Source: Mobula birostris
Lineage: Eukaryota
Assembly: GCF_030028105.1 (NCBI RefSeq)
Contig: NC_092384.1
Coordinates: 13,031,027-13,095,026 of the forward strand
DNA length: 64,000 nucleotides
Direction: 5' to 3'
Of the stretch, positions 1-64,000 are shown piece by piece. The notes under the pieces are model-generated. The model worked only from the letters and a program-made list of their open reading frames with translations. It was not told the DNA's origin and did no database searches. Numbering within the stretch: position 1 is the first letter of the stretch; the number at the start of each line of letters is the position of its first letter. The translations under genes were made by a program, and so were the position numbers.

Positions 1-891
1 TGCCGCCCGGCTCATAAATGTCGGCCCAGATCAGAGGCAATGCAATCGGCAATGTCCTCTGATCTGGGCCAATATTTATGTGCCAGGCAGCACCTAATTA
101 ATTAGCATGTCTATTTCAGCTTTTTTCTTAAAGATGTCTTGGGTGCGTCCCGGCTACCGCTGCATTCTCCGCGGCAATGTATCGGTCCACGGCCCAGAGG
201 TTGGGACCACTGGGGTGTCATCTCATCATCGTCTGTTTCCATCAGGGCAGGCAGGTCAACTTCTTTTATGTCTGCCTGCCTTAATGTCAAAGGTCAAAGT
301 TCGTTGTCTGCTGTGGCTGATGTGGAAGGCTTGAAAAATGACAGTATACTTGACTGCTTAGCCTCGCGCATTTTTCTATCATCTCATGCAGTTGCTTCAC
401 GTTCAGTTCCTGGATGACTTCACTTTCGGTCCGTTTGCTACTGCATTTGGTTTCCATTGTTATCCTTTCCTCTTACAATTGCATCACTCTTCATTTATCA
501 GTTCTTGGTCATGAGATGCCAAAACCTCTTCAACATCATCTTCTCAACTTCCACAAGCCAAACTCACTTTCTCCTTACTTTGTTCACCACGATCAAAAGG
601 CTTAATTATGTCTAGTTTTATGCTAAGTGTTTCACCCATACGAGCTCTTTTAGGCTTTTCCGATACCTTAGAACTCAGCTTGCTAACGGCTGCTCACAGG
701 CACTTGTTTAAGCAATGCCGGTTAGAATGCAGTTCCGGGGGAGGAGCTTGGCTGCACGCTGCCTTTTTCAAGCGCTGCCTTTTCTCGTAACAGTGAAAAC
801 ACCTTATGTTAGCGAAAACAGGTAACTAATGTAGGTCTTTTGTAACAGCGAGGTTTCGTAAAGCGAACATTCAAAAAGTGGGGATCACCTG
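1..891 (-). mobile_element. Tigger/pogo-like DNA transposon remnant (internally deleted; other end outside window)
   Basis: The minus strand begins CAGGTGATCCCCAC next to a TA at 892-893 (TIR-like end at a TA target). Minus-strand translation near 200-400 gives ...LHEMIEK.REAKQSSILSFFKP...DLPALMETDDDE, resembling a pogo/Tigger transposase C-terminus. Confidence 0.6.
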
Positions 892-893
892 TA

Positions 894-1460
894 CTGCATG
901 CATTGAGATATAACACTTAAAGACTACTGCATTTGCTACCCTTTTTGATTCTGTATCCCTAATCCACTGATACTCACCTTGTTGGATGCAATTTTGTCCT
1001 TTCATCTGCCTGCCCTTCCTGACAGTCAGACTGCAGGCAACCTTTACTTTCTTACCATCCGTCCTATCCTGAGGACCTTCACCCCAGTTCCCACCCAACA
1101 AATTAGTGTAAACCCTCCCTGACAGCTCTAAGAAACCTGCCCATGAGAATATTAGTCCCTCTCAGATTCAATGCAACTCATCACTTTTGAACAGGTCATA
1201 CCTCCCCCGGAAGGAATCCTAATGATCCAAGAACCTGAAGCCCTGGCCCCTGTACCAGCTACTCAGCCAAACATTAATATGCCATATCATCCTGTTTCTA
1301 CCCTCAACGGCACTTGGCACAGGCAGCAATCCAGAAGGTACTACCCTGGAGGTCCTGCTTCTCAGCTTTCTACCTCGGTCTCTAATATCTCTTTTCATGA
1401 CCACTTTGCTTTTCCTTCATATGTCATTGGTACCAATACGTACCAAGACACCTGGCAGGT
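894..1460 (-). mobile_element. CR1 LINE fragment (ORF1 esterase end and ORF2 endonuclease start)
   Basis: The minus strand encodes a GTND esterase motif near 1425, WGNWGxF..., and the (L)KCYISMH / VLYLNA start of the APE domain near 900-930. It is homologous to the CR1 pieces at 5571-6290 and 11455-14585. Confidence 0.8.
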
Positions 1461-2649
1461 AAGATCTGTGAAGGTACTGTGACTATGAGAGATGGTATGA
1501 CACAAATTGTGGTAGTGCCAGCAGTAGTGATGAGGTGAACACTAAGGAATATGGTAAAACTCTAATAATTGGTACCTAATTGATCAAAACTCCCAATAGT
1601 AGGGCATCTGTCTCACTGGGGCATTTCTTTCTATATTCTCTTCAAATACACTGCAGTCTCATTTTTCTATGTTCCTCCAAACTCACCAAGGACCTATTTC
1701 CACTTCTCTTTAAAATTCATTATATTTCCTTTTGATTCTCTGGGTCCCATTTCCTACACTCATTTCTAGAACTTGTTGAAAGTCTCAATGAACTGAACTT
1801 GGGGCTCCACAAGAGGATTAGCTCTTGGTTCACAGCAACTCACCTTAGCGCTGAGATATGGTACTCTTTCCTTCTCCTGAGATCATCTGACTAATAAGAA
1901 ACAACATTATATTAACATACATATTAATAAAAAATCAGTTTTAACTATACATGTATCACCAGAACTTTCCCGTCAATGGCTACATTTACCTCCATCAAAT
2001 TGTTAGTTCTAAATATTTATCTGCAATGTTGTTCTCTTAGCTGAGTCAGAAAAGCAATATTCAGAAGTGCATCTCATCACTTCAATTAACAGTTACTTAA
2101 GGCTAAACGGCATGAAGACTGGCTGTGCTTTAAGCTCTCCTGCTTCAAGCTCTCCCATTTGCTTTGAATAAACTAACAAAAACTTCTCAATAATATTTAA
2201 AAATGTTCTCAACCTGCTATCTTTATTAAGAAACTAAAAATGCCAGCAACCACTGTAATTGTAAAGTATATGACCTGTCCCACATCACAACAAATTGCAC
2301 ACCTCATCCTATGTTTCACTTTCTGTTCATTACTTCAGCTAGTATCATTTCACCACTTTGTACAAGATTCTTTTTCTGACAGTGTGACAGTGACACTATA
2401 AAAGTGGTCATTCGGCTGCAAAATGTTTTGTATATGAAAATTAATTAATTCTATCATTTATCACTACAAGTGTCTTTTGTACAGTGGTTGCCTTGTGAAC
2501 ATTATGTCACTAGTCCATTCGCTAATGAAATAATCTTGCAATCTGCACCATTCTTAAGTATCCATTGCACCATGACACCCAAGCTATGAAATCAGTAGGT
2601 AGCTCCTCAGCACTATTTCATTCCTGTACAGACAGCAAAATGCCTTGAT

Positions 2650-4147
2650 CTTTTGGTGTATCAATATGCCAGGAGGCACTGCGCCGTATAAACAAGGGAA
2701 TTATCTACCAGGTGGTGTGACTTGGGCCAGAGGTGAGGCAGCAACCGGCTTGAGCTGGAAAAGAAGGAACACTGGCTGGTCTTCAGGGATGCTGCTAAAC
2801 AATCTTTACGACACCTTGTCGACAGACTTTTCACTACAAACGGTCCCAAGTAGCCCAGTGCCAATTTGCCGCTCTCGACTTTCAGAAGTCCTCCTCTCCT
2901 GGCTTGAATGGCCTTACCTCTCGACGGAGCCAATCAGCCTGCTGGGAATGCTGTTTCTGGACCCACAGCAGAGAAGCCCCGGCTGGTCTGGAGATGCGCT
3001 TGTAGCGCTGGATCAGCTATTCAACAGCCGGAACTGCTACATAAATCTCCTGATGAAGGAAGAGAGGGGGCTGAAATCCCTTCTAGCATTCAAAGGGAGA
3101 CATACCAGTGGAAGACGACTGAATGTTATTGTGGGCGATCTCTGCCCAAACCAGTTGGGAGCTCCAGGATACAGGGTTGCCTCCACCTCCCGTTCACTCT
3201 TTCGGTCTGACCATTGCATTAGGCGTGGAAACCAGACAAGAGGCTGGCCGTGGCTCCTACAAGAGAGTAGAAAGCCTTCTAAAAGCGGGAAGTGAACTGT
3301 GATCCACGATCAGACACTATGTTTTGAGGAAAGCCATGGAGCTTGCTCACATGTTGAACCATAAGATGGGAGCTTGGGGAGGACAATGAAGTGTGCAGCC
3401 TTGGAAAATCGATCCACATCGACCAAAATTGTGGCTTTTCCATTAGACGGGGACAGCCCGATGATGAATTCCACTGAAAGCTGGAACCAGGGGCGGTGGG
3501 GCAAAGGCAGTGGACACAAGAGACCCACAGGACGCTGGCGTGATGTCTTGCTGCGAGCGCAGGTGGAACAGGCAGATACAAAGTCGTGGACATCCTGGGA
3601 CATAGATGGCCACCAGAATTGACTCTTTAAAAACTCCTGGGTCCATTGAATTCCCGATTGTCCAACTAGATGGGAAGAGTGACCCCATTCCAACACTTTG
3701 GAATGCACCACAGCAGGAACAAACAGCCAATTGGGAGGTCCCTCATCTGGGCTTGGGGGCAACTGTTGGGCGGCCCTCGCCTCTGTCTCTATTCTCCAGA
3801 TCACCAGAGCAGCAATACATGAGCGAGGAGGAATGGGTGTGGATCGGCATTGACCTCAGATCCAACGAACAGCCAGGTGAGCGCGTTGGTCTTTGTATTC
3901 TTGCTGCCAGGACGATGGGCGAGGATGAAATTGAACCGTGTGGAGTAGAGGGTTGAGTCTCTTTGCATCCTGAATGTAGGAGAGGTTCTGGTGATCTGTC
4001 CAGACCAAGAATGGATATTCTGCCCCCACCAGCCTGCGTCGCTATTCCTCCAGGGCTTCCTTGACGGCCAGAAGTTCCCGGTTCCAAACATCGTAATTCC
4101 TCTCGGCCGGAGTCAAGCAACGGGAAAGAAAGGCACAAGAGTGCAGC
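2650..4147 (-). mobile_element. Ty3/Gypsy (sushi/chromovirus-like) pol remnant: RNase H, integrase, start of chromodomain region
   Basis: Minus frames: [21 protein letters not shown] (RNase H); [17 protein letters not shown]; HHCC-type zinc finger ...EWGHSSH...WWPSMSQDVHDFVSACSTCARSK; integrase core VDRFSKAAHF and IVSDRGSQFTSRF; LKVESGKLA.GYLGPF. Frameshifted. Confidence 0.9.
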
Positions 4148-4490
4148 TGTTGCAAGGACGAGGCTAAGGACGAACCGAAGTGTAGGACACAGGTGCGGAA
4201 GTAGAGTCATGAGGTGTTAGTACCGACGCGAACGGGGAACCAGTATCCAGGAGTATCTTTACATGGAGACAAGGTTCACGGAGAGTATCTAGGAAATGAT
4301 GCAGAGCTTAGAACTGACAGTTCCAAGGAATCAGGAAACGAGTTTTACTCACACTAGAGTCGACTAACGAATTGGCAAAGCATGCTCTGCCGCCTGAGTT
4401 TTGTCCTATGTTCGCTAATGGGAACCAGGTGTGCTGTAATTAGTGGAACTGGGAATGATTGGAAATCAGACGAGGGGATTAAGGCCCAAT
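4148..4490 (-). mobile_element. LTR of the Gypsy element
   Basis: On the minus strand it ends ...CCTTGCAACA and contains a CACACCTGGTTCCC motif typical of fish Gypsy LTRs. It is non-coding and directly abuts pol. The outer boundary is approximate. Confidence 0.55.
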
Positions 4491-4504
4491 CAAAGAGGTT
4501 CGGA

Positions 4505-6290
4505 TCCTATGGCACAATTTTCTTCTGATTTGATGCCATTTTTTTACCAGTAAATCCATGCCACTCTCTCTCTCTGCTTGCCTTCCTAGCCCTCTCATAC
4601 AAGGTGTAACTTTGGACATTCCACTCCAGACTGCAACCATCCTTCAGCTATGATTCAGTGATGGCCACAGCATCATACCTGGCAATCTGTATTGAATTGA
4701 ATTGACTTTATTTCTTACATCCTTCACATACACGAGGAATAAAAATCTTTACGTTACGTCTCTGTCTAAATGTGCAATGTGCAATCATAGTAATTTATAA
4801 TAATTTATAATAAATAGAACCATCAGTGTAACATAGAAATACACTCAAATCAGCGTGAGTTAATCAGTCTGATGGCCTGGAAGAAGGAGCTGTCCCGGAG
4901 CCTGTTGGTCCTGGCTTTTATGCTGTAGTACTGTTTCCCAGATGGTACCAACTGGAATAGACTGTGCTTGGAGTGACTCGGGTCTCCAATGATATTTCGG
5001 GCCCTTTTTTCACACCTATGTTTGTAAATGTCCTGAATCATGGGAAGTTCACAACTACAGATGCGCTGGGCTGTCCGCATCACTCTCTGCAGAATCCTGC
5101 GATTAAAGGAGGTCCCGTTCCCATACCAGGAAGTGATGCAGCCAGTCCGGATGCTCTCAATTCTGCCCCTGTAGAAAGTTCTCAGGATTTGGGGACCCAT
5201 ACCAAACTTCCTCAACCGTCTGAGGTGAACGAGGCACTGGTGTGCCTTTTTCACCACACAGCTGGTGTGTACAGGTGACGTGAGGTCCTCGGTGATGTGG
5301 ATGCTGAGGAACTTAAAGCTGTTTACCCTATCAACCCCATTGATGTCAATAGGGGTTGGCCCGTCTCTATCCTCCTGTAATCCATAACTAGCTCCTTTGT
5401 TTCTATGACGTTGTTTTCTTGACGCAGCTGTTTGAGATAAGGCCAATCAATGTAGTATCGTCGGCAAATTTAATTAGCAGATTAGAGCTGTGGGTGGCGA
5501 CACAGTCATGGGTAAACAGGGAGGGAAGGAGGCGACTTAGTACACAGCTCTGAGGGGCTACTGTGTTGAGTGCAACAAAATCGTCCACCTTATTTCTTAT
5601 ACTCTGTCTATTGAGATATAACACTTTGATTACTGTATTCACTACCCTTTTTGATTCTGTATCCCTAATGTACTGATAATCACCCTGCTGACTGCAATTT
5701 TGTCCTATCATCTGCTTGCCCTACCCTAGAGTCTGACTGCAAGCTTTCTTTGCTTTTTTACAAACCGACCTATCCTGAGCCACTTCACTTCGGTTCCCAC
5801 ACCACCACCACCCCCTCGCAAATTAGTTTAAACAACCCCGAGCAGCTCTCACAAACCTGCCTGTGAGAATATTGTACCCCCTTGGGCTCAGGTGCAATCA
5901 GGCACTTTTCTACATGCCATACCTCAAAAAGAGATCCCCATGATACAAGAACGTTAATCCCTGTCCCCTGCACCAGCTTTTAGCTATGTACTTATCTGCC
6001 AAATCATCCTATTTCTACTGTCCTGGCTCGTGGCATAGGCAACAATACAGCAATTACTACCCCAGAGGTCCTGCTTCTCAGCTTTCTGCCTAGCTCCCTA
6101 AATTCTCTCTTCAGGACCTCTTTGCTTTTCCTTCCTGTGGTCATTGGTACCAATATATTCCAGGAATCTGGCTCCTCCCTTCCCCCACCTCCAAAATGCC
6201 ATGGACGCGACCCGAGACCTCATTGATCCTGGCATCTGGGAGGCAACATACCGATTGTGTGTCCCGAAATCTCCGCCTCTTCCTACAAAA
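4505..6290 (-). mobile_element. CR1 LINE fragment (ORF1 esterase to APE), split by a Rex1 insertion
   Basis: Minus strand: VCCLPDARI..., IGTND, VIKVLYLN..SIRNKVDDFVA (5571-5630). The same APE frame resumes after the insertion as QIARYDAVAITES (4690-4640). Confidence 0.85.
4691..5570 (-). mobile_element. Rex1/Babar LINE, 5'-truncated, nested in CR1
   Basis: RT motif KFADDTTLIGLI and C-terminal KKAHQCLVHLRRLRKFG...ESI.TGCITSWYGN...RLRDSSF.QAIRL (ORF 4850-5446). The 3' tail is AATAAAG(TCAAT)n at 4691-4715. Confidence 0.9.
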
Positions 6291-7309
6291 TCGCGCTCAT
6301 TGGAATTTGCTTTTTGTTTAACTGTTTAGATACAACACTTTATATTATTTCAAAACCCCATCGATTGCATTTGATAATGTTAAACTGCTGTGTACATCAA
6401 AGGTGATGCTGTACGTGTTTCTGTGATTCACATCAATGTTTAAATGTATGAAAGTGCATTTGTCCGTGTCTGCGAGTTTGTCTCCTTTATGGTTTATTAG
6501 GTTTCATTTTAAATACATTCTATTTTGATCCATTCTGATGGAGGAATGCGTCTTCTCGTGCCAAATATTTTAGGTTTCTGTTTATAATTCGAAATTACTA
6601 TTGCTCAAATGCGCATTTTTTCAACTTTTTTTTAAACTAATGATTTTACTACCAACTCATTTGTAGTTCGATCCAATAAAGACACAAGGTGACGAGAATA
6701 TCGCCGCAAATCTGCTGATGACGTCATGGAAATATTCTGTGTTAAAGGCTGCAGCCTGTTCGGCGTTTAAATGAATTGCTAAGATGTAACTTAAGCGATG
6801 TGTTTGAAATCCTGATCCTCATAATTCAATAAGATACTAAAAGGAATTATCTTGATACAGGTTAAATACCACTTTTAACTTCCTTAATCTTGCCTAGTTC
6901 AATCTATCAAGTAAGAGTCATTATAAAATCCAGATTATGATTTGATAGCTCTTTTATGCTGTCTTTGATTGACTAAAGAATGCGGTTACTTTAACCTGAG
7001 AGAAACATGAGTGCCTTTAGACATTTTGTCACATTTATATCATAACAGTAGAATGGGTTGGATTAGTCAATTTGTGATACAGTACTTCATATCAGGACAA
7101 TAAATGCAGGAAAAAATGTGCTCATGTTCCATTGCGTATTTCAAATTCCTGGACCTATGAACTCATTGATATTCCTGGACCTATGAATTTTACAGTTTTA
7201 CGTGCTCTCAATACAGACTTCCAATAAAAGTTGACAAAATTCAACGTAAATATCTATTAACACAAATGAGTGCATTGAGTATTCGAGATAATCTGTTCCT
7301 CTGGATGGG

Positions 7310-7405
7310 GAGCACATATGAAATGCTGGAGGATCTCAGCATGTCAGGCAGCATCCATAGAGGTAAATAAAGAGTCAACGTTTCGGGCCAATACCCCTCA
7401 TCAAG
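7310..7405. repeat. Penelope-type terminal-repeat remnant with degenerate minimal hammerhead motif
   Basis: AAATGCTGGAGGATCTCAGC...GCAGCATC family sequence. The minus strand reads TTGATGA-G-GGG-TATTGG-CCC-GAAA-CGTT. Confidence 0.55.
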
Positions 7406-7837
7406 CCCCTCATCTCTCCTGGATCGTTTAGACATTATGAGTAGAAAGCAGGTTGTAAGGAGTATGTACTAAAAATAGAAAGAAATAGTAAATTTCAGGC
7501 CTAGGGAGTTTCCTCTTCAACCGACTCGTTTTAGTGCATTTACAAATGCTTAGATAAGTTCATGCACTTCAGATTTCAGCCAATATCGGAACATCAGTTT
7601 AGCAATGACAGTAAGTACTAGGAGGAGGAGGCGAGTAAGATGCTGCATATGTTGCAAGTCAAGAAAAACATAGGAAATTCTGAAAATCCTCTACGCATCA
7701 GAGAACATGTGTGCTGACTGAAGCGTATTTAGAGATAGAGGTAGATGACCTGAAGAAAGATGATGGCCCTTCAGTTTCTTTTTGCACGATATTATCTGAC
7801 CTACAGAGTACAGTATTTCCAGTGTCTTTTATGTTAT

Positions 7838-8260
7838 TGTAGTATCAAAGAATTGTACAGCACAGAAAGGTTGTTGAACATGATGCTTATCCATACTAAT
7901 CCCATTTGACTGAATTTGGCCCCAAATGAATTGCAAAGACTGCAAATGTGTCTCCCTCTACCATTGCCTCTGACAACAAGTTCCAGGTAATCACCATACT
8001 TTGAGAAACAAACCTCTCAGATTTAATTTAAGTGTCGCTACTCTCACATTACACTTGTGTTCTCTAGTTCTAGACTCACATGCTTTGCCAAAAGGACTCT
8101 GATGATTTATGTTATTTATGTTCTTAATACATGTATAAAGATCTGTATGTTCAGCCCTCAGATTCTAATGTTCAGAAGGAATACGCTACACTATCCAAGC
8201 CTTCCTTAGGACAGGTGCCATGGATACCAGCATGGATTTTGCGGTCACTGGCAATCCAAT
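7838..8260 (-). mobile_element. Highly decayed CR1 3' fragment
   Basis: Similar to the minus-strand CR1 3' ends at 8421 and 33046 (GTACAGCACAGAAA, CAAGTTCCAGG, GTTCTCTAGTTCTAGAC). Confidence 0.45.
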
Positions 8261-8420
8261 AGCGCTTGATCCTAACTTCGATTTAAACAAAAACATAAAC
8301 TAAGGAAATGTAATAAATCTTGTTAAAAACACAGGTAAAATTCCCACTGGTTAGGATATATTTTTTTAAAAGTCTGCCATCATAAAAGTGGAGACCAGAA
8401 TAATATCATATGCAAAATTT

Positions 8421-10370
8421 AGAATCATGGCATCATATAGAACTACAGCCCAGAAAGAGACTTTGGCCCATCTAGTCCGTGCCGAACTATTATTATGCCC
8501 AGTTCCATTATCCTGCACGTAGACCAAGCCCTCCATACCTCTCCCATCCATGTACTTATACAAACTTATCTTAAATGTTGAAATCGAATCTGCATTCATC
8601 ATTTCTGCTGGCAGCTCGCTCCACACTCTCACCACTTGAGTGAAGAAGTTCCTCCTTATGTTGCCATTAAACATTTTATCCTACACCCTTAACACATAAG
8701 CTCTCATTTTCATATCACCCAATCTTAAAGGAAAGAACTGCTTGCATTTACCCTATCTATCTGCACATAATACTCCAGATTATGTCTCACCATCCATCCT
8801 TTACCACTTCATCAAAACATTTGAATTTCTGTACTCAATATTTTGATTTATGAAGGTCAATATGCCAGAAACACACTTTGCAACCTTATGTATCTGTGAT
8901 GCCACTTCCAATGAATTTTAAATCTGTATTCCCAGACCCCTCTCTTCCACAGCACTCCTCAGCGCCCTACCATTCACTGAGAAAGTTCTACCCTGGTTTC
9001 TCTACCCAGTGTGTAAATCTCACACCTGTATGCATTAAATTCCATCTGCCATTTTCAGCCCATTCTTCCAGTCAGTCGACATCCACTGCAAGTTTTGATA
9101 ATACCGTTCCTTGCTGTTCACTGCTTTTAATGTCATCCACAAATTTATTACATTATCATCCAATAAACAATACAAACAATAAACAAGACAGACAATAACA
9201 GGCCCAATACCGATTCCCGTGGTACCTCACCAGTTACCTTTAGTTGGATAAGCAACCATCTACAATCACTCTCTGGCTTCTCGTATGAAGCCAATGTCTA
9301 AGCCAATTTACTACCCTATCTTGAATGTTGAGCAACTGAAACTTTCTGACCTAACTCCCATGCAGGACCTTATCAAAAGGCATGCTGAATTCCATGTAGA
9401 CAACATCCACTGCCTTTTGTTCATCAACTTTCCTGGTAACCTCTTAGAACAACTCTATGATTGGTCAGATGCAACCGACTGTGCACAAAGCCATGTTCCT
9501 AATACTCCCCTTAATCAGTCCCTGTCTATTCAAATACAGTATTTACATCCAGTAGCCACTTTATTATGTACACCTGTATTCGTTCTCGTTAATGCAAGTA
9601 TCTAATCAGCTAATCATGTGGCAGCAGCTCAATACATAAAGTAAAGAGCTTCAGTTGCTGTTCAGACCGAACATCAGAATGGAGCAGAGATGTGATCTGA
9701 GTGACTTTGATCGTGACTTGATTGCTGGTGCTAGGCGGGGTGGTTTGACTATTGCAGAAATTGCTGCTCTCCTAGGATTTTCAGCACAACAGTCTCTAGA
9801 GTTCACAAAAAATGGTGCAAAAAACAAAACAAAAAATATCCAGGGAGCGGCAGTTCTGTGGGCGAAAGCACCTTTGTTAATGAGAAAGGTCAAAGGAGAA
9901 TGGCCAGACGGGTCCAAGCTGATTGGAAGGCGTCAGTAATTTCAAATAACCATGTGTTACAACAGCAGTGTGTAGAAGAGCATCTCCAATCGCGTAACAC
10001 GTTGAACCTTGAAGAGGAAGCGATACAGCAGCAGAAGAGCACAAACATACACTCAGTGGCAATCCTATTAGGTACATGCAGGTACTTTTAAGGTATCCAC
10101 AGAGTGTATATAACCGGTTCCCTGAAATAGCTTTCGTCAACTTACCCAGTACTGGTGTCAAGCTCATCAGCCTATAATTTTCCCTATATTCTTTCAGTTT
10201 TTCTTAACCAAAAGAATGATATTAGCTATCCGCAAATCCTCCGGCATTTCACCGCGGTGAAGGATGCTTTAAGTATCTCTGCTAAAGACTGCAATTTCTG
10301 CACTAGCCTCCCAGAAGATTCAAGGGGGCTTCTTGTCAGATCCTGCGCGTTTCTCCACTCTAATTATGTT
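8421..10370 (-). mobile_element. CR1 LINE 3' part (RT fragments and 3' UTR), interrupted by a Tc1-like element
   Basis: ORF 8366-8674 contains RRNFFTQ.VRVWSELP...STFK..L..YMD (CR1 ORF2 C-terminus). VDVVYMEFSMPFDKV-like RT sequence lies near 9370-9410 and NYRLMSLTPVLGKL near 10140-10180. Confidence 0.8.
9546..10106 (+). mobile_element. Non-autonomous Tc1/mariner-like element with transposase N-terminal HTH remnant
   Basis: Flanked by TA (9544-9545 and 10107-10108). TIR-like CAGTAGCCACTTTATTATGTAC at the left end and its degenerate reverse complement at the right. ORF 9655-9939 has DLSDFDRDLIAGARRGGLTIAEIAALLGFS (Tc1 HTH-like). Confidence 0.8.
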
Positions 10371-11454
10371 TTTTGACACTGAAATAAATTTAAATCAGAC
10401 TACCATTAGAGAATGAAAGACAAATGCTGAATTAACATCTTATATTAAAAAATCACCGCTTAAGGCTTCCATGTCTGTTCCTTTCATTCAAGCGCTCGCT
10501 GAAAATATTTTGCATCTGCAAAAAATTGGTGAGATTTTTTTTCTTGATAAGATCAAAGTGTGGAACAATATGTCCAAAGTCCTGGTCCTGAGAATTCCCC
10601 TGTGATAAGTCCAATATTAAATCATAAACTGGATATGAGGAAAACCACTCCAATGACTTTTGAATTTCTGTGACGGCATACTAATACAGAAAATCCCAAG
10701 GTTTTCGACCATTATAAGGATTATTGTTCTGAGTAAAGGGATTTTGAAAATGAGAACCTCAAATGCAACAATGTATGGCCTATTGGGGAGCAGTATTCCA
10801 ATTCTCCTGGTCTCTTCTTAGGTTTGGTTTGCCAGTATTCCCAGACAGATACCACCAGTGGTGTTCCAGTGAAATCCTCCAAGTCAACAGGTAAGATTAG
10901 AATAACTGCTTGGGTTGTTTTTATTTTCTGTCTGCTATGCCACCATTCATGGCATCGAAGCCCCATTACACTCAGTTGGTTCCAATGAATAGGCCGAATT
11001 GTTAGTATCTCCGATCCCAAACTTTGGAATGAAGCACTCATCCGAGCACTTTCAGAGCAAGTGAATACAAGGTGAATAGAGCAAACAGTCAAGAAAGTCC
11101 TCAAACTGTCACTGAAATCTTTACCAGGAAATCTCTCATTCCTAGTTGCCCAGAATGGAACAGAAGGATGCGGGGTGACAATGAGACATTCACTGTCATT
11201 TAAGAGAACAGAAGTCTTCCAAACTTGCAGCAGTATATCCTAAACGGACAGGAATGCTTGGAATGGATCTTGAGATCCGAACGTTCTTGTTTATGATAGT
11301 GTAGGCACGGAACCAAATCCCTCCAAGTCCCAACTCAAAGATTTCATCATATTGATGAAGGCAGAGCAGTAGACGGTTATTCGTTCGCGGTTTGATCAAG
11401 GCATGACTGCACGACTGTGGACATCAGCCAGTTAGAGCAGTGAGAAGACTTTAA

Positions 11455-14400
11455 AAGGAAACAGCTTTAAAGAGCGGGCGTCAAAGGAGCAGGTGACGGA
11501 GTACAAGGATTTGGTTCAACAGGGCATCGGCGATAACGGGTCGAGGCAAAGTAGGTTACCTGTGTAGAATACAGACAGGAGGCAGGTGCTCTGTGGTCGG
11601 TGTCAGATGTGGGAAATCCTGGTGACTCCCAGCCTCTCGGACGGCCACATCTGCGCCAGGTGTGTCGAGCTGCAGCTCCTTAGGGACCACGTTAAGGAAC
11701 TGGAGATGCAGCTCGATGACCTTCGTCTGGTCAGGGAGAGTGAGGAGGTGATAGATAGGAGCTATAGGCAGGTGGTCACACTAGGACCTCGGGAGACAGG
11801 TAAGTGGGTAACAGTCAGGAGAGGGAAGGGCAGGAGTCAGAGGCTAGAGAGTACCCCTGTGGCTCTCCCCCTTAACAAAATGTACACCTGCTTGAGTACT
11901 GTCTGGGGGGACGGCCTACCTGGGAGAAGACTCTGGCACAGAGTCTGGCCCTGTGACGCAGAACCGTAGGGAAAGGAGGAGAACGGCAGCAGTGACAGGG
12001 GACTCAAGAGGTAGGGAGTCAGACAGGCGATTCTGTGAACACAGGAAAGAAATACGGATGGCAGTTTGCCTCCCAGGTGCCAAGATCCGGGATGTTGCTT
12101 ATCGCGTCCATGATATCCTGAAGTGGGAAGAAGAACAGCCAGAGGTTGTGGTACATATTGGTACCAACGATATAGGTAGGAAAAGGGAGGAGGTCCTGAA
12201 AACAGACTACAGGGAATTAGGAAAGAAGTTGAGAAGCAGGACCACAAAGATAGTAGTCTCAGGAATACTGCCTGTGCCACGTGACAGTGAGTATAGGAAT
12301 AGAATGAGGTGGAGGATAAATGCGTGGAGGTGGGGGCAGGGATTCAGATTTCTGGAACATTGGGGCCTCTTTTGGGGCAGGCACAACCTGTACAAAAAGG
12401 AGGGGTTGCACATGAATCCCAGAGGGACCGATACCCTGGTGGGGAGGTTTACAAAGGCTATTGGGGGAAATTTAAACTACAATCGCTGGGGAGTGGGAAA
12501 CACACTGAAGAGGTGGTTGGCTCACAAATAGAGAAAGCTTGGAGACAGTGCGAGAGGGAGGATAGGCATGTGATAGAGAAGGAACACATTTAGACTGATG
12601 GTTTGAGATGTGTCTATTTTAATGCAAGGAGTATTATGAACAAAGCCGATGAGTTTAGAGCATTGATTAGTACTTGGAACTATGGTGTTGTGGCCATTAC
12701 AGAGACTTGGATGGCTCAGGGGCAGGAATGGCTACTTAGAGTGCCAGGCATTAGATGATTCAGAAAGGACAGGGAAGGAGGCAAAAGAGGTGGAGGTGTG
12801 GCACGGCCGATCAGAGACAATGTCACGCTGCAGAAAAGGAGGAAGTCATGGAGCAATGGTCCACTGAGTCTCTGTGGGTGGAAGTTAGGAAAAGGAAGGG
12901 ATCAATAGCTCTACTGAGTGTTTTTTATGGACCACCCAATAGTAAAAGGAACATCGAGGAACAGATAGGGAGACAGATTCTGGAAAGATGTAATGATAAG
13001 ATAGTTGTTGTGGTGGGAGATTTTAATTTCTGAAATATCAATTGTTATCTTCCTGCCTAGAGTGAGGGGTGTAGATAGGATGGAGTGTGTTTGGTGTGTT
13101 GGGGAAGGTTTCTTGACACAGTATGTAGATAAGCCTACAAGAGGAGAGGCTGTACTTGATCTGGTATTGGGAGATGAACCTAGTCAGGTGTCAGTTATCT
13201 CAGTGGGAGAGCATTTTGGAGATAGTGATCTTTTACCATAGCATTGGAGATAGTGACTCCTTTACCATAGCATTGGAGAGGGATAGGAACAGACAAGTTA
13301 GGAAAGTGCTTAATTGGAGTAAGGGGAAATATGAGGCTATCAGGTAGGAACTTGGAAGCATAAATTAGATGTTCTAAGGGAAATGTATGGAGGAAATGAG
13401 GCAAATGTTCAGGGGATATTTGTGTGGGGTTCTGCATAGGTACAGTTCAATGAGACAGGGAAAAAATGGTAGGGTACAGGAACCGTACTGTACAAAGAAT
13501 GTTGTAAATCTAGTCAAGAAGAAAAGGAGAGCTTATGAAAGGTTCAAAGAACTAGGTAATGATAGAGAACTAGAAGATTATAAGGCTAGCAGGAAGGAGC
13601 TCAAAAGAGAAATTAGGAGAGCGATGAAGGGGCCATGAGAAGGCCTTGGCAGACAGGATTAAGGAAAACCCCAAGGCATTCTACAGGTATGTGAAGAGCA
13701 AGAGGAGAAAACCCGAGAGTATAGGGTCAATCAAGTGTGACAGTGGAAAAGTGTGTATGGAACCGTAGGAGATAGCAGAAGTATTCAATGAATACTTTCC
13801 TTCAGTACTCACTACAGAAAAGGGCAGAAAAGCTTGAGCATGTAGATATTAAGAAAGTGGATGTGCTGGAGCTTTTGGAAAGTATCATGTTGGATAAGTC
13901 ACCGGCACTGGACAAGATGTACCCCAGGCTACTGTGGGAGGCTAGGGAGGAGAATGTTGAGCCTCTGGCGATGATCTTTGCATCATCAGTGGGGACGAGA
14001 GAGGTTCCAGAGGATTAGACAGTTGCGGATGTAGTTCACTGGAGTACTGTGCTCAGTTCTGGTCGCCTGTGCACTGTGCACCAGTTCTGGTGAGTTAAGC
14101 GAACAAGAAGGACGTGGAAGCCATAGAAATGGTGCAGAGGAGATTCACAAGGCTGTTGCCTGGGTTGGGGAGCATGCCTTATGAGAATAGTTTGTGTGAA
14201 CTCAGCCTCTTCTCCTCCGAGCATGGAGAATGAGAAGAGACCTGACAGAGGTTTATTAGTTGATGAGAGGCATTGATTGTGTGGATAGTTAGAGGCTTTA
14301 TCCCAGGTCTAAAATGGCTAGCACGAGAGAGCACAATTTTAAGGTGCTTGGAAGTAGGTACAGAGGAGATGTCAGTGGTACGTTTTTTACGCAGCGAGTG

Positions 14401-14585
14401 GTGAGTACGTGGAATGGGCTGCCAGCGACGGTAGTGGAGACGGATACGATAGGATCTAATAAGAGACTCTTGGATAGGTACATGGAGCTTAGAAAAATAG
14501 AGGACTAGGCGTAACCCTAGGTAAGTTCTAAGGGAAGGACATGTTCGGCACATCTTTGTGGGCCAAAGAGCCTGTATTGTGTTGT
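11455..14585 (+). mobile_element. CR1 LINE, near full-length ends but RT core deleted
   Basis: ORF1 zinc finger (CGRCQMW...HICARC) and esterase (VCLPGAKI..., VVHIGTND); ORF2 APE (VYFNARSIMNK...VGDFNF). The sequence jumps at ~14035 from the RT start to ..EYCAQFW..; CR1 3' UTR ends in TTCTATGTTTCTAT. Confidence 0.92.
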
Positions 14586-14659
14586 AGGTTTCTATGTTTC
14601 TATATTGTTAACATAATTATTAAAATCTAAAAATACGTGCAATTTAGTTATTTTTTTTA

Positions 14660-14908
14660 TTTATTGATAGATCGCGGAGAAGGCCCATACTGCCCTTGAA
14701 GTCTCACCGCACTTACATTCCCGACAAACCCAATCACGGGCAATTTACAATGAACCATTAACCTAATCGATACGTCTCTACACTCAGGGAAAACCGACGT
14801 ATTCCATGGGCAGGATGTACAGTCTCCTAACAAAAGGCGACTGAACTCCGAACTGCGGAACGCCCCAAGCTGTAATGACATCGCGCTAACTGTTGCGCTA
14901 CCACGGTT
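14660..14908 (-). mobile_element. tRNA-derived SINE (HE1/V-SINE-like)
   Basis: The minus strand starts AACCGTGGTAGCGCAACAGTTAGCGCGATG...GGAGTTCAG (A/B boxes), with a GTAAATTGCCCGTGA core. Same family as 32158-32445. Confidence 0.75.
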
Positions 14909-16756
14909 TGAGCACTTTCACCCATGTGAATGTACTAAATTCATAGACACTCCTGGTTGGTACTTCGCTCCTCTATCTTCACGGCATAAGTTAGTGGGGA
15001 GATCCCTTCATTTAAAAAAATGTTGATGAATAGCCTCTTGCTTCAATCTGCTCTGACTTGTATAAAAATAGGATTTGAAAAGTATACACAAAATTATGAG
15101 AAAAAGAGAAGAGTGACGTTGTAGGGCCAGTTTAAATAAAATTTAGTCATATTTAACTACTTCATGCAACTGATATTTTAAAGACTATACAAAGACATTC
15201 GAATAAATGCCATTCGTCACATTCTTTCTTGTCCGGAGTCCAAACATAAAAAATCGAATATAAATAAAAAACAATCGTGTACAGTAAGTCAACAGAGTGC
15301 TTGCTCGATGCAAATTTTCATTCTTTATCTGGGTATCTTGATTGATTATTCAGCCTCAGTTATTCAGATTTTGGCAAATTCCGGCTAATCAGTGTCGAGA
15401 ACTCCGCAGGTAAATAAACCTCCTCTATTGCGCGAAAGAAAAAAAAAATAATAAAACACAGATTCGGGAAATCTGAAGTAAAGTAGCATATTCTGGAAAC
15501 ACTCATTAGGCAGCATCTGCATGAAGCGGATGAGAAACTATTTGAGGCATGAAATCCTTCAACAGAATTGAGCGACACAGCAACCTGGCTAGTAGAACCG
15601 CCGTCTCGTCGCTTCACTGACCCTGGTCCAATCTTGACCTTTGAAGCTGCCTATGTGGAAATTACAAGTTTCCCTTGTTAATCTCTGCCCGGGCGTTACC
15701 TATAACAACTATCCTCAGAAGTAACAGACTCACTTATTGGAGCAGAACCTAGTTAATTTCTAGGCTTCAGTAATGAAGGAAAGTATCATAATTTTAGAAA
15801 TATCTGTACTCTTTAGCCCCCACAATAATCAATAGTTCATCAGAATTTGCCTCTCGTACAAGGGGGGATAAATTGTCTTGTTATGGAGTCTACTTGGCTG
15901 AAGGAGGTACCGAAAGCACAACGAAAAGGTGATAATGAGGCCGATGAAGTTATGAAATAAATAGGACAGCGATAAAAACAGAACTGTTGATGTTCACTAA
16001 TTCTTAAAGTTGAGTGATCTTAAACATCACAATCAACTATTTCTTTATACGGAAAAGTGAGTTAAGCGAAGTTTTCCCTTTCGGGGCTCTGATGAAATAT
16101 CGTTATCCGATGTAGCCATTACGCTTTTGAAGAAAGATACAGCAGAGAACAAAGGAGGCAATGCACATTAGACAAGTGAACAAATTAAACTGTCGGATGC
16201 TATTCCCCTTAAAGCAAAATCAGTAAATAAAGTACCCAAGTTAAGAATAATAAAATTTTCTGCGAAAATGCAGGAAGTGTTCTCATAGTCTTGCAAAACA
16301 TAGATTCCGGCTGTTTGTCAAAGGAACGCTAGAACACCAGAATGACTTTCGATGTGATTAGCAGGCCAGCTATCCCTCGCCAATATTAAAGATTTACACA
16401 AGGAACCGAGTGAGAGTTAGGAACGGTGTCAGCAAACGATTTCACCTACAGAGCAGATCACCAAATTTAGCCTAGAGAAGATTTGGGACAGACACCAACA
16501 GTATAATATACTTATACAGAATTCTGCAAGTTTTTTCTCTCTTATGCATGCTCCTTTCTCATACGGCACATATGTAGAGAAAAAGTATACACTATATATA
16601 GATATTGTATAGGGGCATTGTAGCTAGTATCGCCTTGAAGTTCCATTGCAGACATTAATAGATTTTCCTTACCTAACAGTGTCTCTGCAGCAATATGAAG
16701 AATGAGTAAAAATTGAAATTGGGTTCAAGGTGAACAAGCTGTAGAGTAGTGCATGT

Positions 16757-17418
16757 TGTTACATATCCCGTGAGTATGTTATTGAAATGGGGTGATGTGA
16801 TGTCACGTGATGGTATGTTTCAACTAGTATAAAAGGGGAAACCGCAGTTGTTGCATAGTACGTTTTGGTAACTAGCGTTGGTAGTTACGTCATCGGAGAA
16901 GAAGAAAGAGTGAGAGTGAAGAATCCCCAACTCCGAACGAACTCTAAAAGTATTTGGTGTTAACCAGCAGCATTCGGTGCATTTGGAATCGTTCGTACGT
17001 GGCACGCACGGTAAGGGTTGTGCGATGATCACTTTATTGAAAGGTCAGTTACGTTGAGAAATTGTATTCTGCGTCATAACTTTGGAGAAGGCATTTCGAC
17101 TCAGGAGCTGCGTCAGCAATGACGTCTTTACTTCACGGACTGTTCGAAAGCTGGTTTGGGAAGTCTCTCCTCTCGAGTATTTTCAGGAATTGTTCGGACA
17201 TCCAATTACCACCTTAAGACTTAAGTGTTTTAATAAGATCTGTTAAAAATTGTCTTTAAGTTTGACTGTTTGATCACAATAGACGCATAACGCTGCTACT
17301 ATCCATTTTAAGTTAATCGTTTGTTTACTGTTCCATGTTTTTGAGTAGAAGTTAATAAATGTTGTTTATTTTATAAAAACTCGACTCAAATTCATCTCTA
17401 TTGTTGCTGGTTATAACA
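16757..17418 (+). mobile_element. Solo LTR (Gypsy-type)
   Basis: TGTTAC...ATAACA termini; 4-bp flanks ATGT / ACGT (TSD with one CpG-type change); TATAAAAGGGG box at ~16830. Confidence 0.75.
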
Positions 17419-17619
17419 ACGTGCAGAATCATTAGTCTTAGTTCCATTCCACTGACTTCAAGACTTACTCTCTGATAGCTGAGGGACAATAGAAGCACGC
17501 GTAGCCACAAGTACTGAATAATTAGCTCCTGTTCATTGCTCCTACTTCTGGCTGAATAGGATTCTTGGATAATATAGTGAGGAAATATCCGCGGCTCTCG
17601 GCTAATCATTATAATCAGA

Positions 17620-18945
17620 ATCAGAAGGAGGGGAACATATCGATAAAGGGTATGAAAGTAGACTATTATAGACCAGTAAGTCTTACTTCAATGGTTGGTA
17701 CGTTGATGGAGAAGATTGTGAGAGGCAGGATTTATGAACATTTGAAGAGGCATAATATGAAAGTAGAGCAGTAGATGTAGTGTATATGGATTTCAGCAAG
17801 GCAGTTGACAAGGTATCCCATGAAAGACCATGAGAAAGTAAGGAGGCATGGGATCCAAGAGGACATTGCTTTGTGGATCCAGAAGTGGCTTGCCCAGAGA
17901 AGGCAAAGAGTGGTTGTAGACGGGTCATATCCTGCATGGAGGTCGGTGACCAGTATTGTGCCTCAGGAATCTGTTCTAGGACCCCTACTTTTCGTGATTT
18001 TTATAAATGATCTAGATGAGGAAGTGGAGGATGGGTTAGTAAATTTGCTGATGACACAAAGATTGGGGGTGTTATGGATAGTGTGAAAGGCTGTCAGAGG
18101 TTACAACGGGACATTGATAGGATGCAAAACTGGGATGAGAAGTGGCAGAAGGAGGTCAATCCAGATAAATGTGAGGTGGTTCATTTTGGTAGGTCAAATA
18201 TGACGGCAAAATATTGTATTGATCAGACTCTTGGCAGTATGGAGGATCAGAGGGATCTTGGTGTCTGAGTTCATAGGACGCTCAAAGCAGCTGCGCAGTT
18301 TAACTCTTGGGTTAAGAAGGCATGTGGTGTATTGGCCTTCATCAATCGTGGAATTGAATTTAGGAGCAAGAGGTAATGCTGCAGCTATGTAGGAACCTGG
18401 TCAGACCCCACTTGGAGTACTGTGCTCAGTTCTGGTCGTCTCACTACAGGAAGGAAGTGGAAAGGGTGCAGCGGATATTTACAAGGATGTTACCTGGATT
18501 GGGAAGCATGCCTTATGAGAATAGGTTGAGTGAACTCGGCCTTTCCTCCTTGAAGCAACAGAGGATGAGAGGTGAGCTGATAGAGGAGTATAAGATGATG
18601 AGAAGCATTGATCGTGTGGATAGTTAAAGGCTTTATCCCAGGGCTGAAATGCTTAGCACGAGAGGGCACAGTTTTAAGGTGCTTGGAAGTAGGTACAGAG
18701 GAGATGTTAGGGGTAAGTTTTTTTACGCAGAGAGTGGTGAGTGCATGGAATGGGCTGCAGGCGATGATGGTGGAGGCGGATACGATAGGGTCTTTTCAGA
18801 GACTCCTGGACAGGTACATGGAGCTCAGAAAAATAGAGGGCTATGGTAATCCAAGGTAATTCCTAAGGTAAGGACATGTTCGGCACAGCTTTGTGGACCG
18901 AAGGGCCTGTCTTTTGCTGTAGGTTTTCTATATTTCTGTTTCTAT
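17620..18945 (+). mobile_element. CR1 LINE 3' part (RT with small deletion, 3' UTR)
   Basis: YRPVSLTSMVG.LMEKI; [20 protein letters not shown]; FADD region; LVRPHLEYCAQFWS; CR1 3' tail. Confidence 0.9.
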
Positions 18946-19127
18946 GAAAGTAGTTGTTTGCTTGGAGAGATTTGTACCCTCGTGAAGAGTCAAGCAGGCC
19001 GTTAGTGATGTGTTATTCAACGACATAATCACATGGTTGATACATTTCCTTACAAAATCCTATGGATTTGACAAACCTAGAAAGATATTACTTAATTTAC
19101 AGCAAGTGGAGAACTTACTTTTTTAAC

Positions 19128-19172
19128 ATGTCGGCCGTTTGGTATATGGCTCTATTTGCTTTTGTTTGGCAT
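19128..19172 (+). pseudogene. Leader exon of pseudogenised Ig V-C1 receptor paralog (copy 1)
   Basis: ATG TCG GCC (MSA, as in the intact gene). The end TTTGGCATG|GT aligns with TTTGGCAAG|GT of the intact leader. Length is 45 nt (phase 0) where phase 1 is required, so it is frameshifted. Confidence 0.6.
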
Positions 19173-19320
19173 GGTGCGCTGAGATGTGTGTATCGTTCAT
19201 GAATTACGATTTAACTTGTTTAGTCTAAATCGTTCATTTTGTTTTATATTTTAATCCATTTATTCTTTTCATTTTCTGATATATATCTAAACTCACCCCT
19301 TTTTGCTTTATTTCTGGTAG

Positions 19321-19623
19321 CTGTGAAAGTAAGTTCGGGTAGGGTCTCTCAAATTCCAAAAGACTTGGAAGTCGCTGGAGGTGCAGAAGTTACCATGTTC
19401 TGCAAGATTCCCATTTTACAGAATACTTTTGATATTTATTGGTGGGAGGATGACAATAAACATTAATACAACAAGATGGTAGAAAACAATTTAATGTAGA
19501 AAGGGAAAGAGTGATATTTATCCTTCTGAATGTGAATGTTGCTGACTCTGGCATATATTACTGTCATGCAAAACATCAAGGACTTTCTTTAGGGATTGGA
19601 GGGCTCTCAGCTCATTCTGTTCA
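19321..19623 (+). pseudogene. V(J)-set Ig exon of copy 1, frameshifted
   Basis: Acceptor TTTCTGGTAG. VSQIPKDLEV..GAEVTMFCKIPI...DIYWW, then in a shifted frame LIQQDGRKQFNV...LLNVNVADSGIYYC, then in a shifted frame GSQLILF. About 44/95 identities to the intact V by hand alignment. Confidence 0.9.
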
Positions 19624-19789
19624 GTGAACGGGCTTAAGAAAAGGGTTGAATGCTGAGAAAGTAACTTCGATCTAGAATTAGAGCTGCTTCGCAAACAAGA
19701 TGTTGAAGTAGATGTCTGTATTTTATTTGAAAAGGATAACTGTGGTAGAAGACCAGATTTCTTCTCACCAAGGAAAGACAATGACAATA

Positions 19790-20790
19790 AGTTCAGAAAC
19801 TCCTCCCTAGATTTAATCCTACATCTAGCACTTTATGCAAAAGTAAAGAGAGGAATTGGAGTGATAAGGCTGAGGATGGGACTGGTAGTATGCAGGTAAA
19901 TGCAGTGTGTACTGAGACTTAAAAGAAGGATAGCCAGATGATAGAGCAAAATTGCAGTCAGTGAAATGAATTGAAGTGAAACAAGGAGGATAAATGGAAA
20001 CAAAGGTGAATATGTTATATTTGAATGTACACAATGCAATGGTAGCTGATCTTGTAGTGTAGTTAAAAACTGTCAGGTGTGACATTATGTGCATCACTGA
20101 TCATAGTTGGGAGCTTACACACACCAAGGAAACACACTGTATCAAGAAGACAAACAGGTAGACAGAGTGGCTCAACTGGCAATACAAAAAATCTAATGAC
20201 ATCCCTAGAAGAAGGTGGCATGGGATCCGAAGATATAGAATACTTGTAGATGAAGTTACAAGAGTGAAAAGACCCCAATAGGAGTCATATACAGACCTCT
20301 GAATAGTAGCCAGGATGTGGGGTACAACTTATGACAGAAGATAGAAGAGGCATGTAAAAAGGGCAATGCTGCAAAAGGCAATGCATATCGATTGGGGAAG
20401 TTAGGTTGGTGATGGATACCAAGAGAAGTAACTTGTAGAATGGTATGAAATGGCTTTGTACAGCAACTTGTGGTTCAACTCACCAGGGAAAGACAATTCT
20501 GGATTGGGTGTTGTCTAATAAATGCAATTTCAAAGGAATCGTTAGGAAGCAATGATCATAATATGATAGAATTCACACTGCAGTTTGCAACGGAAAAGCT
20601 AAAATCAGATATATCAGTATTACAGTGAAAAAAACGCAACTACAGAGGCATGAGAGAGGAGCTGGCCCAAGTTAATTGGAAGGGAGAACAAGCAGCGATG
20701 ATGGCAGAACAGCAATGAATGGAGTTTCTGGGAACAGTTCAGAAGGCATAGGATACATACATGCCATAGAAGTTTTACGATGTGTGGAGG
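19790..20790 (+). mobile_element. Decayed CR1 ORF1/ORF2 (APE) fragment
   Basis: K.NMLYLNVHNA; GVIYRPLNS; ILDWVLSN; LGSNDHNMIEF motifs with many stops. Confidence 0.7.
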
Positions 20791-20859
20791 AGGCAAAAGA
20801 TGGCACTGCTGAGGGTGAGTGACAACTTACTGGTGATTAACGAAACAAGAATTTCAAAC

Positions 20860-21045
20860 ACGCAACACACACGAAATGCTGCAGGAACTCAGCAAGACAG
20901 GCAGCATCTATGGAAAAGAGTACAGTCGACGTTTCAGGCCAAGAACCTTTGAAGAAAAAAAGCCGAGGAGGAGATGCTGCCTGGCCTGCTGAGTTCCTCC
21001 AGCATTTTGTGTGTGCCGCTTGGATTTCCAACATCTGCAGATTTT
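20860..21045. repeat. Penelope-type terminal repeat, inverted pair
   Basis: GAAATGCTGCAGGAACTCAGCAAGACAGGCAGCATCT ... AGATGCTGCCTGGCCTGCTGAGTTCCTCCAGCATTTTGTGTG. Confidence 0.65.
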
Positions 21046-21069
21046 CTTTTTTTTGTGAAGAATGAGAAC

Positions 21070-23050
21070 TAAATATTTTATTAATAACACTTTTTCTGGT
21101 TAAAAAAAGAAGATATGGTAAAGGATCACCACAATGAGAGGCAAGCGAAGGTGAGGCTGAATCAAGGGTCACAGTGCATGGGTTGAGGCGAATTTCGGGC
21201 GAGGTCGAGGCTTATTCAAGGACCGAGTGGAGCCAAAGAGAGGCAGATTCGGGGCCTGTCCACCTCAACCGAGAGCTGGGCCTTATTGATCTAAGCGCCA
21301 GATCTATTTGCAAAGGGCAGGTAAGGCTGAAACGTGGTGGTGGGGTAATATATAAAATATGAAGGTAAGCTAGGCAATAATATTAAAGAGGATATCAAAA
21401 GAATTTTTTAGGTATATAAAATGTAAAAGAGAGACGTGAGCAGATATTGAATCACTGGAAAATGATAATGGAGTAATGGGAGACAAAGAAATATCCGACG
21501 AACTCAGTAAGTCTTTTGAATCAGCTTTCACTCTGGAGGACACCAGCTGTATGGCAAAAATTCAAGAGTGCCAGGGGGCAGGAGTGAGTGTAGTTGCTTT
21601 TACTAAGGGAAGCTGCTTGGGAGGCAGAAAAGTCTGGAGAGTGATAAGTCACTTGGACCAGATGGACTACACCTCAGGCTTCTGAAAGAGGCATCTGAAG
21701 AGATTCTTGAGGCAATCGTCATGATGTTTCGAGAATCAATCGCAACTGGTATGGTTCAGCAGGACTGGAAAATTGCAAAACTCTCAAAGAAGGGAGGGAG
21801 ACAAATATAGAAAAGTATAGACCTGACTTCAACAGCTGGAAAGATGTTGGCCTCATTATTAAGGATGTGCTCTCGGGGTACTTTGAGACACATGATAATT
21901 AGGCCGAAGTCAGCATGGTTTCCTTCAGTGGGAATTTTGTCTGAGACATCTGCTGGAATTCTTTAAGGAATTGACAGGCTGAGTAGACGAAAGTTAGTGG
22001 ATGTCATTTACTTGGATTTTCAGAGGCCTTTAACAGGATGCCACACTGGAGGCTGCGGAACAAGATAAGAACACGTAGTAATACAGTAAAGATACTAGCG
22101 TAGACAGAAGATAGTCAGACTGGCAGGGGTGAAAGATAGCCTTTTCTGTCTGGCTGTCGGTAACTAGTGCTGGTAGACAGGGGTTGTTTTTGGGACCGTT
22201 TCTTTTTATGTTACATGCCAATGATTTGGTTGATGAAATTAATGGCTTTGTGGGCAATTTTGCTATGACACAAAGATAGCTACATTGGCAGATAGTGTTG
22301 AGGAAGTCATGAATCTGCAGAAGTACTTAGATGGTTTAAGAAAATGGGCAAATAGGTAGTAGATGAAATATAGTGCTGGGAAGTGTATGGTCATGCAATT
22401 TTGCAGAAGGAATAGAAGAGTATACTACTTTCTAAATGGGAGAAAAATCAGAAATGGGAACTGTAAAGAGATTTGGGAGCCCTCGTGCAGGATGTCCTAA
22501 AGTTCAACTTACATGATGAGTTGATGGTAAGGAAAGCAAATGCAATGGTACAGTTATTTCGGGAGGACTGGACTATAAACGCAACGATGTAATGCTGAGG
22601 TTTAATAAAGAATTCATCAGACCACACTTCGAGTATTGCCATCAGCTTCAGGCCATTAATCTACGAAATGAAATCGCGGCAATATGTTTGCGAGAATGAT
22701 TCCAGGAATGAAATATGAGGAGCGTTTGATGGCTCTGGGCTTGTATACACTGGAGTTTAGAAGAACTGGGGGGGGGGGGGGGGGAGGGAATCTCGTTGAA
22801 ACCTATCAAATATTGAAAGCCCAGATAGAGAGGATGTGGAGAGAATAATACCCGTAGTGAGGGATGCTGAGACCACATGGCACAGCATCAGAATACGATG
22901 ATGTCCTTTTAAAACAGAGACGAGGAGGAATTTCTTGAGCCAGAAATTGGTGACTTCCTGGAACTTATTGCCATAGAGAGCTTGGAAGCCAAGTGATTGA
23001 GTATATTTAAAACAGGGTTTTTAAAAACAAGGGTATGAAAGGCTAAGGAC
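21070..23050 (+). mobile_element. Decayed CR1 LINE (5' piece and ORF2 RT region)
   Basis: VDVIYLDFQR.FN.MPH, QGLFLGPFLF.L..NDL, RPHFEYC.Q and RRNFLSQ..V..WN.LP motifs in broken frames. Confidence 0.8.
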
Positions 23051-23060
23051 TAAGGGTCTA

Positions 23061-23690
23061 AAGTTCAATTTAAAGTATATTTTATTATCAAAGTATGTCA
23101 CCACATACAACTCCAAGATTCATTTCCTGCAGGCAGACTCAGCAAATCTGAGTATTTACATAAGGATCAATGAAAGAACAAGTAGAGTATAGAAGACAAC
23201 AAACGTTGCAATTGCAAATATAATTAAATAGCAATTCATACCGAGAACATGAAGTAACATGATAAAGTGTACTTAAAGTGAAATATTTGTTTGTGGGACA
23301 TCTCAATGGATGGGCAAGTGAGTGTAGTTATCCGCCTTTGTTCAAGAGCCTGATGGTTGAGGGGTAGTAACTGTCCTTGAACTTGGTGGTGCAAGACCTG
23401 AGGCTTCTACTTTCTACCTGATGGAAGCAGTGAGAAAAAAACATACCCTGGGTGGTGAGCATCTCTGATTATAGATGTTGCTTTCCTGCAACAGAATTTC
23501 ATGATGGTGTGCTCAGTGGTTGGGAAAGCCTTTACCCGTGATGTACTGGGTTGAGTCCAGCACCTTTTATAGGATTTTCTGTTCAAAGTAATTAGCGTTT
23601 GTATTCCAGGCTGTGATGCAGCCAGTCAATGTACTCTCCACTACACATTTATACAAGTTTGTGAACATTTTTGATGTCATGTCAAATGTG
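23061..23690 (-). mobile_element. Rex1/Babar-type LINE 3' end
   Basis: Homologous to 4691-5570 and 43205-43640 (GAGCCTGATGGTTGAGGGGTAGTAACTGT..., CAGGCTGTGATGCAGCCAGTC). Confidence 0.7.
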
Positions 23691-24350
23691 GGACTGTAGG
23701 GCTGAGAGGGATAATAAAGCAACTATCATGAAATGGCAGAGCAGATGGTTTGAGAAGGGTAATAAATCAACTGTGATGGAATGACAGAGCAGATGGGCCC
23801 TTTGGCCCAATGCTGCTCACATTTCGTATGGTCTCATGGGTCTTATGTCAACAAGCTGCCCTCAGAATATGTGTAACAATATAATGTCTAGCGTTTACCC
23901 TGCTAATGCATTCACCGGGAAACTTTCTGGCATTTTAAAATGCAAAGTTAATGTGTTGTTGCAAATTATCAGTAGCATGTACTTCTCCTGACCAACTACA
24001 ACAACAAAAAAAGGAAATAGAGTGCTATGCAGATATCTGCAGTGAGTTCTGTTGGGGCTGTTTGGTAAGGGAGATAGCATCGTGGGGTTGAAAGTCAGAG
24101 GAATCACCATCCAGTGAAATGATCAGACCCAAGGTGTAAAATGTACTCATGTTTCCAACTCGAATCTGAGCTGTACCACATTTCGTTGCACAGATTCTTG
24201 CAAAAAAAAATCAAATGTCGAAAAGAAAGCCTTGATGTAAAATTAACACAGAAATACATCTATAACTAAAATAGTATGCAAGATTTTCCATGCCAGTTCT
24301 CAACTTTGGTGTCTTCTCTGATCATCATGCAGACATTAGTAAGTTTCATA

Positions 24351-24797
24351 TATTAGATTAGATTAGATTCAACTATATTATCATTGTGCTGAGTACAGAT
24401 AAAAACCCAATGAAATGCAATAAAAAGTAAGTGCCACAGCACACAAATATAAAAGTACCGAGACAGTACAATATGGGTGCAATACTGCTGAGCACTGTGA
24501 TGTGAGGTTCAGCAGGGTCACAGCCTCAGGGAAGAAGTTCTTCCTGTGCCTGCAGGTGTAGGAGCGGAGGCTCCTGTAGCGCCTACTGGATGGGAGGAGA
24601 GTAAAAAGTCCATGGTTAGGGTGAGGTGCATCCTTGGTAATGCTTTTCGCCCTGCCCAACATTTACGGTAGATGTTCTCGATGGTGGGCAATTGGGTGCC
24701 GATAATCTGCTGGGCAGTTTTCACCACACGCTGGAGTGCTTTGCGGTCTGATATGGAACAATTGCCATACCACACTGAGATGCAGTTGGTGAGTAGG
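24351..24797 (-). mobile_element. Rex1/Babar LINE 3' end
   Basis: ORFs 24518-24811 and 24381-24662: CISVWYGNCS..DRKALQRVVKTAQ.IIG..LP.IE.IY; DAPHPNHGLFTLLPS.RRYRSL. (TAATC)n tail. Confidence 0.88.
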
Positions 24798-24814
24798 TTG
24801 CAAGGAAACATAAA

Positions 24815-24975
24815 ATACGAAGTAGATCAGGCAGTTTCTATGAATGGAAATGATGAAGGGTCAAGACTGTAAACTTCGGTTGTCCATATCCTTTCATAGG
24901 TGTGCCTCATCTGCTGAGGCCCTCCAGCTCTTTTGTGCATTACTCCAGATTTCTAACATCTGCAGTCTCTTGTAT
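24815..24975. repeat. Penelope-type terminal-repeat remnant
   Basis: TGATGAAGGGTC... and CTGCTGAG.CCCTCCAGC..TTTTGTG...CCAGATTTC.AACATCTGCAG, shared with the other copies. It ends ~30 nt before the C1 acceptor. Confidence 0.5.
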
Positions 24976-25005
24976 CAACATACAATATATGCTTTATATT
25001 TCAGC

Positions 25006-25811
25006 TCCTCCGAATCCATTGCTGCAGTTGAAGGAACTCCTGAACTAATGTGTAAAACTGCTGCGTTTTATCCAAAGAAACTAGAAATCTTCTGGTGGAG
25101 AAATAATGTAGAAATTCTGACCAGAATACAAACCATGATAAACAGAAGTGCGGATGGATTGTTCGGGGCTCTCAGTTTTTTGGAAGTAGTGCATCCTTCC
25201 TGGGGTAAAGACGTTTACATCTGCCTGGTATATTGTAGCTTCCCCAGTGCTGACTTGATAGGAAACCTAGAAACATAGAAAACCTGCAGTACCATGCAGG
25301 CTCTTCGGGCCACAAAGCTCTGCCAACCTTGTCCTTACCTTAGAAATTACCTAGGGTTACCCATAGCCCTCTATTTTTCTGAGCTCCATGTACCTATCTA
25401 GAGTCTGTATCCGCCTCCACTACCGTTGCTGGCAGCCTATTCCACGCACTCCACCACTCTCTGCATAAAAAAAAAAACTTACCCCTGACATCTCCTCTGT
25501 ACCTACTTCCAAGCACCACAAAACTGTGCCCTGTCGTGCTAGCCATTTCAGCCCTGGGCAAAAGCCTCTGACTATCCACACGATCAATGCCTCTCATCAT
25601 CTTCATCTATCAGGTCACCTCTCATCCTCCGTCGCTCCAAGGAGAAAAGGCCAAGTTCACTCAACCTATTCTCATAAGGCATGTCCCCCAATCCAGGCAA
25701 CATCCTTGTAAGTATCCTCTACACCCTTTCTATGGATTTCCACATCCTTTCATGTACTGAGGCAACCAGAACTGAGCACAGTACTCCAAGTCAGCTACGT
25801 CATCGAACAAG
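25006..25811 (+). pseudogene. C1-set exon of copy 1, frameshifted and split by CR1 (25006-25258 plus 25791-25811)
   Basis: Acceptor TATTTCAG. APPNPL, then in a shifted frame AVEGTPELMCKTAAFYPKKLEIFWWRNN...YICLV. After the CR1 insert, TC AGC TAC GTC ATC GAA CAA G|GTATGA (SYVIEQ) matches SYIIKK G|GTAAGG of the intact gene. Confidence 0.88.
25259..25790 (-). mobile_element. 5'-truncated CR1 inserted into the C1 exon
   Basis: Reverse complement of the CR1 3' end seen at 18400-18945 (ORF 25394-25606, [16 protein letters not shown]...). Confidence 0.92.
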
Positions 25812-26522
25812 GTATGACTGGAAGTGTCTGCAGCTGGAATCGGTTGAGTAGATTAAACCTATAATAGAAATTCAGATGGATAGATGCCCACACCGGGAGA
25901 AAATGTATACGTAAGCCGCATTCACAGTGCAACATTCGCTGTGCAAGGCATTGAATTGCGAGTAATCATTCCGAAGCCAATATTGCCAAATGAAGTCCGG
26001 TGGGATGACTTAAAACATTGTATTTGTGTAGAGCATGTAACCTACCAAAATTCAAACACACTTAAAAGTTTTTGCAAGCAAAACTTGTGCCTGGGCCCAT
26101 TAATTCAGTATTTGACAGATAATCAAACGCTGTGAAGTGAGTAGGTGTGGGGTGGGGCTTTAAGAAAAATAATTTAAAAATAATTGTGAAATTAAGTTTA
26201 AAATAATAGGATGGCAATTCCAGGACTTCAATGCATAGCAATTAGTTGTACAGCAGAAGTATTGAATCGGGACTGCTGAAGGCACAGATCATAGAAATGA
26301 AAAAATGTAAGGATCGGGAGTCATGGATTCAGGCAGTGGATTGAGACTTTAAATTACAGTTATTGAATTCCTAGACTGGTTAAAAAATCGTCAGGATGAA
26401 TGGAATTGGATCTAAATTTTCTGTGCGATATTTTCTGAATTCTCGCCCATTTGCTGTGTAGAAAAAGTGCACCTGTCCAGTAATGCATCAGAATAGTCAA
26501 GTCTACAGAAGACAATGACAAG

Positions 26523-27444
26523 TGTCATGTACCCCGTGATGGGAATAAAGTACCAGCAGAGATGGAAAACACTTTGGAGTCCAGTATTGCTATAAACTAA
26601 TAATATTTATTAGTAACTACGCAATACAGTGATATAAATGAAGGTAAATCAAACAGGTTAGCAATGATTATATATATAAGCAAGTATATCAGTAAGTGTG
26701 GAAATATATGTATGAAAAACCAAGCTTCTTTCAGTCTAGGGGTAAAAAGATACAGTCTTACGATGATGAGTAAAATTCAGTTCAGTTCGTGGTCTTTAGT
26801 TGAGTAGTGATGGAGAGAGAGAGGGAGAGATTTGAGTCTTCAGGTGAGCTGACGCCATTGATCTTCTTGCTGTCCTTCGAAATCCTTTAAAAGTCACTGA
26901 CTGTGACTTCAACAAAGGGGACCGGTTTTCTGTTGTGGAGCTATCCCCCAGGTGAGGGTGGACACATGGACAACTCCCCAGCAGTCAACCCCTTTTCCTC
27001 CTTTCCACTGTTAGAGTGACAGATCGATCTGCCTGATCGATCCTCCAAAACCCACTTTTCCTGCGGGCACAACAATACTCATTCAGTGTCCAGAACATGT
27101 GTCTGAGGTCTGTATCATCTGACCTCCTATTTTATCTCACCGTACTGGGTGCCACCTGTCATTCAAATAATCCCTCCTTCCTTTGTCTGTGAAGAAATGC
27201 AAGCAGGCAAACTGTCCTTGAAGACGTATCAACAACCTGCCTTCGGTCACCATAGCAACTTTCGAGCTGCTCGGTGCTGTCTCCAACTCCAAACTCAGTA
27301 GAAATCCAAAGTTACTTCCAGGGCCTTAAACTGACAGTTCAACTGTTAATCTCTCTCTCCCTCTCCCTCTCCCTCTCCCTCTCCCTCTCCCTCTCCCTCT
27401 CTTCAAAAGCACAGTTAATAGGGGCACTTCAGGATCCCCTCACA
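26523..27444 (-). mobile_element. 3' LTR of a Gmr1-like Gypsy element
   Basis: The minus strand runs TGTGAGGGG...ATGACA and is immediately preceded by the polypurine tract GAGGAAGGGGAG (27445-27456). Contains a (CTCTCC)n tract at 27350-27400. Confidence 0.8.
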
Positions 27445-28830
27445 CTCCCCTTCCTCAGAGGAAGGTTCCACACAGGATGGTTTCCAGACATTCAAATGCC
27501 TCCTTGCAAAGGTCATTCCATACAAATCTTTCACTGTTCCCCAGGAGTTTTGTTAGGGGGAGAGCGATGTCAGCAAAGTTCTTACTTAACTTACAATAAT
27601 TCCTAACCATTCCTAAAAACCTTCTTAAAGCTTCCTTGCCCATCAGAACAGGAACTTCAGCAACAGCTTGAACCTTGGCCTGCACAGGAGCCATTTGGCC
27701 CTGGCCTACCACATAACCCAGATATGTAACTGTGGCATGGCCAAACTCACTTCTAGTGAGGTTCACAGTAAGATTGGCCTTGAAAAGTCTGTCAAACTGT
27801 TTTTCTACAGCTGCAATATGCTCTTCCCATGTGTCATTCCAGACCACTAAATCCTTGATATAAACCCCTGTGCTTTCTAACCCTCCAATCACAGAATTGA
27901 TCATTCTTTGAAATGTCCCTGGAGGACTTTCCATCCCGAAGTGTAAAACATTGTACTCATACAGTCTAGATGGTGTCACAAATGCCTAAATCTCTTTAGC
28001 CCTCTCTGTTAAAGGAACACCCCAGTATCCTTTTAACAAGTCAATCTTAACAAGGTATTTAGCCTTCCCCACTCTATCAATACAGTCATCCATTCTCTTT
28101 CCTTGTTCTTTCCTATTTCTAATTTCTTCTTCAACCATTTTACTTTTCTCAAAGTTCGCTCTGTGAAGATGCCGTTTCATAGGCCGGGCTGAATTCATAA
28201 TGACGTGATGCACTACAACTGTGCACCATTTCAAAATGCCAGTTAGTCCTTTTACTTGCTTTTGTGGTTTTGGGTCCAACTGCTGGACCTTATCAGTAAT
28301 ATTTTTCAAAACAATGGAATTCTGACATCTCAGTGAGTCTAGATTCAGTGGGTAAACATGCTTTTCCACTCCTTTATCAGCTTCCATGACTCCATTTTGT
28401 TCCATAACAATTCTCCCAGCTGCAATTCTAGCAAACAAATGTCTTATTTTGACTCGACCATTTTGTAAACTTTCCTTGGCAAAGTCACAAAGCCTACTAA
28501 ATCTTTCCCAGAATTTTAAAACAGAATTAAGCACACTGACACATATTTCTAAATCAGACCATAGTTCTCTAAGTAGGGTCAAAGGTCCTTTTGCCCTGTA
28601 ACTGAATACAAGTTCCAACAAACTACCCTTCACTGCCTTCTGAATCGAATCTCCAACAATAATTAAGAGTAGGGGAACCTCCTCATCTCAATTTTTCCCA
28701 TTTCTCACACAATGTGCTTTAATCATGGACTTAAGAGTTGAGATGAGCCGTTCCAAGCCTCCCTTGGACTCTAGGAAGTTATGGCACAGCTGTCTAGCAT
28801 CCCTCATTGATTCCAGGCTAGTCCGGAATC
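27445..28830 (-). mobile_element. Gmr1-like Gypsy internal region: integrase followed by RT, RNase H absent
   Basis: Minus order: integrase (..GGLERLISTLKSMI..., ELVFSYRAKGPLTLLRE), then RT (DDCIDRVGKAKYLVKIDLLKGYW; FGME..PGTFQRMIN; YIKDLVVW; VTYLGYVVG; LRRFLGMV), then PPT. Confidence 0.88.
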
Positions 28831-28834
28831 TCTA

Positions 28835-29300
28835 CTTCGTCCCAGAATTTTTTATCCGGAGATTATAGCTGCAGCTCTTGCAGCATTCTTGATCGCCAGA
28901 CTTAAATGGCTCCGATCTGACTCTCAGGAGATTCAGGATTTCATTGGTAATCCAAGGCTTCTGATTAGGGAAACCCTAAACGATTTCGTGAGGACACCGT
29001 CATCTGCTATAGGTTTAATAAGGTCGATTACGACCCTGATGTAATCATTCAGGTCCTCAGCTAAGTTCTTGAACGCGGGCTCAAGACAATCCTATAATTG
29101 TCCCCCAGCGACCTGCGACCACCTCTCAGTTGTCTTGATCTCTGGAGCTCTGTCTGTATGCAGGTAGTAGGAGTACAGCCAAATGATCCGACTTGCCAAA
29201 ATGCAGTCTCGGGAGGGAACGATAGGCGTTCCTTATCGCAGTGTAGCTGTGGTCTAGTGTGTTGGGGCTTCTAGTGCAACAGATTACGTGCTGTTGCAAG
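28835..29300 (-). mobile_element. Rex1/L2-type LINE fragment (end of APE and linker)
   Basis: The minus frame reads ..RPHFGKSDHLAVLLLPAYRQ.. and ..FPNQKPWITNEI..LLR... Confidence 0.75.
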
Positions 29301-29370
29301 TTATGTCCTTTTGGTAATCTAACTTTTTTTGTGGCTTCAACGGCTCGCTCAAATGTCTTAAGTGGCTCAG

Positions 29371-29479
29371 AATCTGAACTTGTTTAAAATGTTTTTATCT
29401 TGTTGTGCCCCATAACGATATATTGTGCAATACTCTGTGCATGTTTAATTGTGTTTTACTTTATTCTGACGTGATGGAG
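29371..29479 (+). pseudogene. Probable decayed TM exon of copy 1
   Basis: AG|...|GT exon of 109 nt with phase 1 to 2, like the intact TM exon. Translates ESELV*NVFILLCPITIYCAILCACLIVFYFILT*W(R) and aligns without gaps to IIGCAVGGLVILVLTVILVT (CA, V and IL positions shared). The acceptor is weak and there are two stops. Confidence 0.45.
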
Positions 29480-29974
29480 GTATATATGATTTATTGAAAG
29501 TGGCACAAATTTTCGCATTTTGATTGTGAACCGCGATTTCAAAACCTCAAGTACAAACCTTTGTTCTGATGAGATGAATCATAATGAGCCGAATGGCCTT
29601 CAGCTAATAACACACTACAGATTTATTTGCAAATTGAGATAATACACACAGCGCTAGAAAGTAACTGCAACCACAGTTAGATGGTGACATCATGGAAACT
29701 CCATGTGGGCAGAAATTTCACCACCTTAAGCGAGTAAGTTGCAGTTGTTCACGCTATCGTGTTTGACGCTTAAGTGAAGTTAAGAAAGTTAGTTTAAATA
29801 AATTACTTGTAAAACTACTGAAAAGAAGTATGTGCCTCCGTACTCACAATATATCATTCAAGAACAAATACATATCTGCCATTTTAATATCAGTTAAATA
29901 CCTGTTGAAAATATTCTTATATTTTTCTATGAAAATCAGATAATTGTAATTTGCTGTATTAGACAGGATAAAAA

Positions 29975-30105
29975 TGAATAAACGAAAGATATTCTGCAGC
30001 TGCTGGAAATCCAGAGCAACAGACACAAGTATCCTGGAGGAACTCAGCAGGTCAAGCAGCATCTATGGAAATGAATATGCAGTCGGGCCAAGACTCTTTT
30101 TCAGA
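29975..30105. repeat. Penelope-type terminal-repeat remnant
   Basis: CTGCAG.TGCTGGAAATCCAGAGCAACAGACACAA..CTGGAGGAACTCAGCAGGTCAAGCAGCATCTATGG. Confidence 0.6.
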
Positions 30106-31472
30106 ACTGGAATTGGCAAAATAAAATCAACACCAGGAGAAAAAACTCGCTCTTAATGCGCCGAACTAATGTGTCATGAAAACGACTAGTTGGAAAAATT
30201 ATGTATTATTTTCAGCTGAAGCAGAGAATGGTGTTGCCTCTCTGAACAGAGACCTGGAACGAGGCCAAGAGGTTTGCAATGTTTCCCTTCAAATAAGGAA
30301 GAAAACTTGACTAAAACAAAGTTTATAATTGCAATTTATGGGACCCATATATTTTATCATGGTGCATTTATTTAATACGACATAGTCAAAGAGTATCGGA
30401 AATATTCCACAGAAGAGTCTATGAACAAAATGAGAATTGCAGATTTTTTTGTTCCTTAGGTTGAATGTAGAAATGGTTAGAGCGATAAGGCACGAGAATT
30501 GGGATTTGGGACTATGTATTCATATTTTACTGATGAGCTAATTGGCGACCTTTTGGAGTTTGTTCCAGGATCACGAAGTTTCATTATGTTTATAAATGTC
30601 AAATGCAAATAAGCAAGGCAGTGAAGATACAGAGGTGAGGAGGTGGTGGTTGGGAGCGGATGGAAGCAAATGCCTTAAGTTACAAATTTATAGTCCCAAC
30701 TAACTCAGGGAGCAAATGTGGAAAAATGCCAATTTAAAATTTTCGGTGTTTATGTCGTGGTGAAAGCCCCCTAGCCTACATTTCTTTCTATAGAAGCTGC
30801 CGAACCAATAGATTATTCCCAATGCCTTCTGCATTTACTTTTTCTTCTGTAATAAACAATTGTGTTGATATGTAGTGAGTGGTAACCCAGCAGAGCTCAT
30901 TAGTGGCATTGGTAACATTTCAGAACGATGTTATCTGTAGCAATTCTCCGTATTGGAGATCGTGGAAATATTTGGAGAATTCTATATGACAAGTCTATGT
31001 ATATTTTAAGAGTTTGCCATTATAAGATGATATCTAGGGGGTTGGGATGGCTAAATGACGCGCACAGATAAAACAGAGAGGTAATTTGAGAGACAATTTC
31101 TATTCTTGGCCAGATTGACAAAACATTTCGTAAAGTATTTGAATCATTTAAATTTCAAAGTATGCAAATGTAAATTGTTATTTAAATAATAAAAAACCTT
31201 AAGAATTGTTTCAAACTTCCAACAGATATAAAAGCAAAAGAAGGCCAGGGATGAAGATTGAAAGTTTTAATTTCGGAATTCCCCACTCTCTAATTTTCTT
31301 GCTGGAGTGAATGAAGTGCAAATGAAGAGCCTCGACCCCATTGATGCTGCCTGGCGCACTGAATACCGGTAATGCTTAGTGTGTTGGTTCAGGTTCCAGC
31401 CTCGAAATTCTCTTGTCTCAATTTTATTGCCAATTAGATCGGTTTTGGAAAATACAGTCTTGTCAGTTACTT

Positions 31473-31619
31473 CACCCACGGAATGCTGGAGGAACTCAGC
31501 AGGCCAGGTAGCATCTACGGGGAAAAAAGCGCAGTCGGAGTTTCACCCGAAACGTCGACTGTGCTTCTTTTCCATAGATGCTGCCTGGCCTCCTGAGTTC
31601 CTCCAGCATTTTGTGGGTG
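31473..31619. repeat. Near-perfect ~147-bp palindrome of two head-to-head Penelope-type repeat halves
   Basis: CACCCAC..AATGCTGGAGGAACTCAG...GTTTC-ACCC-GAAAC...CTGAGTTCCTCCAGCATT..GTGGGTG. Confidence 0.85.
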
Positions 31620-32157
31620 TTCCTCGGGTTTACAGCATCTTCATATTTTCTCTTGTTTGTCATTTACTTAATGTTTTATGTTCAGCCCACTAATTGTAGC
31701 GTACCGTCAATCATCTCGATGTTGACGGGAATGCAAATATTCTTATTATTATTTCGTAACAACAGATTTTTGATAAATATTTCAAAGAACTGCAAATCGT
31801 CCATATTTTAATGGCATATCAGGCTATATTCAAAGATTTAAAATGGGGTTAATAATCACAATACTTTGCTTCACAAACAAAAACAATCGGTGTGCAAAAC
31901 GCTCCCGAGTCCCAAAACAGACCCAAAACAGATACTTGTTAGGGTCACTGTCGAGAATTTTAAAACTAATTTGCGGTTACACGTATAAACACTGTCTTCA
32001 TTAAATTCAGCATCCTAAAATCTGGTATGCTTTGTTATCAACGGCGTTTTTTGTTTCTTATCTTGGTTCTTCGTTTGCACATGTCATATCGACCAGGCAG
32101 GATCAGGCTAATTGAAAATCTTTCAATGGCATCGTGTTAACTAATGGGTCAATTAAT

Positions 32158-32445
32158 GGGGGCCACGGTAGCGTAGTGGTTAGCGCCATGTTATTACACC
32201 TCAGGGCATCAGACTTCAGAGTTCAATTCCAACGTCATCTCCAAGGAGATTGTGCGTTCCTCCCCGTAGAATTCGTGGGTTTTCATCGGGTGCTCCGGCT
32301 TCCTCCCACAACCCAAAAATTGGTGATCTGTTGCATGTAAAATGTCGTTGTAAATTGTCCCGTGATTAGACGAGGATTAAATCGGGGATTGCTGGGGCGG
32401 TGCTGCTCAAAGGGCTGGAAACTGGTACTACGCGGTATCCCTAAA
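32158..32445 (+). mobile_element. tRNA-derived SINE (HE1/V-SINE-like)
   Basis: GGCCACGGTAGCGTAGTGGTTAGCG (A box), GAGTTCAATTCC (B box), and the V-SINE-like core GGGTGCTCCGGCTTCCTCCCACA...GTAAATTGTCCCGTG. Confidence 0.8.
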
Positions 32446-33045
32446 TTGATAAAAACTGTAAGATTAATTCATAGAAATGTATTCAAAATTATCCACAGTA
32501 TAAAAAATACAGAACTCTAAAAGGATTATCCTTGCACTTTGAGGAGTACATGCAAAAGTCCAGCTGATAAACAACCGACAATTAGATTACACACAGATGA
32601 CTGAAATAACATTCTGCGCAGCTCTATATTGTATGCCTTGTTTGTGTATGTTTTCATATGTGCTCAGAATCCAAAATCATAATTTATTGCAGTGTTAATT
32701 TATCATAACAACTCTACGTCTTGCAGAATGTAAGACATGTTCAAACCAGTTTAATTGTCCTCATTAGTATGCGATCATAAATGAGATATTAATTGGTTCA
32801 TCATTTTTCCCAAAACAGAACCTGAAGAGGGTAGTTAGTTATTTTCTATCTTCCTTCAAAAGACCAGTCCCATAGAGCGGACGTTTGAAGCTCTTTGTCG
32901 TTTCGCAAATAACAAAATAAGTAACCTTCTGGTAATTGCTGAAGAAAAATTATTCTCAGTTCTCCGATACTGAGGTTTAAACATATTGCACGCTGTATGA
33001 ATTGCCCGTATGTTTTACTCAGAAGCATTGTTTCATTGGAAGTTA

Positions 33046-33690
33046 TAAGACCATATGACATAGGAGCAGAATTAGGCCATTTGGCCCATCGAGTCTGCTC
33101 CGGCATTCAATTATGGCTGATCATTTCTTCTCCTCCTCAACCCCATTTCCTGGCCTTCTTCTATTAACCTTTGATGCCATGTCCATTGAAGAATCTATCA
33201 ATCTCTACATTAAGTACACCGAACGACCTGGCCTCCGCAACTGCACGTGGTAACAAATGCCACAAATTCACCACCTTCTGTTTAAAGAAATTTTTCCACA
33301 TCTCTGTTTCGAATGGACACCTCTCTATCCTGAGGCTGTTCCCTCTTGTCCTAGACTCTTCTGCCATGAGAAACATCAACTCTGTCTAGGCCTTTCAGCA
33401 TTCGAAAAGTTTCAATGAGATCCTGGTCATCCTTCTAAATTGCAGCGAGTACAGACCCAGAACCATACGTTCCTCGTATGATAACCCTTTCATTCCTGGA
33501 ATCACCCTTGTTAACCTCCTCTGGACCCACTCCAGCGCCAGCACAGCTTTTCTAAGATGAGGAACCCAAAACTGTACACAATACTCAAGGTGCCTTATAA
33601 AGCCTCAGCATCACATTCCTGCTCTTTTATTCTAGAGCTCTTGAAATGAATGCTAACATTGCATTTGCCTTCCTCACCACCGACTCAACA
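33046..33690 (-). mobile_element. CR1 LINE 3' end
   Basis: ORF 33164-33379 (EESRTRG.SLRI..CPFETEM.KNFF.QKVVNLW..LP). Tail ATAAGACCATATGACATAGG. Confidence 0.88.
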
Positions 33691-34724
33691 ATTAATCAGG
33701 AGGAAATAAATCGACAATGGGAATTATCATCTTGAATACTCACAGTATTCCTAAGGAAGCAGTGGAGTTCACAAGAGTTCACGAGTTTACAAGAACATAA
33801 GAGAAGTAAGGAGAATTACACATGAGGAAACTGGGGGGAGGACGAGACAGAAATTATCTGGTAAATAACTGAAAAACAGAGAGAGAAAAAGGAAAAGGAA
33901 AATTTTCATAATGTGAAAATGAAGATGGAAGGGGAAGAGGCAGTTTGGGTTCAAGACAACATTGGATGCACTGTTTAGGTGTCTTTAAATATCAACCTAA
34001 TTTTCCTTTAGCAATTAAATGATATGAGTGAACCGTAGAATTGAATTGTATCGGGCTTTACCTCAAACAATACTGTGAAGCATACAAGTGCAATAATGGA
34101 TTTTGACAAAAACGTTCAAGTATGAGTTAGTTATATCTGCAATACATTTGTTGAATCGAAGTCACTACTTTCCTTTGTGGTGCATATTACAAAATAATTC
34201 AAAGAGTTAACTTTGATTGAAATGATACAATATTTCTATTTCAACGTTTTTACCTAGTTGATCGGATTATCTGGCACCTAACACAATCTTAACAGCTACC
34301 ATACGGATCATGTGTGAATATTAAGGTAATAAATTATATTTATGATTTACAGAATTAAGAATCTCAATTCAAATGAACAAAAGAACATTTTCTATGATCG
34401 CTATTATTGAGTCGGTTTACATATGTCATGAAAAAGAAATATGTTCCTCAGACTAAATACTGGGTAGGTGTTATTGCTTCTTTATAATTAACTGAAGCAA
34501 AGTGATTCAATGCCAAATTGATTCTCAGTGTCATATAGGTACCCCGTATGACTAGTCGGACCATACCTATTCATGTATGAAGAAATACCTTCACTGACAC
34601 CTTCCTACTAAGTTGTATGGTTATCTTCAGAATCGAGTGGAGAGTTAATTACATGAGGTAGATTTTTAAACTATTACCTCTGAAGTAGTTGGAAGTAACT
34701 GGGATAAAACACAGTCAAGATGGA

Positions 34725-34751
34725 TAGATAGATAGATAGATAGATAGATAA
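34725..34751. repeat. (GATA)n microsatellite
   Basis: Direct reading: GATAGATAGATAGATAGATAGATAGATA. Confidence 0.9.
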
Positions 34752-34871
34752 GTCCTTTATAGGTCCTTTCCCAAAGGAAATTATGGTGTCACACTACAAC
34801 ATGGTGAGAGGAGATCCAGCCCTAACACCGCCCTCTGCCCAAAACAGAACTATACTCGAAATTCATTATGC

Positions 34872-34883
34872 TATCACGTGATA
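34872..34883. promoter_or_regulatory. Palindromic E-box (TATCACGTGATA) about 100 nt upstream of the start codon
   Basis: Perfect 12-bp palindrome with a CACGTG core. A related ATCACATG lies at the equivalent place upstream of copy 1 (19028-19035). Confidence 0.35.
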
Positions 34884-34981
34884 CCCTTTTGTGGCAATCG
34901 AATGTTTTATACATTTGATGATGAAGTTTTATTTATTCACCGAACCGTTGATTCCAAACTGCAGTTCATTTATATTGGAGT

Positions 34982-35036
34982 ATGTCTGCGGAAATTACAG
35001 TTCGACACATAGTTCTTCTGGGCACAATTTGGCAAG
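34982..35036 (+). CDS. Exon 1 (signal peptide) of intact germline VJ-C1-TM Ig-superfamily receptor
   Basis: ATG...CAA G|GTATTC, 55 nt, phase 1. MSAEITVRHIVLLGTIWQ joins in frame to VVAAVTSG. Confidence 0.75.
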
Positions 35037-35221
35037 GTATTCTTACTTCTGATTATCGATGGCTGTTTTTCGTTATGCTACCTTGATTGCGCACTGCAAG
35101 TTTAATTATAATACATATTCAATTTTTCTCGCTGCCTTTAATTTTAATTCTATATTATGTGTTTCTTTTTTGTCTTTGTCCACAATGTTCGGTTATTGTC
35201 TCTGCCGTGTTTATTTTCTAG

Positions 35222-35530
35222 TAGTCGCTGCTGTAACTTCAGGCAACGTGGATCAATTCCCGAAGGATCTGCACATCTTCCGAGGTGAAAACGTTTCCAT
35301 GTTTTGCAGATTTCCGATATCTCAAGCCATTCGTGATGTTTATTGGTGGAAAGAGGGCGAGAAGAATTTTATAGAAGCAGACACCAGGAAACACTTTAAT
35401 GTAAACAAAGGCAGGGGTACATTTGCTCTGCTGGGTGCGACCGTCACAGATATCGGCACTTACTATTGCCAAGTGCTGCAACAGGACCAATCTGTTGGCA
35501 ATGGAAGTGGCACGCAGTTAACTGTGTTCG
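35222..35530 (+). CDS. Exon 2: V-set Ig domain with J-like G strand
   Basis: Acceptor TTTTCTAG, donor G|GTAAGA, 309 nt, phase 1-1. Canonical Cys, YWW, DxGTYYC and GNGSGTQLTV. Confidence 0.95.
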
Positions 35531-35914
35531 GTAAGAGTCTTTATAGCGAGAAATCCATATTTTCAGTCCCATACCAAGTAAATATTGGACATTAAATGAA
35601 AATCGTGTAACTCAACAAAAATTCCGTAGCGCTGAATTCATCTTATTCATTGAAAAGTATATTGTGAAGCATACAAGTGGAATAATAGAATTTTAAAAAA
35701 ACGTTCAAGTATGACTTCGTCATATCTGCAATATATATGTTGAATCGAAGCCACACTTTGTGCTGAATATTACAAAATGAATCACAGAATTAACTTTAAT
35801 TTAAATGATGTGACAATATTATCTGGCACCTAACGCAATCTTAACTGTAAACGTAGATAAAGTACCAAGATATGCTGGAAGTAATAAGCAGATCGGCCTG
35901 CATCTATGGAGCCA

Positions 35915-35970
35915 GACACACACAAAACACACACACACACACACCACATACATTCACACATACACACACC
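35915..35970. repeat. Imperfect (CA)n microsatellite
   Basis: Direct reading. Confidence 0.8.
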
Positions 35971-36117
35971 CATGCTTTTTGATTGTTTTATTTTAACTTC
36001 AGCTTGGAGTAGAATTGTCCATTCGCATTCTACAATTCTGCACTTCTATCTGCGTTTATCCTCGTGATATTGGAAAGAGCTTTTCATCCAAAACACTATA
36101 ACTCCTGTGTATTTCCA

Positions 36118-37212
36118 TTCATCATCAGGTGCCTTGCCGTTCGACGGGGGCGATCACGTCTCTCCATCCATCACGGGCTCTGACACTCCGAATTGAATTT
36201 GTTGCCTCCCCTGTTTCTAACCATGATATTAATCCATCTATCATTTTCATTCTGTCTGTCTCTGCTTTTTCCTTCCAGCTGTAACTAAATGTCCTAATGT
36301 CTCTTTTCGCATGATGTGTCCAAAGAATTTTGATTGCTGTTTTCTGATTTTTTTAAGTAATGTACGTTTTGTTTTCGTTCTCTGTAGAACTTCTTCGTTG
36401 GTTATCCCGTCCGTATATGATATGCATAGCATTCTTCTAAGGAACCACATCTCTGCAGCATTGATTCTTTTTTCCATTGCATTTGTGATGGTCGATGACC
36501 CTCAGCCATACATCAATATAGGAAGAATGTAGCAGCTGAGAGTTCTAAGGCGGATATCAATTGCTATTTTCTCATAAGATGTTTCTCATTTCTGTAAATG
36601 CTGTTCTTGCCATTGCTATTCTTGCTTTTATGTCTGTTTCGCATTTGCCATCAGATGTTACCCATGATCCAAGGTAATTGAAGTTGTGGACTTGCTTCAG
36701 GATTTCATTTCCCAATACGATCCTACAGCTTGTGATATCAGGTTTCTTTGGTATTGCCATTACTTCAGTTTTCTTTTTGTTTAAGGTTAGGCCAAGTCTT
36801 TCGCACTCTGTGTTGATGGTAATACTAGTTTCTGTAAATTTACTTCACTGGTTGCTCTCAGTACTGTATCATCCGCATAACAGAGGTTGTTGATATTGTA
36901 TCCTCCTATACTAATTCCAGGTGGGTCTTGTGTGGTTCTCATGATGTTTTCTCTGTACAGGGAGAGCAGGTCTGGTGATGGAACACAACCCTGTCTGACA
37001 CCTCGCTTTATTGGTTGATATTCACCAATCTCGTTTTCCATCCGTATGGATACACTTTGTTGCCAGTAGAGATTCTTGATTATTCTTAGATCTTTTCCGT
37101 CGATATTAATATCCTTAAACATTTTGATGATGACTTGGTGTTTCACTGTGTCAAAGCCTTTTGTGTAGTCAATGAAACAGAGGTATAGGTCTTGTTGTAG
37201 TTCTATTGACCT
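36118..37212 (-). mobile_element. RTE-clade (BovB-like) LINE, 5'-truncated, in intron 2
   Basis: FIDYTK.FDTVKH; KRGVRQGC..SPDL..LY.E; INNLCYADDTVL; RINAAEMWFLRRML.IS; FFGHIMRKE; tail ending TGATGA. Confidence 0.9.
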
Positions 37213-37511
37213 TTATTTCCATTATGTAACATTAAAAGGCAATTGTTCCATTTCAGCAAGATAGATTTATCAAATCTCCCACAATGTAATGTATAGCACC
37301 ATTCCTACTTTAGGAGCACTGCTTCAAATCACGAATCCAATATTTTGTTAAATGTCTAGACAAGGACAAATACATGTTGTATCTGTTGAAGAAGAAACCG
37401 AGTTCGTTCTTTTCTGCGTTTGTGTTTCTCTAACTTATATGTCCATGGACAACCGTACAGTCCTGTCAATTTACGCAGGAAAATTTTGCGTTACTAACAG
37501 ACTATACAGAA

Positions 37512-37561
37512 GAAAGTGAAGGAGTGGCAGAATACGTGTACGGAGTTCCGCTTTCACTTTT
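37512..37561. promoter_or_regulatory. Inverted pair of IRF-element-like motifs in intron 2
   Basis: GAAAGTGAA at 37512-37520 and GCTTTCACTTTT at 37550-37561 (AAAAGTGAAAGC on the minus strand, matching the IRF-E consensus). Confidence 0.35.
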
Positions 37562-38016
37562 GTCCCTTTATTTCAATGGATGCGATGTTCCATACAATAC
37601 ACGTTTGCGTGCATTACACTTTCATGCCATTAGGAGTATCAAGCGCTCAGATCGTTTTCGGAAGAAAAGCTTGCCCGAACTTACAACACCATCCCAGGCA
37701 CAAATATGCTGCCTAAACAATTGTGAGAGCCCGACTTCCATCCATTTGCATCCTAACACGTGCCTGTAGATAACGGCAATTTTTCACACATTTTGGTCCT
37801 TGAAGTTAAGAAGATATTTAACGTCAACTCAGATCGCATGCTGCATCTGGCATTCCCACAGAGCTGCGACCCAGAGCTCGAAAGTTACCATTTCTTACCA
37901 GATTCGTATTCTTTGAGTATTGCTTGAAATCATTCTTTTAGATTCCCGTAGAGTAGTTTAGAAACCAGGAATAAACTAAAAAAGGTTAAAACCACAGTGC
38001 GGTAACTTGTCATAAT

Positions 38017-38522
38017 TGTTATGGTCCGGTCCGTGAAGTCCGCATTCCGGTTTACGGTCCTGTCCGTGGAGTCAGGACTCCAGGTCTTCCACTGTCCCTT
38101 GTTTTGATTGAGTCAATCATAGGCACTTGATTGCCATCTTTGAGCTTGGAATATAAGTAGCCTTGGGGTCGACTGTGGGCTGCTGGTATGTCTTGTCAAG
38201 ATTTCCTGGGAGTAACCTGCCGGGGAGAGGCTAGAGCGGCCACCTGCCACCTGCAAGCCGTGTTGGAGAACCATCGCTTCATGGAGCCTTGCTGTTGGTA
38301 GTCGGAACTGTCGTTGCTGTATGGATTCGGCTGTTTCCCGGGCCAGCTGAGTGGCTGCCAGCCACTCAGAGCTAGGTAGGGATCCGGCTGTTTCCGTAGC
38401 TAGCTGAGGTTGCTGGCCGAACTGAGACTCGGAGCTACCCCAATGCAGAGATGGAACTGTCTGACGTTCTTCAGTGTCTGTGTCTTGCATTTGGGTCCGT
38501 TCCCAACGCCCCCATTGTGACA
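38017..38522 (+). mobile_element. Solo LTR with perfect 5-bp TSD, in intron 2
   Basis: TGTTATGG...TGTGACA termini with ATAAT on both sides (38012-38016 and 38523-38527). TATA-like AATATAAG. Confidence 0.88.
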
Positions 38523-38612
38523 ATAATAGCAATAGACATTCTCATGCGAAATAAACAAGCAGATATTCAATGCAAAAAAACCAAAATAACGAATATATCT
38601 TTTCTATTAAAG

Positions 38613-38897
38613 CTTCCCCTATACCCTTGAAAATAGTTCCCGTTGAAGGAACCTCGTTGCGTTCTCAAAGACTAGAATGCAAAACGTCTGCGTTTTATCC
38701 GGAAAAAATTGAAATCTCCTGGCGAAGAAATAATGAGGAAATACTGAACGGAATAGAAATTGTGAAAAACAGGAGTGAGGAAGGGTTGTATGAAGCTTCC
38801 AGTTTTTTGGAAGAAACCAAACCTGCTGTTTACACCTGCTTGGTATCACATGCCACGCTCACGGTACCGGCGGCGCTCAGCTACATCATCAAAAAAG
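38613..38897 (+). CDS. Exon 3: C1-set Ig domain
   Basis: Acceptor TTTTCTATTAAAG, donor G|GTAAGG, 285 nt, phase 1-1. CKTSAFYPEKIEISW...GLYEASSFL...YTCLVSH (C1 signature CxxxxFYP...W...YxCxVxH). Confidence 0.95.
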
Positions 38898-39144
38898 GTA
38901 AGGCTGCAAGCAGTTGTAACAGGGATCGTTTTTGCAGGTTCAACAAGATTAGGATGGATATCGACAGTATTTCATACGAACTAAGAATAGAGCTAAGAAA
39001 TAAGAATTCTTAGAAACTAAGAATTTTGTATATATATACTAAACTGTATTTATTCATATGAAAGAAGAATGTACAAGATACATAGTAGCGAATATATCAT
39101 GTAGGGCACAGAGTTGTTGCTATTTTCCTAAATGTATTTCTTTG

Positions 39145-39252
39145 TATGGGCTATGGGTAAGCCTAGTAATTTCTAAGGTAGGGACATGTTCAGCACAACT
39201 TTGTGTGCCGAAGGGCCTGTATTGTGCTGTGGGTTTTCTATGTTTCTATGTT
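39145..39252 (+). mobile_element. Short CR1 3' tail in intron 3
   Basis: GGGCTATGGGTAA.CCTAGTAATTTCTAAGGTAGGGACATGTTC.GCACAACTTTGTG.GCCGAAGGGCCTG, as at 18840-18945. Confidence 0.8.
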
Positions 39253-39289
39253 ATGCACTTCACATTTGCTTATTTCTCTCTTGAATAAG

Positions 39290-39386
39290 ATGCAGATAAA
39301 ATCCTGATTATCGGATGTGCTGTGGGTGGATTGGTAATTTTAGTCCTGACAGTAATTTTGGTGACTCAGAAGAACAAATCGACATG
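39290..39386 (+). CDS. Exon 4: transmembrane segment and start of cytoplasmic tail
   Basis: Pyrimidine tract then ...ATAAG acceptor, donor TG|GTAAGA, 97 nt, phase 1-2. DADKILIIGCAVGGLVILVLTVILVTQKNKST. An alternative in-frame acceptor exists at 39296. Confidence 0.85.
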
Positions 39387-42019
39387 GTAAGAATTGCTTA
39401 CGGTTTCCAATGCTTTCGTTTCTAGCTTGTTGTTTCCAAATGACACGATAACAGCGCTTAACAAAATTAAATATTAGAACGAAACGGGCCTAACTTGTAT
39501 CATGTCCCTGACAAATTAATCAGATGCCTGGTAATAAACCTAAATCATCAAATACAAATATTTTATTCAACAAACAACCATATGTTGTTGGTTATGTTTT
39601 ACAACTTGTTATTATATCATTGCAGCTCCATATATTAAAATATGAATAGGTCATCACTTTCTGTTCTCAAATCAGTTGATAGCTAATTGCCGACCGATAA
39701 ATATTCCCTCGTTAAATTCCCATTATAATTTTGAATATATAACATGGCTGCGGTGACATCAGCCATTTACATTTTCATTCAAATTCAAGATCTAATCGAA
39801 ATCGGCAAAGGGGATATAATTCACGAAACGAGAGGGCGAACGTAATCCACAAAATACAATATTGAAATAACGGGTATTGCTACACACCTCCATAAAGTAC
39901 TTTCAGACGATCTTACTTTGGATAATAAAATCGATTTCATCACGATATGATGTTCATCCTATTGATTTATGGCTGTTTTTCCCCTTTCCTTTCGAAGTAA
40001 GTATAACTCTTTGGTATGAGGCGAGAAGCAAATTTAGGGAGAAGAAACTGATTTTTCTTGGTTTCTGAAGATGGTAGACTGGTAAAAGAAGCAAATATCA
40101 TGTTAATTCATTAGAATTTTAGAACTTCGCTGGACAGAAAGAAGCCAGATTGACTGCATTTACTGTTTATTTGCAAAATACATACAATGAGCATTTCAAC
40201 TTTCCTCGTAAATCAGCGTTGAGCATTCATTCAGGAATATAAATGGCTCATAAGTTTTAAATGCTTGTGAAAAGATGTGGAGCGTGGATCTTAAAGGGGA
40301 GCTTTTGCATGTATTCGTGGATAGTCAGGAATGTTTTAAATACTTGACATGCCGATTCCAAACATTTTACAATAGTGTAAATCCTATGATATTTTGGGAC
40401 ATTAACTGCAAAGTTCAAACATCTACGTGTCCGGAAGTGAAAACAGGTTATATATTCCCTTTCACCCTTTTGGCCCTTTTCCATAGTTAGCAATATTTTT
40501 GCCTTACTTTGGATCTATGCTTGATGATGATTGATGATTTCATTAAAATTAACTTTAAAATTAAAAAGGGGAAATTTCAATCTAGATAGCTCCATAAATT
40601 GCGTTGCAAGATTATGACCACCTGATAATACCTCTAAAGATGCAAAAGTACCTCGCCTTCAGGTTACTCACCTAAAGACTGAAGTGACTGCAAAACAGGA
40701 CGATCTGAGACGCAGGGAACAAAGATTTAGCTTTCAATTATTAAGTATGGGGTGTCAGCTTTTGCTCGAACTCCATTTCCTAGAATTTCTTACCAGTACT
40801 CGCACAAGCTCACTGTAAAACCCGTGGACACAGCAACTTGACCGTCGCCGATCCTTAAAATGATCATTTGCAACATTAGTATCTCAATGCGTCGGTTGCA
40901 TAAAGGCTGCTTTGATCATAGCATTCAGCTGCTCACTTAATTACTTTGTATTAACGTTCATATGAAAGGTTGGATGTCAAAATGAGAACGAGTATTGTTT
41001 TGTGGGCTAGGACCTTAGCAAAGTATTACAGCAGGAAAGTGAAATCAGAAAAAGGAAGTATTTAAAAAGGACAAAAGATATGGTTAGTGCATCGCTGATT
41101 ATCTGAGAATACACGTATTGCCATTTTGTTTCAAGTACAATTGCCTCTGTAATCACTGCATGATAAAGTAATGAACGATGTGATTTACTTTTACAGACCA
41201 CAAGACATGAAATTAACAAATTGGTTTAGGCCACTATGCATCTTCCCAGTTCCAGCAACGCATCAGCATTTATCGAGAAAGACGAACGAATGCAGATTTT
41301 AAATAAGGCGAGAAGCTGATAATCGAAGCAATCTTCCATAACGTGAACTATGAACAAACGCAGGCCCAATAAATTGCTAGCTTCATTTAAATGTAGTTGT
41401 GGTTAAGAAGGATAATGGAGGATTTTGAAGTGTCTCTTAAGCCTTCCTTGAGCTGATTCTTGGGCGGAAATGCCCGCCGGCAAATGAGTAATCACCATTC
41501 AGTGCTGAAAATGTGGACAAAAATGCCAGTTGAAACGGAGAAAAGCAAAGCTTTGTTTTTGTCCCTTTACATTGTTTTAAATGTGAATGGTATCGCTGGC
41601 AGCATGTTTGTCAAAAATTATCGGCGTTTTCTTGTCAAATTTATTTCTTAATGGTGACAACAAAATGGCAACTTATTCAAATTTTGAGACAATCAAAATG
41701 TCCTTGAATAATCGACATATGCTGTAATGCAGCAGGAAATTTCAAGTTGCATTCCTGGCCCATTATTGCAAATGAATTCTTCAGGTTTGCTTAATCACGT
41801 GTTCCACCCTAGATGGAAGGTGAAGGCCGGTTGTTCAAATTCATAATCGTTAAAAAAGAAATGGCCTTTAGGTACCAGCTCATCAACGAGCAACTCATTA
41901 GGAAATGGTGTTTCTCCGGTAAAGTCTGCTCTACATCTAAATGAGCGGCTGTCAGCAGAGAATGTGAATTCGCATCCATACATACATTATAATCGCGTGT
42001 TATCTTTACTAACTACCAC

Positions 42020-42530
42020 TGAGGTATCTAATAAAGTAGCCACGGAATATATTTTTGTATGTTCGAGATCTTTTGCTGTTGTAGACCATCCACATCGACG
42101 TGTTGTACGTTCAGAGATGCTCTTCTGTACACCACTATTGTAATATGTGGTTTCTGTCGACCTCCTGTCAGCTTGAATCAATCTAGCCACTTTCCACTGA
42201 ACTCTTTCAATAACAACACGTTTTCACCCACAAGACAGCCGTTCACTGGGTGCTCTTTTACACACCACTCTCTTTAAGCATGAGAGACTGTTGCGTGTGA
42301 AGATCCCAGGAGAACAGCAGTTTTTGAGATATCCAAATAATCCCGCCTGGCATCAACAATCATTCCACGGTCAAAATTATTTATTCCCCATTCTGGTATT
42401 TGGTCTGAACAACAACTGAACCTCTTGACCATATCTGTACCTTTTTATGCATCGCTTTGCGCCATATGATCGGCTGATTGGATATTTGCATTAACGATCA
42501 GGTGTAAGGGTGTACTTAATAAAATGGCCA
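42020..42530 (-). mobile_element. Second copy of the non-autonomous Tc1-like element
   Basis: Reverse-complement match to 9546-10106 (CTAATAAAGTAGCCAC; GTACTTAATAAAATGGCCA; ORF 41987-42190 MARLIQADRR..T.YYNSGVQKSISERTTR). Confidence 0.78.
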
Positions 42531-43204
42531 ATGCTAATCTACATTTTAGAACTGTGCCGGGAACAGAATAACATGTAGATTTGGGATTCAGACAAAATAT
42601 GGGGGATGTTGAATATGACTAGCTGCAACGAGAGGTTGGAGGTGGCTCAATAGAGAAGACAGTTTACCTTCTGACAAGACAGAGATTCCAATGCCATATC
42701 TGGAACTTTAATGCTCTGCAGACAACAAGAAAAGCAACAAGCAGAAGTAGAGCAACTGGAACATGTTTTGTCACTCAACAAAATTGTGACTGATCTGACT
42801 GTAGATTCAAATCCTTACCCCGCCCACTCTCAGTAACTTAAGAATTCCTGCCTCTGAGTGCAGATTTTATTCAAATCTTTCAAATCGTTCAAAAATATTG
42901 TTTTCAATGTTTTGTTTCAGGAGTTCCAAAGACTTGCGGAACTCTGAGAGCAATTTATTTTTCCTCACATGAGGATATAAGCTTTTCATAGCCACCCTTT
43001 TTAGAACTACCCCCCCCCCTTCACCTCCAGATCACATACATATAAATCAATTCCACTTTTGTTTTTCTAAACTTCAGCGAATGTATACTTAACCGGTCAA
43101 ACATGCCTTATCTGACTACTCGCCCAGTCTATTGATCATTTACATCCACGATCACTCTGAGCTGTTTCCAACGTATTTACAACTTCCCTTAAATTAAAGT
43201 ACAC

Positions 43205-43640
43205 AGTTCAAAGTAAGCTTATTTTCAGAGCACTTATATGTCACCATATACTACCCTGAGATTCATTTACTTGCGGTCGTTCATAATAGAACACAAATGC
43301 AATAGAATCAATGGAAAATTGCATACAAACAGAAAGATAAAGAACCAATGTGCAAAATAAGACAGACTGTGCAAATACACACAAAACAAATATATAGTAA
43401 TCATCATAGATATTTTAGTAAGTAAACAATACTGAGATCATAAGTCATAGGGTACTTGAAAGTGAGTCCATAGTTAGTAAATTCAGTTCACTATTCAGGT
43501 GATTGAAATTATCCTCGCTGATTCAGGAGCCTGATGGTTGAAGGGTAATAATTGTTCCTCAACTTGGTGCTGTGGCATGTAAGCTCCTGTACCTCCTTTC
43601 CGGGGGCTGCAGGGAGAAGAGAGCAAAACTGCTCACGGTG
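43205..43640 (-). mobile_element. Rex1/Babar-type LINE 3' end
   Basis: Homologous to 23061-23690 (GTTCAAAGTAAG.TTATT, CAGGAGCCTGATGGTTGAAGGGTAATAA). Confidence 0.7.
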
Positions 43641-43852
43641 CTCCAGACGTGATGCCATCTGTATAAATGCTCTATTCATCTGAAGTCTTACTTCCTATTT
43701 TTATATTTATTTTCCCTCAAAACCAAAATGATATTCTTTTAACTTTGCAAACTACTTGACGCAGCTTCATAGTAGACTACTGCGAATCATGCATCAGGTC
43801 ATCCATGTCTTAGAGCTTTGCAACCTTCATCATTCAGGTTACACGCTTGTCT

Positions 43853-43921
43853 GGGCCGATAGTGTCGTGGTATCGCATCCATCTTATCGAGAGGTCACAG
43901 GTTCGAATCCTGTCGGCTCCC
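43853..43921 (+). ncRNA. tRNA-like sequence (pseudo-tRNA or SINE head) with intact Pol III boxes and shortened anticodon arm
   Basis: A box TAGTGTCGTGG; B box GGTTCGAATCC; T arm ACAGG-TTCGAAT-CCTGT; acceptor GGGCCG/CGGCTC. The anticodon arm is about 5 nt short and no anticodon can be assigned. Confidence 0.55.
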
Positions 43922-44059
43922 TGCGCACGTTTCAACCGTGCTGGGTCAACATGCAGAGCAGGAACAGAGAAAGACGGTTCCGCCCATCTTGTTTTGTCCA
44001 TCAATAACATCAACGTCGACCTGACTGTGGCCTCAAGTCCTCATTCCTCCGTACGCCAA

Positions 44060-44340
44060 CAATGTCTCTAGTTCAGGTTTACCTTGAATCTAATTGCTCC
44101 ACGAGGCGAGGGAAGAGATTCCTGAGCCTCTGGCTAGGATCTTTATGTCCTCGGGAATGGTACCGGAGGATTGAAGGGAGGGGAATGTTGTCCCATTGCT
44201 CAAAAAAGGAAATAGGGATAGTCCGGGTAATTATAGACCAGTGAGACTTACATCTGTGGTGGGAAAGCTGTTGGAAAAGATTCTTAGAGATAGGATCTAT
44301 GGACATTTGGAGAATCCTGGTCTGATCAGGGACAGTCAAC
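44060..44340 (+). mobile_element. CR1 RT N-terminal fragment
   Basis: ORF 44196: KKGNRDSPGNYRPV.LTSVVGKLLEKILRDRIY.HLE...LIRDSQH. Confidence 0.88.
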
Positions 44341-47300
44341 ATTATTTGACAATATTTGACCGTCATAAAGGTCAAATTGAGTTCCTTTTCCCAATCTTGT
44401 TTAATCTTAAATAAAGGATGCTTATCCCATTGTAATAAAAAAATATAAATTCTTCCAACAGAACCCTTCATCGAAGGGTTCGTACTTATAATAGTGTCTA
44501 ACAGGTCAGCATCCAATATGTCAGCAAAATTACTTAAATATTTTCTGTAAAAAATTGTCTAACTTGAAGGTATTGTAAAAAGTGTGAGTATGAAAGAGAA
44601 TATTTATCAACTAATTGTTCAAAAGACATCAATCTATCTTCTTTAAATAAATCCAAAAAAGAATTAATACATTTATTTTTCCAAAGTAAACAACTGGATC
44701 CTTAAAGAGGCTTAAAAAAGTAATTCCGATAAATTAAACTAAAAAGTTTAAATTTTTTAAGATTAAAAAAATTGCAGAACTGGAGCCAAATTCATAAAGA
44801 ATGCTTAATCATAGGGTATAGGTTTAAATTAGCAACTTTAGCTAATTGTATAGGTAAAGCAACTCCCAATAACGAGGTTGAATAAAGCTGTTTCACAGCT
44901 TTCAATTCCAGGTCTACCCAAATTGGCCGATCATTCTTATCAACCCATTCTAACCAAAAGGACATGGATCGCACATTAACAGCCCAGTAATACATTCTTA
45001 AATTAGGCAAAGTGAGACCTCTATCCTTTTTCAGCTTTTGTAAGTGACATTTACTAATTCTTGGTCTTTTATTATTCCAAATAAAAGATAAAATAATAGA
45101 ATCAATCTGATCGAAAAACTTCTTAGTCAAAAAACAGGGAAATTCTGAAATAAATATTAAAAAAATTGGTAAAATCATCATTTTGACTATATGGATATGA
45201 CCAACAAGTGAAAATGTAAGTGGACTCCATCTACTAAATAAATAATTCATAGAGTCTACCAAGGGAAAGAAATTGGCTTTATAAAGATCCTTTTTTTTTA
45301 GTGATTATAACACCTAAATATCTAAAAGAATCCGTGACTTTGAAAGGAGTATTATCATATATAGAGACAGATTCATTTAAAGGAAACAATTCACTTATAC
45401 TAAAATTTATTTTATATCCTGAAAAATCTCCAAATTCATTGAATAATTTTACCAAGGCAGGAATAGATTTCTCGGGATTAGATATATAAACCAATAAATC
45501 GTCAGCGTAAAGAGAAAGCTTATGAATGGTCTCATTCACAAAACTCCCTTGAATATTTTTAGCTTTACGTACAGCAATATCAAGGGGTTCTAATATTAAA
45601 TTAAATAACAAAGGACTTAATGGACAACCTTGTCTCGTCCCCCGTGAAAGCTGAAAAAAGGAGACCTACAGTTGTTAGTGACAACAGTAGCAATAGGAGC
45701 TTTATATATCATTCTAATCCAATTATTAGTATTAACACCAAAGCCAAATTTCTCTAAAACATTAAATAAATATTTCCATTCGACTCGATCGAACGTTTTT
45801 ACAGCATCCAAAGAGACGGCGCATTGTGGAGTTTTAAAAGAGGACTAATATATAACCTTAAATAGTTTCCCAACATTTGAAAAAGAATAACGACCCTTTA
45901 TAAAGCCTGTTTGATCATTAAAAGTTATTTTACCCAAAATATTCTCTGACCAATTGGCCATTACCTTTGACATAATCTTAGCATCGACATTCAGTCCTGA
46001 AATAGATCCACATGAGGCATAGTCAATAGGATCTTCATCCTTTTTATTAATTAAAGAAATAGAAGCCTCATAGAAAGTAGAGGGTAAATCACCTTTCACA
46101 AATGAATCCTTAAACATTTCCAACATATACAGAGAAAGAAATGTTCCAAATTTTTTTGTAAAATTCTACAGGATAGCCATCAAGTCCAGGGGACTTAACA
46201 GATTGCATTGAAAAAACAGCTTCATGAATTTCGGTTTCAGTAATTTGGGCATCAAGAGTTTTTTGATCCTCAACAGAAATTTTAGGAAAAGCAATCTTTC
46301 ATAAGGAAGCATTCATTTCAGAAGAATCTACTGGTCATTGAGATTTATAAAGTTCAGTATAAAAGTCTTGAAAAATCTTATTAATTACTTCATATTCCCA
46401 AGCCAGGGTACCATCTTTCCTACGAATTTTCAAAATTTGCCTTTTGGCTCTAGCTGTTTTTAATTGAGATGTTTATTATTTTTGTCTACAAACATATAAA
46501 ATTGGCCCTTTAACTTCAGCAAATCGCATTCAATGGGATGAGTTAATACTAGATTATATTGTGATTGAAGTTCCACCCTTTGTTTGAATAAATCAATATT
46601 AGGGGAAATTGCATAAATATTATCTAAGTCTTTAATTTGTTTTGAAATCTTATCTAATTCTGCATTAGTCTGTTTTTTAAGCTTAGCTGAATAAGAAATG
46701 AACAGACCACGTAAAAATGCTTTAAATGCTATATAATTAATTTGGACGTACCCCCTGTATCATTAAAAAGAAAAAAATCTTTTATCTAGGTTTCAATGAA
46801 ACAGACAAGGTCGGAGTTTTGCAGTAATGTCTGAGACATGCACCATGGTGGACGGCCAAGAATTACATCATCAAATTCAAGACAAGCTCAAAGGCACATG
46901 ATAAGATATAGCAATAGTGTCATATTCACAATTTTTAACACTAGGTAAGAAGCGGGGATCGATTATATAATCCATCCTCGAATAATTTTATAAACATATG
47001 AAAAGAAAGAATATTCTCTGTTATCAGGGTGCAAATACCTTCATAATTCGATCAATCCAAAATCGGTCAAAAAGGAGTTAATAAGTGACGCAGAGCGATT
47101 TGGAAGTCGCTGATTGGTTGAGCTCTTGTCAATCAAAGGATTTAAACAACAGTTAAAATCCACGCTCATTATCAACATATATTCATTTAAATCAGGCGGT
47201 AAAGCAAATACCTTTTTTAAAAAAGAAGGATCATCTAATTTAGGACCATACAGATTGACCAAAACAACTTTTCTGTTGCAGATCACTCCTTTAATAATTA

Positions 47301-49370
47301 AAAATCTACCATTAGAATCTGACTCAATATCTTCCTGAGTATTGGATTTAATAAAGATGGACATGCCTTTAGTTTTACTCTGAGAAGTGGAGTGAAACTG
47401 CAAACTCCTCCACCATCTAAAAACTCTATTTTGATCTCCCGCCCTGATATGTGTTTCTTGAGCAGAAATTATATCAGGTTGGAATCGATTAATAATTTTA
47501 AACGTCTTTTTTCGTTTGATAGGATGATTCCAACCGCGTACATTCCAACTTACTACATGAATCCGTTTAAATACCATACTATAATTTTATTCTACTTTAC
47601 ACATGCGCAGAGCACATACCAATACGGGATGATCAAAAATGGCGGCGATGAAGAATGCAACTACATAGAGAACACGCATGCTCCGGAACCACAATGGGGA
47701 AAAAACTCCTAACTGTAACCCCACCCTCCTCCCCCCAAAGCCCAGAAAAACTTATGATAGAATACGAAGCCATGGACCGCTCTGTCTGTACAGGAAAAGA
47801 ATAAAAGGATTTTCTCTCCCTCCCCCAGTTAAAAAAAAAACAACTGACCTTGTAAGAAAAACAATAAAGTCTCAACAAGGGAAAGTATTTACATTCCAGC
47901 ATCTATTAAACAAGAAGGAACCAAAATAATGTTATCTCTTAAAAAGAAAAAAACGGTGCCATTTTTAATTTAACATTAAATCCATAAAAACATCTTTAAA
48001 TTCGTTTATAAGACGCTATAATAATGCAGAAAAAAATTGATAGCATATTTAACCTAACTAAATTTCCAAAAATGCCAATTAATAATATTATAAGTAATTG
48101 AACCCTCCCCTAAATATATAAATAGAAAGAAGCTCCATTAGTAGGAAAAACTAACAATTAGTTAATTAAGAAAGAAACATAAAAGAACATCAGAGCAGAT
48201 ATTCAGTTAAAGAAACAAGTCCCTTTATCTTCTTTTCTCAGTCGAATGTACGTGTGACCATTTAAACAGTCAAACTTGAACCATAGATCTTCTTTCCAAG
48301 AAAATCCAATAATATGCAATAATGAACAAATCTCCTTATTTTCTTGTGTTAGTCTCTCAATGGAATATCCAAGTAATCTTCATAAATCTTCTTTCCGAAA
48401 TGCCAATAATATACAGATAACCAAATAACCTTTCAGATAGTTCATTCGGTAGCGGCGGCAGGTATAATTTGAATGAACTCCAGTGCGGCTTTTGGATCAA
48501 AAAATGTACGAGGAGGAGAGTTAGGAGGAAAAACTTTAATTCTTGTCGGGTAACGCAAAGAAGGAAACAGTTTCTTATCATATGCGGGTTTCATTACCAG
48601 AGCAAATCTTGATCTTTTTTCCATTATCTCCTTCAGATAATCCTCATAAAAACAGATCCAGATTCCTTAAATCTAAAAACTCTCTGTTTTCTTTCCTGTC
48701 GATCTTTAATCTTAAAGTGATAAAAACAAACCAAAACAGATCTTGGTTTATTTGGATCTTTAAATTTAGAAGTAAAAGCTCTGTGTGTTCTTTCTACAGT
48801 AGGCGGCTGTGATAATATGGTAGGAAATAAAGTATGAAAAACTTTCCAAAGTAAACAGTTAAATCTCCATTTTCAGCTCCTTCTTGCAACCCAACGATTC
48901 GTATATTCCTTCGGTGAGACCTAGTTTCCAGGTCTATAATCTTATTTTAATATCTTTCTAAACGAGTTGTAGCTTCGAACAATTTTTGCTTAGTTATCTT
49001 CAGTTCCTCTTCGTGTGTAATAACTTGAGTTTCCAAGTCTTTAAGTTTTCCCAGAAATGACTTCATTTCATTGCTATTCTTTTCCAGTTGGTCTTTAATT
49101 GACCCATTCTGATCTTTAATTGAATTCAGTGCCCGAACGATATCTTCAGCCCATGGTGGCGTTTCATCAGATCTTTCCTTTCCCATTACCTTTGTCATTA
49201 TGCTCAGACAAGTTCTTCCCACTCCTCGTAGACATAGACAAATTGTCCCCACTCAAGAATTAGCAAATAAGAAAATTAAAATTCGAAGTTTAAACCAGGG
49301 GGAGAGAAACAAAACTAAGAGCAGCACAAAATTGCTGCTACTCCATTTTCAGACAGGCACGGTCTCTGGC
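44341..49370 (-). mobile_element. L1-clade LINE: 5' UTR, ORF1, long inter-ORF spacer, ORF2 (APE and RT), 3'-truncated
   Basis: ORF1 (48442-49252): coiled coil, DLETRSHRRNIRIVGLQEG, LRYPTRIKVF. ORF2: VSWNVRG, QETH, VNLYGP, NDQTGFIKGR, LDAVKTFDRVEWKYL, SLYADDLL, LTLPNLRMYYWA, WEKEL. Multiple frameshifts. Confidence 0.93.
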
Positions 49371-50379
49371 GAACATCTATCACCGGTTTATTCCGCGAAC
49401 TGCTGAACATATGCTGTCCTTGTGTAGTGTTCTTAAAGATAATGCTCCTAATTAAGTGTTTGACCTCACCAGGGCATTTGATGACACCAAAGGAGATTTT
49501 TCCAGCGCCACTCTACTGGCGCACCGCTCTCCAACACGCCCATAGCTATTAGTGTCGCTTGCCGACCTCTCACAGCGCTCCACCCTCCTCAGTATATTCA
49601 GATCTTTTCAACTATTCTTATTCCTATCTCCCATCATAGCGTACAGCACCCTTGGATTGCTGTTGACTTAAATCTTGCATCATTTGTTTCCGTCCACCAT
49701 GATGCACACCATCACAGACTTACATGTTTTGTAACGGAAAGAATAGACTTTTATCATAGATAAGAATGTAAACTTGAACGTATTTCGGCAGAGCGCCTTA
49801 AACCGGCCGATTAAGATTTAGAGGATTTCGCTACCGTGCCGCCCCAGCGTCACGACATGACCATGAATATGTCAACACACCTCTGGACGAGCCAGATGCA
49901 TCTGTTGTTATTCCATCCATAGAACATAGGATCCAAAACAGGCTCACAATGCCGCTTTTCGTGAATTTTCTGGTAGGGTGGGGAGAAGGGTGGCTGCATA
50001 GGGTTTCGTAGTTGGTGGAAATTAACATAATTCATAATCACCGACGTTGAGTTGGATTTTCACTTTAAGAGGCTGGTCTAATGCAATTACATAAATGCTC
50101 TTTACGGGGCTTTGTGTTCAGTTTATATGGAGGGCAATAAATGAGTTCTATGGTTTTTCTTCAACATAAAAGGTCTCATGTTGTTTTATTTGAGAAAATC
50201 TACAATTCAACCTCATTGACGAACAGGCCAAGCACAACTTGAGAGAACGGAGGCGTTTGACGTCATAACCAACTGGTATGCGGACACTGCCTCCTGCTCC
50301 AAAGCCAGATGCATAGTACCGATCTGTGTGGATCGAAAGAAATTTAATAATGCAGACAGGCAGGGAAAGTCTATTCAGC

Positions 50380-51667
50380 CCTCAGTTTAGTAAAGGTTAG
50401 GTATGCTAGTGAGGGAGCTGAGACAAACTTAGCATTAGCCAGGAAAGAATTTATGCAGGCGCAGGAGCGAGACGAGGGGCTGATGGTTTTGGTGGAGGAG
50501 GAAGTGCTAAGGAAGAAAGGGAAACCAAGTACCGTACCCGCAGATGAGGAATGGGGGGTGGTGCAAAAGAGTTATGGGGATGAGGTTTTTAACCTGGCCC
50601 ACAAGGTACCCCCCCCCCCAGTGGACATTTTGCGGTGCTGGAGGAAACAGTTGGTGGAATCATGAAAGAGGTTTACCGGCTGCCCAGGGGGAAGGATGTT
50701 ATTGATTATGACCGACGCGAACTGAGACGGTCACGGGCTTTTGATATGCTAACAAACCTAGTCGGTGTTAGCGCGGAAATCAATGAAGCTAGGGTCCCCC
50801 CGATAAGAGAAAAAAACCATTTTGAAAAGATGAGTATGGTATCGACCAGATGGGAGAAGGCTATTGTTGTGGCCAGGTCTGCTGATAAGGTCCCCGAACA
50901 AAGCGACTCTTTAGGAGAAGTAATTAAACGACTCGCACCCGTGTTTTTGATTGTCCCGAGGCGATGCAAAGAACTGGGACGTTGGGTGGTGTTTGTTACA
51001 ATAGGGCAGCCTAGCGAGCAACAATCATATAGAATGAGTAATTCAGTGACTAAAGGGCTGACGAACACAGAGGTGTGTATTGGCGATGTAATACGGCTGT
51101 CTGAAGCCAGCTTGATAGTGAACCTTGAAAAAAATGAGTTCGGCCACACGAAGGTCACTTATCTGGGAATTGTGGTGACACAGGGGCAGCTGGCAGCGAT
51201 GCAAGCTAAAGTGCGGGCTATCTCTGACATCCCAACCCCGACAGACAAGAGGGCCCTCAGAAGGCTCTTGGAGATGGTGGGGTACTGTAGGAAGTTTTGC
51301 AATAACTCTGCGGTCACTACCCCTCCCCCTTCTACTAAGCCCTTGCGAGAGAAAACTAAGTCGGAATGGGACGACCCTTGTTATTGTGGTCCGGGACGAC
51401 ACCCAATGAGAGGTTACATTGATCGCAATTCATCAGTGTTTCTGGCCACTATGAAGTTTGCTAAATTGGAGCCTGGTCTAAGGGATTATTAATAACACAT
51501 ATAAAAGGGACAGAAAATGTGATTGCTGACTGTCTGTCAAGGTGTTGACAACTTCAAACTCACTGTATTAGCCAAATAGCTGATAAAGATGTATATTTGT
51601 GTGTACCAAATAATGTATTCATGTTTGTAATTTTTACCCCCCGGTAAAAATCCTTAAAGGGGGGAAG
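50380..51667 (+). mobile_element. Heavily deleted Gmr1-like Gypsy internal region (integrase, RT, RNase H end) with PPT
   Basis: Integrase zinc-finger-like ...LNLAHK..., RT LIVNLEK.EFGH.KVTYLG.VV.QG..LRRLL.MVGYCRKF, RNase H end ITHIKGTENVIADCLSRC, and PPT AAAGGGGGGAAG (51656-51667). Confidence 0.82.
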
Positions 51668-52150
51668 TGTGACAAGAATACACGTAGATTAAGATGTAGC
51701 TGTCCTGTGCTGGCACCAGTGGAATCAGCAGTTGGTCTGCACCTGTCTTCAGGAGAGAGAGAGATAAGGAAAACAATGTAACAGCATTTGGAGATGTTAA
51801 CGAAGGAAGGAGAGCTGTCAAGAGCGGCTTCCCCTTTGAACTCTGAACTGTTTGAAGTGATGGACAGGCAATACCCCAGCAGGGGGATAAAAAGGGACAG
51901 GTTTGCTAAGGCAGGACACACACGACACCCGAGGTAACAAGACTCTGGAAGCGGTGCGTCTCTCACAAGTCGGTGGGAAGTACCGGGCCACAGACGCACA
52001 GGGTGGAAAGGCACGATCGGCGGGAACCTGGTGTGTGTCCACCCTTGCCTGGGTGCTGGGTTCACCGCAGAGAAACGATCGCATCTGGAAACGGAGAGGT
52101 CACAGTCGGTGACCTCAGCTGACATCACAAAGGGCTCGCACGAAAGCACA
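51668..52150 (+). mobile_element. 3' LTR, truncated by the satellite array
   Basis: Starts TGTGACA directly after the PPT and has a GGGGGATAAAAAGGG TATA-like box. No terminal CA is seen before the satellite begins. Confidence 0.78.
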
Positions 52151-55100
52151 GCATGCCAAAGCACAGTATGCACTAAGAAATCAATTTTTTTATCTTGAAT
52201 ATCTAAGTGATATAAGAAGTGTCAAACATCTCAGAATCATCTGGGGAGTTATGTTAAGATGTTTCCATCAAGTTTGCAGTCAGTACCTTTGAGTAAAAGT
52301 GAAATGTATACTTCTTTCAATGCCAATGCACTGTAGGCAGTGAGAAATCAACTTTTTTTTATCTTGAATAGCTAAGTAATATAACAGTTCTCAGACACCT
52401 CAGAATCATGTGGGGAGATATATTAAGATGTTTCCATAAGGTTTGCACTCAGAACTTTAGAGTAAAATTGAAATATATACTTCTTTTAATGCCAAAGCAC
52501 TGTATGCACTGAAAAATCAACTTTTTTATCTTGAATGGCTAAGTGATATAACAGGTCTCAAACATCTCAGAATCATGTGAGGAGTTATGCTAAGATGTTT
52601 GCATCAGGTTTGCAGTCAGTACCTTTGAGCAAAATTGAAATGTATACTTCTTTCAATGCCAATGCACTGTATGCACTGAGATATCAAATTCTTTATCCTG
52701 AAGAGCTGTGTGATGTAACAGGTCCTGAACATCTCAGAATCATGTGGGAAGTTAAGTTAAGATGTTTCCATCAGGTTTGCAGTCAGTACTATTGAGTAAA
52801 ATTGAAATAAATGCTTCTTTTTATGCCAAAGAACTGTATCCACTGAGAAATCAACTTTTTTATCTTGAAGAGCTGAGTGATAATAACAGGTGTCAAACAT
52901 CTGGGAATCATGTGGGGAGTGACGTTAAGCTGATTCCATCTGGTTTGCATTCAGCATATGGAGTAAAATTGAAATACTTACATATTTTAATGCCAAAGCA
53001 CTGTAGGCACTGAGATATCAACTTCTTTATCTTGAAGAGCTGAGTGATGTAACAGGTCCTGAACATCTCAGAATCATGTGGGGAGTGATGTTAAGATGAT
53101 TGCATCAGGTTTGCAGTCAGTACCTTTGAATAAAATTGAAATGTATACTTCTTTCAATGCCAATGCACTGTATGCACTGAGATATCAACTTTTTTATCTT
53201 GAAGAGCTGAGTGATATAACAGCTGTCAAACATCTGAGAATCATATGGGGAGTGATGTTAAGTTGTTTCCATCAGTTTTGCGTTAAGTACTGTGGAGTAA
53301 AATTGAAATATTACGTATTTTAATGCCAAATCACTGTATGCACTGAGAAATCAACTTCTTTATCATGAATAGCTAAGTGATATGACAGGTGTCAAACATC
53401 TCAGAATCATGTGGGGAGGTATGTTAAGGTGATTGCATCAGGTTTGCCATCTGCACCTTTGAGTAAAATTGAAATGTACACTTCTTTCAATGCCAAAGCT
53501 CTGTATGCAGTTGGAAATCAACTTTTTTATCTTGAATACCTAAGTAATATAACAGCACCTAGACAACTCAGAATCATCTGGGGAGTTATATTAAGATGTT
53601 GCCATAAGGTTTGCATTCAGTACTTTAGAGTAAAATTGAAATATATACTTCTTTTAATGCCAAAGCACTGTATGCACTGAGAAATCAACTTTTTTATCTT
53701 GAATAGCTGAGTTATATAACAGCTGACAAACATCTCAGAATCATGTGGTGAGTTATGTAAGGATGTTTCCATCAGGTTTGCAGTCACTACCTTTGAGTAA
53801 AATTGAAATACTTGCACCTTTTAATGCCAAAGCACTGCATGCACTGAGATATCAACTTTTTTATCTTTAAGAGTTGAGTGATCTAACAGGTCTTAAACAA
53901 CTCAGAATCATATGGGGAGTTATATTAAGATGTTTCCATAAGGTTTGCACTCAGTACTTTAGAGTAAAATTGAAATATATACTTTTAGTGCCAAAACACT
54001 GCATTCCCTGAGAAATCAACTTTTTTGTCTGCAATAGCTGAGTGATATAGCACGTGTCAAACATCTCAGGATCATGTCAGGAGTTATATTAAAATGTTTC
54101 CATAAGATTTGCAGTCAGTACCTTTGAGTAAAATTGAAATGAATACTTCTTTCAATGCCAATGCACTGTGTGCACTGAGAAATCAACTTTGTTATCTTGA
54201 ATAGCTGAGTGATATAACAGGTGTGAAACATATCAGGATCACGTGGGGAGTTATGTTAAGGTGTTTCCATTAGGGTTGCAGTCAGTAGTTTTGAGTAAAA
54301 TGGAAATACATACACCTTTTAATGCCAAAGCACTGTATGCACTGAGATATCAACTTTTTTATCTTGGAGAGCTGTGTGATATAACAGGTCTAAAACAACT
54401 CAGAATCATATGGGGAGTGAGGTTAACGTGTTACCTTCAGTTTTGCATTCAGTACTATTGAGTAAAATTGAAATACATACTTTTAATATCAAAGCACTGT
54501 ATGCACTGAGAAATCAACTTCTTTATCTTGCATTGCTGAGTGATATAACAGGTGTCAAACACCTCAGGATCATGTGGGGAGTTATGTTAAGATGTTTCCA
54601 TAAGGTTTGCATTCAGTACTTTAGAGTAAAATTGAAATATATACTTTTAGTGCCAAAGCACTGCATGCACTGAGAAATCAACTTTTTTGTCTTCGTTACC
54701 TGAGTGATTTAACAGGTTCAAACATCGAGGAGCATGTTGGGAGTTATGTTAAGTTGTTTCCATTGGGTTTGCACTCAGTAGTTTTGAGTAAAATTGAAAT
54801 ATACACCTTTTAATGCAAAGCACAGTATGCACTGAGATATCAACTTTTTTATCTTGACGAGCTGAGTGATGTTACAGGTCTTAAAGAACTCAGAATCATA
54901 TGGGGAGTAATGTTATCATGTTACCTTCAGTTTTGCATTCAGTACTATTGAGTAAAATTGAAATACATACTTTTAATACCAAAGCACTGTATGCACTGAG
55001 AAATCAACTTCTTTATCTTGCATAGCTGAGTGATATAACAGGTGTCAAACATCTCAGGATCATGTGGGGAGTAACGTTAAGATGTTTCCATAAGGTTTGC

Positions 55101-58100
55101 AGTCAGTACCTTTGAGTAAAATTGAAATGAATACTTCTTTCAATGCCAATGCGCTGCATACACTGAGAAATCAACTTTTTTATCTTGAATAGCTGAGTGA
55201 TATAACAGGTGTCAAACATCTCAGGATCATGTGGGGAGTTATGTTAAGATGTTTCCATTAGGTTTGCAGTCAGTAGTTTTGCCTAAAATTGAAATACATA
55301 CACCTTTTAATGCCAAAGCACTGTATGCACTGAGATATCAACTTCTTTATCTTAACGAGCTGAGTAATGTAACAGGTCTTAAACAAATCAGAATCATATG
55401 GGGAGTGATGTTAACTTGTTTCCTTCAGTTTTGCATTCAGTACTATTGAGTAAAATTGAAATACATACTTCTCTTAAATACTTTTTTATCTTGAATAGCT
55501 GAGTGATATAGCAGGTGTCAAGCATCTCAGATTCATGTGGGGAAATATATTAAGGTGTTTCCATAAGGTTTTCATTCAGTACTTTAGAGTAAAATTCAAA
55601 TATATACTTTCAGTGCGAAAGCACTGCATGCACTGAGAAATCAACTTTTTGGTCTTCAATACCTGAGTGATACAACAGGTGTCAAGCATCTCAGGATCAT
55701 GTGGGGAGTTATATTAAGATTTTTCCATAAGGTTTGCAGTCATTACCTTTGAGTAAAATTGAAATGTATACTTCATTCAATGCTAAATCACTGTATGCAC
55801 TGAGAAATCAACTTCTTTATCTTGAAGAGCTGAGTGATATAACAAGTGTCAAACATCTCAGGATCACGTGGGGAACTATGTTAACAGGTTTCCATTAGGA
55901 TTGCAGTCAGTACTATTGAATACATTGAAATAAGTACACCTTTTAGTGCCAAAGCACTGTATGCAATGAGATATCAACTTTTTTATCTTGAAGTGCTGAG
56001 TGATGTAACAGGTCTTAAACAACTCAGAATAATATGGGGAGTGATATTAACATGTTTCCATCAGTTTTGTATTCAGTACTATTGAGTAAAATTGAAATAA
56101 ATACTTCTCTGAATACCAAAGCACTGTATGCACTGAAAAATCAACTTTTTCATCTTGAATAGCTGAGTGATATAACAGGTGTCAAACATCTCAGGATCAT
56201 GTGGGGTGTTATACTAAGATGTTTCCATAAGGTTTCCATTCAGTACGTTAGAGTAAAATTGAAATATATACTTTTACTGCCAATGCTCTGCATATGCTTT
56301 GAAATCAACTTTTTTGTCTTTAACAGCAGAGTGATATAACAGGTGTCAAACATCTCAGGATCATGTGGGCAGTTATATTAAGATGTTTCCATAAGGTTTG
56401 CAGTCAGTACTTTAGAGTAACATTGAAATGTATACTTCATTCATTGCTGAACAACAGTATGCTCTGAGAAACCAACTTTTTTGTTTTAAATAACTGAGTG
56501 ATATAACAGGTGTCAAACATCTCAGGATCATGTGGGGAGTTATATTAAGATGTTTCCATAAGGTTTGCAGTCAGTACCTTTGAGTAAAATTGAAAAGTAT
56601 ACTTTATTCAATGCCAAAGCACTCTAAGCACTGAGAAATCAACTTCTTTATCTTAAATACCTGAGTGATATAACAGGTGTGAAACATCTCAGGATCATGT
56701 GGGGAGTTATGCTAAGATGATTGCATAAGGTTTGCATTCAGTACTTTAGAGTAAAATTGAAATGTATACTTCATTCAAAGCTAAAGCACTGTGTGCTCTG
56801 AGAAATCAACTTTTTTGTCTTGAATACCTAAGTGATATAACAGGTGTCAGACATCTCAGGATCATGTGGGGAGTTATATTAAGATGTTTGAATAAGGTTT
56901 CCAGTCAGTACTTTAGAGTAACATTGAAATGTATACTTCATTCACTGCTAAAAAACAGTATGCTCTGAGATAATAACTTTTTTGTTTTGAATACCTGAGT
57001 GATATAACAGTTGTCAAACATCTCAGATCATGTGGGGAGTTATATTAAGATGTTTCCATAAGGTTTGCAGTCAGTACCTTTGAGTAAAATTGAAATGTAT
57101 ACTTCATTCAATGCCAGTTCACTCAATGCACTGAGAAATCAACTTTTTTATCTTACATAGCTGAGTGATATAACAGCTTTCAATCATCTCAGAATCATGT
57201 AGGGAATATGTTAAGATGTTTCCATAAGGTTTGCAGTCAGTGCCTTTGAGTAAAATTGAAATGTATACTTATTTCAATCCCAATGCACTGTATACACTGA
57301 GAAATCAACTTTTTTATCTTGCATAGCTGAGTGATATAAAAGGTGTCAAACATCTCAGAATCATGTGGGGAATCATATTAAGATGCTTCCATAAGGTTTG
57401 CAGTCAGTACCTTACAGTAAAATTGAAATGTATACTTCTTTCAATGCCAATGCACTGTATGCTCTGAGAAATCAACTTTTTTATCTTGAATAGCTGAGCG
57501 ATATAACAGGTGTCAAACATGTCAGGGTCATGTGTGGAGTTATGTTAAGAGGTTTCCATTAGGTTTGCAGTCAGTAGTTTTGAGTAAAATTGAAATGCAT
57601 ACACCTTTTAATGCCAAAGCATTGTACGCAAAGAGATATCAACTTTTTTATCTTGACGAGCTGAGTGATGTAACAGGTCTTAAACAAATCAGAATCATAT
57701 GTGGAGTGATGTTAACTTGTTTCCTTCAGTTTTGCATTCAGTACTATTGAGTAAAATTGAAACACATACTTCTCTGAATACCAAAGCACTGTATGCACTG
57801 AGAAATCAACTTTTTCATCTTGAATAGCTCAGTGATATAAAAGATGTCAAACATGTCAGGATCATGTGGGGACTTATGTTAAGATGTTTCCATTCGGTTT
57901 GCAGTAAGTAGTTTTGAGTAAAATTGAAATACATACAACTTTTAATGCCAAAGCACTGTATGCACTGAGATATCAACTTTTTTATCTTCAAGAGCTCAGC
58001 GATGTAACAGGTCTTAAACAACTCAGAATCATGGGGGGAATACGTTAAGAAGTTTCCATAAGGTTTGCAGTCAGTGCCTTTGAGTAAAATTGAAATGTAT

Positions 58101-61100
58101 ACTTATTTCAATCCCAATGCACTGTATACACTGAGAAATCAACTTTTTTATCTAGAATAGCTGGGTGATATAACAGGTGTCAAACATCTCAGGGTCATGT
58201 GGGGAGTTATGCTAAGATGTTTCCATAAGGTTTGCATTCAGTAGTTTAGAGTACAATTGAAATGTATACTTCATTCAATGCTAAAGGACTGTATGCTCTG
58301 AGAAATCAACTTTTTTGTCTTGAGTACCTGAGAGATATAACAGCTGTCAAACATCTCAGGATCATGTGGGGAGTTATATTAAGATGTTTCCATGAGGATT
58401 TCATTCACTACTTTAGAGTAAAATTGAAATGTATACTTCATTCAATGCAAGTTCACTCTATGCACTGAGAAATCAAATTTTTTATCTTGCATAGCTGAGT
58501 GATATAACAGGTGTCAATCATCTCAGAATCACGTTAAGATGTTTCCATAAGGTTTGCAGTCAGTACCTTTGAGTAAAATTGAAATGTATACTTATTTCAA
58601 TCCCAATGCACTGTATACACTGAGAAATCAATTCTTTTATCTTGAATAGCTGAGTGATATAACAGGTGTCAAACATCTCAGGGTCATGTGTGGAGTTATG
58701 TTAAGATGTTTCCATTAGGTTTGCAGTCAGTAGTTTTGAATAAAATTGAAATACATACACCTTTTAACGTCAAAGCATTGCCAATGCAATGAGATATCAA
58801 CTTTTTTATCTTGACGAGCTGAGTGATGTAACAGGTCTTAAACAAATCAGAATCATATGCGGAGTGGCTAACTTGTTTCCTTCAGTTTTGCATTCAGTAC
58901 TATTGAGTAAAATTGAAATACGTACTTCTCTGAATACCAAAGCACTGTATGCACTGAGAAATCAACTTTTTCATCTTGAATACCTGAGTGATATAACAAG
59001 TGTCAAACATCTCAGGATCATTTGGGGAGTTATGTTAAGATGTTTCCATAAGGTTTCCATTCACTACTTTAGAGTAAAATTGAAATATATACCTTTAGTG
59101 CAAGAGAACTGCATGCACTGAGAGATCAACTTTTATGTCTTGAATAGCTGACTGATATAACAGGTGTGAAACATCTCAGGATCATGTTGGGAGTTATATT
59201 AAGATGTTTCCACAAGGTTTGCATTCAGTACTTTAGAGTAAAATTGAAATATATACTTTTAGTGCCAAAGCACTGCATGCACTGAGAAATCAACTTTTTT
59301 TGTCTTCGATACCTGAGTAATATAACAGGTGTCAAACATCTCAGGATCACGTGGGGAGTTACGTTCAGATGTTTCCATAAGGTTTGCAGTCAGTACCTTT
59401 GAGTAAAATTGAAATGTATACTTCTTTCAATGCCAATGCGCTGTATACGCTGAGAAATCAACTTTTTTATCTTGAACAGCTGAGTGATATAACAGGTGTC
59501 ATACATCTCAGGATCATGTCGGGAGTTATGTTAAGATGTTTCCATTAGGTATACAGTCAGTAGTTTTCAGTAACATTGAAATACATACACCTTTTAATGC
59601 CAAAGCAATGTATGCCCTGAGATATCAACTTTATTATCTTGAAGAGCTAAGTGTTGGAACAGGTCTTAAACAACTCAGAATCATATGGGGAGTGATGTTA
59701 ATTTGTTTCCTTCAGTTTTGCATTCAGTACTATTGAGTAAAATTGAAATACATACTTCTCTGAACACCAAAGCACTGTATGCACATAGAAATCAACTTTT
59801 TTATCTTGAATAGCTGAGTGATATAACAGGTGTCAAGCAACTCAGGATCATATGGGGCGTTATTTAAGATGTTTCCATAAGATTTCCATTCAGTACTTTA
59901 GAGTAAAATTGAAATATATACTTTTACTGCCAAAACTCTGCATATACTGTGAAATCAACTATTTTGTTTTGAAGAACTAGGTGATGTTACAGGTGTCAAA
60001 CATCTCAGGATCATGTGGAGAGTTATATTAAGATGTTTCATAAGGTTTGCAGACAGTACCTTTGAGTAAACTTGAAATGTATACTTCATTCAATGCCAAT
60101 GCACTCGAAGCACCGAGAAATCAAATTATTTATCTTGAATACCTGAGTGATATAACGGGTGTCAAACATCTCAGGATCATGTGGGGAGCTATGCTAAGAT
60201 GTTTCCATAAGGTTTGCATTCAGTAGTTTGGAGTACAATTGAAATGTATACTTCATTCAATGCTAAAGCAATGCTAAAGCACTGTATGTCTGAGAAATCA
60301 ACTTTTTTGTCTTGAATACCTCAGTGATATAACAGCTGTCAAACATCTGAGGATCATGTGGGGAGTTATATTAAGATGTTTCCATAAGGTTTTCATTCAG
60401 TACTTTAGAGTAAAATTGAAGTATATACTTTTAGTGCCAAAGCACTGCATTCACTGAGAAATCAACTTTTTTGTCTTGAATACCTGAGTCATATAAATGG
60501 TGTGAAACATCTTAGAATCATGTGGGGAGTTATATTAAAATGTTTACATAAGGTTTTCGGTCAGTACCTTTGAGTAAAATTGAAATATATTCTTCATTCA
60601 ATGCTAAAGCTCTGTATGCACTGAGAAATCAACTTTTTTGTCTTGAATACCTGAGTGATATAACAAGTGTCAAACATCTCAGGATCATGTGGGGAGTTAT
60701 ATTAAAATGTTTCCATAAGGTTTGCATTCAGTACTTTAGAGTAAAGTTGAAATATATACTTTTACTGCCAATGTCCTGCATATACTTTGAAATCAACTTT
60801 TTTTGTCTTTAACAGCAGAGTGATATAACAGGTGTCAAACATCTCAGGATCATTTGGGGAGTTATGTTACGATGTTTCCATAAGGTTTCCAATCAGTACT
60901 TTAGAATAAAATTGAAATATATACCTTTAGTGCCAGAGCACTGCATGCACTGAGAGATCACCTTTTTTGTCTTGAATAGCTGACTGATATACCAGGTGTG
61001 AAACATCTCAGGATCATGTTGGGAGTTATATTAAGATGTTTCCATAAGGTTTCCATTCAGTACTTTAGAGTAAAATTGAAATATATACTTTTAGTGCCAA

Positions 61101-64000
61101 AGCACTGCATGCATGGAGAAATCAACTTTTTTGTCTTCGATACCTGATTAATATAACAGGTGTCAAACATCTCAGGATCATGAGGGGAGTTACGTTAAGG
61201 TGTTTCCATAAGGTTTGCAGTCAGTACCTTTGAGTAAAATTGAAATGTATACTTCTTTCAATGCCAATGCGCAGTATACGCTGAGAAATCAACTTTTTTA
61301 TCTTGAACAGCTGAGTGATATAACAGGTGTCATACATCTCAGGATCATGTCGGGAGTTATGTTAAGATGTTTCCATTAGGTATACAGTCAGTAGTTTTCA
61401 GTAACATTGAAATACATACACCTTTTAATGCCAAAGCACTGTATCCCTGAGATATCGACTTTATTATCTTGAAGATCTGAATGTTGGAACAGGTCTTAAA
61501 CAACTCAGAATCATATGGGGAGTGATGTTAACTTGTTTCCTTCGGTTTTGCATTCAGTACTATTGAGTAAAATTGAAATACATACTTCTCTGAATAAGCA
61601 CTGTATGCACTGAGAAATCAACTTTTTTATCGTGAATAGCTGAGTGATATAACAGGTGTCAAACAACTCAGGATCATATGGGGCGTTATATTAAGATGTT
61701 TCCATAGAATTTCCATTCAGTACTATAGAGTAAAATGGAAATATATACTTTTACTGCCAAAACTCTGCATATACTGTGAAATCAACATTTTTATCTTGAA
61801 TACCTGAGTGATATAACAGGTGTTAAACATCTCAGGATCATGTGGGGAGTTATGCTAAGATGTTTCCATAAGGTTTGCATTCATCACTTTAGAGTAAAAT
61901 TGAAATGTATACTTCATTCAATGCCAACGCACTCTATGCACCGAGAAATCAACTTTTTTGTCTTGAATACCTGAGTGATATAACAGGTGTCAAACATCTC
62001 AAGGTCATGTGTGGAGTTATGTTCAAATGTTTCCATTAGGTTTGCAGTCAGTAGTTTTGAGTAAAATTGAAATACATACACCTTTTAATGCCAAAGCATT
62101 GTATGGAAAGAGATATCAACTTTTTTATCTTGACGAGCTGAGTGATGTAACAGTTCTTAAACAAATCTGAATCATATGGGGAGTGATGTTAACTTGTTTC
62201 CTTCAGTTTTGCATTCAGTACTATTGAGTAAAATTGAAATACATACTTCTCTGAATACCAAAGCACTGTATGCACTGAGAAATCAACTTTCTCATCTTGA
62301 ATAGCTGAGTGATATAACAGGTGTCAAACATCTCAGGATCATTTGGGGAGTTATGTTAAAATATTTCCATAAGGTTTCCATTCAGTACTTTAGAGTAAAA
62401 TTGAAATATATACCTTTAGTGCCAGAGCACTGCATTCACTGAGAGATCACCTTTTTTGTCTTGAATAGCTGACTGATATAACAGGTGTGAAACATCTCAG
62501 GATCATGTTGGGAGTTATATTAAGATGTTTCCACAAGGTTTCCATTCAGTACTTTAGAGTAAAATTGAAATATATACTTTTAGTGCCAAAGCACTGCATG
62601 CACTGAGAAATCAACTTTTTTGTCTTCAATACCTGAGTAATATAACAGGTGTCAAACATCTCAGGATCATGTGGGGAGTTATGTTAAGATGTTTCCATAA
62701 GGTTTGCAGTCAGTACCTTTGAGTAAAATTGAAATTGTATACTTCTTTCAATGCCAATGCGCTGTATACGCTGAGAAATCTACTTTTTTATCTTGAACAG
62801 CTGAGTGATATAACAGGTGTCATACATCTCAGGATCATGTGGGGAGTTATGTTAAGATGTTTCCATTAGGTATGCCGACAGTAGTTTACAGTAACATTGA
62901 AATACATACACCTTTTAATGCCAAAGCACTGTATGGCCTGAGATATCAACTTCTTTATCTTAACGAGCTGAGTAATGTAACAGGTCTTAAACAATTCAGC
63001 ATCATATGCGGAGTGATGTTAACATGTTTCCTTCAGTTTTGCATTCAGTACCAGTGAGTAAAATTGAAATACATACCAAAGCACTGTTTGCACTGAGATA
63101 TCAACTTTATTATCTTGAAGAGCTGAGTGATGGAACAGGTCTTAAACAACTCAGAATCATATGGGGAGTGATGTTAACTTGTTTCCTTCAGTTTTGCATT
63201 CGGTACTATTGAGTAAAATTGAAATACATACTTCTCTTAAATACTTTTTTATCTTGAATAGCTGAGTGATATAGCAGGTGTCAAACATCTCAGATTCATG
63301 TGGGGAAATATATTAAGGTGTTTCCATAAGGTTTTCATTCAGTACTTTTGAGTAAAATTCAAATATATACATTTAGTGCAAAAGCACTGCATGCACTGAG
63401 AAATCAACTTTTTGGTCTTCAATACCTGAGTGATATAACAGGTGTCAAGCATCTCAGGATCATGTGGGTAGTTATATTAAGATTTGTCCATAAGGTTTGC
63501 AGTCAGTACCTTTGAGTAAAATTGAAATGTATACTTCATTCAATGCTAAAGCACTGTATGCACTGAGAAATCAACTTTTTTATCTTGAAGAGCTGAGTGA
63601 CATAACAAGTGCCAAACATCTCAGGATCATGTGGGGAGCTATGTTAACATGTTTCCATTAGGATTGCAGTCAGTACTATTGAGTAAATTGAAATAAGTAC
63701 ACCTTTTAATGCCAAAGCACTGTATGCAATGAGATATCAACTTTTTTATCTTGAAGTGCTGAGTGATGTATCAGGTCTTCAACAACTCAGAATAATATAG
63801 GGAGTGATCTTAACATGTTTCCGTCAGTTTTGTATTCAGTACCCTTGAGTAAAATTGAAATACATACTTCTCTTAATACCAAAGCACTGTATGCACTGAG
63901 AAATCAACTTTTTTATCTTGCATACCTGAGTGATATAACAGGTGTCAATCATCTCAGAATCATGTGGGGAGTTACGTTAAGATGTTTCCATAAGGTTTAC
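52150..64000. repeat. AT-rich tandem satellite, ~167-bp monomer, ~71 copies, continuing beyond the window
   Basis: The GAGTAAAATTGAAA anchor recurs at 52291, 52460, 52627, 52794, 52961, 53128, 53295, 53461 (spacing 166-169). Consensus GCACTGAGAAATCAACTTTTTTATCTTGAATAGCTGAGTGATATAACAGGTGTCAAACATCTCAGGATCATGTGGGGAGTTATGTTAAGATGTTTCCATAAGGTTTGCAGTCAGTACCTTTGAGTAAAATTGAAATGTATACTTCTTTCAATGCCAATGCACTGTAT. Confidence 0.97.

What the first reader, a model, noticed from the sequence alone, without database searches (positions are those of the whole stretch)
34982..39386. Germline-joined VJ-C1-TM receptor: antigen-receptor-like architecture without rearrangement
Four exons splice in frame (55+309+285+97 nt) into signal peptide, V, C1 and TM. 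The V exon already contains a J-type G strand (GNGSGTQLTV) with no RSS between V and J, and it is followed by a single C1-set domain. This is the layout of a TCR or Ig light chain, but non-rearranging. Established relatives with VJ and/or C1 domains include SIRPs, NKp30, B7-H6, tapasin, NITRs and PRARP/VJC1-type genes discussed as descendants of the pre-RAG receptor. I cannot assign it to any of them. In a cartilaginous fish, the oldest lineage with RAG-based immunity, a tandem, turning-over family of this form is the strongest candidate here for an undescribed immune receptor system.
Basis: partly seen in the sequence, partly recalled or inferred. Interest (0 to 1): 0.85.

Follow-up and report, generated by a model that had tools for sequence, protein, structure and literature searches.

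The report
Tail-less antibody-like ray receptor gene
This is a real, transcribed ray gene for a membrane protein built like one antibody or T-cell-receptor chain with a ready-joined tip; it belongs to a large, apparently unstudied shark, ray and chimaera family of paired "on/off" immune receptors, and this copy has lost its inhibitory tail.

Summary
The four exons exist as described: AG/GT sites, phase-1 junctions, 248 codons. RNA contigs show the exon 3-4 splice and a fifth exon (41197-) whose first base completes a TGA stop. The protein is therefore split leader, germline-joined V(J), one C1-set domain, TM and a seven-residue stub.

It is not orphan. The red stingray has a 92%-identical predicted orthologue. 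I collected 97 full-length relatives, and every named relative is from a shark, ray or chimaera; each species' members listed here sit on one contig. Members have ITIM tails, Arg/Lys in the TM, or short neutral ends. These types interleave on the ectodomain tree, the signature of a paired inhibitory/activating family.

Exon 5 is the fossil of the last ITIM exon. It starts at the same codon as in a chimaera relative, and the ITIM tyrosine codon is now TAG. So this copy is a tail-less derivative of an inhibitory receptor, most likely a decoy or adhesion-type receptor like SIRPγ.

The V domain is compact, lacks C″, and matches shark VNAR and CD79b best, not SIRP, NKp30, B7-H6 or tapasin. I found no paper describing the family. 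This scan has already noted sibling VJ-C1 receptor genes elsewhere in this genome.

The parts
34982..35036 (+). Exon 1: start codon and the first 18 residues of a split leader (MSAEITVRHIVLLGTIWQ), ending in phase 1.
   Evidence: One search gives the GT donor and the frame. The orthologue P0001 has the same N-terminus.
35222..35530 (+). Exon 2: end of the leader plus the germline-joined V(J) domain (C47...W60W61...YYC101...GNGSGTQLTVF). A tandem acceptor allows a start at 35222 or 35225.
   Evidence: Searches give the exon and V-set at 4e-8. All 22 family V domains match V-set best. The V-only model has pLDDT 94 and no C″ strand. No RSS heptamer is present.
38613..38897 (+). Exon 3: the C1-set domain (PIPLKI...LECKTSAFYPEKIEISW...YTCLVSH...).
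   Evidence: Pfam C1-set scores 1.2e-9. The best PDB matches are UrIg2, MHC-I/MR1 alpha3 and Ig C-mu. RNA contigs start at the acceptor and join to exon 4.
39290..39386 (+). Exon 4: short stalk, a TM helix (ILIIGCAVGGLVILVLTVILV) with a GxxxG-like motif and a Cys but no charged residue, then QKNKST. It ends in phase 2 (TG|).
   Evidence: helix 221-247. RNA joints are 38897|39290 and 39386|41197.
41197..42055 (+). Exon 5: its first base completes the TGA stop and the rest is 3'UTR. Bases 41197-41334, read in phase 0, are the fossil of the family's last ITIM/ITSM exon (TTRHEINKLV*ATMHLPSSSNASAFIEKDER..KARS**). The 3' end is inferred from an AATAAA near 42032.
   Evidence: The RNA joint is seen in three runs and a contig runs at least 384 nt past 41600. 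tblastn of family tails hits exactly at the acceptor. The alignment scores 56 against shuffles of 30.9±4.1, reached by 0 of 500. The last exon of Callorhinchus P0196 begins at the same codon after ttttacag|ACC.
19299..19603 (+). V exon of an upstream paralogue. It is a pseudogene, with a stop and frameshift near 19460 and a degraded J motif.
24994..25251 (+). C1 exon of the same upstream pseudogene. The PPTPLKI start is missing and the frame is lost after YICLV.

Best explanation
The locus is an expressed five-exon gene for a 248-residue type I membrane protein. In order it encodes a split leader, a germline-joined compact V(J) domain, one C1-set domain, a short stalk, an uncharged TM helix and a seven-residue cytoplasmic stub.

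It belongs to a multigene family found in sharks, rays and a chimaera, and each species' members listed here lie on one contig. Family members share the ectodomain but carry an ITIM/ITSM tail, an Arg/Lys in the TM, or a short neutral end. That makes it a paired inhibitory/activating receptor family.

This copy descends from an ITIM-bearing inhibitory gene. The intermediate cytoplasmic exons are gone. The TM exon (phase 2) now splices straight onto the old phase-0 ITIM exon, which gives an immediate TGA. In the old frame the ITIM tyrosine codon is a stop.

Inferred mechanism: the protein displays a ligand-binding VJ-C1 ectodomain at the cell surface but cannot recruit SHP-type phosphatases. It would then act as a decoy or competitor, or as an adhesion-type counter-receptor, for the ligand of its inhibitory paralogues, as SIRPγ does. 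Alternatively it could signal only through lateral association via its GxxxG/Cys TM motif.

The gene structure, transcript, family membership and tail loss are shown. Ligand binding, the decoy role and any partner are inferred.
For: - Gene structure and domains.
- Spliced RNA with the stop-completing exon 5, at depths of 9-85, and low-depth unspliced reads that would still give ...KSTW-stop.
- Orthologue P0001 at 92% identity, ending at the same KNKST.
- Family breadth, with every named member chondrichthyan.
- 97 full-ectodomain members, of which many carry ITIM tails or an Arg/Lys TM.
- Signalling types interleaved on the tree: 18 changes among the three signalling classes (ITIM, charged TM, short), and the ITIM label needs 23 changes against a shuffled mean of 24.8. 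Near-identical ectodomains carry opposite tails, for example P0171/P0180 and P0177/P0212.
- Fossil ITIM exon starting exactly at the RNA-confirmed acceptor. It begins at the same codon as the last exon of a Callorhinchus long-tailed gene.
- The tail-less state is shared with Hemitrygon, and the Pristis relative P0002 is also short.
- Organism B differs at about 0.5% in exons 3-4 (one difference identified as synonymous, CAA>CAG) against 1.2-2.5% in intron and UTR.
- The neighbouring pseudogene shows what unconstrained decay looks like here.
Against: - No ligand, partner, cell type or tissue is known.
- The TM has no charged residue, so adaptor coupling of the DAP12, FcRγ or CD3ζ type is not indicated.
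- Purifying selection was not measured, because the orthologue's DNA could not be fetched. The coding versus non-coding contrast rests on very few differences.
- The exon 1-2 and 2-3 joints were not seen directly (one search failed).
- The C1 domain differs more from the orthologue than the V domain does (82% against 92%), which is unusual if the V tip were under host-pathogen pressure.
Confidence: 0.6

Rival explanations
1. This is an antigen-receptor-like chain and a relic of the pre-RAG receptor. The VJ-C1-TM chain pairs with a second chain through V-V and C1-C1 contacts, like TCR or Ig, and the family descends directly from the gene type that the RAG transposon invaded.
For: - The layout matches a TCR or IgL chain, including the split leader and phase-1 introns, features that the UrIg2 paper stresses for antigen-receptor genes.
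- By single-sequence search the V domain matches shark VNAR best and TCR V-alpha further down the list, and the C1 domain matches UrIg2 and Ig C domains, rather than SIRP, B7 or tapasin.
- The TM carries a GxxxG-like motif and a conserved Cys, which could mediate pairing.
Against: - There is no membrane-proximal Cys for an interchain disulphide.
- The residue at the J Phe/Trp position is Asn inside an N-x-S/T sequon in 77 of 97 members. A glycan there would sit at the canonical V-V interface; this step rests on general structural knowledge, not on a test.
- The V domain lacks C′-C″.
- The family carries ITIM tails and Arg/Lys TMs like innate paired receptors.
- No phylogeny with outgroups could be built.
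Confidence: 0.1
2. This is the cartilaginous-fish SIRP family, with this gene as a SIRPγ-like member. That would make it an orthologue or co-orthologue of a characterised gene family.
For: - NCBI names many members 'tyrosine-protein phosphatase non-receptor type substrate 1-like' or 'SIRP beta-1-like'.
- SIRPα and SIRPβ give the highest TM-scores by query for the whole model, 0.61-0.64.
- The family splits three ways into ITIM, charged-TM and tail-less forms, which mirrors SIRPα/β/γ.
- The tails carry several YAxL motifs in series, as SIRPα does. The SIRPα side of this comparison is from my own memory.
Against: - Most listed members, including this one, have one C1 domain, whereas SIRPs have two.
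- No SIRP chain is among the 38 PDB sequences that match the V domain at E≤0.01, nor in the top 60 for C1.
- No bony-vertebrate SIRP was retrieved in the two profile searches, one of which ran at E≤10.
- The whole-model fold match is generic, with light chains, butyrophilins and B7s scoring alike.
- Synteny was not testable.
Confidence: 0.15
3. This is a dying gene. After losing its signalling tail the copy is transcribed but has no function, and it is on the way to the state of its upstream neighbour.
For: - The tail is lost and the fossil exon is decayed.
- A dead paralogue lies 15 kb upstream.
- The locus is rich in repeats and abuts a satellite block.
Against: - All four coding exons are intact, and the orthologue in Hemitrygon is also intact with the same short end.
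- Pristis also has a short-ended relative.
- The spliced RNA is several-fold more abundant than the unspliced background in two species.
- Exons differ less than introns and UTR between organisms A and B.
Confidence: 0.1
4. This is a ligand rather than a receptor: a B7-H6-like or B7-like surface molecule read by NKp30-type receptors, as the automatic name 'NCR3LG1-like' suggests.
For: - The automatic names suggest it.
- B7-H6, butyrophilins, CD80 and PD-L1 are among the fold matches for the whole model.
- The short tail is compatible with a ligand.
Against: - No B7-H6 chain is among the PDB sequence matches to the V domain at E≤0.01.
- For the V domain alone, the listed fold matches are VNAR, CD79b, TCR V and antibody V domains, plus NCAM; no B7-family chain is listed.
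- The relatives have ITIM tails and Arg/Lys TMs, which are hallmarks of receptors.
- From my own knowledge, B7-family V domains lack the J-like GxGTxLxV strand.
Confidence: 0.05

Closest known systems
SIRP family (SIRPα/β/γ), especially SIRPγ
   Same: - Non-rearranging V domain with a J-like G strand, followed by C1-set domain(s) and a TM.
- The family splits into ITIM-tailed, charged-TM and tail-less members.
- Rat and mouse SIRPα give the highest whole-model TM-scores by query, 0.63-0.64.
- The proposed working mode of this copy, ligand binding without intrinsic signalling, is that of SIRPγ.
   Different: - One C1 domain instead of two.
- The V domain lacks C″.
- No sequence-level affinity to SIRP V or C1 domains in the PDB searches.
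- Named relatives were found only in cartilaginous fish.
- Synteny was not tested.
PRARP genes (Fu et al. 2019, J Immunol 202:1992; cited in PMC10751288)
   Same: As I recall that paper, PRARPs are non-rearranging VJ + C1 + TM receptors with inhibitory tails. [quoted passage not shown]
   Different: No PRARP sequence or text was available to me, so nothing could be compared. An earlier, unchecked note of this scan places PRARP-like convergent gene pairs on another piece of this genome. If that holds, the present family would be a separate one.
UrIg / UrIg2 (PMC12227049; PDB 9dmx)
   Same: - Elasmobranch, non-rearranging, with VJ in one exon and a split leader.
- UrIg2 is the best or second-best PDB sequence match for the C1 domain.
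   Different: - UrIg and UrIg2 have several C domains; nurse shark UrIg2 has nine.
- The match is weak, with per-domain scores of about 18 bits.
- The text mentions neither a single-C1 form nor a split into ITIM, charged-TM and short forms for UrIg or UrIg2.
IgNAR variable domain (VNAR) and CD79b
   Same: - Best PDB matches for the V domain both by sequence (VNAR at 5e-7) and by fold (VNARs at TM 0.76-0.86, CD79b at 0.78).
- Shared compact V without C″.
- Shared VDQxP start, a VNKGxxxFxL stretch and G-x-G-T-x-L-T-V.
   Different: - VNAR is assembled by RAG from V, D and J segments and sits on a multi-domain secreted or membrane heavy chain.
- Here the VJ is germline-joined and followed by one C1 domain and a TM.
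- Identity is only 22-29%. Shared loss of C″ and shared host lineage may inflate the rank.
Teleost NITRs (novel immune-type receptors)
   Same: From my own knowledge, NITRs are a large, lineage-restricted, clustered family of non-rearranging V(J) receptors with ITIM-tailed and charged-TM members.
   Different: From my own knowledge, NITRs have V alone or V plus an I-type domain, not a C1-set domain, and are teleost genes. Here C1-set is clear.
TCR chains and Ig light chains
   Same: - V(J)-C1(-TM) order, split leader and phase-1 exon junctions.
- Light chains and TCRβ are top whole-model fold matches.
   Different: - No RSS and no separate J segment.
- No connecting-peptide Cys.
- No charged TM residues in this copy.

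Membership tests
Rearranging antigen receptors (TCR, IgL) | V and J are separate germline segments flanked by RSS. | tested here: not met
   V and the J-like strand are one uninterrupted exon. No CACAGTG or CACTGTG lies in 34901-35700.
SIRP | Ectodomain of one V plus two C1-set domains. | tested here: not met
   There is one V-set and one C1-set domain, then the TM.
SIRP | Sequence kinship of the V and C1 domains with SIRP domains above other IgSF families. | tested here: not met
   No SIRP chain is among all 38 PDB matches to the V domain at E≤0.01, and none is in the top 60 for C1. No SIRP from bony vertebrates was retrieved in the profile searches.
SIRP | Conserved synteny with the SIRP cluster, and binding to CD47. 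| not testable with these tools
   Only ±10 kb of context was obtainable. That context showed family members or nothing else.
PRARP | Orthology to chicken PRARP genes: VJ-C1-TM with an inhibitory tail, in a linked gene pair. | not testable with these tools
   The paper and its sequences are not held. The architecture is compatible, but this copy has no tail.
UrIg / UrIg2 | VJ followed by several C domains, with MHC or AgRC linkage. | tested here: not met
   The gene has a single C1 domain, whereas UrIg2 has nine C domains in nurse shark. Linkage was not tested.
NITR | V, or V plus an I-type domain, without a C1-set domain. | tested here: not met
   The second domain is C1-set at 1.2e-9 and carries the FYP...W...YTC.V.H signature.
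Paired inhibitory/activating IgSF receptor families (functional class) | Closely related ectodomains attached either to ITIM tails or to TMs with a basic residue, in gene clusters. | tested here: met
   Among 89 distinct ectodomains (97 members in all), 29 have ITIM-type tails and 15 have an Arg/Lys in the TM. The types are interleaved on the tree, with sister pairs of opposite type. The Callorhinchus genes are clustered.
Paired inhibitory/activating IgSF receptor families (functional class) | This copy itself carries a signalling motif or a charged TM residue. | tested here: not met
   The TM ILIIGCAVGGLVILVLTVILV is uncharged. The tail is TQKNKST followed by a stop that RNA confirms. The ITIM exon is a fossil.
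B7-H6 (NCR3LG1) | B7-type V and C domains, and binding to NKp30. | tested here: inconclusive
   B7-H6 is among the generic whole-model fold matches, but it is absent from the sequence matches to the V domain and from the 50 listed V-domain fold matches. Binding is not testable here.

The most novel reading that the evidence does not exclude
This chondrichthyan-only family could be the surviving non-rearranging cell-surface lineage from which the IgNAR variable domain was recruited or, more broadly, the closest living VJ-C1-TM relative of the gene invaded by the RAG transposon. The family combines a compact VNAR-like germline VJ domain that lacks C″, a single Ig/UrIg-like C1 domain and a TM. 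VNAR is the top PDB match of the V domain by both sequence and fold.
Probability: 0.07. Interest if true: 0.85.

Novelty: new variant of a known kind. Interest (0 to 1): 0.5.

Why it matters
Cartilaginous fish are the oldest lineage with RAG-based immunity, and their innate-type receptor families are poorly charted.

This gene gives a handle on a large shark, ray and chimaera family of non-rearranging VJ-C1 receptors with inhibitory, activating and tail-less forms. Databases label its members inconsistently as SIRPα-like, NCR3LG1-like, tapasin-related, MHC class II-like, Ig lambda-like or TCR beta-like. A proper description would do three things:
- correct those annotations;
- give comparative immunologists a counterpart to SIRPs, NITRs and KIR/LILR-type families in this lineage;
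- offer a dated, molecularly explicit case of an inhibitory receptor turning into a tail-less one through exon loss, a frame clash and an ITIM Tyr-to-stop change.

The VNAR-like V domain also gives a concrete candidate to include in trees that address where the NAR V domain and the antigen-receptor V domains came from.

Tried and rejected
- Laying reads over the whole gene failed on a filter at 35933-35968. The exon 1-2 and 2-3 joints are therefore only indirectly supported.
- DNA of the Hemitrygon orthologue was not retrievable, so no dN/dS and no exon-by-exon comparison was possible.
- Both remaining word-indexed homologue searches returned only chondrichthyan proteins, even at E≤10. I therefore obtained no SIRP, PRARP, B7-H6, tapasin, TCR or IgL sequences for an outgroup-rooted phylogeny.
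- The top 150 of the exhaustive HMM search were filled by giant multi-Ig proteins and by family members. It could not show the nearest bony-vertebrate relatives.
- The ESM Atlas look-up gave only generic Ig clusters.
- Whole-model fold searches were not discriminating, with light chains, TCRβ, butyrophilins, B7s and SIRPs scoring alike.
- Profile searches of the PDB rank multi-domain proteins first because scores are summed.
- The papers on PRARP, UrIg (2023), the primordial immune complex and B7H6/NKp30 co-evolution are not held. The supplements of the MHC paper did not contain the family's accessions, so MHC or paralogon linkage is untested.
- The other long ORFs in the window are transposon remnants (reverse transcriptase, endonuclease, GDSL esterase), not neighbouring genes.
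- No relics of the intermediate cytoplasmic exons were found in intron 4.

Full report
**Observation.** The three internal acceptors are AG and every donor is GT. All junctions are phase 1, and the product is an open frame of 248 codons plus two bases. Pfam places a V-set domain at residues 32-120 and a C1-set domain at 138-204. An AlphaFold model adds a C-terminal helix at 221-247 that corresponds to the transmembrane segment. The V exon runs without interruption from YYC through GNGSGTQLTVF, and no RSS heptamer occurs in or around it. The leader is split between exon 1 and the start of exon 2, the arrangement that the UrIg2 paper stresses for antigen-receptor genes. The exon 2 acceptor is a tandem tAGtAG, so the exon may begin at 35222 or 35225. 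The orthologue corresponds to 35225, and the difference is one Val inside the leader.

**Transcription.** Eight runs listed as RNA hold words of the locus. The second attempt, on 38500-41600, was informative.
- Contigs from organism A have no mismatches to the window, so this is the window's species. Contigs from organism B differ by about 1-2.5%.
- Both organisms join 38897 to 39290, and join 39386 to 41197. Both joints have GT..AG ends.
- Spliced depths are 9-85, against 3-12 for the unspliced background.
- Two contigs break exactly at the exon 3 acceptor and carry 311 and 29 more letters upstream, which fits the exon 2-3 splice.

Exon 5 begins with A, so the codon TG|A ends the protein at ...VTQKNKST. 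The rare unspliced form would add only Trp before a stop.

**Relatives.** The protein is 92% identical to a 247-residue prediction from the red stingray *Hemitrygon akajei*, which ends in the same KNKST and is named "NCR3LG1-like". Profile searches and cluster look-ups give relatives in these groups:
- rays and skates: Pristis, Mobula, Narcine, Hypanus, Amblyraja, Leucoraja;
- sharks: Heterodontus, Heptranchias, Scyliorhinus, Chiloscyllium, Hemiscyllium, Carcharodon, Cetorhinus, Mustelus, Stegostoma;
- the chimaera Callorhinchus.

All 20 representatives that I looked up by name are chondrichthyan. Apart from one weak V-only hit in a teleost (Gouania), no bony-vertebrate protein appeared, even at E≤10. 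In each species the listed members share one contig, and in Callorhinchus they form a cluster of at least 230 kb. The automatic names are inconsistent: SIRPα-like, SIRPβ-like, NCR3LG1-like, tapasin-related, CD276, PD-L1-like, MHC class II-like, Ig lambda-like and TCR beta-like.

**What kind of family.** I collected 97 members with a full ectodomain, which reduce to 89 distinct ectodomains for the tree. They fall into these groups:
- 29 have tails with ITIM/ITSM-type motifs, in a conserved series ...YAxLDL...RTVYAQTK...KLTYAALxL...TEYAEx...;
- 15 have an Arg or Lys in the outer third of the TM and short tails;
- 7 have short neutral ends like this gene;
- 19 are gene models with no detectable TM, and 19 have longer tails without a recognised motif.

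On a maximum-likelihood tree of the ectodomains these types are interleaved. Among the three signalling classes there are 18 changes, and the ITIM label alone needs 23 changes against a shuffled mean of 24.8. Several sister pairs have almost identical ectodomains and opposite ends, for example P0171/P0180 and P0177/P0212. This is the signature of a paired inhibitory/activating receptor family. The window gene groups with P0001 at 100% support. It lies inside a ray clade (99) whose nearest relatives are shark genes from Heptranchias, Scyliorhinus and Chiloscyllium.

**How this copy lost its tail.** tblastn of family tails against the DNA downstream of exon 4 gave its best hits exactly at the RNA-confirmed acceptor of exon 5.
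- Read in phase 0 from 41197, exon 5 spells TTRHEINKLV\*ATMHLPSSSNASAFIEKDER...KARS\*\*.
- This aligns with the last exon of long-tailed relatives: TKRNGADKLTYAALQLPDSKNTSGF in P0004, and KLTYASLQLQKSNKTTAFNEKDARAVYAGVKVSREARS-stop in P0007.
- The alignment scores 56, against 30.9±4.1 for 500 shuffles. None of the shuffles reached it, and the other two frames score 28-30.
- In Callorhinchus P0196 the last exon starts at the same codon, after the same acceptor context ttttacag|ACC.

In the ray gene the ITIM tyrosine codon is TAG and the ITSM stretch is deleted. The two intermediate cytoplasmic exons seen in Callorhinchus are not detectable. The TM exon ends in phase 2 and the old last exon is phase 0, so the splice now creates an immediate stop. 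The copy is therefore a derivative of an inhibitory receptor. The loss predates the split from Hemitrygon, and the Pristis relative is short as well. Between organisms A and B, exons 3-4 differ at about 0.5%, with the one listed difference synonymous, against 1.2-2.5% in intron and UTR. The paralogue 15 kb upstream has frameshifts and stops in both its V and C1 exons. I read this as weak but consistent evidence that the tail-less gene is maintained.

**The domains.** All 22 family V domains that I tested match Pfam V-set best. The domain is nonetheless short. The two cysteines are 54 or 59 positions apart in most members. A V-only model with pLDDT 94 has strands A, A′, B, C, D, E, F and G, only a vestigial C′, and no C″.

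The best PDB matches to the V domain are as follows.
- By single-sequence search: shark VNARs at 5e-7, then I-set domains, with TCR V-alpha and the amphioxus VJ-C2 protein among the weaker hits. No SIRP, NKp30, B7-H6 or tapasin chain appears among all 38 hits at E≤0.01.
- By fold: VNARs (TM 0.76-0.86), human CD79b, TCR V and lambda V domains.

The alignment to VNAR shares the VDQxP start, a VNKGxxxFxL stretch and G-x-G-T-x-L-T-V. The C1 domain matches UrIg2, MHC-I/MR1 alpha3, Ig C-mu, IgA and MHC-II beta2 best.

The J-like motif is usually GNG[ST]G[ST]. In 77 of 97 members the Asn at the place of the J Phe/Trp lies in an N-x-S/T sequon. If it is glycosylated, a canonical V-V dimer looks unlikely, although that step is inference. 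The ectodomain has no membrane-proximal Cys, while the TM carries a conserved G/A-C-A-x-G-G motif. Whole-model fold searches were generic.

**Mechanism.** I consider the gene model, the transcript, the family and the tail loss to be shown. Beyond that I infer that the protein shows the family's ligand-binding ectodomain at the cell surface without being able to recruit phosphatases. It would compete with, or complement, its inhibitory paralogues as a decoy or an adhesion-type counter-receptor, the role known for SIRPγ. Less likely, it signals by lateral association through its TM motif.

I rank four rivals lower: an antigen-receptor-like heterodimer, true SIRP orthology, a gene in decay, and a B7-H6-like ligand. 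My reasons are given under each rival.

**Comparison with what is known.**
- The gene fails the tested defining features of rearranging receptors (no RSS), SIRPs (one C1 domain, no sequence affinity), UrIg/UrIg2 (a single C domain) and NITRs (it has a C1-set domain).
- It meets the functional definition of a paired-receptor family at family level, but this copy has no signalling element.
- PRARP membership could not be tested, because neither the paper nor its sequences are held.
- Other unchecked notes record VJ-C1/ITIM clusters 9.7 Mb before and 4.3 Mb after this window on the same piece, and similar genes on other pieces. Those notes call the genome a manta ray. My own data only show that the closest annotated orthologue is from *Hemitrygon akajei* and that the window's protein is not itself in the protein collection.

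**Verdict.** This is a real, expressed, non-rearranging VJ-C1-TM gene. It is one tail-less member of a large, computationally predicted and apparently unstudied chondrichthyan paired-receptor family, not a stand-alone new receptor system. Descent from the pre-RAG receptor remains open. The fossil ITIM exon and the VNAR-like V domain are the two results most worth following up.

Noticed in passing
window 52153-64000: A satellite array with a 167-bp unit, about 70 copies at 81-82% identity, with 139- and 333-bp variants. It fills the last 12 kb of the window directly downstream of the receptor locus.
   Followed up: no
window 39148-39252 (intron 3): A repeat of about 100 bp, SINE-like, with enormous RNA contig depth (tens of thousands in all four runs). 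Many variant copies and loose ends indicate a highly transcribed dispersed element.
   Followed up: no
window 19299-19603 and 24994-25251: An upstream paralogue of the receptor gene that is a pseudogene. The V exon has a stop and frameshift near 19460 and a degraded J motif, and the C1 exon has lost its start and its frame after YICLV.
   Followed up: partly
window 35220-35225: A tandem NAGNAG acceptor (tAGtAG) at the start of the V exon. The two choices differ by one Val in the leader, and the Hemitrygon model corresponds to the downstream site.
   Followed up: partly
window 11953-12531, 27455-28633, 36787-37146, 47041-47577: Transposon remnants: a GDSL-esterase/OSK-type ORF, reverse-transcriptase fragments and an endonuclease fragment. 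The ORF at 36787-37146 inside intron 2 was not scanned and only looks like such a fragment. No other cellular gene was found in the 64 kb.
   Followed up: partly
window 12001-24000: A sustained positive GC skew of 0.09-0.40 over about 12 kb that spans the pseudogene's V exon. It is unexplained.
   Followed up: no
family proteins P0018 and P0023: Some relatives have duplicated modules. Amblyraja P0018 is V-C1-C1 with a near-identical second C1 domain, and Callorhinchus P0023 appears to be V-C1-V-C1. Domain number is therefore plastic in the family, or these gene models are fused.
   Followed up: no
family proteins P0009 versus P0007 (Narcine): Isoform X4 lacks the TM segment but keeps the ITIM tail sequence. 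This suggests TM-exon skipping and a possible soluble form in a relative.
   Followed up: no
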